NCBI RefSeq assembly: GCF_963921235.1
Contig: NC_086097.1
Location: 152,708,001-152,772,000 of the forward strand
DNA from: Mobula hypostoma
Taxonomy: Eukaryota
Length of the DNA: 64,000 nucleotides
Direction of reading: 5' to 3'
The translations under genes and the position numbers were made by a program. The notes beneath the pieces are model-generated. The model was not told the DNA's origin, ran no database searches, and was given only the letters and a program-made list of their open reading frames with translations. Shown piece by piece: positions 1 through 64,000 of this stretch (the first letter of the stretch is position 1; every line of letters starts with the position of its first letter).

Positions 1-603
1 GGTGTCTGTAATGATTTTGCCTGTCTGCTTATTTGTCCTAGACACGTGTAAGTCTTGCAGTGATGGTAAACTACACCCAACGACTACAAGTCTATGCAGA
101 GTGAAGTCACCAAAGATCAAGTTAATGTAGAGTGATCAATGTTAGTGATTAAATACTCCAAGACAGTTAAAGGTATAGGAAAAATGCTAGAGGAGATGGT
201 AACCCATATAAAGTAGGATGGAGAAAAGGCAACAGCAAGAAAGGAGCTTAATTTTGCAATCTAAGTGCAGTCAGAGGTTTTGAGCTTAAATAAAAGACAG
301 TGAAAGATAAAACCATCTGTGTAGGTTATATATTTGGCCCTGAAATAATAATGAGAATGTAGAACACAGTATAATGCAATAAATTATAGCCACGTGTAAC
401 AGGGGCTTTCAATAACCATGGGCAAATTTAAATTATTGCTGCATGAACACTATGTAACAATGTGGAGGACAAATTCATGGTGTGTTTGTGATGATCAGCA
501 TGTTCAGAAAGCACCTAGAGAAACAAACTGTTTTGTACGTAGCAACACACATAAAAGTTGCTGGTGAACGCAGCAGGCCAGGCAGCATCTCTAGGAAGAG
601 GTG

Positions 604-641
604 CAGTCGACGTTTCAGGCCGAGACCCTTCGTCAGGACTA
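604..641 (-). ncRNA. Minimal type I hammerhead ribozyme motif (PLE-associated)
   Basis: Minus strand reads TAGTC CTGACGA AGGGTCTCGGCCT GAAA CG TC GACTG: complete core, stem I TAGTC/GACTG, stem II hairpin, palindromic ACGT stem III, GUC triplet. Confidence 0.8.
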
Positions 642-932
642 ACTGAAGGAAGAGTGAGTAAGGGATTTGAAAGTTGGAGGGGGAGGGGGAGATCCAAAAT
701 GATAGGAGAAGACAGGAGGGGGAGGGATGGAGCCAAGAACTGGACAGGTGATAGGCAAAAGGGATATGAGAGGATCATGGGACAGGAGGTCCGGGAAGAA
801 AGACAAGGGGGGGGGACCCAGAGGATGGGCAAGGGGTATATTCAGAGGGACAGAGGGAGAAAAAGGAGAGTGAGCGAAAGAATGTGTGTATAAAAATAAG
901 TAACAGATGGGGTACAAGGGGGAGGTGGGGCA

Positions 933-1195
933 TTAGCGGAAGTTAGAGAAGTCGATGTTCATGCCATCAGGTTGGAGGCTACCCAGACGGAATATAAGGT
1001 GTTGATCCTCCAACCTGAGTGTGGCTTCATCTTTACAGTAGAGGAGGCCGTGGATAGACCTATCAGAATGGGAATGGGATGTGGAATTAAAATGTGTGGC
1101 CACTGGGAGATCCTGCTTTCTCTGGCGGACAGAGCGTAGATGTTCAGCAAAGCGGTCTCCCAGTCTGCATCGGGTCTCGCCAATATATAAAAGGC
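933..1195 (-). pseudogene. PLE GIY-YIG endonuclease C-terminal fragment (inverted arm)
   Basis: LLYIGETRCRLGDRFAEH...HF...LGSLQPDGMNIDFSNFR; 5 amino-acid differences from the plus-strand arm. Confidence 0.85.
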
Positions 1196-1247
1196 TTACA
1201 CGGATAAGTGCTGGAGGGAGATCAGTGGGGAGGGATGGGGTGGACGA

Positions 1248-1639
1248 AGTGGTACACATGCCCTTACTCTTCCTCCCTTACCACCATTCAGGGCCCCAAA
1301 CAGTCCTTCCAGGTGAGGCAACACTTCACCTGTGAGTCGGCTGGGGTGATATACTGCGTCCGGTGCTCCCGATGTGGCCTTTTATATATTGGCGAGACCC
1401 GACGCAGACTGGGAGACCGCTTTGCTGAACATCTACGCTCTGTCCACCAGAGAAAGCAGGATCTCCCAGTGGCCACACATTTTAATTCCACATCCCATTC
1501 CCATTCTGACATGTCTATCCACAGCCTCCTCTACTGTAAAGATGAAGCCACACTCAGGTTGGAGGAACAACACCTTATATTCCGTCTGGGAAGCCTCCAA
1601 CCTGATGGCATGAACATCGACTTCTCTAACTTCCGCTAA
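1248..1639 (+). pseudogene. PLE GIY-YIG endonuclease domain fragment; RT absent
   Basis: YTCPY...FTCESAGVIYCVRCSRCGLLYIGETRRRLGDRFAEH...VATHF...EEQHLIFRLGSLQPDGMN: VIY/YIG motif with Cys/His residues typical of PLE endonucleases. Confidence 0.9.
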
Positions 1640-1932
1640 TGCCCCACCTCCCCCTCGTACCCCATCTGTTACTTATTTTTATACACACATTCTTTCTCTC
1701 ACTCTCCTTTTTCTCCCTCTGTCCCTCTGAATATACCCCTTGCCCATCCTCTGGGTCCCCCCTCCCCTTGTCTTTCTTCCTGGACCTCCTGTCCCATGAT
1801 CCTCTCGTATCCCTTTTGCCTATCACCTGTCCAGCTCCTGGCTCCACCCTTCCCCCTCCTGCCTTCTCCTATCATTTTGGATCTCCCCCTCCCCCTCCAA
1901 CTTTCAAATCCCTTACTCAGTCTTCCTTCAGT

Positions 1933-1970
1933 TAGTCCTGACGAAGGGTCTCGGCCTGAAACGTCGACTG
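1933..1970 (+). ncRNA. Minimal type I hammerhead ribozyme motif (PLE-associated)
   Basis: TAGTC(1933-37) CTGACGA(1938-44) AGGGTCTCGGCCT GAAA(1958-61) CG TC GACTG(1966-70). Predicted cleavage after C1965. Confidence 0.82.
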
Positions 1971-2529
1971 CACCTTTTCCTAGGGATGCTGCCTGGCCTG
2001 CTGCGTTCACCAGCAACTTTTACGTGTGTTGCTTGAATTTCCAGCATCTGCAGAATTCCGGTTGTTTTGTACGTAGAATTATATAATGAAAAATGGTCAA
2101 TAATCTGGTCTCCCAAGATGCCTTTAGAGAATAGTGATCATTATATGCTTGAAAATTTAGACAACGATTTAGAGTGATTTAGTTCAATCTGAAAACAGTG
2201 TCTTAAATTTAAACAAATCTATGAGGCATGAGATGACTGTTGTAGTCTGGGAATCGACATCAAAAGAAATAGCAATGGCAATGAATAAATAGCTAACATT
2301 AGAAGATTCAATATATAGTTTACAGAAGATGTACATCCCTTCATATAATGAAAAAATTGTTCACCCTTGGATAACAGAGAAGCTACAGGATGAATCACAT
2401 TAAGGAAACAAGTCTTAATACTACTAAAAGAGAAAAAAGTTGGGAAGAAAAACAAACACTATTTTCAAAGGGAACTAAGAAATTGATAAAGAAGGGGAAA
2501 GTAGAAAATAAGAGTTATCTTGTGAGAAA

Positions 2530-2736
2530 CTTCAGTAAGTATATTACAATTTATGGACATACAATCAATCTTTGTATATAAGCTATCTTATATTTAATAT
2601 TGTATTTATTGTGTTTTTTAATATTATTGTGTTCTTTTTTTTTATGCTGCGTTCGATCCGGTGTAACAATTATTCTGTTGTTCTTTACACTTGTGTACTG
2701 AAAATTACATTAACAATCTTGAATCTTGAACCTTGA
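2530..2736 (+). mobile_element. LINE 3' UTR fragment, probably Rex1/Babar type
   Basis: T-rich UTR ending in a (CTTGAAT/C)n short-repeat tail; interrupts the old CR1. Confidence 0.5.
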
Positions 2737-3529
2737 AAAGAAAAGGTTTGGGTAATGTTAACAAGGAAGGAGAAATATTGGAACGTAAAGAAATGACAGA
2801 AATGTTAAGTGAATATTTTGTGTCCATCTTCATGAAAGAAATCAAGGGAAAATTCCAGGAATAATGAAGAGCTATAAGCCTAGATGCATAAATTATTGAA
2901 CAAATCATAAATAGGGTAAGTCTGCAGATGCTAAAAATAAAATCACTTCCTTGATAGTTGCTATACACTGAAGTGACCTGTGCCCCAAGATAGAAGGTAA
3001 AAGTAGGAATGAAGATAATGGATTTCATTTTGTGAAATTACATAGACCTGAGAACAATTTTAACTGATTATGACAATGCAAATTTAGGAGTACTGCTGAA
3101 GAAAAGAGGGACAGCAAAATACAGCAAACCTCAGACCAGTTAGCCTGACGTCAACATTAGAGAAAATCATTGAAGAGAGCATTGGCAGGGAATTAAAAAC
3201 AAATTACCTGATTTGGTGGGGTAGACATGAATATAGAAAAAGAAAGGGAATTTTATTTTAGCTTTTGTAACTTCAAGAATTAAGGGCAAAACAATGAAAA
3301 TGGTACATTCATATTTTCAGAAGTCCTTCAATTAGAAGCTGCACAAGAGATTATTAAACAAAATTAGGGCATAATGGATTGTGAAAAGCAACTGATGTGG
3401 ATTGAATATTTGTTATTGGATGGTACAAAGTGCAAGAATAAAGTGGTATTGATATATTTTTTGGCTTGGGGGACTGCAGAACAGAGTGCAGCAGCAAATG
3501 GTACATAACACGAGAGCATAGCTCATTGA

Positions 3530-4095
3530 AAACTATTTGACAGAGTGGTGAAGAAGCTATATGGCATGCTGGCCTTCATCAATCAGGGCAATGAGTGTCG
3601 GAGCTGTACAAGGCACTGTTGGAGTATTGTCTGTAGTTTTCGTTGCCCAATTATAGGTAAAAATGTCTAAACTGGAAAGAATACAGAGAAAATGGATGCT
3701 GCTAGGGCTTGAGGGCTTAAGTCATGGGGAGAGAAAGAGCAGCCTAGGATTTTGCTCCTTGAAAGATAGGAGATTGAAGGGTGACCTTGTCAAGTCACAT
3801 AAAATCATGAGAGGCATAGATAGAATGGATGTACATAGTCTTTTGCCAGAGAAGTGGAACTAAAATCTAGAGGACGTATGGTAAGAATTGAAAGATTTAA
3901 AAGGGATGCAAGACGCAATTTCTTCACGCAGAAGCTGGAATGATCTGCAGAGAAAGTGGTTGAGGAAGGTGCAGTAACAACATTCAAAAGACATTTAGTT
4001 AAGTATATTAATAGGAGAGGTTTAGAGGATTATGAGCAGATAAGATTAGCTTAGTGGGTACCATAGTTGTCTATGCTGTGTTAGTCTGTGACTTT
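3530..4095 (+). mobile_element. CR1 LINE 3' fragment
   Basis: ORF 3663-3863 (LERIQRK...GLEGLSHGER...RRLKGDL...KIMRGIDR) matches the CR1 ORF2 C-terminus. Confidence 0.8.
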
Positions 4096-4343
4096 AATTG
4101 GTGCTATGGCCAGCTATTCACAACTTATTTCAAAGTTCTTCACATGCAGATCAAATGTAACATACCCGAGTTTGCTAAGTATGCAAAGCTGAATAGCACC
4201 ATGGGTTGTGAGGAGGGTATAAAGAGACTTCTAAGGATATAGAACTGGGATAGATATGGTAGATGAAGTATCACGTGGAAAAATATAACATCATCCTGTC
4301 TGATGCATCAAATAAAATACAGGTATTTTTTAATACATAAGAT

Positions 4344-4851
4344 ACCTAATAAAGTGGCCACTGAATGTATGCTCGTGGTCTCCTGCTGGTGTAGCCCATC
4401 CACTTCAAGGTCTGACAAGCTGTGCATTTAGAGATGTTGCTCTGCACACCGCTATTATGATATGTGCTTACTTGAGCTACTGTCATCTTCCCGTCAGCTT
4501 GAACCAGCCTGGACATTCTCCTCTGACCTCTCTCATCAACAGGACATTATTGTCCACAGAACTATTGCTAACTGGATGCTGTTGCCTTTCACACCATTCT
4601 CTAAAATCTCTAGAGAGTGCTGTGCTTGAAAATCCCAGAACAGCAGTTTCTGAGATACTCAAATCACACCAATAATCATTCAATGGTCAAAGTTACATAA
4701 ATTACATTTCTTCCCTATTCCGACTTCTGAACCTCTTGACCATGTCTGCATACTTCTATGCATTGAGTTGCTGCCACATGATTCACTGATTAGATATTTG
4801 CATTAATGATCACGTGTACAGGTGTATCTTAAAACGTGGCCACTGAGTGTA
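4344..4851 (-). mobile_element. Tc1/mariner non-autonomous derivative with transposase N-terminal HTH remnant
   Basis: Minus-strand terminal sequence TACACTCAGTGGCCAC... at 4851 and again at 4369. ORF 4483-4683 contains LSISETAVLGFSSTALSRDFREW, Tc1 paired-like HTH. Confidence 0.75.
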
Positions 4852-5194
4852 TATATGGTGTAAGACTGAAAGAATTCGCTTCAGATGGATGTGTGTGACC
4901 TTATACAATGGGGATAGAGTTGCCATGTCAAGTATTTTAAGATGGTAAATATTAAAAGAGATTCACACAGATATTGTGAGTACAAAGGCAGTTGCAAGGT
5001 GTTTTGTCCATCATTCTCAAGTAAATAATATTCATGGAGAGCTGGAATTGTCAAAATTGCAGAAGCAAGAGAGGGAAAGTTTCTTTACAGACATGGTAAT
5101 GATCAACAGATCGGTAATTGTGATAAGGGACTCACAACTATTCAATTCTCATAGATAATCATTGGAAATTCTTTAAGGTGAGATCTGCTCTGTC

Positions 5195-5895
5195 ATGTAC
5201 ATGAGTGGACGGCTATGTGCGGAGCCAAAAGAGATGGGGGCGATTTTGAACAATTTCTTTTCTTTGGTATTCACTAAGGAGAAGGATATTGAATTGTGTA
5301 AGGTAAGGGAAACAAGTAGGATAGTTATGGAAACTATGATGATTAAAGAAGAGGAAGTACTGGCACTTCTAGGGAATATAAAAGTGGATAAGTCTCCAGG
5401 TCCAGACGGGATATTCCCTAGGACCTTGAGGGAAGTTAGTGTGGAAATAGCAGGAACACTGACAGAAATATTTCAAATGTCATTAGAAACGGGATGGTGC
5501 CGGAGGATTGGCATATTGTTCATGTTGTTCCATTGTTTAAAAAGGGTTCTCTTTTAGTATATTTTCTTTTCTTGCTGGTGGTTTGATGTTTATTTTTAGA
5601 AGCTTTTTGTATGACGCATGGCTCCGGGATTGTACACCTAATGGGTTCTCTTTTTTTTCTCACTTTCCTGCTTAGTAGGTTTTTTTTTGTTATCACAAAA
5701 TTTTGTTTTCAATGTTTAAGATGATGGTTTTTTTTTGAGGCATTGTAAGTGTTGTTACTTCGATGTACTCATGTTATTTTTCCTATATACATACAATAAA
5801 AGAATTTGAAAAGAAAGAAAGAAAAGAAAAAGGGTTCTCAGAGTAGAAGAGCCGTGATGGCCTGTTTCCATGCTGTAATTGTTATATGATTATAT
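5195..5895 (+). mobile_element. CR1 LINE fragment with large internal deletion
   Basis: ORF 5195-5557 (LNNFFSLVFTKE...KVDKSPGPDGIFPRTLRE). After the nested insertion the sequence jumps to the CR1 3' terminal motif GGCCTGTTTCCATGCTGTA (~5859). Confidence 0.8.
5552..5826 (+). mobile_element. 5'-truncated L1/Tx1-like retroposon 3' UTR with A-rich tail
   Basis: T-rich body, AATAAA, (GAAA)n tail; TSD AAAAAGGGTTCTC at 5539-5551 and 5827-5839; TT/AAAA target. Confidence 0.65.
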
Positions 5896-7064
5896 ATGTA
5901 CACGTATTATTGAAGAACTGAGATGTGTTGTGTTATCAAAAGACCTGATCTCAGATAATGGTCCTATTTGATTGCTTTATGAGGCAAAGTGTTATTAAGC
6001 AGGATTCTTGTTCACTATAAGATCCACTGTCAAAAGGCATGGCTGAGAGATTAGTGAGAAATATTAATGCACAGAAGAAACGGGTATCATGGGGATGCTT
6101 GGTCTATTATTGAGTCATGGATAGAATGACATTTTGCTGTAGTGGAAAACAATACCATATTGTGTATCAGAATCTTCTCTCATTTACTGTCTAAAATAAT
6201 GGATTATTTCTTGTCACCAAAGGTCCATGCGATCCTTGTTTCTGCACTACAAGGACAAGGTTTATGTACCTAGGAAATGGTTCTTATTATGATTCTCCTC
6301 AGTGCCAAATGATTATATAATATGATTGAGCTTAATTCAAGCCAAATCTTGAGGGGACAGGGGAAACAAATCGAATTGGGATAAAGCAATGGTTTTGACA
6401 CAAGTAATGAAGATTAACTTTATAACCAACATGAATGTTTGAACGTTATCAATTTTTAACAAATCTGACATTCAGGAGGAGATGTTGTAGTGATAGTTGA
6501 AGTGGTATAAATGAGTATCTTGTAAAAATAAAAGACCTGAACTGGAAGAACAAACTGTACATGAATCATTTAATTCCTCTGACCATAACAAGAAAATATT
6601 GATGAGATTTGTGATCATGAATGTACTGTATCTACACTTGGAATCAAAGAAAATTGTAAAAGAAATTAAATGGAATTTTACTGAATTAAACCAAAAATTG
6701 ACAATATGCTCAGGTCAGGAAGTGAAAACAATCCCAAAGGAATAAGCGCCTTTGAGAATATCAAAGACACTCAGAAAACCTGGTGAAATATGTCAATAAT
6801 GCAAGTATGCAAATATATGAACCATATTTTCAAAAAGAGGAGAAACTAGTTCAGTTTACGTAAAAATATAACATGTGCAAGTTAGTTGGAGAATTGAATC
6901 ATCAAATTGCAAATGTTCTCTGTGCAGTTCACCAATGCCCCTTAGTGATTTCTTTTATTCTTGGCAAAGCATATCATTAGAATAAGGACCTGCATATCCA
7001 CTACAGTTAACATATTTAGAAGCTTTTGGATATACTTTACTCAGGGTTCTAGGATAGCAGGAAT

Positions 7065-7385
7065 AGAAACAGAAAATGCTTGAAATGCTCAGTAGGTCAA
7101 GCCCACTAACTAGTCCCTTTCTGCCTACACAAGTTCATATCTCTGCATATGCTCTTAAATGCCTCTATCTTATTTGTCTCCACTACCACACCATGCAGCA
7201 CATTCCAGGCATCCACAACTTTGTAAAATAATTTTACCCCTATTAAATGCATGCTTATAGTACTAGTCTGGGAAAAAAAGATGCTGGCCGCCTACCATAT
7301 AAGTGACCCTCATAATCTTATAAACTTATTTCAGAGAAGAGAAACAGTCAATATTTCAGGTTGAAGACCCTTCACCAGAACTAGG
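7065..7385 (-). mobile_element. Old PLE 3' tail remnant with decayed hammerhead, interrupted by a CR1 fragment
   Basis: Minus strand at ~7345-7382 reads AGTT CTGGTGA AGGGTCTTCAACCT GAAA TATT GACTG; tail motif AAATGCT...CTCAGTAGGTCA at ~7075-7100. Confidence 0.5.
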
Positions 7386-9204
7386 AATGAAAGAAACTAC
7401 ATTTGTTAAGCCCTAGGAAGAGTGCAGGATGGAATGTCTCTGATAGGGTTAAAACAGAAGGGATGATGGGGGTATGAAATAAACAGAGTTAACTAGCTAA
7501 TGAGTAATTGGGAGCATTAAGTGAGTGAGGACAAAGACCAAAGAATGTAGGAGTCTCAAAATGCAGAAAATGGAGACATTTGTGGTAGGTTGAGAACGTC
7601 CTCCACTTCCAGAGGAAAAAGAAAAGCAGGAAAACAAACAGAGAAAAGATCACATATGGATGATTGATACAGACAGAGAAATTAAGTTATAGATTTTAAT
7701 ATTCAGTCCAGAAGATTGAAATGTACCCAGAAGGAAAATGAGGTGATATTCCCCAAATGTGTTGAGCCTCATCATTTTTATTATGGATTACTAGCATCTG
7801 CGGTTTAACTTTGCTGAGGCTGCAGATTCTTTTTAAGCTTCAGCAGTGCTGCAACAATAAGGTTTGGATTTCTTAGATATGAACACACATAGCATGACTC
7901 ACACCTTTCATCACAGTGTAACTTTCCAGTCACCTCTACTGCATCCTCAAAGCTGTGGCGGTGTGAACAAGGCAAACAAAGAACAATCACACTTGCAGTC
8001 CTCCAATTCTCAGGCATGAAAGTTCTAAAACATCTAATTGCATAAGGGCTCATGATGGAATTTTTTTCTGATTTGACCTGCAGAATCTGAGTTGCCAGAG
8101 CCTTGGTAACTTACCTAGCTCACCTTAAAAAAAAAGACTGGCATTACCTTAATAACTACCATTAATTAATCACTAGTTGAATCACATTACTTAAAATGTC
8201 ATTCAAATTAGTTATAATTTAAAATGGAATATATTATAAAGCTTATATAGAAAATTAATCACCAGAGATTACAGGTCAATTATGATAAATCATTTTAAAT
8301 GAATATTATATTACTTGGAACTAATGAGATTTTTAATTAAGTGATAAACAATACGAAGGGGCTTACCTTGTGTGCTCTCTGTTTGTGTGCTTTGATTCAG
8401 TTTGTGTTTTCAGTCTGGTTTTACTTCACAATACAGATACACTTCATCATATCTCATTATCTTCCCTGGTTATCATTAATGTAACATTTTATCGTGTTAG
8501 CATGTTCAGCCTTTCTATTGCATCATGTTGTATATATTCTGTCTCTGTCCTCTGCTTCTGAAGGTGCTGTTTTTCAGAGAGGAGTAAGTCCTTTTCAATA
8601 AAAGCTTGCAATAATCATGTTCTCATTTTTTTTATATTCACTTTAACCAAATGGATCGTTTTACTGGGTATTCCCTGATGGTCACTATTCAATAACTTGC
8701 CAATGTAGCGTTTTTGACTTTTTTACACTGAGAGGTAAGGGCCTATGTCACTTGGTGGATAATACTGATGAACTTATTGTCCTTCATTAAGCACAGAAAC
8801 AAGTGGGATATTTCTTTACTTCAGCAGAGATGATTTTTTTCCCCCTTTGTTCCTGATATTTGATTTGCACAGCAAACGAAAGTCAAGTCCTATGTCCAGG
8901 CTCACAGTTTAAGGAGAATAATTGACTGGATGGATTAAGTTATGCAGGATCACCAAACCTTGGTTATAAATGACATTGGATTGTGGGGTAAAACCCTCTG
9001 CCAGGTAATAGTAATATTATTCCTTGGTTGCATAGTCTAGGATTTGACTCACTGGAAGAGAGAACCTGATAACCATCACATTTGCTAGAATCATCTTGCA
9101 TCTGTATGCCTTGGAATTTTTATAGAATGAGATGTGACATTATTCCAACTTTTCATATCCCAGGAAGGCTTGACAGGGCAGATGTTGAGATGTCTTACTC
9201 ATGG

Positions 9205-9345
9205 AAGAGTCACCACAACAACAACCTTTCATTCAATGTTAGTAAGACCAAGGAGTTGATTATTGTCTTCAGGAGGAGGAAACCAGAGTTCCATGAGCCA
9301 GTCCTCATCGGGCAAACAGAAGTGGAGAGTATCATCAATTTTAAT
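9205..9345 (+). mobile_element. Rex1/Babar LINE RT fragment
   Basis: NNLSFNVSKTKELIIVFRR motif. Confidence 0.7.
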
Positions 9346-9960
9346 GATTTTTCAGAGGGAAATATATCATCATATCCATTTTAATCTAGCACTCCCTCTG
9401 ACATGGGCCTTTGCGTTGTACAGTATGGATCTTTTGAACTTCACTGTCTGCATCCACTTCTCCACTTATATAAAAATGTGAGTTCTTTCCTCCCACACCA
9501 AGTTCCCCAGATCTACCACACATTCTCTTTATCTCGGTATTTCCTTGGTCTCTGGATTTTCATTTTATTCTTCTTTCCCTGTATCATGTGCATGTTGAAC
9601 ATAGCTCACTGTATATCATCCATGCATCCATGGGTTTAAAGTCCTACCCCAAAGCTCAGAAATTTAGTCTGTCCCTCTAATCTATTCCTGACACACATGC
9701 TATTAGAACAACTTCCTATTGATGTTTTTCTTCCCCCCCCCCGTTCAGATGTAAAACAAATTAATCACCCCTCCTTTTCCAGTGCACATGTTTGAAAAAT
9801 CTGCAGCAGTGATGCTATTATATTGGAAATAAAGTTCTGCAGATGCAGAAGTCTGAATTAAAATAAAAAAAAATAATGATACACTTGGTCTATTGGGCAA
9901 CATCTATGTAGAGAGAAGTTTTTGGGTTCCTTTACCTTTGTAATTTGAGTTAATATTTCG

Positions 9961-11780
9961 AAGGTTTCAAGGGTACAATTTAACATCACAGAAGGCAAAG
10001 AGTAGTTGTAGACATGTCAGATTCTGCATGGAGGACAGTGACCAATGGTGTGCCTCAGGGAACTGTCCCAGGACCCCTTCTCTTCATGATTTTTATAAAT
10101 GACATGGATGAGGAAGTGGAGGGATGGGTTAGTAAATTTGCTGACGACACAAATGTTGGGGGTGTTGTGGATAGTTCTGAGGGCTGTCAGAGGTTACAGT
10201 GGGACATCAATAAGATGCAAAACTGTGCTGTGAAGTGGTAGATGGAGTTCAATCCAGATAAATGTGAGGTGGTTCTTTTTCATAGGTCAAATATGATGGC
10301 AGAATATAGTATTAATGGTAAGACTCTTGGCAGTGTGGAGGATCAGAGGGATCTTGCTGTCCGAGTCCAAACCTTGAGTGTCTTGCGGACACTCAAAGCT
10401 GCTGCACAGGTTGACTCTGTGGTTAAGAAGGCATACGGTGCATTGGCCTTCATCAACTGTGGGATTGAGTTTAAGAGCTGGGAGGTAATGTTACAGCTTT
10501 ATAGGACCCTGGTCAGACCCCATTTGGAGTACTGTGCTCAGTTCCGGTCACTTCACTACAAGAAGGATGTGGAAACTATAGAAAGGGTGGAAAGGAAGTT
10601 TACAAGGATGTTGCCTGGATTGGGGAGCATGCCTTATGAGAATGGGTTGAGTGAACTCAGCCTTTTCTCCTTGGAGCGGTGGAGGATGAGAGGTGATCTG
10701 ATAGAGGTGTTTAAGATGATGAGAGGCATTGATCGTGTGGATAGTCAGAGGCTTTATCCCAGGGCTGAAATGGCTAACATGAGAGGGCAGTTTTAAGGTG
10801 CTTGGAAGTAGGTACAGAGGAGATATCAGGGATAAGTTTTTTATGCAGAGAGTGATGAGTGCTTGAATTGGGCTTCCAGCAATGGTGGTGGAGGCAGATA
10901 CGATAGGGTCTTTTAAGAGACTCCTGGATAGGTACATGGAGCTTAGGAATATAGAGGGCATTGGGTAACCCTAGGTAATTTCTAAAGTAAGTACATGTTC
11001 GGCATGGCATTGCGGGCCAAAGGGCCTGTATCGTGTTGTGGGTTTTCTATGTTTCTATGTTTCTATGTCAGAGAAATGCATATAATATATTTCCTGAAAT
11101 TCTTTTTCTTAGCAATCATCCACGTAAGCAAAGGAGTGCCCCAAAGAATGAATGACAGTCAAATGTTAGAACCCCAAAGTACCCCCCCCAGCTCCCCCCT
11201 ATTGTGTGAAGTGGCAGCATGCAACAATCCCCCCTCCCCCACTGGCAAAAGAAAAGCATTGACACCCGCCACCCAACACTCAAGTGTGAGCAAAGCAACA
11301 GCAAAGACATAGACTTGCAGTTACTCCAAAGACCTCGCGTTTCACCCAGTATACGACATACCACAGGTTCTCTCTCTCTCCCTAATAAGGGAGAAAGAGA
11401 TGTCTCTGTTTTCCCAGCGAGCTGGGAGACATAACAAACAACTCACTGGTTTATGATGTTAAAAGTCCGCCACGTTGCTTTTTCAAGCTCTGTACCCAAA
11501 TAACTGAGCACACAACCGCAGATATTCAGACTCCCTCAACGACACACAGGTCTCCTGTTGTGACACCGACCTTCAATCCACCAGTCTCCAGAGCCCCGAG
11601 ATCCTAGGCTTCCAAATCCGAGCTGGTCCCTTAGGCCGAGTCCTTGGCATGCTGAACAACAACAGCCGGTTATGAAACCCCGAGAGCAGGTCCTATTCCT
11701 GCAAAGAACAATAGTCAGCATGTAACTCCAGGTCAGTGTCTTCAAAAGGACCCTGAAAGGGAAAAATAAATATATTATTC
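9961..11780 (-). mobile_element. Unclassified non-coding interspersed repeat (LINE-tail or SINE-like), split by a CR1 insertion
   Basis: 9961-9993 continues at ~11068 (near-duplicated TCAC/GAGAA). The minus-strand end has a LINE-like ...ATTGTACCCTTGAAACCTT tail. No coding potential. Confidence 0.45.
9994..11067 (+). mobile_element. CR1 (HER1-like) LINE, 5'-truncated, RT C-terminal half plus 3' UTR
   Basis: GVPQGTVPGPLLFMIFIND...SKFADDT, LVRPHLEYCAQF, MRGDLIEVFK; in-frame stop at 10241; (TTTCTATG)n tail at 11043-11067. Confidence 0.92.
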
Positions 11781-13182
11781 CTTAAATCCACCATTGTTTA
11801 AACTGGAATTCTTGGTTAGGGTGAAGTATGCAGTGCTAGTAGGACATTACAAAACAATAACGTATTCCAAGTCTGCTTGATCTAATACTGTTGGGTTTAT
11901 TCACAACCAATAACTACAATTGCTTTCAGGTTACTTGGTTTTATTATTATACTGCAGTGAAGGGATAAAGGGAAATGGAGAAGGGGAGAAGGAAAGAAGC
12001 AGAGAAAAGTGACTGAAAATATTGATAAGTGCCCGAAAGCAAATAGATAATTGAATTTTGAGAGGTTATAACTATCATTATGCAAGTACAAATAGGAGCA
12101 AGTTTGTGCATAGTAAAATTGCAAAAATAACTAGCAAATGCACATGTGCCAATGTCGATAAGGATAAATCTTTGCCAGAAATATTCTCTGTTCTGTTTAA
12201 AATAGTGTCACAAAATCTCTTACATTCACTGCAACAGGCAAAAGGACCTTTGAGTAGCACATTTTCAAAAGAATCCATGAAAACTATCCGGTCCAGTCAG
12301 AGTGGCTGGCCAAGTACTGAAGACCCGTGCCAACCAACTGGCTGGTGTATTCACAGATATCTTCAAACTCAGGCTCTGGCAGTGTTTGGTACCCATCTCC
12401 TTCAAGCAGGCTTCAATCGTATTGGTGACCAAAAATGGCATGATAACCTGTCTAAATGACTATTGCCCAGTGGCACTTATATCCAGAGTGATGAAGTGTT
12501 TTGAGAGGCTGGTGTTGAAGCACATCAGCTCCTGTCTGAATGGTGACTTGGATGCACTCTACTTCACCTACTGAAGCAACATGTCTACAGCAGGTGCTAA
12601 CTCGTTGGCTCTGCACACAACTGTGGAATGTCTGGACAGCAATGATGCATACATCAGGATGCTCTTTATCGATTACAGCTTGGCATTCAACACCAACATC
12701 CCCTCAAAACTAATCAGTAAACTTCAAGTCCTGGTCCTCAAATTGGATCCTAGATTTCTCCACTTGTAGATCCCAGTCAGTTCAGATTAGCAAAAACAAC
12801 TCCTCCACAATCTCCGTCAGCACAGGAGAACCACAGGGATGTATACTTAGCCCTCTGCTCTACTCGCGTTAAACCTATGACTGTACGGCTAGGTGCATCT
12901 CCAACACCATAGACAAGTTTGCTGATGACACCAAGGTTGTGTGCTGTATCAAAGGTGGTGATGAATCAGCATATAGGAGGGAGACTGAAAACTTGGCTGA
13001 GTGGTGTATTATCAACAACCTCTCACTCAATGTCAATAAGACCGAGGAACAGATTGTAGACTTCAGGAGAGGAAACCAGAGGTCCATGAGCCAGTAATCA
13101 TCAGAGGCTTGGAGATGGAGAGGGTCAGTAAATTCTTGGGCGTCACCATTTCAGAAGACCTGTCCTGGCCCCATCATATAAA

Positions 13183-14832
13183 TGTAAGGGGTTTCTTCTT
13201 TTATGTTACTGCGTAGACTAATTAAAATGGCTTCTTTGTTATGTTATAATTGAGATGGCTTCTTTGTTATGTTAAATGCTGAGAAAGTTCTTGCACTAGC
13301 AGTTTGTTTGGGTTAGATTAGTGATAAGAGAACAAACGAACCAATTGGGATAGATGTTATTCTTTCTGTGTGTCCGTAAATTATTGTGATGCACGGGTTT
13401 TGGGGCAGAAGGCGCAAAAGAGAGAGAGAGGATGGACAAGGTGCTGTGAGTTGACTAACAGGGTCGGACCCCGAGCAGGAGTCTGAGGTCCAGGGTGTTC
13501 GGCGAGGAGAGGATACAGAGATGGACTCATGTGGATCGTCCGGTTGACCACCGTTGTTAGTCCCAGGTGGCAGGTCGAGGTGGTCCGAGGAGATTGCAGG
13601 ATGAAGAAAGAAGATCCCAAGCTCCAACTGTTCGTGCACGAAGAGAGTGAACTTTGATAAGTGTGGTGCCTTTTATCTTCCTTTTATATTTTATTCTCTA
13701 TTAATTATATAGTTACAGTAATGTCTATAAACTATAATTCATTTAATCGTATCTGGTGTGTTGTCTGTTATTTGGCGGGTGGGGTATATCACACAGCATC
13801 CACACAAACTAATTACCCAGTTTGCCGGGGCCGAGGGCTGTTTCCCTAGATGACAGCGAGCCGAGCGATCCTGAGGGTGGCCGGGGGGCTACATTTGGAG
13901 GCTTTTGTCCGGGATTGGATTCAGTGGTCAGCTGTGTGGTTGCCTTGTTTAAATCAGTAATGTGAGTCTCTGTGGGTTATTTGCTGGTTATTGCTGCGTG
14001 CGTGTTGTTTGAGGTCTTTGTTCGAGTTCAGACTAGCGTTGTGAAGTTGGTGGTGGGACTCAGGGCTGTCCATACTGTTGGGAGAGAGAGGAGAAAGTGG
14101 TCTGATTCGGAGGTAGAGTCTGCGAATAAATAGTCCAGTTACGGCAGGCTCCACCTGGCTTTTGGGAGATTATTCACCCCAAAAGGGGCGGGGGCGTGCA
14201 AGACATGGGCAGTGCGGATCTTTCAGTTGTTAGATGAGTAGCAGTGCTCTGTTGAGGGAGAGCGACAGGGATTGGTTGAAAGTTTGAGTAGGCAGGCTGG
14301 TGTTAGAACTGTCAGGTTCACTTACACCGTAGTGACAGCTGCCAGTTATCTGAAAGAGGGGGAAAAGTTTTCAGTGTGTCTTCTCTGGCTAGGAGGGTAG
14401 CTAAATTGCTTTCAGTGCCAAGGGGATCATTTCAGGGGATCAGCCTCTCCCTCAGTTGTTCAGCTGATCAGAGAGGTGTCGGGAAACTTAGCAGAGGCCC
14501 AGTGGGGCAACAGCTTGGGTTCTCTGGGGGAGTACGTTCCCAGCAATGTACCAAGGAACTTCCGAAAGGAAAAGACCCTATTCCTGAAGGCTTAGAGGGA
14601 CCACGCCCCAGGGTGTCATTAAGGATAGAGGGAAGCGATGCTAAAGCCATCCTCCACCCCGGGGCGCAGGTCAAGTTGTTGTACAGTTCGTTTTACAACC
14701 GGTGCCTGAAGCATTTACCCTTGACAACCGCAAGGGCACCGGAGATTTGGGGTACCAGTGCCAGTAATTATCCAGAAGACGATGATTGGTTAGTGACCCT
14801 GGAGTTCATGGGGGCATTGTCTGTGGGGCACA
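13183..14832 (+). mobile_element. Gypsy-type LTR retrotransposon: 5' LTR, PBS, degraded gag and protease; no 3' LTR
   Basis: LTR 13183-13893 (TGTA...TACA). Protease remnant [29 protein letters not shown], with LHPGAQ in place of LDTGSQ. TAAA TSD at 13179-13182 and 14833-14836. Confidence 0.85.
13896..13915 (+). promoter_or_regulatory. Primer-binding site, tRNA-Pro-like (diverged)
   Basis: TGGAGGCTTTTGTCCGGGAT, 2 nt after the LTR end; resembles the canonical PBS-Pro TGGGGGCTCGTCCGGGAT. Confidence 0.7.
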
Positions 14833-15759
14833 TAAATATTATTGCGAAGTAAGCACACCAGTGCCTCTACTTCCTCAGAAGTCTGCAGAGGTTTGACATG
14901 TCATTGAAAACCTTTGCAAACTTCTGTGTGCTGGAAAGTCTGCTGACTGGCTGCATTACAGCCTGGTATGGGAACACCAATGCCTTTGAGTGGAAAGTCT
15001 TGCAAAAGGTAGTGGATATGGCCCAGCACATCATGGGTAAAACTCTCTGAACCACTGAGCACATCTATATGAAATGTTGCCATGGAAAAGCCGCATCCAG
15101 CATCAAAGTTCCTCACCACCCAGGACCTGCTCTTTATTCGCTGCTGTTCTCAAGTAGAAGGTCCAGGTGCCTCAGGACTTGCACCACCAGATTCAGAACA
15201 GTTACAACTCTCCAACCATCAGGCTCTTAAACAAAAGGGGTTAGCTACACTCATTTAAAGACTTTAATAATGTTATTTCCTGCTTGAAATGTATTACTAT
15301 TTATATCTGCATTTGCACAGTCTGTTTACAGTTAACAGTTCCAGTTGTTTACAGTTTACAGTTACTGTTCTATAGACTTGCAAAGTATGACTGCAGAAAA
15401 AGAATCTCATGGTTGTATGTGGTGACATGTACTCTGATAATAAATTTTACTTTGAACGTTGAGAAGATTAGAGAACTCCTCCAGCAGTTCTTTGAAACAT
15501 TATAGCTCAGAGTGTGCAGTCTAGACCTGGAGTATGACTTGAACTCACAACCTTCTGATCTGGAGTAGCACACTGCCAAGCTGACAACTCAAGAGGAAAC
15601 AAATGTGAACAAAAAAAAAACAAATTCTAAATAGAGGGCAGTTAAAACAAAGCAATTGAATCAACATCAAAGAATGCTTCAAAGGATCGCCAAGGGCTAT
15701 CATGAAGATATATAGCAGGTCTTTAAGAACTGAAAAACAGAGCCATTAGAGCAGCAAAT

Positions 15760-17140
15760 TCTAGTGTGTTCAATAGTTCAGTAATATTGTAAATGTATTT
15801 TTTGATTAAACATCCTTTGTTATTTACATAATTCATTATGGGTTATATGTAAGAAGTACCTCACCAAAGAGATGAGTACACACATTTTTCCCAGCTCCTC
15901 CATTTTTCTTTTGGTTAGTTTTTGAGAGTTACAAAACATCATAGTGGTGACGAAGAAGTTATGAAACAAGCCTGAGACAACTACCCACCTGTTAAAGCGT
16001 AGCACTCTTTTTTCTTTGGAAGGGGTGAGAGACATTCAATTAAAAAAAAGTGCAGCATGTGTCTCTACAAAAGGGCAGAGAGACAGCTCAGTTTAAAAAA
16101 GGCAGGAAATGAATGAAATTCACAGGTCCATAATCAATGAGTACCATGTGATAATGATAACAAATTTAATGAAATGCAGAAATTGCTGGCTATATTGGAA
16201 AGACAGGCACATTTGATTGCACAACAGACAACTGGATGATATATACCGAATGAATTGAACAGTATTTTGAAGCAAATGAAATAGCCAATGAAAAGCGAGT
16301 ATCATTGTTACTGAGTACAATAGGAGGAAAAGCAAACCCTTTACTTAGAAGTTCAACTGCTCCAACCAACCCAGCCAAAATGAACGTTGCTGATAGTGTG
16401 AACATTATGCAGGAATATTTAGAACTGAAACCATTGTAGATTGCAGAATGCATTAGGTTTCATAAATGGAATCAAAAGGAAAGAGTGTCTGTTTCAGCAC
16501 ACATGGTTGAATTGAAGAAATTGAGCATTGTCAGTTCAGTAATGGGCTAAGTGATGCATTGAGAGTCCCTTTAGTTTGTAGAATCTTATAGGAAAGCATT
16601 TAAAAATAGCATCTAACCGAAGCACAACTCATATTTAAAAGAGCCATTGAAATCATTGTATTAATGGAAACAGCAGCCAGAGATGCAATGGAGTTGCAGT
16701 CAGAAATGGAAGTGAGTGTGAGAAAAATTGCAACATCTAAGAAGAAACCTACAAAGCCAAACAAATTGTGTTACTGTTGTGACAAGGGCTCAAATACACC
16801 AGACCAATGCAGGCTTAAAAATGAAACTTGTTGAAAATACAACTAAATAGAACAGACACAAGGAGCACTTTGACCAGACAAAAATAAAAGAACTGCAGAG
16901 GGAAGAGAAAAAAAATAAAAACTCAAGTTACAGGTTCAAGAAAACCAGTAATCTATTTGCTGCAGCTGAAAAATTTGATAATGATGAGAGTGACCAGACT
17001 TGGATTGCCTTGAGATTTACAATGTGAAAACTACCAACAGACAAGCAATATGGCTTACACCAGAAGTGAATGACAAATTAATTTAAATAGAAATGGACAT
17101 TGGTTCAGTTGTTTCTGTCATCAGAGAAAATGAGTTTGAA
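15760..17140 (+). mobile_element. Degraded Gypsy element: LTR remnant, PBS-like site, gag with zinc knuckles, protease start
   Basis: TGGTGACGA at 15945; gag from ~16182 (GYIGK..FD...NW..Y.E.IEQYFEAN...LLLSTIGGK); CxxC-x4-x4-C knuckle ~16766; xEMDIGSVVSVI resembling LDTGSAVSVI ~17090. Confidence 0.8.
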
Positions 17141-18179
17141 TGTTAAAATTATTTCTTTAAGCTGCCTTTTATGTTTCAAGACACTGTGCCTTGTGCGAGG
17201 AATTTTACCAAAGCTTCTTTTTAATCTTAATGCACAGTTAAAGATAAATGTCACCCTTTATTTCCTTCATGGTATTCCTCTGCCCCCCCAACCCCCCCCC
17301 CCCCGCCGGAGGTAGAGATGCACTGAGAACGTATGAAAATACTGAGTGAAGGTTCTTTTAGCTGGTAACTAATGCAAAACTCCTGGGATTTTACATCATT
17401 ACGTTTAAATTCACTTTTATATGACTAATTGTGCAGTTCCAGAAAGGAGGAGTCAGCTTACAAGATTTAGACATTATGTAAGGTAGAGAAAATAATCAAA
17501 AAGACTGGAATCTTAAAAGCCATTAAACCATCAAATATGTATTGATCAATGGAATGTTGGCCCTTTTATCAACAAGAATGCAAATTAGTGCAAGCCAAGC
17601 TGCAGCCACACAGCCTGATTACCCCATACCTGGAGTGTCTTACAGGGACTTCAGTGTGTTGTCAAATTGATTATGAAAAGTTTGAATTATATGATTGATG
17701 ATTCCAATTTGAGAAAGGACAGTCATATGGCCAATAGAAATAAGCTATTTCCACTTATTGTGAAGTTTCATATCAGTTGACTCTGCAAAGATTTTTGTTC
17801 AGCCTTTCGGGAGTAAAATTAGGAAGCATGTCTACACCTGAAGGATAGCTGAAGATTTCTAATTTTAATTCTGAGGTTGCTAGACATTTGGTAACCCGAA
17901 GTACTGAGAAATGTGAAGCAAATTATGTTAGATAACAGGTTAATCATATTTTTATTTTCAAAGTATTCAAGAATATGATAGGATTACTCCATTATTTACA
18001 TCAACATCTCATTCCATATATATTTATTTAATAGTTCATAATGAACCCAGATTTGTTTTAAACCTGGCATTTTGCTATGTCCCATGTATTAGACTTCTCC
18101 TGCCCTGTGAGTGTAACAAGGCACCTCATCCTTGGTGAACCATCGAAAGGGAAGAGCATTTCAATAACAATAAGACTTA

Positions 18180-18312
18180 ATCAAAAGAATGGTCTCGGCC
18201 TGAAGTGTCAACTGTTAATTCTTTTCCATAGATACTACCTGATCTACTGCACTCCTCCAGCATTTTGTGTGCATTGCTGTGGATTTCAATCATCCGTAGA
18301 ATCTCTTGTGTT
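18180..18312 (+). mobile_element. PLE 3' tail remnant with decayed hammerhead
   Basis: GAATGGTCTCGGCCTGAAGTGTCAACTG...TCCAGCATTTTGTGTG...GGATTTC, homologous to 1940-2060. Confidence 0.6.
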
Positions 18313-18541
18313 AAGGAAATTCAATGACTGGAACAGGAGTGGAAGTGAAGAGGTTGTCAGAATGGGCGAATTTAATGCTAGAACAGGTATAGTAAGAAAA
18401 TGGATTAAAATTGGCAGCAAGATAAGGGGAAGATTTTGGCAGCTTGAAAACCACCAAGTTACATAAAATAACATTACACAATGGTAATCGTTTAATGTAT
18501 GGCTAAGGAATGTTAATAGCGGACATTAACATCATGTCAAT

Positions 18542-18685
18542 TATAAGACATAAGACATAGGAGCACCATTGGGCCATTCAGCCCATTGAGTCTGATCTGC
18601 CATTTGAACATGATTGATTCATTTCCCTCTCAACTCCACTCTCCTGCCTTCTCCCCATAACCTTTCACACCCCGACTTATCATCT
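18542..18685 (-). mobile_element. CR1 3' terminal fragment
   Basis: (ATAAGAC)n tail followed by GGCCATTCAGCCCATTGAGTCTG..., homologous to 37222-37370. Confidence 0.7.
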
Positions 18686-19479
18686 ATTCCACAAGGAAAT
18701 CTTGGCATATCTTCTTGAAGGAAAGATCAATACAAAGGTCCTTGCTGGCTTTAGTCTATACCAGGCTGATGTGCTTGAATTGCCAAAGCTTGGAAAGATG
18801 CAAGTTTTCTATGTAACTCAATATCTTCACTTCTATATAGAATGTAGGGTTATTTCACATCTCTGTAAAACTTTCTCCAAAGCTCCATCCATCCATGTGG
18901 TTTGTGAGTTTTGTACCATGAATTTCCATTTCCGATAAAGTATTAACGATTTAAATCAGAATCAAGTTTATTATCACGGGCATGTGATGTGAAATTTGTT
19001 AGCTTTCATACATATATATAACTGTACAGAATTTACAACACAAAAATAAACTGTTCCAATTATACTTCATGATTTACGCATGACACCAGCTATCTCCTAT
19101 AATGTTGCATCTTACACGTCAGCAGAACCTTCCATGTCTTTCTCACTCATGGATGCCTCTTGTTTTCTTTTATGAACACACCTGCTGTACATTGTAGTGT
19201 GTTTCACATCCAGACTCTTCCCTATATAATTGTGTATATTTCAATCACTTTAGGAAGGAATTTTTATGTATATACACAAGTCTTGAAAGCAAAACCATGT
19301 TGTTTTTGCTTGAATCCACGAATCGACTATTGACCCTTCGCATAAATGTGCAGCACATTCCCACATGACAGAAAGGTTCTGTTCTGAGAAAACCATAGGA
19401 TCAACCAAACAAAAATTGCCAAAATTTGTAGTTTACATCATATTTTGTATTTAACTACTTAGCCACTCACGAATTCCAT

Positions 19480-22400
19480 AAGAACACATTTATTATGGTG
19501 GAGATGCTGTTCATGTTGGCCTCCTCCAGTATACTGGCGTTAGTACGTCTGTCCTTCCAGTAGATCATTAAATTCTTTCATAAGATTCTTTGGAGATATT
19601 GTCCTAGGGCTTACAGGTGTCTACAAAGGTGGTCCATGATTCAGCTTCATACAGTAATTTAGGAAGGATGACTGCTTTATAGACCAAATGAGTTGGAAAT
19701 GATTTGTTTGGATCTGTAGGTCACAATCTTCAAAGACTCTTTCATTAATCTTGTCTAGGCTCCACTAACGCTAATCTGGCAGTGATTGATCCATGAGTCA
19801 ATGTCTGCTTTTGAAGAGAGAATGCTGCCAAGGTAGGGAATATGGTCTACATTTTTAAGGACAATATTGTCAACTTTTATGTAGGTCTAGATAAATGGCT
19901 GGTTGGGCAGTGTCTGATATTGGACCTGTGTCATTTTTATATTCAAAACAGGATCCAAGCCCCTTAACAAAGGCATTCAGGATACATTATAGGTCTTCTT
20001 CAGGGTATGCTGTGATGATGTTGTCATCTGCACACTGAAGCTCCATGATAGTGGTGGTGTTGACCTTGATCTTGGACTTGAGCCTGTTGAGGTTGAAAAG
20101 GCTGTTTTCCATTCCATACATGACTGGACTTACCTGTGACAGGTCTTGATCAATGAGGTGAAGGATGACAACAATAAAGATGGCAGATGGGGTGGGAACA
20201 ATGATGCAGCTCTGTTTGACCCCTGTCTTGGCAGTGAAGAGTTCTGACTCAGACCCACTATTGCTGAGTATTGTGACCGATATCCCATCATGCAATAACC
20301 TCAGTATTTATAAGTATTTGTCAGGACAGCCATGTCTTGATATTATATGCCAGACAGCTTGGTGGCCTAATGTGTCAAATGCCTTTGTCAAATCCATGAA
20401 TGCCCAGTTCAAGGGGTGCTTTTGCTCATTGCAATCTTCCCTGGAACTGGGTGTGTTGTGAAGATCATGCCTGTGGTACCTCTAGGTGGGCAGGAACTAT
20501 ACTGTAATTCAGGGAGTACTTCTTCAGATAGTGGTAGAAGTCTATTGACAAGAATACATGCCAGCACTTTGCTGTTGACAAGAAGGAGATGCCTCTGTAT
20601 TGGCACAAGCTCCCCTGTCTCAATTCTTGAATACGGTCACTATTAGAGCATTCCTGCCTGAGCTCTGAGGGCAGGTGTCCTTTTTCCCAGAGGTTTAGGA
20701 GCAGGGCATGTATGTGGTGTAGGAGTGCTGGTCCATCTTCCTGCTGGGTTCCTATCACGACCTGATGCTTTGTGCTTGTCAGGTTCCTGATGGATCATGA
20801 ACTTCTTTCATACTGGGAGGTTTCCCCCATGTTTTCTCTGACAGGTCTCTAGAGGATTTTGTTAGTAATCTTTGGTTCAGTTCTTGAAAGTGCTCCCTCC
20901 ATTGATTGTTGACATCATTTCAAACCTTTAGCAAGTTCTTCCCATCCATTAGCACAGAGGGTTTAATCCACAGTAACTTGGACCGTAGACTGTTTTAGTG
21001 GCACTGAAGAAGCCTCTCATGTTACCAGAGTCTTTCAGACTTTGGATTTCCAGGGCTTGCTAAGTCCACTAAGAGTTCTTTAGCTCCCTCACCCTGCACT
21101 GGATATTTGCCTTGGCAATGGCATAAGCTTATCTTTTGGCCTTTCTCCTGATGTCATTTGACCAGGAAATTGTTCTATCTCCATGCCATTATTGCCATGC
21201 CAATCCTGAATTTTCTGGACATACCCGAGGATTTTTTTTACAGGTATTGAAGATGATGGTTTTAAGCAGACACTAGTGTTCTTTGACATCCTCCTGATAT
21301 TCTTTTAGAAGATTTTCTCCAAATGAGGCTTGAAAGTGCTGTTGAATGGTAGTGTCAATCAGGCACTCAAATATTAGACTTGGCCTGGTCAGCTTCTTAC
21401 GGGCTCTGCCCTTTTTTTTGAGTCTGATGGACATAGTGGAGCAGATCGGCCACGGATATGTCCAGCAGTCAACTGTGCCAATCATGGTCCTTGTGATAGA
21501 CATATCACGATGGTCCCTAGCTTGGACAATGACATGGTCAATGAGATGCCATTGTTTAAATTGGAGTTGTTGCCAAGATGCAATGAGTTTGTTTTTCTAA
21601 TGGAATAGAGTATTTGTGATGATAAAATTGTGCTCGGCACATTTAGTGAGAAGTAGTACTCCACTGGAGTTGATGTTGCTAATGCCTTCCCTCTGACTCT
21701 TAATATAGGAACCCTCAGGGCAGCATACTAAGTCCCCTCCTTCATTCCCTGTATACCCATGACTGTGTTGCCACCCACAGCTCCAATCTGCTAATTAAAT
21801 TTGTTGACGACACTACATTGATTGGCCTTATCTCAAACAGTAATGAGGTGTCCTACAGGGAAGAAGTCATCTCTCTGACAGAGTGGTGTCAAAAAAAATA
21901 ACCTCAATGTTGCAAAAACAAAGGAGCTGGTTGTGGATTACAGGAGGAATGGAGAGGGGCTAACCCCTATTGACATCAATGGATCTGGGGTTGAGAGGGC
22001 AAACAGCTTTATGTTCCTCGGCACCCACATCACTGAGGATCTCACGTGGTCTGTACACACTAGCTGTGTGGTGAAAAAGTCACAATAACGCCTATTTCAC
22101 CTCAGATGGTTGAGGAAGTTTGGAGTGGACCCCCAAAGAGCATCCTGACTGGCTGCATCACTGCCTGGTATGGGAACAGTACCTCCCTTAATCACAGGAC
22201 TGGGCAGAGAGTGGTGCAGACAGCCCAGCGCATCTGTAGTTGTAAACTTCCCATGACTCAGGACATTTACAAGGACAGATGTGAAAAAAGGGCCCGTAGG
22301 ATCATTGGGGACCCAGGCCATCCCAACCACAATCTATTTCAGTTGCTACCATTTGGGAAGTGGTACCGCAGCATAAAAGCCAGGACCAACAGTTTCCGGG

Positions 22401-22720
22401 ACAGCTTCTTCCACCAGGCCATCAGACTGATGAACTCATGCTGATTTGAGTGTACTCTATATTACATTGACTATTCTATTTATTATAAATTATTATAAAT
22501 TTCTATGATTGCACATGGCACCTTTAGATGGAGACGTAACATAAAGATTTTTACTCCTCATGAATGTGAAAGATGTAAGAAATAAAGTCAATTCAATTCA
22601 GTTCAATTCTTTCCAAAGGTTGAAGGTCAAACCGACCCTGGCATTGAAGTCTCATAAGAGAATAATCTTATCCTCCTTGCTGACGCTTGGCAGTGTTGCG
22701 TCTAGGCAAGCACAAATCAA
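19480..22720 (-). mobile_element. RTE-clade LINE, degraded EN-RT, interrupted by a Rex1 copy
   Basis: Minus-strand motifs KTGVKQSCIIVPT...LFNLNRLKSK...ELQCADD and YRGISFLS; endonuclease DKII..xDFNARVG at ~22640-22680. Confidence 0.85.
21705..22610 (+). mobile_element. Rex1/Babar LINE, 5'-truncated
   Basis: SPLLHSLYTHDC, KFVDDTT, SILTGCITAWYG, FRDSFFHQAIRLMNS; (TTCAA)n tail. Confidence 0.9.
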
Positions 22721-23829
22721 TACAGGTAACAGCTCAGCGTTTTGTATTATGTTGTACTGCTTTGTACCTGTGCTCTATTTTCCTGGCTTTGTTCCACATT
22801 CCTTGGTAATCCTAGCAGATAAGATCTGTTGATTTAATATTCATACTGTCTAATGGGAGACTGTTCCACATTTTCAGCATCTACAAAGAACCTTCTATCA
22901 TAATATTCAGCAATTGCTTTGATGTTCAAGATGCATATTGGTGCTTGATAAGTTGTCTTACCTGGAAGGTGGAGTGTTTCTTAATTGAAAGGAATAAGCA
23001 AATGATTCATAATTGCATGATGGCTGCTGCTGTTTTTCTTTCCTTTCTCATTTTTAATTAAATTGAGTGTGAGCAAAGCCAATAGAAAGAAACTTCATTA
23101 CCTGTCTTTTTAATGGGTTGCCAATTAAACAACAATGAAATAACCCAACAGAGAGGTTGTTTCCTCTATAAATACTTTATTGTGCTGCTGTTGGAGCATA
23201 GTAATTGAAGAGGACTCACATTGTGCTTAATTTAATTACGTATAAGGTTGGTTTAATGAGTCTTTTTTTAAACAAATTATCATAATCCTCGGCTTTTGCT
23301 ATAAATAAAATTGATAAATCACTTTGACAGTACAATTAATTTTAAAAAGGTCTCAGAGTGTGTGAAATGAATCCAAACATTAGATTTACTCTACAATTTG
23401 AAGTTAGAAGAACTAGCTTTTGAGTTTAAATTCTGAATGCATTTTAAAAAGTGCTGGCAAAATAGTAGGCTGACTCCAGGCAAAATATGATAATTAAGCT
23501 GTAGAAGACAGTGGAGAATTTAATACTGTGATAAGCTGAGAGTCAAATTAAACATTTAGACCAAAACATTATCCATCTTAGCCACTAGTTAACTTAAAAT
23601 AATTAAACATTGAAATGCAGTTTATTTTAATTCCAAGCTTGATTGGGTTCCTGTGTCACATATTTTCAATCAGGTCCAACTAAATCACTTTTATAGTTAA
23701 TTAAGTCTGAGAAACTTATTTCTCCGTTATCTTTAGTCAACGAAAGCACAGTGAATCTAGACACCAAGCAAACCCACTGTGCAATTCTGCTTTCTGACAA
23801 TAAAGGTTCACAGCAAGATCCCATAACAC

Positions 23830-24250
23830 ATAGACCCATCCCCACATCCCAGGACCATCTCCTCAGTGAGTGCAGGTATTGATGAAAAAAACTTACCATT
23901 GCCTTTCGTGCCCTGGATAACTGAGGGTAAGGATAGTTAAAGAACAAGGCATCAAGCCTGGAGAGTTCAATTACTTACAGCAGGCAGTTGAAGGCACAGG
24001 AGACTTACCATAAGTTGTCCTTTCACAAGATATTCCAAATGCACTGAAAGCATATGAACCAACTTTAGTATCCTTTCCTAGGTCAACATGCCAAGTGTTA
24101 AGGCTCTAGTTATGCTGAGTCAACTCCAAAAGATAGGCCATATCTTTCGCATGTTCATTACCAGAATGCTGAAAGTAACAAAATCCTTAGAAGGAAAAAG
24201 CTGAGGATGCTCTCAAAAGCTCTCTGAAAAAAGTGCAACAACGTCATTCA
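23830..24250 (+). mobile_element. Old RTE LINE C-terminal remnant
   Basis: Decayed colinear RTE C-terminal motifs (LS...ID, FHK.FQ, GH..RM...R.LK, R..D.LK..LKK). Confidence 0.4.
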
Positions 24251-24670
24251 CGCTTCACAGAATTATGGAATTGTACAGCACAGAAATGGGCCCTTTTCGC
24301 CCACCTTTTCCGTAATTGGCTGGATTGATCAGACCAAAGCTACTCCAGTGTCCAGGTAATGAGAACACAAGCATAACAAGTAACCTAAAAAAACACAAAT
24401 AAATCACACAAAATACTGTATAGCAAGTCAAAAAGTTTTCCACAGAGATTCAGGATTCATGATTCTTAGTCACACTTGATTTTCACTTTTGTTGGGTAAA
24501 CTCCAAATTCTGATTCACTCATGAAGCCACCTCATGGTCCTAGGCACCAATCACAATTTCCAGCCAGTGGTTGAAGTCCAGTGAAACTGGGAAGGGTACC
24601 TCAATAAAACAACACACATCAAAGTTGCTGGTGAACGCAGCAGGCCAGGCAGCATCTCTAGGAAGAGGTA

Positions 24671-24708
24671 CAGTCGACATTTCAGGCCGAGACCCTTCGT
24701 CAGGACTA
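24671..24708 (-). ncRNA. Hammerhead ribozyme motif (stem III variant ATGT)
   Basis: Minus strand TAGTC CTGACGA AGGGTCTCGGCCT GAAA TG TC GACTG. Confidence 0.7.
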
Positions 24709-24751
24709 ACTGAAGGAAGAGATCAAATCTCTTACTAACTGTGCCTTCAGT

Positions 24752-24789
24752 TAGTCCTGACGATGGGTCTCAGCCTGAAACGTTGACTG
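24752..24789 (+). ncRNA. Hammerhead ribozyme motif (GUU triplet variant)
   Basis: TAGTC CTGACGA TGGGTCTCAGCCT GAAA CG TT GACTG. Confidence 0.65.
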
Positions 24790-24849
24790 TACCTCTTCCT
24801 AGAGATGCTGCCTGGCCTGCTGCGTTCACCAGCAAACTCTTCCTTCAGT

Positions 24850-24887
24850 TAATCCTGACGAAGGGTCTCGGCCTGAAACGTCGACTG
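24850..24887 (+). ncRNA. Hammerhead ribozyme motif (GUC triplet, one stem I mismatch)
   Basis: TAATC CTGACGA AGGGTCTCGGCCT GAAA CG TC GACTG. Confidence 0.7.
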
Positions 24888-25603
24888 TACCTCTTCCTGG
24901 AGGTGCTGCCTGGCCTGCTGCGTTCACCAGCAACTTTGAAGTGTGTTGCTTGAATTTCCAGCATCTGCAGAATTCCTCTCGTTTGCGTACCTCAATAAAT
25001 ACAGGTTTCACAAGTGTAGAGCAACCACAACATAGACATGCTCTTTGATCTTTTGTCTCAAAACTGCCTCTTGTCGAGCATATCCTGTGTTCATTAACAA
25101 TGTTCAGCATACACACTGAAATCAATTAAACATTGTAGTGATCACTCCTCCAAATAGTCCACAAACATTTTGGACACAACATTCCTTTGGACCTACAAAA
25201 GGACATTAATATTACGTATAAGCGATCAGCCCAAATCCAAAAAAGAATCGATTAAGTCAACTTGACAGATATTCACGTCTTAATGGTGCCTGAGACTAAG
25301 AAAGAATCCAGCTACAGACATTATACAGACATTAACAGTGTTTAATGTGTACAGACACTTCAAAAACATTACTCACTAGCAGACATACCAACCCGGCATG
25401 CTAAGGGCTCAGAAAGAATTAAATTGTTTTTTACCCTCCAGACATTAATCCAATATTTTACAAAATATAATATAACACATCTTCCATGTTGACTGTGATG
25501 ACTATCAATATTAACTCCATCAGTCTGCATTAGTCATGTATCTCTCTATACTTTTCCTTTATATTCATCTACATAAATGCCTTTTAAACATTGTCATTTT
25601 ATA

Positions 25604-25790
25604 GAGACAAGAGACCGCAGGAACTGGAATCTGTAGAAACGTACAAAAAAGTTGGAGATCTCAGCAGGCCAGGCAGCATTTATGGAGGAAAATTGGCAAT
25701 GAATATTTTGGGTTGAGATCCTTCATGTCCAAATGAATGGTCTCAACATTTAATGTCATCTATCTGTTTTCCTCCATAAATACTACCAAA
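25604..25790. mobile_element. Older PLE-tail-derived short foldback element
   Basis: Inverted pairs ATTTATGGAGGAAAA/TTTTCCTCCATAAAT and GTTGAGATCCTTCAT/ATGAATGGTCTCAAC; shares CAGCAGGCCAGGCAGCAT with the PLE tail. Confidence 0.6.
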
Positions 25791-26202
25791 CATAATAGTT
25801 ATTTCTGTCTCTACCACCTTGCAGCTTACTTCATATATCCATTACCATCTGTGTGGAAAAGTTAAGCTTCAAATTTAATTTAAATGTTTACACTTTTATC
25901 CGAATCCTTTTGTTCTATACTTGCACACCCTCAGGAAGAGATCTGTCTACCTATCTCAAAAGTCTCAAAATATTACAAATTATTCAGAATTAGAAAAGGG
26001 CCCTATCCCTAACTTCACTAAGCATTTTGTAGGTTTAGACAAGATATCCATCTGTGTTTTTGCTGGACAGCCAAAATACCTTAGTGCTGTTAATATAGAA
26101 ACAAAAGATTAGAGGTAATGGTGAAGGTGCCAAACGTGGACAGAATCACAGGGTCATAGAGAGGTACAGGATGGAAAGAAGCTCTTTGGCCCAACGAGTC
26201 AA

Positions 26203-26251
26203 ATAGTCATAGTTATAAGTCATACTTTATTGATCCCGGGGGAAATTGATT
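26203..26251 (-). mobile_element. ~50-bp extreme 5'-truncated Rex1/Babar 3' terminus
   Basis: Reverse complement of CAATTTCCCCCGGGATCAATAAAGTATGAC..., matching 35562-35600. Confidence 0.75.
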
Positions 26252-26990
26252 ATGTTGGCCAAGATGCCCATCCAGGCTAGTAACATTTGCCTGTGTTTGT
26301 CCAATATCCTTCTAAACCATTCATATCCTTCGTTGTCCAGCTTTCTTTTCTTGCTGAAGAGAAAGACCATACATTCTTAATAAATAGATTGGATGCAGTG
26401 TGCTTGAAAGATGGGCAGAAAGTATAGGTGTTGCTTACGACCAGATAAGAGATATAACTATTCTTGAAAGAAATCCAAATGTCTTTGTCGGAAAGATAGA
26501 GTGTAATGGAAGATAATGTGTCTGAATGTCTTTGATGGAAAAATTCATAAGGTCCACCAGGGACTGTACACAGTATATAGAAAGACTAAAGGTTTGTATA
26601 TTCATGATTTAAAGAAAATCAGCCTTTCTAAGTATCAATCTACAGAGGTAGAAATTTTGAGTTTACATTGTGAGTGCAGACAGGCCACTTAATTTAACTT
26701 CAGGATTGACTCATGAGCTCATTTGGCAAGCACATCTGTCAGTGTGAAAAGGCAAATATAACAGAACTTGCACTTATTAAGCCCCAAAAGTATCAAAATG
26801 GCTGTTATTCAGATGAAAATGGGAAAATATAAAGAAGAATAAGACATTCAACCCTGCTTTGCTTTTCAGTAAAATCATGACTAGTCTTAATTCACTGATA
26901 CTGAACCTATAATCCCTTGATTCTCTTAATATTCAAAATACTTTCAATACGCTCTGGGTGAAGTTTTTTTTTCTCATCTCACATTTGAAT

Positions 26991-27383
26991 TGTTCCAAGG
27001 ACGTGGCTGGGGACGAACCCAAGATTAGGACACAGGCACGGAGGTAGGGTCGTGAGGCATTAGTGCAGCCGCAAATGTGGAACGGGCATTCAGGAGAATC
27101 TTTACACGGAGACAAGGTTTATGGAGATTATCCAGGGAATGGTGGGGAGCTTAGAACTACCAGTCCTAAGGAATCAGGAAATGAGGTTTATACACACTAG
27201 AATAGACCAACAAACTGGAGAAGCATGACAGTGACACCAGGGTTCTTATCCTCAGTTCGCTGATGGAAAGCTGGTGTGCTGTAATTAATTAAAACTAGGA
27301 ACAATTGGAAATCAGACGAGAGGATTAAGACCTAATCAAGGAGATAATAGCAAGATGGGGCATTGCCGGACGGGACCGTAACA
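26991..27383. mobile_element. Solo LTR (393 bp)
   Basis: TGTT...AACA termini; TGAAT TSD at 26986-26990 and 27384-27388; the flanking CR1 fragment is contiguous across it. Confidence 0.8.
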
Positions 27384-27492
27384 TGAATGGCTGATGCCTT
27401 ATTTTAAGATGGGCCAAAGGACCTGTTTCCATGCTGTTTTATGTTATCACTCTGTGAGACTGTGATTCCTGGTTCTAGGAATCCTGGCTAGC

Positions 27493-27990
27493 GTAGGTTC
27501 ATAAGGTTAATTCCCAGGATGGCGGGACTGTCATATGTTGAAAGATTGGAGCGACTGGGCTTGTATACACTAGAATTTAGAAGGATAAGAGTGGATCTGA
27601 TTGAAACATATAAGATTATTAAGGGATTGGACATGCTGGAGGCAGGAAGCATGTTCCCGCTGATGGGTGAGTCCAGAACCAAAGGCCACAGTTTAAGAAT
27701 AAGGGGTAGGCCATTTAGAACGGAGTTGAGGAAAAACTTTTTCACCCAGAGAGTGGTGGATATGTGGAATGCTCTGCCCCAGAAGGCAGGGAGGCCAAGT
27801 CTCTGGATGTTTTCAAGAAAGAGATGGATAGAGCTCTTAAAGATAGCGGAATCAAAGGTTATGGGGATAAGGCAGGAAATGGATATTGATTGTGGATGAT
27901 CAGCCATGATCACAATGAATGGCAGTGCTGGCTCGAAGGGCCAAATGACCTACTCCCGCACCTATTGTCTATTGTCTATTATTGTCTATT
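27493..27990 (+). mobile_element. CR1 LINE 3' end
   Basis: GLSYVERLERLGLYTLEFRRIRVDLIETYKIIKG...RKNFFTQRVV; (CTATTGT)n tail. Confidence 0.92.
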
Positions 27991-28216
27991 GCCAGGAGAA
28001 ACAGCATTTCTGTATTTACCTTGTGGAACCTGATGAGAGTTTTGTATGTTTTATTAATAAAGGAGAAATGTGTTATTACAATTATATATTGCCTTGCTGA
28101 GGCTACATCTGGATTATTTTGTAAAATTTAGTCTGCTTGCCTACAATAGGAATGCGAGAGAAATTTAGCATACACCTTAGGATGACAGCTCTCTTATGTA
28201 AAGAAAAATGGACTGC

Positions 28217-29248
28217 TAAACTCTGATGAGCATCTCTGACTCCATCACACTGAGCATTGGATCCCCACAAGGCTGTGTGCTTAGCCCATTGCTGTTTACA
28301 CTGCTAACACATGACTGTGCAGCCAGATTCAAGGAGAACCTGATCATTAAATTTGCAGATGATACCACAGTGGTGGGGCTCATCAGCAAAAATGATGAAA
28401 CTATGTACAGGGAGGAGGTCAAACACCTAGAGAGCTGGTGCAAGGATAACAACTTGATGCTTAATGTCACCAAAACCAAGGAGATGATTGTCGATTTCAG
28501 ACGGTCTCAGCCTGAGCACACACCCCTCAGCATCAGCGGCTCCACTGTGGAGAGAGTGGAAAACATCAAGTTCCTTGGGGTGCAGATCTCGGACAATCTA
28601 ACCTGGTCCAGGAACACCACTGGGATTGTGAAACAGGCCCAGCAGAGATTGCACTTTCTGAGGAAGCTTAAACAAGCATCACTCCCCACTAACATCTTAA
28701 CTACATTCTACAGAGGCGTGGTTGAGAGTGTGCTGACCTTTTGCATCACAACCTGGTACTCCAGCTGCAGTGCTGTTGACAAAAAAGCCTTGCAGAGGGC
28801 GGTTAGGGGAGCAGAGAAGGTTATTGGGGTCTCCCTACCTTCTGTCCAAGACCTCTTTCAGAGTCGATGCCTCCAGAAGACACGGTACATCATTAAAGAC
28901 CCCTCACACCCTCTCCACGAACTGTTTGTTCTAATGCCATCAGGCAAATGTTACAGGAGCATCAAAACTAAAACCACAAAGCTATTAAACAGCTTCCTCC
29001 CACAGGCTGTCAGACTGCTAAATAGCTGATCTACCTGACTCTGCTTTGGACACTTTTAACTTACACTGGACACTTATAACTTGATTTTAACTGACATGTG
29101 GCTGTTGTGTTTTACTATTTATTGTTATGCTTATTATTTAGTGTTGCGTTTGTTATGTTATGATTGCACTGCTCCTGAGAAACGCTGTCTCATTCTGCCC
29201 TGCAGAACTGATGTACGGTTAGAATGACAATAAAGTTTTTTGAATCTT
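28217..29248 (+). mobile_element. Rex1/Babar LINE, 5'-truncated, uninterrupted 267-codon RT C-terminal frame
   Basis: ORF 28226-29029 (GSPQGCVLSPLLFTLLTHDC...KFADDTTVVGLI...SFLPQAVRLLNS); UTR ends AATAAAGTTTTTTGAATC. Confidence 0.93.
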
Positions 29249-30239
29249 ATATTTGGAAAACAAGTGAAGAGTTGAGCTGTACAATATACTTTTAGGGCTA
29301 AACAGGCTAGATGCAAAGATAATGCCTTTACTCACCATGGAGTCTAAAATTAAGAGTTTTTTTCATAAATGGATATATCATTTAGGACTGAAATGAAATT
29401 TCTTCATTTAGAGGGTAGTGAGTCTTTGGAATTTTCTATTCTAGAACATTACAGAGGTTCAGTCATGGTTTTCAACAACAAGGGGACTGATAGGCTTCAG
29501 GATTTGGGTAGAATCTAGGGATTGGTAGACATGACAGAAAAATGGTGTTAATAGAAAGGATCGGCCATCTTAAATAGCAGAGTAAGCTTAAGGAGCTAAC
29601 ATGCCATTTGGCTTTCTAACTAATTGTTGCACTTGGATGCTTGCTTTTAGTGACATTCAGAATCCATCACTATTCATACCATAATCTATCTTGTTCTCAG
29701 AAGCAGAATGGATAACTGCACAAAATCCATCTCTACTGCAACTATCTTTCATTGCCCATTCACTTAACTTGCTTAAAACACATTGGAGCCCTATTTTGCA
29801 TTCTCCACGTGGCTCTCATTCCACTCCTCTCCCCCACCCCCACCCATTCTTCCATAAGTGTTGTCTCATTTGGCAACTTGAATAGACTACATTTAATCCT
29901 CTCATCTAAATCAACATTAAATATTGTGAAGAGCTGGAGCTCAAGCACTTAACCTGCCAGCACTTCACTAGTCACTGCCTGCCGCTCAGGAAAAAGGCAT
30001 GCTTATTTCTATTTGCAGTTTTTCTCTCTGTCAATTAATGCTCTGCCCATGCCTCTGTGTTACTCCATGTTTATGTGTTTTAATTTTGAAAACTATTCTC
30101 AAATGTGGGACCTTATCCAAAACCCTTTTAAACATCCAAATTCACCACATCACTGATTGTCCCTTATTTATTCTACTGGTTACAATCTTAACAAACTCCA
30201 GTTGTTTTTTTAAGAATGATTTCCTTTCTACCATCTCAT

Positions 30240-30895
30240 ATATTGTCCAAACCCATTACTTCCAGTTAGATGGCGTGCACTTGGTTTCAGCTGCCACTCT
30301 AGGTCCAACAAATGGTACAAGCGTGTGTCTTAAACATTTGTCTTGTGATTGCTGTTGGCCATTGGTTATATACTGTAAAACACTGCAGGTTTATTTCATT
30401 GGTTCATTGATCATTGACCTTGGTTGTTGCCTGGACTAGGTCCTCCTGCCACAATATCACATGGTACACCAACTCAGGGGAAGAGGCATCAGAGGCTGTG
30501 TGGGAGAGAACAGAGATGCAGGCCAGCTCTCCCATTGATGCTGCTCTCCAGTGTTTGTTCCTTGGAAGGGAAGCTGGATTGCATCGTCTGCTGCTGACAC
30601 AGCATGAGACAAGCTGATTTGCCTTCATCGAGGAACTGTTGTGTACCTGTTCTTGCAGAGACGTAGCTCCAGGACAACATCCCACATGCCATCAATCTTC
30701 AGCCTATTACTCTCAGTGACTTGTGCTAATATTACTTATTGTGACTGTATACGTTATTGTTCCTAAATGTGCTTTGTGCTGTGTGTGATTGTATGTATTA
30801 TGTTTGGCACCTTGACCCTGAAGGAACAGTGCTTCATTTAGCTGTATAAATGTTACTATAGCAGGTGTATGTTTACATCACAAACTTGAAGTTAA
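30240..30895 (+). mobile_element. Non-autonomous non-coding retroposon with Rex1-like 3' tail
   Basis: 3' part (TGTGCTGTGTGTGATTG...GCACCTTGACCCTGAAGGAACAG...TTCATTTAGCTG...AACTTGAAG) is homologous to 51375-51495. 5' boundary uncertain. Confidence 0.5.
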
Positions 30896-33219
30896 TGCTT
30901 TCCATGTGCAACAAAAAGTCTGCTGGATGAACTCAGCAGGTCAAACTGCATGATGCACGGTTTCAGCATGAAACATCAACAGTTCATAGACTCAGAGTCT
31001 CCCACTGAGTTGCTCCAGCAGATTGTTTGTACAGCAGATTCCAGCATTTATAGTCTCCATGCCTTCCGTATGTTCTATTGTGACAGAATATGAGTATTTT
31101 CACTACTACTGATGTTAGGTTTGTTGATTTGTAATTCCCTAACTTTTCCCTTATTTATTTATGAGGTTACATTTGACTTGATTCAGAGTGGAAAGAATTT
31201 TGTAACAATACATCCACGATTTCCAGGGCCATTTTCTCTAGCACTCCTTTGTAAGTACAGAATCAAATGATTTCTATAGTTGTTCTGTCATCTCTTTGTT
31301 TCCAATTACAACTTAACCCAAGTTGGGAAGATTACAACTTTCCTAACTTTCCCTTCACACATTTATTGAAGATTATACCATCTGTTTTATGTTCCAGAAA
31401 TCAAGTTTTTATATACCATCTTCCACTCTTAATCATTTCTTTCGTCCTCCTTTGCAGTTTGGTAATCTTTTCTAACCTACAGTCCGATGGCTTTTGAATT
31501 TGAAATGTCTGTGCCTCATCGTCAGGTCTAATACATAATGAATAAGACAGTGGAGATAAACTGGATAAAACTTGAAAGTATGCAATGACTCAAACTTGTA
31601 TGGATGGGTACAAGTCATGCACAAAATCTATCCTGTCTGCTCATTAGACTATGTTCAATGACTGGCTGAAATAATTACACTCTTCATTGCCTTAAGTACA
31701 TTGCCCATTTTGTTAGTGGCTAGAAAAAGTTGAAGCTGACTTTCACTAGTAAAAACCATTCTGCACCAGGTTAATGTTTTTCTGTTGGTAGTGGCAGTTC
31801 AGCTACTGGAAGAGGCATCAAAGGACAAAAGAAAGGTAGTCCAATATTTAAGTTTTCTTTGTAAAGAAAAGATCTTTGTGGGTCCAAGAGAGGATATATT
31901 AAGTTTTGTCCCTTCGTGACTTCATGAAGGGATCAGCATTATAAAATTTAAACAAGAAATACAATAAAGATGACTTAAGTATTTTAATACTAAATCACTA
32001 AGGCACATAAAAATGACAAGAAGCTGCCAAGAACCAGCAGTCACAAGATTCGCTGTTCAACTGCTTGAGTTAATTTCTAACAGACTGTGTTAAGGATTAA
32101 GTTCTTGTTTAGTTCTGCATCACTTTCTCTCAAGTGAAACAAATCGGCCTTTTAATCTCCTGCTGACTGGAAATGTTCAGAGGCCTGCCATCTGTACTTG
32201 TAATGCAGTGTCATTTTTCACTTATCCCATCCAAAATGCCTCTAATATTGCTGAGCAAATGAAGGCCAGGTTCAGCAAAAAAACCAATGGAAGTTAATAT
32301 ATACAGATCAGTTATTAGATCTCAGTTCTACCTGGTTTTCCTCGTTGAGTATTTTTGATTTGAATGCATTTAATTCTTCATATCCTTAAATATCAATATT
32401 TTCATCACTGATACGCCAAAACTTGATGAGCTCAATGGAAATAATGTTGCAAATAGTCAAAGTGATGAATACAATATAAGGTTACAGCTCCGCAGTATAA
32501 AAGGCATTGCTTTGTTTCAACTGGCCCTATATAAGAAATGCAACCAGAAAGGAGGTATTGAAATTTGTACCTGGGAACAAAGATAAAGCTTTTGTCATTA
32601 GTTACAGGGAATTTATTCACAAGCTAATGGCAAAGATGGGGTTCAAAATCTCAAAGGTATTTGAGTGTTGCATGGAGGTGATACAGGGCAAGAAAAACGG
32701 TTTTGAGACACAAGAGACTGAAGACACTGGAATCTGGAGAAACATACAAGATGCTGGAGGACTACAGTGGATCAGAGAGCATGAACGGAGGGGAAATGGA
32801 CAGTCAGCATTTTTGGAAGGAACATTTCATCAGTCCAAATGAACTGTATTATCCCAAAATATTTAGTTTTCATTTCTCATAAAAGGAAAGGGCTAGTTCA
32901 GTCTTAAAATTAGCAAAATCACCAAAGGACAGAAGATAGAAGGGGAAAGGAAGGGAGCAAAACCTTATCTTCAAAATCAGAATCGAGTTTAATACCACCA
33001 GCATATATAGTGAAATTTGTTAACTAGAGGCAGCAGTACAATGCAATACAGGATAATCTAGAAATAATAAGTAAATCAGTTGCAGTTAAAGCTGTTCCTG
33101 AATGGCTGAGTGTGTGTCTTCAGGCTTCTGTATCTCCTTGTAAGCAATTAAGCAAAAGGGGAAAGATGAACTATTGGTAGAACTGCAAGGATAACATATA
33201 GAACATATTGGGCTAGAAC

Positions 33220-35600
33220 ACTGCCCAACTTCACGCAGTATGTGAGCTGTACAACCAGAGGGGAGAGGACTCTGGATTTAATGTACGCTAACGTTAAGGA
33301 TGCATACAGCTCCTCTCCCCTCCCCCAACTGGGAAGGTCAGATCACAACCTGGTGCATCTAAAACCCTGCTACATGCCTCTGATGAAGAGTAAACGTGCA
33401 ACCTCGAGGACAGTGAGAAAATGGTCGGAGGAGGTTTATGAGGCGCTCCAGGGTTGTTTTGAGGTGACAGACTGGCAGGCACTCTGTGAACCACATGGAG
33501 AGGATATTGATGGGCTCACAGAGTGCACCACTGATTACATTAACTTCTGTGTGGACTGCAATGTTCCGACAAGAACTGTCCTTTGTTATTCAAATAACAA
33601 GCCATGGGTGACAAAGGACATTAAGGACATCCTGAATGCTAAAAAGAGGGTGTTTAGAGATGGAAAAAGGGAGGAGCTGAGGGCAATACAGAGGGACCTG
33701 AAAGCCAGGATCAGGGAGGCTAAAGACAGGTACAGGAGGAAGCTTGAGTGGAAACTCCAGCAGAACAACATGAGAGTGGTCTGGAGGGGGATGAGGACCA
33801 TCACTGGGTTCCGGCAAACTTGCAACAGAGGAGCGGAAGGCAGGTTGGACAGGGCCAATGAACTTAACCTGTTCTTTAACAGAATTGACATTGTGGCCCC
33901 TGCCCATCCCACACACGAGCCAACTGTTGTCGGCCCCCAGCCAACACATATTCCACTCTCCCCTCCTACCCCTCCTCACAGTCCCCCACCCTGCTCTCAT
34001 GACTATACCCCTTCCCCACACGAAACCACCACGGTCGGCTTCATAGCTGAACAGGTGAGAAGACAGCTGAAACGTCTCAACCCAAGCAAGGCTGCAGGAC
34101 CGGATGGTGTCAGTACCAGGGTATTCAAAACCTGTGCCCCTCAGCTATGTGGAGTACTTCGCCATGTATTCAACCTGAGCCTGAGGCTCCGGAGGGTTCC
34201 TGTGCTGGGGAAGACGTCCTACCTTGTCCCTGTGCCGAAGACGCCACGCCCCAGCGGCCTCAATGAGTACAGACAGTTGGCATTGACCTCCCACATCATG
34301 AAGACCCTGGAGAGACTTGTTCTGGAGTTGCTCTGGCCTATGGTCAGGCCAAACTTAGATCCCCTACAGTTCGCCTGCCAGCTCCGACTAGGAGTTGAGG
34401 ATGCCATCGTCTACCTGCTGAACCGTGTCTATGCCCACCTGGACAAGCCAGTGAGCACTGTGAGGGTCATGTTTTTTGACTTCTCCAGTGCATTCAACAC
34501 CATCCGCCCTGCTCTGCTGCGGGAGAAGCTGACAGCGATGCAGGTGGATACTTTCCTGGTATCATGGATTCTTGATTACCTGACTGGCAGACCACAGTAT
34601 GTGTGCTTGCAACACTGTGTGTCCGACAGACTGATCAGCAGCACTAGGGCTCCACAGGGGACTGTCTTGTCTCTCTTTCTCTTCACCATTTACACCTCGG
34701 ACTTCAATTACTGCACAGAGTCTTGTCTTCTTCAGAAGTTCTCTGATGACTCTGCCATAGTTGGATGCATCAGCAAGGAAGATGAGGCTGAGTACAGGGC
34801 TACGGTAGGAAACTTTGTCACATGGTGTGAGCAGAATTATCTGCAGCTTAATGTGAAAAAAACTAAGGAGCTGGTGGTAGACCTGAGGAGAGCCAATTTA
34901 CTGGTGACCCCTGTTTCCATCCAAAGGGTCAGTGTGGACATGGTGGAGGATTACAAATACCTGGGGGTACGAATTGACAATAAACTGGACCGGTCAAAGA
35001 ATACTGAGGATGTCTACAAGAAGGGTCAGAGCCGTCTCTATTTCCTGAGGAGACTGAGGTCCTTTAACATCTGTTGGACAATGCTGAGGGTGTTCTACGA
35101 GTCTGTGGTGGCCAGTACGATCATGTTTGCTGTTGTGTGCTGGGGCAGCAGGCTAAGGGTAGCAGACACCAACAGAATCAACAAACTCATCCATAAGGCC
35201 AGTGATGTTGTGGGGATGGAACTGGACACTCTGACGGTGGTGTCTGAAAAGAGGATGCTGTCCAAGTTGCAAGCCATCTTGGACAATGTCTCCCATCCAC
35301 TACATAATGTACTGGGTGGGCACAGGAGTACATTCAGCCAGAGACTCATTCCACCGAGATGCAACACTGAGCGTCATAGGAAGTCATTCCTGCCTGTGGC
35401 CATCAAACTTTACAACTCCTCCCTTGGAGGGTCAGACACCCTGAGCCAATAGGCTGATCCTGGACTTATTTCATAATTTACTGGCATAATTTACATACTA
35501 CTATTTAACTATTTATGGTTCTATTACTATTTATTATTTATGGTGCAACTGTAACGAAAACCAATTTCCCCCGGGATCAATAAAGTATGACCATGACTAT
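33220..35600 (+). mobile_element. Rex1/Babar LINE, 5'-truncated within the endonuclease, with 3' UTR
   Basis: Contains the 736-aa ORF; 3' end CCCCCGGGATCAATAAAGTATGACCATGACTAT. Confidence 0.95.
33242..35452 (+). CDS. Rex1/Babar pol ORF (APE C-terminus and reverse transcriptase), open but 5'-incomplete
   Basis: TRGERTLDL, LGRSDHNLV, KAAGPDGV, MFFDFSSAFNTI, APQGTVLS, KFSDD, YKYLG, SFLPVAIKLYN. The annotated start is not a real ATG. Confidence 0.85.
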   Translation: MSCTTRGERTLDLMYANVKDAYSSSPLPQLGRSDHNLVHLKPCYMPLMKSKRATSRTVRKWSEEVYEALQGCFEVTDWQALCEPHGEDIDGLTECTTDYINFCVDCNVPTRTVLCYSNNKPWVTKDIKDILNAKKRVFRDGKREELRAIQRDLKARIREAKDRYRRKLEWKLQQNNMRVVWRGMRTITGFRQTCNRGAEGRLDRANELNLFFNRIDIVAPAHPTHEPTVVGPQPTHIPLSPPTPPHSPPPCSHDYTPSPHETTTVGFIAEQVRRQLKRLNPSKAAGPDGVSTRVFKTCAPQLCGVLRHVFNLSLRLRRVPVLGKTSYLVPVPKTPRPSGLNEYRQLALTSHIMKTLERLVLELLWPMVRPNLDPLQFACQLRLGVEDAIVYLLNRVYAHLDKPVSTVRVMFFDFSSAFNTIRPALLREKLTAMQVDTFLVSWILDYLTGRPQYVCLQHCVSDRLISSTRAPQGTVLSLFLFTIYTSDFNYCTESCLLQKFSDDSAIVGCISKEDEAEYRATVGNFVTWCEQNYLQLNVKKTKELVVDLRRANLLVTPVSIQRVSVDMVEDYKYLGVRIDNKLDRSKNTEDVYKKGQSRLYFLRRLRSFNICWTMLRVFYESVVASTIMFAVVCWGSRLRVADTNRINKLIHKASDVVGMELDTLTVVSEKRMLSKLQAILDNVSHPLHNVLGGHRSTFSQRLIPPRCNTERHRKSFLPVAIKLYNSSLGGSDTLSQ

Positions 35601-36754
35601 TATAGGACAGCCAGGGTTTGGAGGGAGAGGAAAGATTCTGTGATGACTAATGTTTTCAACGGCATGAATGGTAGGAGGAATAAGGGAGGCCATGAAAAGT
35701 TAACTGAGTGTGAGCAAACATGCAATTTTTCTGATTTTGTGTTTTAGTTATACTTAGACAACAAATTGCACATGCCATATTGCCTTTCCAGGAAAGTTAT
35801 CAACCATAAGTTAACACTGAATCATGATAAAGACCTATTGAGGAATGTACATAGCCAATAGTACTATGGAGGTAACACAAAGGAGAAAATCATAATAGAG
35901 AGGTGAAGAAGTTTTGAATAGAAACTTGAGCGGCTGGGCTATTGACAGTGAAGGAATATGAACCATTTGTGGAATAATTATACAGTACTGAGTGTTGAAG
36001 AAGAGGCCTAAAATGGGTTTAAGGTAAATTTATTATCAAATTATATATATGTCACCATATACTACCTTTAGATACACTTCTCAGAGGAGACATATTAAAG
36101 CATTGCACAGCCGAGAGTGGTTACAGAGGCAGGAAGTATACTGACTATGGAAGGATCTGTAAAAAGGATGAGAAATTTATAGCAACATGCACAAATGCTG
36201 GAGGAACTCAACAGGTCAGGCAATGCAGGGCAATTCTTAATTGAAAATTGATGTTAACCATTGTAATGATTAATCAGTACATGGTACAAGCAATGTGCGG
36301 TCAACATGTAAAAAGTTAAAGATGGACCAATAAGACGTTTATATCTGCTTTCCCATGCCATTAGTAGCTTTGATGTTAGGTATTTTGGAATTATGATAGT
36401 GACATTGAAAGAACAGCTGGGGGATTCAACAAGGTATTCCACATATATTGAGTACATTGGTACAGTTCAACTCCACAGATGGATAGAGTATGATAAGAGA
36501 AAAGCTGTCATTACTTCATGTCTCCAATTGCAGATATATCTAAAATCTTTGAATAAACGAAACATTATTTTCCCAATGTCCACTGAAGAGGAGCTAGAAA
36601 CATAAAAAGATAAAACTCAAGAGCCAGAGTAGACCATTCAATCCCTGGAGTCTTTTTCATCATTCAACACAATCATGGTTGATCTTGCTTTCTCCCCATA
36701 TCCCTTGATCTCTTAATTGGTACTGATATTGGTTCATTATTGGCACAAGTACCA

Positions 36755-37221
36755 ATATATGGGAGAGTGAGGAGATAATCAATCAGAGTTGCAGGGAAGT
36801 CGTCACCTCTAAGTTGCAGGAGGTGAGTAACTGGATGACTGTCAGGGGAAATTGAAAGGTGAATAGGCAGTCAGCACAGAGCACCCCTGTGGCCATTCCC
36901 TTCAATAATAAGTATACCACTTTGGATGCTGTTGTTGGGAATGACGTCCCAGAGGAATGTGATGGAAACCGGGTTACTGGAACTGAGCATGGGTCCTTGA
37001 CGCAGAAGGGAAAGAGGAAGAAGAGGGGAGTGGTAGTGATGGGGGACACAATAGTCAGAGGAACAGACAGGAGATTCTGTGGATGTGAACAGGACACTTG
37101 AATGGTATGTTGCCTCCTAGCTACCAGGGTCAGGGACTTCTCGGATTACGTCCACAGCATTTTGGAGGGTGAGGGAGAGCAGCCTGATGTCTTGGGACAT
37201 ATTGGTACCATTACCATGGGA
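36755..37221 (+). mobile_element. CR1 ORF1 fragment (SGNH/esterase-like region)
   Basis: PVAIPFNNKYTTLD...VVVMGDTIVRGTDRRFCG...MVCCL, the CR1 ORF1 GDS-type motif. Confidence 0.8.
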
Positions 37222-40185
37222 AGACCATAAGACCATAAGACAAAGGAGCAGAAGTAGGCCATTCGGCCCATCGAGCCTCCTCCGCCATTTTATCATGAGC
37301 TGATCCATTTTATCCTATTTAGTCCCACTGCCCCGCCTTCTCACCATAACCTTTGATGCCCTGGCTCCTCAGATACCTATCAATCTCTGCCTTAAGTACA
37401 CCCAATGACTTGGCCTCCACTGCTGCCCATGGCAACAAATTCCATAAATTCACCACCCTCTGGCTAAAAAAATTTCTTCGCATTTCTGTTCTGAATTCAT
37501 GCCCTCTCGTACTAGACTCCCTCATCATGGGAAACAACTTTGCCACATCCACTCTGTCCATGCCTTTTAACATTCGAAATGTTTCTATGAGGTCTCCCCT
37601 CATTCTTCTAAACTCCAAGGAATACAGTCCAAGAGCAGACAAACGTTCCTCATATGTTAACCCTCTCATTCCCGGAATCATTCTCGTGAATCTTCTCTGT
37701 ACCCTCTCCAACATCAGCACATCCTTTCTTAAATAAGGAGACCAAAACTGCCCACAGTACTCCAAGTGAGGTCTCACCTGCGCCTTATAGAGCCTCAACA
37801 TCACATCCCTGCTCCTATACTCTATTCTTCTAGAAATGAATGCCAACATTGCATTCACCTTCTTCACTACTGACTCAACCTGGAGGTTAACTTTAAGGGA
37901 ATCCTGTACGAGGACTCCCAAGTCCCGTTGCATCTCAGAACTTTGAATTCTTTCCCCATTTAAATAATAGTCTGCCCATTTATTTTTTCTGCCAAAGTAC
38001 ACAACCATACACTTTCCAACATTGTACTTCATTTGCCACTTCTCTGCCCATTCTTCCAATCTATCCAAGTCTCTCTGCAGACACTCCGTTTCCTCAGCAC
38101 TACCGGCCCCTCCACCTATCTTCGTATCGTCAGCAAACTTAGCCACAAAGCCATCTATTCCATAATCCAGATCGTTGATGTACAATGTAAAAAGAAGCGG
38201 CCCCAACACTGATCCCTGTGGAAAACCACTGGTAACCGGCAGCTAACCAGAATAGGATCCCTTTATTCCCACTCTCTGTTTCCTGCCAATCAGCCAACGC
38301 TCTTTCCACGTATGTAACTTTCCTGTAATTCCATGGGCTCTTATCTTGTTAAGTAGCCTCATGTGTGGCACCTTGTCAAAGGCCTTCTGAAAATCCAAAT
38401 ATACAACATCCACTGCATCTCCCTTGTCTAGCCTACTGGTAATTTCCTCAAAAAATTGTAATAGGTTTGTCAGGCAGGATTTTCCTTTAAGGAATCCATT
38501 CTAAGTTCTGCCTATCTTGTCATATGCCTCCAGGTACTCTGTAATCTCATCCTTGACAATCGACTCCAACACTTCCCAACCACCGACATCAAGCTAACAG
38601 GTCTATAATTTCCTTTTTGCTTCCTTGTCCCCTTATTAAATAGCGGAGTGACATTTGCAATCTTCCAGTCTTCCGGAACCATGCCAGAATCTATCGACTT
38701 TTGAAAGATCATTGCTAATGCCTCCGCAATCTCCACAGCTACTTCCTTCAGAACACGAGGGTGCATTCCATCTGGTCCAGGAGATTTATCGACCTTTAGC
38801 CTATTCAGCTTCCTGAGTACTTTCTCTGTCGTAATTGTGACTGCGCACACTTCTCTTCCCTGCCACCCTTGAGTGTCCGGTATCCTGCTGTCTTCCTCAG
38901 TGAAGACTGATGCAAAATACTTGTTCAGTTCCTCTGCCATCTCCTCATCTCCCATTACAATTTCTCCAGTATCATTTTCTATCGGTCCTATATCTACTCT
39001 CACCTGCCTTTTACTCTTTATATACTTGAAAAAGCTTTTAGTATCCTCTTTGATATTATTTGCTAGTTTCCTTTCATAGTTAATCTTTTCTCTCTTAATG
39101 ACCTTCTTGGTTTCCTTTTGTAAGGTTTTAAAAACTTCCCAATCCTCTGTCTTCCCACTAATTTTTGCTTCCTTGTATGCCCTCTCCTTTGCTTTAACTT
39201 TGGCTTTGACTTCTCTTGTCAACCATGGTTGCATCCTTTTTCCACTCGAAAATTTCTTCTTTTTTGGAATATACCTGTCTTGCACATTCCTCATTTTTCG
39301 CATAAACTCCAGCCACTGCTGCTCTGCCGTCTTTCCCGCCAGTGTCTCTTTCCAGTCAACTTTGGCCAGTTCCTCTCTCATGCCACTGTAATTTCCTTTA
39401 CTCCACTGAAACACTGACACATCAGATTTCGGCTTCTCTTTTTCTAATTTCACAGTTAACTCAATCATGTTATGATCACTGCCTCCTAAGGGTTCCTTCA
39501 CCTCAATCTCTCTAATCACCTCCGGTTCATTACACAATACCCAATCCAGTACAGCCGATCCCCTAGTGGGCTCAACAACAAGCTGTTCTAAAAAGCCATC
39601 TTGCAGACATTCTACAAATTCTCTCTCTTGAGATCCAGTGATGACCTGATTTTTCTAATCTACTCGTATGTTAAAATCTCCCACAATTATCATGACACTG
39701 CCCTTCTGACAAGCCTTTTCTATTTTCAGTTGTAATTTGTAGTCCACATCCCTCCAGCTGTTTGGAGGCCTATAAATAACTGCCATCAGGGTCCTTTTAC
39801 CCCTGCTATTCCTTAGCTCAACCCATAAAGATTCTGCACCTTCCGATCATATATCACCTCTTTCTAATGATTTAATATCATTTCTTACCAATAAAGCCAC
39901 GCCTCCCCCTCTGCCTACCTTCCTATCCTTCCGATACACCGTGTATCCTTGGACGTTCAGCTCCCAGAGACATGCATCCTTTAGCCACGTCTCAGTGATG
40001 GCCACAATATCATACCTGCCAAACTGTAGCTGTACAACAAGATCATCCACCTTATTCCTTATGCTGCGTGCATTTAAGTACAACACCTTAAGACCAGTAT
40101 TTGATACTTTTTGCTTTGATTTCACTGCAACTTTATTGCACTTCAACTCATCCCAATGGCTACACATTTGCCCCATCACCTGTCC
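37222..40185 (-). mobile_element. CR1 (HER1-like) LINE, near-complete ORF2 plus 3' UTR, disrupted
   Basis: ORFs 39847-40257 (LYLNARSIRNK, ITETWL), 38512-39537 (GGSDHN, KSPGPDGMHPRVLKE) and 37319-38209 (KFADDTK, RPHLEYC); (ATGGTCTT)n tail; a few stops and frameshifts. Confidence 0.95.
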
Positions 40186-40189
40186 AGTT

Positions 40190-41615
40190 CCAAAGTAGAC
40201 AGGATGAAGGGCACTGCTCCATTTCCTGAAGCCAATGGCCAGCTCTTTTGTTGACATTGAGGAAAGATTATTGTTTTGACATTATTTTACTGAGCTCTCT
40301 TTTTCCTTCCTGTACTCTGACTTATTGTTATTTGAGGTACAGCTTACCACGGTGTTATCAACTGCAAACCTGTAGATGGCATTAGAGCAGAATCTGGCCA
40401 CACAGCTGCGAGTGTACAGAAAGTAGAGGTGGGGGCTGAGGACACAACCTTGTGCAGCACCAGTGTTTAGAAAAATCATGGTGATGATGTTGCTGCCTAT
40501 CCTTACTGATTGGATTCAGTTGGTCAGGGAATTGAGAATTCAGTTACAGAGGTAGGCATGAATACCATTGTTTGGTGATAAATTATTGTTGAAGGCAGAG
40601 CTGTGGTCAAGGAACAATACCCTGATGTACCTTTACTATACTGATGTTCTTGAGATGAGTGTAGGGCCAGACCTGTTTCAGTACAGGTCCGCAATCCCTT
40701 ATCCAAAATCCTTGGGGCCAGTTGCATTTCGCAATTCAGAATTTTTCGGATTTCAGACTCCCCCCCTGCCCCCCGCCGATACCAAAAAACACATATGCTC
40801 AAGTCTCTTATTTAACCTGACTCAGTGCGGTGGATTTTAGGTCCCGGCGGCGCACCAAACCTACGCAGATCCTCCCTTATAATTTAAATCATCTCTGGAT
40901 TACTTATAATACCTAATACAATGTAAATACTATGTAAATAGTTGTTATGCTGTATTGTTTAGGGAATAATGACAAGAAGAAATTTTATTTCCAACAGAAA
41001 TATTCAATAAAACATAAAAATATGCAGCTTCAAACAAACTGAATCAAACACATGGTAAATGACTTGTTGGAATAAATGTAGAACGTCACTCTCACTGTCA
41101 CTTTAAAACTTCAGTAACTTGTCTTTCTGTTTATTTAAATCATATACAGTGGTAGTTCCAACACTATTTTCTTCAGTAAGACGCTGCACAGACACACCAC
41201 GATCAAGCTTCCGCAATAACTCCACTTTCTGCGTTATTGATAATGATAGATGCTTCCTTCTCTTTTTCTCATTGTTACCCATAGGGGTATCTGCAGCTCT
41301 TCTTGACATTTTCACAGTTAAATTAAACACACAATCAACAGTGAACACAAAATATTAGCGAACAGCAAATGCACGTGTAACCAGTACGAGCGCTGAGCCA
41401 CAACTGACGTCTGGCGGCCTCTGCTAGTGCTGCCACGTCACACCTGAGTGACGGCAGCTGTTGGCAAAAAAAATTTCAGTTTTCGGAGCTTTTTGGATTT
41501 CAGAATTTCGGATAAAGGAATGTGCACCTGTAATAGACAATTTGCAATAGGTCGAAGTTGTCTGGAAGTTTGGAATTAATGCAGGCCATGTCATGACCAG
41601 CCTCATGAAGCATTT
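40190..41615 (-). mobile_element. Rex1/Babar RT fragment split by a Tigger element
   Basis: NTGAAQGCVLSPHLYFLYT...RFAVDNTVV; sequence continues after 41532. Confidence 0.75.
40684..41530 (-). mobile_element. Tigger/pogo DNA transposon, internally deleted
   Basis: TIRs CAGGTCCGCAATCCCTTATCCAAAAT and, reverse-complemented, CAGGTGCACATTCCTTTATCCGAAAT; TA TSDs; ORF 41103-41348 is a CENP-B/psq-type HTH (KRRKHLSLSITQKVELL...VGTTTVYDLNKQKDKL). Confidence 0.9.
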
Positions 41616-42544
41616 GCTAAATAGAAATTGCCATAAAGTACATCCGTTTCAATAACCAGTTCTAGTTACACTCATTAGAGTTTATGCATGGTTTCCCCAA
41701 AGGAAAGTACAGTTTGTAGATCACAACACTAACAAACAATGCAGTACACTAAATTCAAAGAAATAAATGTAAATGACTGTTTCACCTGGAAGAAGCGTCT
41801 GGGTCCCTGGGGACTGAGAAGGGAGGAGATGAAAGTACAATAGTTCTGAAGCTAATTCTGTCAGAGTACTGCCTCTAATCTGACCCAGGATGTTACAGTC
41901 AATTTTTGCCCATACATTATTAATTTAACCCCACATCAAAGAATCCAATGTAAATTGTTTACAGAAAAATCAATTTGCTTGCAACAATTGCTAATTCTCC
42001 AACTAAATACAAAGCAGAATCTGTTTTAACCTGCTGTTTTACTATTGGCACATCATTAGTTTGATTTCTGACTTGCAGTTTTGCCTCACGCAACTAATTT
42101 TACATGACATCTACATCTGGTATAAGGGGAGCAAGATGTAATCGGAAGAAAAGGTCTCTGATTGAATGATTGAATTCTATAAACGAGACAATAAGGAAAT
42201 TAATATGTAATAGAAGATGGGATATTCAAAAGCAAAGGACAATCAACATATCCACTTAGTCCTTCCTTCTGATATATATTTTAACTTCCATTATTTTTTG
42301 TGGCACTTCATCACAAATAGAATTTAAAATAACCCATTTATGATTTATCCAGTATCTGAAGTTTTTCTGATTTTCATGATTTATCTGGAAGTAAAGCCAG
42401 AGAAATCTTGCAAATATTTATTTACATTGCCGCAATGCACAGCCAATCCCTGGTAATTCCATCAACTGCTGAAACAGGGACAGATGCAATTCTCTTTTGA
42501 ATGCCTGATCTGAATTAATAGCTTCTGGCAGTGAATCATACAGA

Positions 42545-42825
42545 TAGAAGAGCTGTTGTTTTACAGCTCCAATAATCGGGGTTTAGTGCTGACTTTGTAA
42601 AGTTTATACACTTTCCCTTTTATGGTGTGGATTACTCTGTGTACCCTGGTTTCCTCCACATCCCAAAGATATGTGAGTTGATAGGTTAATTAATCATTTC
42701 CCCTAGTGAGAGTGAATGAGAGAAGAAGAAAAATAAGATTAGTGTAGTATTAGTGTGAGTAGGCATTTCATAGATGGCTCACATTCAGGGGCTAAGGGGC
42801 CTGTTTCTATGCTGTATTGTTCCAT
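42545..42825 (+). mobile_element. Degraded tRNA-derived V-SINE (HE1-like)
   Basis: GGTTTCCTCCACATCCCAAAGA...GGTTAATT core and CR1-type tail GGGCCTGTTTCTATGCTGTAT. Confidence 0.65.
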
Positions 42826-43954
42826 GAAGAGAAGCATTAAAGGTTAATCCTTTAATTTTCTGATGTTGAATATGAGGAAGGTCCGGTCTCTGAGGTGGGT
42901 CATTGTTTTGGCTGAAAATGTATCTCACTGTTAATTCCTCAATAGTTGAAAATTTGGATGGAATTTGCTCATAACTTGGCGACTTAAATCCTTTCTGTTA
43001 TCCTTTCAAAGCATTTCTAGATAAAGTAGAGAACAAAGACTGAATTTAAAGTAGAAAGAAGAACAAAAGACAGAAGTTCCATAACAATATACAAATCAAT
43101 ATGCTGTCACATAAATTTTGCAGATTAAAAACCTGGCTAATATTCCTAATGTTTTGTTGTTGTGTTTTAATTATTGATCCTTTGCCAACTGGCTCAAAAC
43201 TGCAGCAAATAGTCATTAAAATTTGTGAACGTGCATTAAATGAGAGGAAAGGGGCATGGAAGCCCTCAGCAAGAAATGAACAAGAAAATATAAAGGAGAA
43301 TTGTTAAAATCTCAATGGGGAAGTGCCAGCTGGGAAAATACATTCACAAAAGTAAGAAAGTGATTCAATTGAATCAAGCAAAGTTTCTGATAATAAAATT
43401 ATTATATCTTCTCATTAATTGAAGTTTATAGCACTGGATAACTTTTGCCAGAAAGTAAAAACACCAACAATTTCAGAGCCCATGGGAAAATTATTAAATT
43501 TAGGCAATGAATTTTCTTTTGTCTGGTTCAGTACCTAAATTGGAGTTTTCACTTGCATATCTGCACATGTATGTACAGTTATTAGTTTGGCAGAGTTGTT
43601 ATATTCAGCTGAGTTGAAGAGATCTTTTTTAATAATATCTGTTGACTCTGGTCCAATACAAAATCTACAGTAATACTCTATTTTTTGACGTTTTATAGAG
43701 TTTTATTTTTGCATTTGTCAATTCAAAAGAAAAGATGTATTTCCCAATTCTTAAATCATGTTTCACATTCAGAACACTAACAACTGCATGTTCTCTGTTA
43801 CTAACAAGTAAATATTTGGCCCTAATTTATTTTTTAAAGGAGATTTATTTCGCCAACCTTCAGAACTTCACAGAGTTTTTTTTTGCTTTAGTGAGAATTT
43901 ATTGATTGTTCCGAGTGCAAGAGCTGGAAAGCATTTCAACTGATTTTCCTCTAC

Positions 43955-44165
43955 AATGGAGAAACCAAACACAGGTTGGACAATTAAGCAGAGAATCATT
44001 GCAGGGAGTTTGCAACCTGAGCCTTCTACTTTAATTCTCCATCCCAATTCTGCTTTCAGCTCTTTGATTGTGGCTTCCTGCTCTGTTACACTGAGGATCA
44101 ATGCAAGCCTCTGCCTGGGTGTGCTGCAGCCTTCCTGATTTAATATCAAATTCTCCAACTCTGGT
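43955..44165 (+). mobile_element. Old PLE GIY-YIG C-terminal remnant
   Basis: Colinear decayed homology to 1390-1635 (GET.RL, FNS, LG.LQP..NI.FSN). Confidence 0.55.
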
Positions 44166-44544
44166 CAGCTGTTTTTACTATAATTTTTAAGTTGCTACTT
44201 TGGCGGTAGGGTTTCCATCTTTGATTTTGGCTTAATTTCTCTCTCTCTCCTCTATTACAGTTTGACAACCAAGTACTGTATGTCCCAGATCCCCACTCTA
44301 AGCAACACAAAAACTGTAACCTTTAGCAGGAAATACAGATTAGTCATAGCACTGGTGTTGGAATTAAATCAAAGGTTCACTGCAATTGACATTAAAGATG
44401 TAACACAATGTGTTTGTTCTAATCTTTTTATCTTATGACAAAAGGTAAATGGAAATAATCAACAAGCCAGCCAGTACCTAGCAGCTTGCTTGGCTATAAC
44501 CATCATCTTTTCCCTTGCACCATCATCCCTACACCTGTAATCTC

Positions 44545-45660
44545 AGAATCAGCATCACATTTATTATCACCTGCATGTGTTGTGAAATTTGTTAACTTAG
44601 CAGCAACAGATCAATACAATATATGATTAATACAGAAGTAAATAAATAAATAAATTACAGGAGTGTAAAGAGAAGGGATGGCAGGCATGGTTGTTCCCTG
44701 TGGAGATCGGCTGCAGAGGTTTCCCAGCCAAATCAGCATGGCGGTTGTTGTCAGCTCTGGGCCTGAATGAAAGGAGCAAAAAATCAAGCAGCTCGTAGGA
44801 TGGGGGAAGAGACAGAACGAGCCTCTTGTTGGATTTGGAATAGGCGAGAGGAGAGAAGCTGGGAGCCAGGAGCAGGTGGGCAGTAATTTGGCCACAACTG
44901 CCAGCCCACCAACTGGATATATATATTGAATAGATAAAAAATAGTGCAAAAACAGAAATAATATATATTAAAAAGGAAGTGAGGACATGTTCATAGGTTC
45001 AATGTCCACTTAGGAATCATATGGCAGAGGGAAAGAAACTGTTCCTGAATAGCTGAGTGTGGGCCTTCGGGATTCTGCACCTCCTTCCTGATGGTAACAG
45101 TGTGATGAGGGCATCATGGTGTCCCTTAATAATGAACATCGCCTTACTAAGACACCACTTCTTGAAGATGTCTTGGGTGCTATGGAGGCTGGTACTCAAG
45201 ATGGAGCTGACTAATCTTATGATTTTCTGTAGCATCTTTCGATCTTATGCAGTAGCCCCCGCCACCCCCCCATACCAGACAGTGATGCAGCCTGTCAGAA
45301 TGCTCTCCACTGTACATCTATAAAAGTCCTCAAATGTTTTAGTTAGAGAACCAAATCTCTTCAAACTCGTAATGAAATATAGCCATTGTCTTCCCTTCTT
45401 TATAGTTCCATCAATATGTAGAGATGAAGCTAACTCCGCAGAGATCTTGACAACCAGGAACTTGAAATTGCTCACTCTATCCACTTCTGATTCCTCTATG
45501 AACATTGCTTCATGTTTCCTCGTCTAGCCCTTGCTGAAGTCCACAATCAGCTCTTTGGCGCATTACTGACATTGAGTGCAAGATTGTTGCTGTGACACCA
45601 CTCAACGAACTGGTCTACTTCGCTCCTGGATGCCCTCTCACCTTCATCAGAGCTTTTATG
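44545..45660 (-). mobile_element. Rex1/Babar 3' portion
   Basis: FYRCTVESILTGCITVWYG and LLPSGRR...FRNSFFPSAI; minus-strand tail ...GATAATAAATGTGATGCTGATTCTGA. Confidence 0.85.
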
Positions 45661-46086
45661 AACAATGGCTGTCTCTTCACTTAATTTATGTATCATCTGC
45701 ACTCATCTTTCTTGGGCCTCCTACATTTATATTTAAAATATTAGTATATATCATGAAAAGGAAGTGAATCTGAATGAAGGCAGCCTTCTTATCACAAAAA
45801 CACTCACCCATCATTACCCATTTCTTTGTTGTCAGTTTCGGATCCAAGTTGCATCCTGATATTCCAGCCATTACAGCTCTGCTGTCATCCCTGCCAGTGT
45901 TATTTTCCAGTCAATTCTGGCTAAATCCTCGCTAATGCCTCTGTAATTCCTTGTACTTCACTGTAATATTGATATATCTGACTTTGGCTTCTCCTTCTCA
46001 TCTGATCTGTTCCTTTTCATTTGATCTCCCAAAGAGCAACACCTCACACTTGACGGTAATAAACTCCACTTGCCCTCTCTCCACCC

Positions 46087-47170
46087 AAGTTCAAAGTTCA
46101 AAGTACAAAATAAATTTATTATCAAAGTGCATATATTCAGCATAAGATTCATGCATGCTATTGCAATGAATACAAATAAATAAAAAAGAAGTCCATTGAT
46201 GAGAGGAAAAGCTCAGTGTTGGAGTAAGTGAAGTTGAATGAAGTCATCCTCTCTGTTCAGGAGCCTGATGGTTGAGGGGTAATTGTTCCTGAAACTGGAA
46301 GTGTGGGTCCTGAGGCTCCTGTACCTCCTTCCTGTTGGCAGCAGTGAGAAGAGAGCATGGCTTGGATTGTGGGGTGTCCTTAATGATGGATGCTTCTTTC
46401 CTGCGACAGGGCTCTATGCAGGTATGCTTAGTGTTTGGGAGTACTTTTCCGATGACGGACTGAGCTATATCCACTACTTTTTTGTAGAGTTTTGCATTCA
46501 AGGGCATTGATGTTCCCATACCAGTCTGATGCAACCAGTCAATATACTCTCCACTGCATATCTATAGAAGTTTGCCTAAGTTTTAGATCACATGCCGAAT
46601 CTTCACAAACTTCGAAGGAAGTAGAAGCACTGCTATGCTTTCTTTGTAATGGCACTTAGTTGCTGGAACCAGGACAGGTCCTCAACAATGATAAAGCCAA
46701 GGAATTTAAAGTTGCAGACCCTCTCCACCTCTGATCCCCCGATGAGGACTGGCTCATGGTTTCCTCCTCCTGTAGTCAATAGTCAGCTCCTTTGTCTTGC
46801 TGACGTTGATTGAGAGGTGTTGTTATGGCACCATTCAGCTAGATTTTTGATTTCCCTCTTATACACTGATTCACCACCATCTTTGGTTTAGCCAGCAGTT
46901 GTGTTTTTTCCAGCAAACTTAAATATGGCACTGGGGCTGTGCTTAGCCCCACAGTCATAAGTATAAAGCAAGTGGAGCAGGGGGCTAAGCACACAGCCTT
47001 GTGGTGCACCTGTGATGTTGGTGAATGTGGAGGAGATGTCGTTGCCAGTCTAAACTGACTGGAGTCTACAAGTGAGGAAATTGAGGATCCAGTTGCACAA
47101 GGAGATGGTAAGACCAAGAACTTGGAGCTGATTGTTTAGCTTTAAGGAGATAATATTATTGAATGTTAAG
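46087..47170 (-). mobile_element. Rex1/Babar 3' portion nested in an old CR1 fragment
   Basis: Decayed GAPQGCVLSPLL and RT C-terminal motifs; (CTTTGAA)n tail; CR1-like sequence flanks both sides (45880-46086, 47200-47480). Confidence 0.8.
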
Positions 47171-47489
47171 CTACTGAGCTGTAGCCAATCTGTCAAGTTG
47201 TAGTCAATCAGCAACTCTATATCCCTTTATATCCTTAGGCAATCTTCTGCACTATCCATATTTTATCATCATTGAACTTACGAACCCACTTACTAATGAA
47301 CATTTCCATCTAGGTAATTTATATATATCATAAATACCAGGGGTCTAAGTACTGATCCCTGCAGAACATCACTGGTCAGGGAGCTCCAGCCAGAATAAGT
47401 CTCATTGACCACTGGGCTATGTCTTTTATGGGCAAGTTTATTCCTAATCCCAATGGCCAAATCACTGTGGGTCGCAATATTTAATCCTG

Positions 47490-48620
47490 CTGCAATTCAC
47501 TTACTATCATAAGAGTTCTACAGTGCATGCAATGTCAATGGTTCATCTGCTTGGAACACCTAGAAAACAGCAAAACATATTTTAGGCCACTGTTTATCAA
47601 TTACAATTTAGCCTGGAATTCAGCACCATCACCCCCTGATTATTACTTACTGAGCTTCTAAACCTGGGCCTCTGAACCTCCCTCTGCAATGGAATTCACA
47701 TCTTGCTTATCAGGAGACTGCAGTCAGTAGAGATCGGGGATAAAATCTCCTTCACACTGTCAACCAATACAGGCGCACCTCAGACCTTTACTCTCACTGC
47801 ACTGTTGACTGTGCATCTAAATACAGATCAAATGCCATTTATAAATTTGCAGATGACACCACTGTTCTTGATAAGGTCACAGATGGCAAAAGAATGATGT
47901 GCAGGATTGAGGCAGACTGGCTGGTTGGGTAGTGTCACAACAACAACCTTGAGCATCAGCAAGACCAAAATATTGATTCTGGACTTCGGGAAGGGGAAAT
48001 CAGGAGAATATGCACCAGTCCCCGTTGAAGGTTCAGCAGTGGAAAGGGTAAGCAAGTTCCTGAGTGTCAACATCTCCGAGGATCATGAAGAAGGCATGCC
48101 AATGGCCCTACTTTGTGTTGGAGTTTGAGGAGATTTGGGATGTCACGAAAGACTCTCGCAATTTTCTAGAGATGCATGGTGGAGGTCATTCTGTTTGATT
48201 GCATCACAGCTTCAAATGGAGACCCTAATGCACAAGATCATAAGAAACTGTGGAGGGTTTTAGATTGATCCAGCCCTATCATGGGCAGAACCCACACTAT
48301 CATCAAGAACATCTTCAACAGACTGCCTTAAGAAAGCTGCCTCCATCATTGAGGATCCTCCCCATTTGGGATATGCAATCTTATCATTACTACCATCAGG
48401 GAGAAACTACGGGAGTCTGAAGGCCCACATTCAATGATTCAATGCTTCTTTCTCTTTGTCATCAGATTTCTGAATGGTCCATGAACACATGAGCACTACC
48501 TCATTATTCTGATTTTTGTACTACATATTTATTTTGCACTTTACAGCAATTTTATGTCTTTGCACTGTACAGCAAATTTCTTGTCATATAAGAGAGTGAA
48601 AATAAACCTGATTCTGATTC
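47490..48620 (+). mobile_element. Rex1/Babar degraded RT and 3' UTR
   Basis: NTGAPQ, KFADDTT, LSISKTKILILDFGKG; tail AATAAACCTGATTCTGATTC. Confidence 0.8.
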
Positions 48621-49702
48621 AGAAACAATTCTCTAGTTTGTCTCTGAAGGATTCATGAGCTGATGAATAAATGCGAAAACAGTTTGACCCAAAATGGGAG
48701 TCAGAAGACACCACATATACTGGAATCTGGAGCAACAAGCCAGCTGCTGGAGGTACTCAATAAGCCGAGCAGCATCTGAGGGAGGAAAGGAAATATAAAC
48801 ATTTCCGGTGCAGGGCTTTGTCCCAAAAAGTTGATGAGCAGTCAACAACTGAGCTGTTGCCTACTATCTATTACTGTTGCAGATTCTGATAACAGTTTAG
48901 CAAAATTGTCCTTGACAATAATGTAGCCCAAGGGGTTCATCATCTTTCTCTGCTTTTAACTCTCCAATTCTAATTACTCTTTGGCAGATGCAACCAATCT
49001 CAGCTCACCTCTGGAAATCACCACTTAGGTCCATTTTCTTTTGCAACAAAACTACAGTGTGGCTGGAACTGTGTGGCCCTGGCAAAAGCAGAAAGTAAGT
49101 TATTGCTGGGTAAGTGCCACACAGTGGCACTGCCGATGACTCCTTTCCTATTGTGCTGATAGGGAAACTATATTGATTGATCAATAACTAACAAGGATTA
49201 AATATATTTGTGAATGGCACATGCCTAGGAAATTTCCCACAATACCAGAGGGAGAGTAGTGTTGTAATTGTAGAGGAGTAGTTGACTGGAGACACAAGTA
49301 GTTCCAGAGCACAGGTCGTCCATGTTCCAGCCACAATGTAAACTGATCCCACAGGATTTGCTTTATCCAGTCGTTTCGTAGAGTGCAATGAGTTGATTGA
49401 AGACAAGCTTTTGTGTTGGAGGATCTCCGCTGGAAGCTATGATTTATTATCCCCTTGGTAGTTCTAACAACCTAAAGGCACCTAGGTGGGGATGAGGATA
49501 TTCTTGAAGCTCCATCCTCATGTTTTGGTGTTCAATTTTCCAAACATGATTGAGCGTTGATCTGATTCAGTGGTTGTTGGATTCTTTACTTTGTTTATTC
49601 AATTGTTTCCGTTATTGATGCTGTTTGTGTGTCATGTCATAGCGTCACCAGTTCTGCATCTCCTTCTTAGCTATGTCTGCTGCTGTTCTTTACTTAAAAA
49701 AA

Positions 49703-49852
49703 ATATTTAGAGATACAGCACAGAATATGCCCATCTGGCCCTTCAAGTTGCACTGACAAGTAAGCCCCAGTTTACCTTGATTTAACCTAGCCTAATCACG
49801 GGACAATTGGCAATGACCAATTAACCTACCCAGTGTGTCTTTGGCCTGTGAG
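49703..49852 (-). mobile_element. V-SINE 3' half
   Basis: Homologous to 51571-51705 (TTTAGAGATACA...GATTTAACC...ATGACCAATTAACCT). Confidence 0.7.
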
Positions 49853-50740
49853 ATTCACTTCTACACTCCTCAATGAATTGCAGCTGATCTTTTGTCTTAA
49901 TAATAGTGGTCAAGTTATGATATGTCAGGCCATGAAGTTGCAGATTGTGATGTGTTTTTCTACTGGTACTGATAGTAACAGAATTAGTTGATATTCTATA
50001 AAGCAGAATCTTATTGGATGACCTGTTTAGAGCTGCTAGATGTGCTATGAATCAATTCTATTTAGGTAATTGTAATGCCACATTATATCACAGAGGGCAT
50101 TGTTTGATGTGCATGTGGAACATCGTCTCCACAATGTGATCACTTCTAGCAATGTCATTATCGATAAATGCACATAAATGCACTGCCCACAGATAGATTC
50201 ATGAGACAAGGTCGAGTAGGTTAATCATCCTTTTTATCACTCATTACTGCCTCATCTTTGACAAAACCAAAGATAAGTTTTGCCTTTCTTCAGTCGTTAT
50301 CTTTATTTTGAAAAAAAAAGATCCATTACCAACTTCCTGCCTCAACATTTGCACCATGTCACCCATTAGTCTGGTTGTTCTACTGTTGGAAACGATATGT
50401 AATGAGTAGCTGTTTAGTTGGCCTCCTTTAAATTATAAATGCACTGTGAGGAGTGAAAGTACTCAAGTACCCAAAGTTCAAAGTTCAAAATCAATTTATT
50501 ATCAAAGTACATAATATGTCACCATGTACAACCGTGAGATTTATTTTCTTGTGGACATTCAGAATAAATACAAGGAAACACAATAAAATCAATGAAAAAA
50601 TACAGCAAAGACAGACAAACAAACAATGTGCAAAACACAACAGATCATACAAATACAAAAAGATAAGCAAAATAATAATAAGTAAATAAATAATAAATAA
50701 TGTTGATAACATTGGCTGTAGAATTCTTGAAAGTGAGTCC

Positions 50741-51495
50741 TTAGTTGATTCCATAACTTCCGGTTATGGCTTCGCGGCCTCTAAGGGGCCAACCAAAGGT
50801 GTTTATAGTCTTTTAAAAACATAATTTTTACAATTGCAAGACACTGCTAGACATCAAGTACCGTGGGACTTCAGCAAGTTGCTCATTAGCGCTAGAGCTG
50901 GACTTGGTGTGGATCGTGTTGGTGCCTGCTGCAGAAGGGTGTCAGAGACGATGTGTGCAGTCTAACAATGAGTGATTGTTTTGAACATTTTTCTTTTAAT
51001 GACAGGATCCTGCTGGGCATTAGTAATGTAGAATACTGCAAGTCCGGTTCACTGGTTTATTGATGAGGCCAACGGTGGGGAAGCTGCTTGGCCTTGGTTG
51101 AAATGTGCACTGAGCCTCATGCTGTGGCGTTGCCTTTTGCAGTCACCCAGGACAGGTGACAATGCCCATGCTGGACTGGGGGCTGGCCCCTCCCATCTCC
51201 CATCAGTGTTCATTCAGTGGAAGAAGAACTGGATTGCATTTTATCTGTGGATTGCTTCAAGCTTGTTCTTGCAGCCAACATCCATGGACTCAGGGAGTTG
51301 GTCTAGATTATACGTATTTTTTGTGTGACTATATGTTTACTGCTATCTTATGTATCTTATGTGCTACATGTGCCTTGTGCTGTGCATGACTGTTGGGACT
51401 GTGTTTTGCACCTTGGCACTGGAGGAACTTTGTTTCATTTGGCTGCATTCAGAAGTATTCATTTATGGCTGAATGATAATCAAAGTTGAACTTGA
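50741..51495 (+). mobile_element. Non-autonomous non-coding retroposon with Rex1-like tail, nested in a minus-strand Rex1 3' UTR (50474-51870)
   Basis: Host reads GAAAGTGAGTCC | ATAGGTTGTGGAATCAG across the insert; insert ends GGCTGAATGATAATCAAAGTTGAACTTG. Confidence 0.6.
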
Positions 51496-51560
51496 TAGGT
51501 TGTGGAATCAGCCCAGTGTTGGGGTGAATGAAGTTACCCACTCTGGTCTTGGAGCCTGAC

Positions 51561-51851
51561 TTTTTTTTTATTTAGAGATACAACGTGGAGTAGGCCCCTC
51601 TGGCCCTTTGAGCCGTACTCCCCAGCAACCCCCCGACAAACCCGATTTAACCCTAACAACCACAGGACAATTTTCAATGACCAATTAACCTGTTTGGGCT
51701 GTGGGAGGAAACTGAAGAATCCAGGGAAAACCCACGCACTCCACAGAGTGGGCACATAGACTCCTCACAGAGGATGCCAGGACAGATCTCTGAACGCTGA
51801 CACCCACAGCTGTAATAGCATCGTGCTAACCACTGTGTTACCGTGGTACCC
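51561..51851 (-). mobile_element. tRNA-derived V-SINE (HE1-like), full length
   Basis: Minus strand: tRNA-like head with box A (CAGTGGTTAGCACG), V-domain-like core (GCGTGGGTTTTCCCTGG...GTTTCCTCCCACAG...GGTTAATTGGTCA), CR1-derived tail and A-tract. Confidence 0.85.
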
Positions 51852-53624
51852 GATAGCTGAGGGGTAATACCCAACCTGTCATAGTCTGCAAAGGAATCAA
51901 CAAATCACAATTACTCTTAATTTGAAATCTCTTTAAAATAGGAATATATCAAATGTATCCACATACCTCAAAGGAAGTAGAGAACTGAATACATATGTCT
52001 TACATGGCTAAGGCTTAAATCACACCATTCTTGTGCCGGTAACATCTCTGCTATTCATTACTATATCATGCATAAGCAGTTTAGCAGAAATTTATTTGAT
52101 GTAAAGTTTTAAATAGTACCTGAATTCCAGTTGTTTAACACATCTGTTAAGCTTCCAGAAGCACGTTTAGCTTAACTCTTTTTCAGGTTCTCTTTCTCAA
52201 ATCTTAATACGTTCATTCTGAATTATTCCTAAGATATGTAATAAGATCATCAGCCACAAATCTCCATTGTTATAAGGTCATGTCAAGCATCATTATTAAT
52301 TATTCAGTCAATAGGTTGACAGTGATAGAATTTCTTTTTTTTTGGCTCTTCACATTACATTGCTCTTTCTAATCCCAACCAGATGATGAAAAATAAATTC
52401 AATTTTGCTGTAAAGGGTCAGATATTTCTTTGAATGGACAATCCTGTGGGATGAGTTTACTCAAGGAACATACACTTGGGTTTTTCTTTGATAGTATGAG
52501 ATGACAGTGGGGTGACAAGGACAATGGAATGCTTCTTGTTATTTATTTTCCAGGAATGGGGCATTGTTAAGACAGCCAGCATTTTTACTCATTCCCAATT
52601 CCCAATGGTCTGTTCTTCATCAAATTATAGTATTGTTTTGCACTGTTGTAACTATATGCTATAATTATGTGGTTTTTGTCAGTTTTTTTAGTCTTGGTTT
52701 GTCTTGTGTTTCTGTGATATCATTCTGGAGAAACAAATTGTATCATTTCTTAATGCACGCATTACTAAATGACAATAAAAGAGGACTGCGTGTTCTCATA
52801 ATTTAATCTAATCTACTTTTCAAAGGAAGAAGTAAACTGCCTTCTTGAACTGCTGCAGTCCTTTATTCCCACAACATTATTGCATATGAATTTCATTGGT
52901 TTAGATCCAGCAAAAATGGGATGAGTACCAAAGATTTATTTCCATGTCAGGAACATGAATGGGAACCTGTAGATGGTGATATTCTGTATGCATTTTTCCC
53001 TTTTCCTTCTTAGTGGTAATGTTTTGTTTTGGAAGTGTTGAAGATGCTAAATAAGAAACTGCTGTAGATTTTGTATGTGTCACACTGTGCGGTCACTGTG
53101 TAATGTTGGGTAAGGTTATGAATGTTTAGTATGGTTAATGGGTTGCCAATCAAGTGGACTGCTTTGAACTTTGTTGCTTTATGTTTAAGTGTTTGTTAGA
53201 ATTGCACACTTCTGGGCAGATGGGCACTATTCCACCTTGGTCCTGACTTGTACCTTTTATATGGTGAAAAGGCTTTGGAATGGAAAGCAGTGAGTCACTT
53301 GCTGTAGGAAACCCAGCTTCGTAGCTGGTTTTGCCACCTTTGTTATGTGGCTGGCATTAGTGTGATTTTTGGGTTTAGCACATTCAGCAAATAACTTCAG
53401 CTACCAATCTTCAACTCTGAATATAGATTACATTTATAATGCAGCTCGAAACAATAGGTTCCTGTAAGCCTTGAATCACAGACCAGACAATGCTGATTAA
53501 AATTCATTTAGCTGTCTGTGGCATGGGTGTGGATAGGGAGGATTGAAGTTTTGTGTAGTTTCAAAGAAAGCATTGTGGGTGCACTTTAAATATGGAATTG
53601 TCCTTCGATGCTTAACACATAAAA

Positions 53625-54340
53625 TGTCAAGTAACATTGGACTAGCCAGACCTGTCCACCAAAAGCGTCTCAAGATGATGCCTGCTGTATCTTATTTTGT
53701 TGAATAAAGAGGCTGCTTCATTCCTACCAGTACTTTACTCCGGTGACTTCATTCACGTAATAACATCTGGTATCAGGAGTGGGATACTATCATGCGACCC
53801 ATTGTGTGGCCAGGGATCTTAACAGTCTAAATGGATGAGAATTTTTTAAATTAGCACTCACTCTTTGATCTGCTCGGGCTGGTGGTATATGGGAACTCGG
53901 GGAATCATGAACATGGCAAGCTGAACTGGTAGATATAAAAGTTGTGTGTAAATGTGCATGTGTGTTTAAAAAAGAGATGAAACTTTGTGGGTTAATTTGG
54001 TGAGAGGGAGGTACCAGTTGCGAAGGGTAGTTGTTGGAATTTCAGGACACCAGTGGGAGCTTGTATACTTCTACCAGGAGCTGCATTTTAGCATAAGCGT
54101 TTTGCGACTGTGATGCAGCAGACATCATGAGCCCAGGCACCCAGAACTGGCAGGTTGTGGAGTTCATACTCCGCAGTTTTAAATATGTATTTTACTGTTT
54201 AACTGGCACCCATCATTTATATTCTGTGTAGGGTGGAGATATTTCAGGGGGAAGCTTTACATTGATATATTTGTCAGGATGGCACCTACTGAGGTCAGGC
54301 GACATCAGGTCGAGAACCCTGGTGATCCGAGCCAGCCCTT
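53625..54340 (+). mobile_element. Gypsy-type LTR element relic: short LTR, PBS, heavily deleted internal region
   Basis: AATAAA (~53703), LTR end TAACA at 53765, PBS 2 nt downstream. LTR start (TGTCA, 53625) and 3' extent are uncertain. Confidence 0.6.
53768..53785 (+). promoter_or_regulatory. Primer-binding site complementary to tRNA-Leu(CAG)
   Basis: TGGTATCAGGAGTGGGAT matches TGGTGTCAGGAGTGGGAT (reverse complement of the vertebrate tRNA-Leu-CAG 3' end, from memory) at 17 of 18 positions. Confidence 0.8.
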
Positions 54341-54749
54341 AATCATGATTATAACAATTCATAATCCCCTCACCCCCAGGGAGTAACGAAGCATTTTGTC
54401 AGAATTGCCCTCACTTAAAGTTGCATGTGGGAATTCAGAATTCTAGTGCATGCTCGAGGAAATGGTTGAAATTCACTAGATGCCTATACATGTTGGTAAA
54501 AGCAAAGTGCCTGAGGAATATATGGGATAGTATGGCCCAGGGGTGTGGAATTGTAATGGGTAACTGTGGCATCTTACATTATCAATGTCCAATAGGGTCT
54601 TGTGATCGCAAGAGAAATGCCCAAAAAAATCATGCATGGTTACATTGCACACCCCCTTCACACTCCAACTCCGATGCCTTCGAGTAGCAGGCAACAAGAC
54701 AGTCTGCACCCAGGTCAGCTCCTCCAAACCTATTCCGACTCCTTTAATA

Positions 54750-54990
54750 CACCGACTGGCTCCTCCTTCTCCAACATGCCAGCCGGTTCCTTCTCCAACA
54801 CACCAGCCAGCACCTCTAACCCACTGGCCTGTTCCTCTGACCCACTGGCTGGCACCTCTAACCCACCGGCCTGTTCCTCTGACCCACTGGCTGGCACCTC
54901 TAACCCACTGGCCTGTTCCTCTGACCCACTGGTCTGTTCCTTTGACACACCAGCCAGCACCTCTAACCCACTGGCTGGCTCCTCCTTCTC
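54750..54990. repeat. C-rich minisatellite, 21-bp units alternating into a 42-bp higher-order period
   Basis: Alternating GGCTGGCACCTCTAACCCAC(T/C) and GGCCTGTTCCTCTGACCCACT, with 24-bp variants at the edges. Confidence 0.9.
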
Positions 54991-55249
54991 TGGATGTGCA
55001 GAGGGTATTTCCTATGGTGGGAGAGTCTAAGACCAGAGGACGCAGCCTCAGAATAGAGGATGTCCTTTTAGAACGGAGATGTGGAGGCAAAGTATTTACA
55101 TATATTTAAGGCAGAGGTTGATAGATTCTTGATTGTTCTCCTTTCATGCCCTGAACAATCGAGAATCTATCAACCTCTGTCTTGAATTTACTTAAAGCCT
55201 TGGCCTCCACAGCTGCCTGTGGCAAAGAGCTCCACAGGTACATAAAATT

Positions 55250-56192
55250 AAGTAAGTAGAGCAAAAAGAGAGGAGAAATACTGAGGTAGTGTTCATGGGT
55301 TTGTTGTCCTTTCATAAGTGTGACGGTGGAAGGGAAAAGCTATTCCTGAAACACTGAGTGTGTGTCTTCAGGCTCTTGTACCAACTCCTCGATGGTAGCA
55401 ATGAGAAGAGGGCATGTCCTGGGTGACAGAGATCCTTAATGATGGATGCCAGCTTTTTGAGGTTGTTCTGAAAGCTGAGGAGGCTATTTCCCATGATAGA
55501 GCTGGCTGAGTTTACAACTTTCTGTAAAGTTTCCAATGATGTGCTGTGGCCCCTCCCGACCAGACAGCAGTTAGAATGCTCTCCAGGGTTCATGAGTATA
55601 AATTCGCAAGTATCTTTGGTGACGTACCAATTCTGCTCAAACTCTAATGAAATATATCCAGTGTCATGCTTTCTTTGTAATTGCATCAATATTTTGTGGC
55701 CAGGAAAGACTCTTAGTGAAATTGACAGCCAGGAACTTTAAACTACTCACCTTTTCCATTTCTGATCCCTCAGTGAGGATTGGTGTGTTTTTCCTCGACT
55801 GACCCTTTCTAAAGTCTACAATCATTTGCTTGGTCTTACTGATGTTGTGTGCAAGGTTGTTCTTTCGATACCACTCAATCAGCTGATCTATCTCACTTCT
55901 GCGCACCTCCTCATCCCCAACAATACTTGTGGGGTCATTCACAAATTTATAGATGGCATTTAAGCTGTGCCTGGCCACACAGTCATGGGTGTAGAGAGAG
56001 TAGAACGGTATGCTAAGCACAAATCCTTGAGGCATGCCAGTGTTGATTGTTAGTGTTGAGGAGATGCTATTTCCAATCCACGCAGACTGTAGTCTCCTGA
56101 TGAGGAAGTCAAGGATCCATTCACAAAGGGAGGTACAGAGGCCTGGGTTTTGGAGCATTTTGATTAGAAGTGAGGGCATGATTGTGTTGAAT
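55250..56192 (-). mobile_element. Rex1/Babar RT and 3' portion
   Basis: [40 protein letters not shown]. Confidence 0.88.
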
Positions 56193-57019
56193 CATAGTGG
56201 TTGTAGTGTTTCATAATGATATGAATGCATTGCACAAGCTGTGAAAAGATCTGGCCTACTGCAAAGAATATGAATATCCACTACTGCTCATGCATTTCTT
56301 CCTCATAATCATTATCTACAGTACATTGGTAATGGATAACACTGCATAATAATTACACCACTGTTCTTACAGTATGTAATTAATCTTGATTGCAGTTCCA
56401 CTTCATCTTAAGATAATCTGCCTGGCTACCTTGCACTCCAGTGATGCAATTGTCCCTGTGTTTTATTAAATACTGAGTAGCTTTTGATACTATATTTAGT
56501 TGAAGAGAAAAAGAAAAGGTGTGGAAACATGGAGGGGTTATTTGCATTGTTCAGCACTCAACAAGCTGCAGCTGTAGTTGCTTCAAAACTTTGGATACCA
56601 ATTAATTGTAAAGCAATTAGTGATTCATTGTATGACATCTGATTGAGGTGATGATTCACATGAAAACAAATGTAATGACAGTTTTGGGTAGCTTATTTGA
56701 CTTACTGCAATTTGTATTAGCAATGATCAGAAATTACATTCAAAAAGAGAATGTGAGTGAATGCAGCAATAAAAATCAAAGAGCTCTGTATGTGGTTGAT
56801 TACAAATTACTTGATGCCTGGTGATGATTTAAAGGGTCACTTTCTACAAAAAAATACATTCACAACACACAAAATGGATTCGTCAGTGACGTATATGGAA
56901 TTGGGTTCACTTCTTTTGGAAGTAAAAGGATTTTACAGAGTTCCAGCACAGTTCACTTTTCTCTTGTTCCTCAAATAGAGTATCTGCTACTGCCTACCAT
57001 AATAGTCAGATCTTCAGGT

Positions 57020-57630
57020 GGCTACTGGCCATCTCTTTTAATTCCACTTCCCATTCCAACACAGACCTATCTCCACAGTCTCCCCTACTGCCAAACGGAG
57101 GCTAGACACAGATTAGAGGAACAACAACTTATATTTGGCAATCTCCATCCTGACGCCATCAATACCAATTTCTGTATCTTCAGGTAACTATTCCCTTCAG
57201 TTCCCAACCAGGTTTGCCTTCCCTGATTCCCCAACCCCGTCATGCCTTCTCTTCCCCCTCACCCATACCAAAATCTGCTCATCACCCACACCTTCCTCCC
57301 TCTTCCCTTTATCCCATAGTCCACCATCCTTCGCTTTAGATTTTGTCTTATTCAGCCCTTTGGCTCTTCCCCCTACCACCTCCCAGACTCTCAGATCATT
57401 CCCCCTCTCCCCCATAACCAGGATTCGCCTATCACACTGGCTTATGTTACTGCCCCCACCCCCCGCCTTTCTCCAGGAGTCTGCCCTTCTTTTCAGTCCT
57501 GGTGAATGGTCTTAGTACAACATGTTGACTGGTCATTTCCCTTTATAGATGCTGCTTTACTTGCTAAGTTTTTCCAGCACTTCCAGTGCGTTGCTCCAGA
57601 TGTTCAGCATCTTCAATTGCTCATGTGTCA
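57020..57630 (+). mobile_element. Older PLE 3' end (GIY-YIG remnant, C-rich UTR, decayed hammerhead)
   Basis: TTTAATTCCACTTCCCATTCC...GAGGAACAACAACTTATATT; CAGTCCTGGTGAATGGTCTT...ATGTTGACTG at ~57494-57531. Confidence 0.75.
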
Positions 57631-57721
57631 AACGTACGTATTGAAATCAAAATCCAGCTCACAGCAGAATCTATCTCAATCCCCAGCCCAGGTTTATAAC
57701 CTCTTTTCCCAACCTTCAGTA

Positions 57722-60300
57722 TCAAGTCAAGTCAAGTTTATTGTCATTTATCTATATACATGTGTACCATCAAATTAAACAATGTTTCTATAGACCAGGG
57801 TGTAAAACACTGTAGTACACATAACACACATAATAACTTAGGAAAGTAAGAATTAAATATAATAATTAGTTATGCATAGATAAAGTTAAGTGCATAAATT
57901 AAATATTGTAGGTACAGTAAAAAATTATCCAGTGACACTTTAAATCTGATGCATTTGGGAGTTCAGAAGCCTAAAGACCTGAAGAAAGAAGCTGTTTCCC
58001 ATCCTGACCATTCTTGTCTTTATATATCAGAGTCTCCTGCCTGATGGTAGAAGGTCAAAGAGGATGCTGGATGGATGGGTGGGATCCTTGAAAATGCTAA
58101 GTGTCCTGATAAGCACTCCTGATAAATGTCCCCAGTAGATGGTAGGAAGACCCCTTTGATCCACTTGGTCGTTTTCACAGTCCTTTGTAGAGATTTCTGA
58201 TCTGATGTTCAACTGTCCCCAGACAAGATGGAGATGCAGCTTGTCAGGATGCTCTCAATGATCCTCTGCGAACTCCATTAAGATGGTGGTGGTGGTGGGG
58301 GCGGGGAGGGACCTTCACCTGCCTCAACCTCTCAATCTTCTAAGAAAGTGGAGGCACTGCTGCTCCTTCTATTTCACGGAGGTGATATTGAGGGACCAGG
58401 TCAGGTCATCCGTGATGTGAACACCCAGGAATTTGGTGCACTTAATTCTGTCTAAGGAAGAGCCATGTCTGCGTAGAAGGGGATGGTTTACCTGCCCCTT
58501 CCCAAAGTCCACAATCATATCTTTGGTGTTCTCCACATTCAGATTTAGGTTGTTGTTCCCACACCAGTGCACCAGACACTCCACTTCCTTTCTGTACTCC
58601 AACTCATCATCGTTGTAGAAGAGCCCAACCACTGTTGTGTCACCTGCAAACTTGATGACACGGTTTGAGCTGGACGCTGCGACACGGTCATGCGTCAGCA
58701 GTGGGCTGAGCACTTGGTCCTAAGGAGCACCAGACCTTAGCGTAATGGGCCTAGAGACATTGCTGCCCACGTGGGCTGACTGTGGCCTTACTGTTAAGAA
58801 GTCCAGAATCCAATTGCAGAGGGAGGTTTTGAGACCCAGCGAGGACAGTTTCCCTACCATTTTCTGGGATATGATGGTGTTGAATGCTGAACAGAAGTCT
58901 ATAAACAGCAGTCTGGCAAATGAGACCCGATTTTCCAGGTGGGACAGGACAAAGTAGAGGGCAGAGGCTATTGTGTCATCAGTGGATTGATTTGGGCAAT
59001 ATGTGAACTGGAAAGGGTCCAGTGTAGCTGGGAGAAAGGTTTTAATGGCTCTGTGACCAGCTGCTCAAAGCTTTTCGTAATGCATTATATTAATGCCACC
59101 AGATGATAATCATTTAGGCAGATTACTGTCACTTTCTTTGCCAGTGGAATGATGGTTGCCACCTTGAAAACCAAGGGGAAAGTAGACTGTTCCAGAGAAA
59201 TGTTGAATATTTCTGTCAGCACCTCAGTTAGCTGGGCTGCACAGTTTTACAGGTTAATTGATTGGGCCCTTAGCTCCTCAGTGGAACATAGGCGATCAAT
59301 GACCTCCCGTCTCCATCATTCTCTGAAGCCGATGTTATGCTTGGAGTTCATCAACGTTTCTACAATCCATGTTGGCCAGCCTTACTCATTTCCACCTCTC
59401 ATGATGGGAACATAGGGTTGGACTTTGAGAGGCAGCGTCTTACAGAACCCAACCCAGCTTTGTGTAGGTTGACCCTGACCAGGGTCTTTCTCACCTCAGT
59501 TTAACCAGACAGAGCGTCTGCTCCCCTGTGGGGAGGGGTGCCTTCCTCGCCAGGACTTTGTTCTGTGCATGAAACTGGGTGTAAAAGACATTCAGCCTGT
59601 TGGGGAGTGAGGCATCCTCGTCACTGATGCAGAAGGTAGACTTGTAATCTGTAATCGTCTGAATTGCCTGCCATATGCACTTTATGGCTCTGGTTTTGCC
59701 GAAGTGATGGTATATTGTGTGAGAATGCTCCATTTTTGCCTTTCTGGTGGAGCAGGAAAGCATAATTCTTGCTTCCCTGAGAGCTGTCACATCCCCCAAT
59801 CTAAAGGCTGCATCCCATGCATGGATCTCTGCAGTAAGTCTTATATCTGATTTGCCCTCACAGGGATGTGTTTCGTGATGGTAACATGCTCAGTACACTT
59901 CTTTATGTAAATGGTCACAGAGACTACATATTCTCTGATGTTAATGTGGTTGCTATAGGTAGCAGCCTCTCTGAAAATTCTGCAGTTCGTGTTTTCAAGG
60001 CAGTCCCGCAGAGTTGAGATTTCCCCCTCAGGCCAGGTTTTCACCATCTTTCCAGCTGGTTTGGCCCATTTGATCAGTGGTTTGTATGATGGAATTAGCA
60101 TAACAGATAAGTGATCTGAGAGCCCAATGTGGGATCAGGGAGCTATTTTGTATGCACTTTACACGTTAGTGTAAACCAGCTCCAGTGTATTTTCACCTCT
60201 TACAGCAAAATGAACATGCTGGTGGAACGTAATCAGGACTGTTCTTAGGTTTTGCATGGTTAAAGTCACCAGTGGCAATGAGGATACCATCAGGGTATTT
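57722..60300 (-). mobile_element. Rex1/Babar LINE, degraded EN-RT to 3' tail, with a small insertion at ~59250-59475
   Basis: IATGDF, SDHL..MLIPSYK, IWQAIQTITDYK, IKFAGDTTVVGL, HPSSILFDLLPSGRR; (CTTGA)n tail. Confidence 0.85.
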
Positions 60301-61142
60301 TAAAGCTTCAATTTATCATTATTTAACTATTGCCTCCTGATTTAGCTCAGTAACTGCAATGTAACACCAAGCCATTATTCAAGTTTCTAAATAAAAAAAG
60401 ATGCATGTTGGGAAAATGTCAGTAATGTCCTCAATCTCCACTCTAATAGTTTAGATCATCAGCAGGACCATTTGATGTGAGACTTCATAACAACATACTT
60501 CTCGTTATCTATTTTCCCATATTCAACACACTGAAATTTTCAAACACATGCCATGTTATGTAGATTATCTAACAGTACACCAAAATAAGGTGTAGAATTT
60601 AATGCAGAACATTAATTAAAATGGCAAGCCTGCTGGAAATAATTTAAATCAGAAAATGTACAGCACTGAACATCACAACATTAATAAACTGAACTCTTTT
60701 ATTTGCAAATTTACTCCAATTTGCAGAACATTGACAAGTAAGCTGACTGGGTGCCTGTAAAAAGAGACTTCACTTGAAGTTTGCCAATGAGAACCTAATA
60801 AATAATGTAGAGCCCTGTTGAATTTTGTATTTGCAACAATCCACAATTCACAGAGACACTGGGATCTGTGATGTTATCTCATGACAGCGCAGCTTGAGAT
60901 ACAACAGTGAAGTTCTTCTTGAAGTTTTGCAGCTAAGTTTGTCTCCTACATAAAATGTTTTATTTAAAAGCAAACACACCCTGACTGCTGAAACTCTTGG
61001 GTCAAAAGGTTGTCTTTTCTCCTGATTTTTCCCTAAAGGCACTAAATCCTTGCTTGGGCATCTTTCTCCTTGTTCTCAGATTCACTTGCACATGAGTACA
61101 TGTGTACAAACTTTGTGTGCACACACGCATACATGCACAAAT

Positions 61143-61170
<28 letters not shown>
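61143..61170. repeat. (AC)14 microsatellite
   Basis: Perfect dinucleotide run. Confidence 0.97.
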
Positions 61171-61174
<4 letters not shown>

Positions 61175-61239
61175 AAGCAGGAAACCTAACAAACTATTTC
61201 CTTATCACTGTCAACTGCGCAGAGGCCAATCAAGATTGT

Positions 61240-62000
61240 ACTGTTGGGAGATCACTTTGTCGAGCACCTCCATTCAACTTGCCACTTCTCAGTGGCTAAA
61301 CATTTTAATTCTGATTCCCATACAGGTTCTGAGATGTTGGTCCATGGCCTCCTCTTATGCTATGCTGAGACCACTCTCAGAGTGGAGGAGCAACATCTTA
61401 TATACCATCTGGGTAGCCTCCAACCTGACGGCATGAATATTGATTTTCCTTCTGGTAAAAAAAATGTTTAGCTTCCCTTCCCCTCTTCTTCTATCCCCCA
61501 CACTGGTCATTTCCCTCTTTTCCACTTATCACCTCTCCTGGAGTCCCTCACCTTCCCTTTCTTCTCTCTGATCTCCACTCTTCTCCCCTATCCTCCAGCC
61601 CTATACCTATCCTACTCAGCTGGCTTCTCCTACCACCTTCTAGCTATCCTCCTTCCGTTCCTCCCAGCTATTTATTCTGTCATCTTGCCCCTTCTTTTCT
61701 GGTCCTGAGGAAGGGTCTCTGTCCAAAATTATTTTTTATTCATATCCATAGATGCTTCCCGACCTGTTGAGTTAACATAACATAAGAAATAAGAACATAA
61801 TAAATAGGAGCAGGTGTAGGCCATCTGGCCCATCGAGCCTGCTCCAGCATTCAATAAGATCATGGCTGATTTGGCCATGGGCTCATCTCCACCTACCTGT
61901 CTTTACCCCATAACCGTTAATTCCCCTACTATGCAAATTCCTCCAGTTTTTTGTGTGTTTTGCTTTGGATTTCCAGCATCTGCAGAATTTCTCATTTCAG
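61240..62000 (+). mobile_element. Older PLE 3' end
   Basis: GDHFVEHL...VAKHFNS...HGLLLC..ETTLRVEEQHLIYHLGSLQPDGMNIDF; decayed hammerhead GTCCTGAGGAAGGGTCTC (~61702); tail TTTCCAGCATCTGCAGAATT. Confidence 0.85.
61773..61937 (-). mobile_element. CR1 3' terminal fragment nested in the PLE tail
   Basis: (ATAAGAA/ATAAC)n tail and GTAGGCCATCTGGCCCATCGAGCCTGCTCC. Confidence 0.8.
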
Positions 62001-62319
62001 CTGGTACTGTGGCTATCTTGATCAAGAATGTTTAAGTTGTATGTTAGTAAGTAAAGCTTTTTCTTAAGAACAAGTGTCAAGCAAGTAGCAGTGAACCAGT
62101 AAATTGGCATAGAATTTGTGGAAGAACTTGAAGCGTTTAAAGCCTTTTCATCACTTATAAAGTTAAATTTAGGACATTATTGGAATATTCAATGACAGTA
62201 ATTAAACTCTACACCACCTGACCTATATTCATGCTCTCCAGTAAGGACTATTCCTGTTCCCACAACTTTTCACAAAGTTTATTTCACCCTCAGAATTCGG
62301 CCCTGCGATTTTTGTCAGC

Positions 62320-62660
62320 AAAGTGGCCACAGCAGTTAGTGCCGCTGCTTCACGGCTCCAATAACACATTCATTCCAGACCACATGTTCTCTGTGTGGAG
62401 TTTGCATGCTATTCTTATTACCATATAGGTTTCCTTGTTCTGATTCCTTCCAAATCCCCAAAATGTGCTGATAGGTTAATTTAAAATGTAAATTACTCTT
62501 TAATGTAAGTATTTGGCAAAAATAATAAAAGATGAGCAGAGATGTATGTGAAAGAGAATAGGTTTAAGGTTATTGGGAAATAAGAGGGTGTAGGACATAT
62601 GGGGTTGTCTTGTGAGCAGTTAGCATGGATCCAAAGGACTGATTGAGCTTCTTCACCATC
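62320..62660 (+). mobile_element. Degraded V-SINE
   Basis: GCAGTTAGTGCCGCTGCTTCACGGCTCCA head; TGTGTGGAGTTTGCATG...GGTTTCC...CCCCAAAA...GGTTAATT core. Confidence 0.65.
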
Positions 62661-62914
62661 ATAGTGAATATGTGAAACAGCAGTATCATGGGATCCACAT
62701 AAGCTCCAAATTCTCTCCAAGTTCAAACACTATCTTCACCTGAATGCATATCACTGCTTCTTTATCATCTCAGGCTCAAATGATCAGATTATGGGAACAG
62801 AATCATTAAAGACTACAGTCATTCAGAGATTTTTCAATAAATTATAGATGTTCCTACTTCCCTCACCTTCATCTCAAAATCAAGTGTAATCAAAAATCTT
62901 CTAAAATGTGCAAA

Positions 62915-63074
62915 TAAAAAATCAAATTATGTACACCCTTTCAGATATTTTCTGCGAATGTCTGTAACTCCCCAGTTGCTAATTTAAATTCCATTAAAAA
63001 ATCAAATTATGTACACCCTTTCAGATATTTTCTGCGAATGTCCGTAACTCCCCAGTTGCTAATTTAAATTCCAT
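62915..63074. repeat. 80-bp tandem duplication (2 copies, 1 mismatch)
   Basis: 62915-62994 equals 62995-63074 except T62963/C63043. Confidence 0.95.
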
Positions 63075-64000
63075 TTTATTTCCTGGTTTGAATCTTTAAT
63101 AGCATGTGGCTAGTGGATGGAACACAGTGAACTTGGACTTATCATTTCTAAATCCTCCAGCATTGTTTCTTTTTCATAAAATTTCTGTGCCTGTTATAGA
63201 TTAATTCTTCAAGATTTATTGTCAATAGTTTCATTGTCACAGAACTACTGTGATCATAAAAGTTAAATTAGATGGACATGGCCCTTGAGCAAATTTTATG
63301 CCCTCTGAAACTGTTGATACATCCTTTTCTTTCACCTTATTCTCCTTTTAAAATTGGTTCTTTTATTTCCCTAGTCATTTAAGACTAATGAATTTAAAGT
63401 TGCTAGGACTTGTTTTATCTTAATGAAGTTTATCAATTTGTAGATTTTTTCATCCCTTCTATTACATTCTTATGTGCAGACCATACATACTTGAGAATTT
63501 ATTGGGTCTGAGCATATTATACTTGTATATGTATCCAGAAAGTGATGCTAATGTCATTTAATTGTGTTATGGAATCTTGAAAATGAAATGGATGAAAAAT
63601 AGACCATCTTTGACCTGAAACATTGACTCTATTCTCTTCTCACAGATGTGGCCAAGACTGCTGAGTATTTTCAGATTTTGTTTTTATTTTTGATATGGAA
63701 ACGTCCTTTGATAGGCAGCATGGAACCAGCACGTTCTCTCATGAATACTTGCAGCTTTAATTGAATGCGTAAATTATTTTTAGATAATTTCCGACTACAA
63801 TCCCATTCATAGCCTCAGTTCACCAGCAGTAATTCTCTTCAACTGGAAGCACTGGAAGAATGTCTCAAACTTGCATTTGACATCTGTTGGAATGGTTATT
63901 ACTAGTCACCTCTCCTTTTATTTAATTAAGCATTCTTTTTACCTGTTTCTTATTCCTTACATTTACACATAATCCTCCCATCAGGCATTGTATAATTTGT

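Follow-up and report, generated by a model that had tools for sequence, protein, structure and literature searches.

The DNA between 24610 and 24986 of this 64-kb window (the whole stretch of DNA analysed) is a real feature of a familiar type, namely a truncated insertion of a Penelope-like element (PLE) that includes a short partial tandem. We consider it probable that it is a single, extremely 5'-truncated insertion of an endonuclease-bearing PLE that is now decaying. The insert contains one minus-strand unit (E1) and two plus-strand units (E2 and E3), and its layout matches the published pattern of PLE insertions. Its three hammerheads probably stem from the PLE habit of inserting inverted and tandem end-repeats, and the insert is probably not a working circular-RNA switch, the role suggested for it in the initial annotation.

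Layout of the insertion and its PLE family

The insert is 377-378 bp long, where 375 bp had been given before, and is flanked by a perfect TSD, GTACCTCAATAAA, identical at 13 of 13 positions. This 13-bp sequence occurs twice in the whole window, and the chance of a copy falling within 10 nt of the insert end is about 6e-7. The repeat is 92-97% identical to copies at 541-670 and 1904-2067, which belong to a longer insertion of the same family, and no coding sequence remains in it; the earlier claims of a TSD-bounded insertion made only of PLE terminal repeat are borne out. So is the placement of the two plus-strand hammerheads in tandem 98 nt apart: E2 and E3 form a repeat with a period of 98, 2.0 copies and 91% matches. 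The E1 arm is complementary to both of them, at 95% over 115 nt for E3 and 94% over 97 nt for E2. A 5-bp hairpin (24818-24834) has its base at the end of the first tandem unit, and the template jump may have landed at this structure. On the plus strand, 24733-24750 resembles a splice acceptor (TACTAAC, pyrimidines, CAG) that ends immediately 5' of hammerhead stem I, and loose contig ends suggest that TACTAA is the subfamily form; a PLE intron ends at helix I in Drosophila virilis (PMC4209133).

The longer insertion, at 543-2064, ties the repeat to its parent. Its inverted and direct arms are 96.7% identical over 657 nt, and the direct-arm frame matches the Pfam GIY-YIG domain (PF01541) with an E-value of 3.9e-5, a match that clears the curated cut-off; this copy lacks the RT part. 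The family may be Neptune-like. The GIY-YIG frame carries two cysteines between the GIY and YIG motifs and two histidines downstream, a set of residues described as universal to PLE endonucleases (PMC8557442). The inverted arm ends at the identical family position in the two insertions, and a tail is found at one end only, on the direct arm (38 nt in the insert at 24610-24986 and 31-33 nt in the longer copy, about 31-38 nt across both). Both also have a short TSD, of 13 bp and 12-14 bp, respectively. Some 60 purine-rich bases (1196-1255) separate the two arms of the longer relic; they match nothing else in the window and are either filler or sequence from further upstream in the element. Related pLTRs have also left older fragments, diverged further and 70-90% identical, at 7336-7395, 18187-18302, 25653-25679 and 61955-61993.

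Table 1. Parts of the insert and of the related longer insertion, in window coordinates.
Feature	Position	Strand	Remarks
Longer insertion of the same PLE family	543-2064	+	inverted arm 543-1195; direct arm, with GIY-YIG C-terminal frame to 1639
Hammerhead of the longer insertion, intact-looking	604-641	-	
Hammerhead of the longer insertion, intact-looking	1933-1970	+	
Left TSD	24596-24608	+	13 bp; from sequence identity and window copy count
E1, inverted tail-less pseudo-LTR arm	24610-24721	-	ends at the family position shared with the inverted arm at 543
Minimal type I hammerhead 1	24671-24708	-	stem III palindrome ACGT changed to ATGT (CpG decay)
Head-to-head junction	24717-24733	.	6-7-bp hairpin with 3-nt loop; from sequence and fold
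E2, first direct unit	24723-24834	+	14 nt of upstream family sequence plus the 98-nt unit
Minimal hammerhead 2	24752-24789	+	cut site GUU (24784); bulged A changed to U; stem II G changed to A
Novel tandem junction	24831-24841	+	AACT microhomology plus one extra A; upstream family form from loose contig ends
E3, second direct unit	24835-24948	+	extends to the family point where the inverted arm stops
Minimal hammerhead 3	24850-24887	+	GUC at 24882; A.C mismatch in stem I (24852)
PLE tail	24949-24986	+	38 nt, direct side only
Right TSD	24987-24999	+	13 bp

PLE insertions are reported to contain partial tandems, to begin at the 5' end with an inverted copy that is itself 5'-truncated, and to carry a tail of 30-40 bp on one side (PMC8557442). 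In the portions of the literature drawn on here, EN+ PLE insertions (PMC8557442, PMC3846280, PMC11167929) share with the insert the TSD, a tail-less inverted 5' arm, a tailed direct arm, a hairpin at the inverted junction, a hammerhead inside the pLTR and a GIY-YIG parent. Unlike the insertions described there, the insert has lost its coding sequence entirely, and its tandem unit is only 98 nt long. Minimal hammerheads occur in pLTRs, where dual motifs on opposite strands lie 100-700 bp apart (PMC4209133, Cervera and De la Pena 2014).

Among 281 stop-to-stop frames of at least 62 aa in the window, 11 have Pfam hits, all of transposon type. None of the frames of at least 62 aa within 21900-28200 has a Pfam hit, and the insert may still sit in an intron of a gene with shorter exons. 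Transposon relics lie at 28220-29029 (+), 33170-35452 (+), 37319-40281 (-) and 41106-41354 (-); among them are relics of LINE type that have RVT_1 hits, one of which keeps an open frame of 760 aa, and a CENP-B N-terminal fragment that we take to be Tigger/pogo-like. Further along are a 21-bp minisatellite (54810-54984) and an 80-bp tandem duplication with 98% identity (62915-63075).

Structure and decay of the hammerhead motifs

Cores of the form CUGAcGA...GAAA are found at 24703-24676 on the minus strand and at 24757-24784 and 24855-24882 on the plus strand, and adding a 5-bp stem I to each gives exactly the coordinates originally proposed for one minus and two plus hammerheads (Table 1). Each has the features of a minimal type I PLE hammerhead: the core CUGAnGA/GAAA, a bulged base, and stems I and II. 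The palindrome at 15.2-16.2 is present in the two plus motifs, confirming the ACGT stem III described there, and is lost in the minus motif. That description was accurate in its positions and missed the ATGT of the minus motif, the GUU of motif 2 and the A.C mismatch of motif 3. As in the metazoan PLE minimal hammerheads of PMC4209133, stem I is short, an extra base lies between 9 and 10.1, and the 15.2-16.2 palindrome comes without a loop 3. Compared with the hammerheads presented in that paper, all five copies in the window have G.U instead of G-C at 10.1-11.1, and each of the three motifs in the insert has private changes.

A loose core pattern has eight matches in the window, five of which belong to this PLE family; the other three have no stem I adjoining the core. 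A scan of the whole window with Rfam models, suggested earlier as a check, gave five hits with E up to 1, none of them a hammerhead family, and the motifs are presumably too reduced for those models. One of the hits, to mir-2_2 at 24685-24776, scores 35 bits against a cut-off of 94; we reject this identity, as the hit reflects the inverted repeat.

We scored private changes over 96 nt against the majority of the five family copies, three of which come from the insert itself, so that the majority is biased at one position. On this scale E1 has one private change, E2 five and E3 three, with none common to E2 and E3. Three of the nine changes are CpG transitions. Five of the nine fall inside the 36-nt motif, where 3.4 would be expected, and there is thus no depletion and no sign that the motifs have been protected. 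None hits the 11 invariant core positions, which is within chance (0.33). GUC and GUA are the fastest cleavage triplets, and GUU is listed as cleavable (PMC3138052). Because the invariant core is untouched and GUU is still a cleavable triplet, the three motifs appear weakened by decay, not provably dead.

Origin of the tandem and the inverted arm

We propose a scheme for the formation of the insert in which the order of priming and jumping is inferred. The PLE protein would nick the two target strands 13 bp apart, and two cDNAs would be primed, one from the tail-proximal and one from the tail-distal start site. Both cDNAs would halt just past the hammerhead and be joined head to head through the short microhomology of the hairpin, and the tailed cDNA would jump once, at AACT, back to a point 51 nt downstream of the cut site to give the 98-nt tandem. 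The tandem would thereby have been written at insertion or soon after. Read-through RNA from such a locus would fold back as a long hairpin in which one plus core is held (as is, in minus-strand RNA, the minus core), and the locus would most likely give no hammerhead product. In vitro, PLE protein cleaves and extends both target strands, independently of hammerhead cleavage, and two start sites bound the tail (PMC11167929). Head-to-head pairs have been attributed to self-priming instead (PMC3846280), which offers an alternative source for the inversion.

Because E2 and E3 share no private change, the duplication appears to be as old as the insertion, or to have followed it soon after. A tandem that post-dates the insertion, produced by slippage or repair at AACT in an ordinary two-arm inverted insert, would leave a likewise inert relic, and the microhomology and the long hairpin-forming arms could be expected to favour such an event. 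Against this, E2 and E3 have no private change in common and differ from one another at 8 of 96 nt, compared with 6 between E2 and E1 and 4 between E3 and E1, so that any slippage duplication would have to have been early; we regard this explanation as very unlikely. We also rejected copying from a 98-nt circle, because the insert includes sequence beyond the 98-nt unit, namely 14 nt upstream (24723-24736), a run-on of about 54 nt with the tail (24933-24986) and the inverted arm; moreover, the novel junction (24835) lies 51 nt from the cut site. Judged from these junctions, a template jump at the AACT microhomology would explain the tandem better than circle copying does.

These observations also bear on whether the insert should be called retrozyme-like, as the initial annotation had it. 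A 2026 preprint (Li, Clavereau and Pollet, 10.64898/2026.07.22.740005) describes families of 51-972 bp derived from PLE pLTRs, with hits in the one cartilaginous fish sampled, and its working definition requires a complete hammerhead motif in each of two or more tandem units in succession. We reran two parts of its screen, TRF and a motif MFE below -5 kcal/mol: with the preprint's settings TRF reports a period of 98 and 1.9 copies, and the motifs fold at -9.0 and -8.5 kcal/mol. Since the tandem passes both parts, such a pipeline could file it as a dimer; an origin as a retrozyme circle is not supported. Rolling reverse transcription would give an insert made up of head-to-tail copies of the circle, and here the upstream 14 nt, the run-on with the tail and the inverted arm all lie outside the unit. 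The 2020 definition (Cervera and de la Pena, PMC7229834), with a unit of about 170-400 nt and a canonical hammerhead, likewise differs from the 98 nt and minimal motif seen here. Like the non-LTR retrozymes described in the portions of PMC7229834 and the 2026 preprint drawn on here, the insert is non-coding and PLE-related, with a tandem pair of type I hammerheads and a TSD of more than 4 bp. Unlike them, it has minimal instead of canonical motifs, only two units of 98 nt, and a PLE tail and inverted arm outside the unit. A literature search found no description of this particular PLE family; the supplements of the 2026 preprint may list it, and this null carries no claim of absence from print or repeat databases.

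A further explanation is that the insert is one copy of a dispersed mini-element, in which a master locus with the 98-nt tandem supplies a linear RNA mobilised in trans by PLE protein and the junction recurs throughout the genome. pLTRs can mobilise cargo in trans, and the rerun screen parts as well as the short pLTR-derived families of the preprint and its positive cartilaginous fish speak for this. Against it, the tandem occurs at only one of the loci that hold the window's five hammerhead copies, and none of the 15 joints listed from public sequencing runs goes back by 98, while 14 skip E2; we consider it unlikely.

Those joints come from an alignment of four public runs to 24300-25300. In run X1, summed contig depth, which is not the same as copy number, is 0.9-9.1 million across the element, compared with 12.8 in the left flank, and the repeat plainly belongs to a very large family. 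Among the 15 joints listed (817 in total), the 14 that skip E2 link the inverted arm to the direct unit or tail, and therefore head-to-head pairs recur elsewhere, a reading made with caution, as the short sides of the joints are 18-29 letters, below the caution line of 30. Seven of the 15 joints listed, from other loci, gather at the core's 5' edge (24702-24709 to 24854-24858), which may be a preferred stop point or simply the limit to which another subfamily aligns. Contigs from a second organism (run X5) enter the element by 24-25 letters from each flank, which suggests that the insertion is common to both, at a reach below the 31-letter bridging rule. The X5 flanks differ from the window by 11 letters and two gaps in 333, and by three letters in 338. 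Runs X9 and X12, guessed to be RNA, cover the repeat and almost none of the flanks, which says nothing on expression. Metagenome contigs have no match to the tandem junction, an uninformative result, since the family core pattern also has no match there or in viral contigs; these collections thus lack the host.

Cleavage, circularisation and what the insert represents

PLE hammerheads reportedly cleave as dimers, according to a 2017 paper, and the initial annotation built on such action a model in which a plus transcript folds into a double hammerhead and releases a 98-nt RNA that circularises under the control of the inverted arm. The structure can be drawn, with all forced pairs but one able to form; the folding model does not discriminate dimer self-cleavage. 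Forcing the double hammerhead is predicted to cost 31.5 kcal/mol without the arm and 88.5 with it. We do not count the arm-free figure as evidence, since a control tandem of majority letters costs 27.0, nearly as much, and the folding model therefore cannot judge the arm-free tandem. The core needed for the cut at 24784 carries both GUU and the stem I mismatch, and the 98-nt circle is not unusually structured (z of -0.76 against 300 shuffles).

The arm can indeed pair with either tandem unit, as had been proposed; the regulatory part of that proposal fares less well. The arm is transcribed first and, in the folding model, pairs with E2 at 91% until E3 is made and then with E3 at 94%. One plus core is thus arm-paired at 91-94% at every modelled transcript length, with 72% and 20% at the crossover; in minus-strand RNA, the partner of E1 is the complement of E2. 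Because one core is always held, the arm is predicted to act as a lock, not a switch. For an RNA to be free of the arm, its start site would need to fall in a stretch of about 30 nt (24722-24751).

For related motifs the base rates of cleavage are low. Dimer action is what minimal hammerheads are built for, and dimeric and trimeric constructs cleaved somewhat, if poorly, in vitro (PMC4209133); a PLE hammerhead was protein-assisted in vitro (PMC11167929), and such help could rescue weak motifs. Eight of nine predicted Xenopus dimers gave no cleavage product in the 2026 preprint (10.64898/2026.07.22.740005), and 98 nt is shorter than the 170-400 nt of the animal retrozyme RNAs characterised in PMC7229834. 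On balance, we hold circle release under arm control to be extremely unlikely. The back-junction reads proposed as a check in RNA-seq data are not diagnostic: when the 31 nt flanking 24882/24785 on each side are compared with the family copy at 543-654, just 2 of the 62 positions are different, so that a back-junction read could not be assigned to this locus.

The insert could also be seen as a retrozyme born in one step from the end of a PLE, with a single RT template jump writing a tandem of minimal hammerheads 98 nt apart, an idea that we find distinctly improbable. If the junction proved to be multicopy, or if an arm-free transcript cleaved with PLE protein, the insert would be a proto-retrozyme whose parent is still active in the same genome. 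It would then be a concrete intermediate on the way from PLE pseudo-LTRs to tandem retrozymes, and the origin of retrozymes from PLEs could be tested directly; the 2026 preprint argues the link between the two from homology, trees and co-occurrence (10.64898/2026.07.22.740005). As a truncated PLE insertion, the 377-bp insert is a compact example of known PLE products, in which the tail rule can be seen side by side with the inverted junction and what is probably a template jump.
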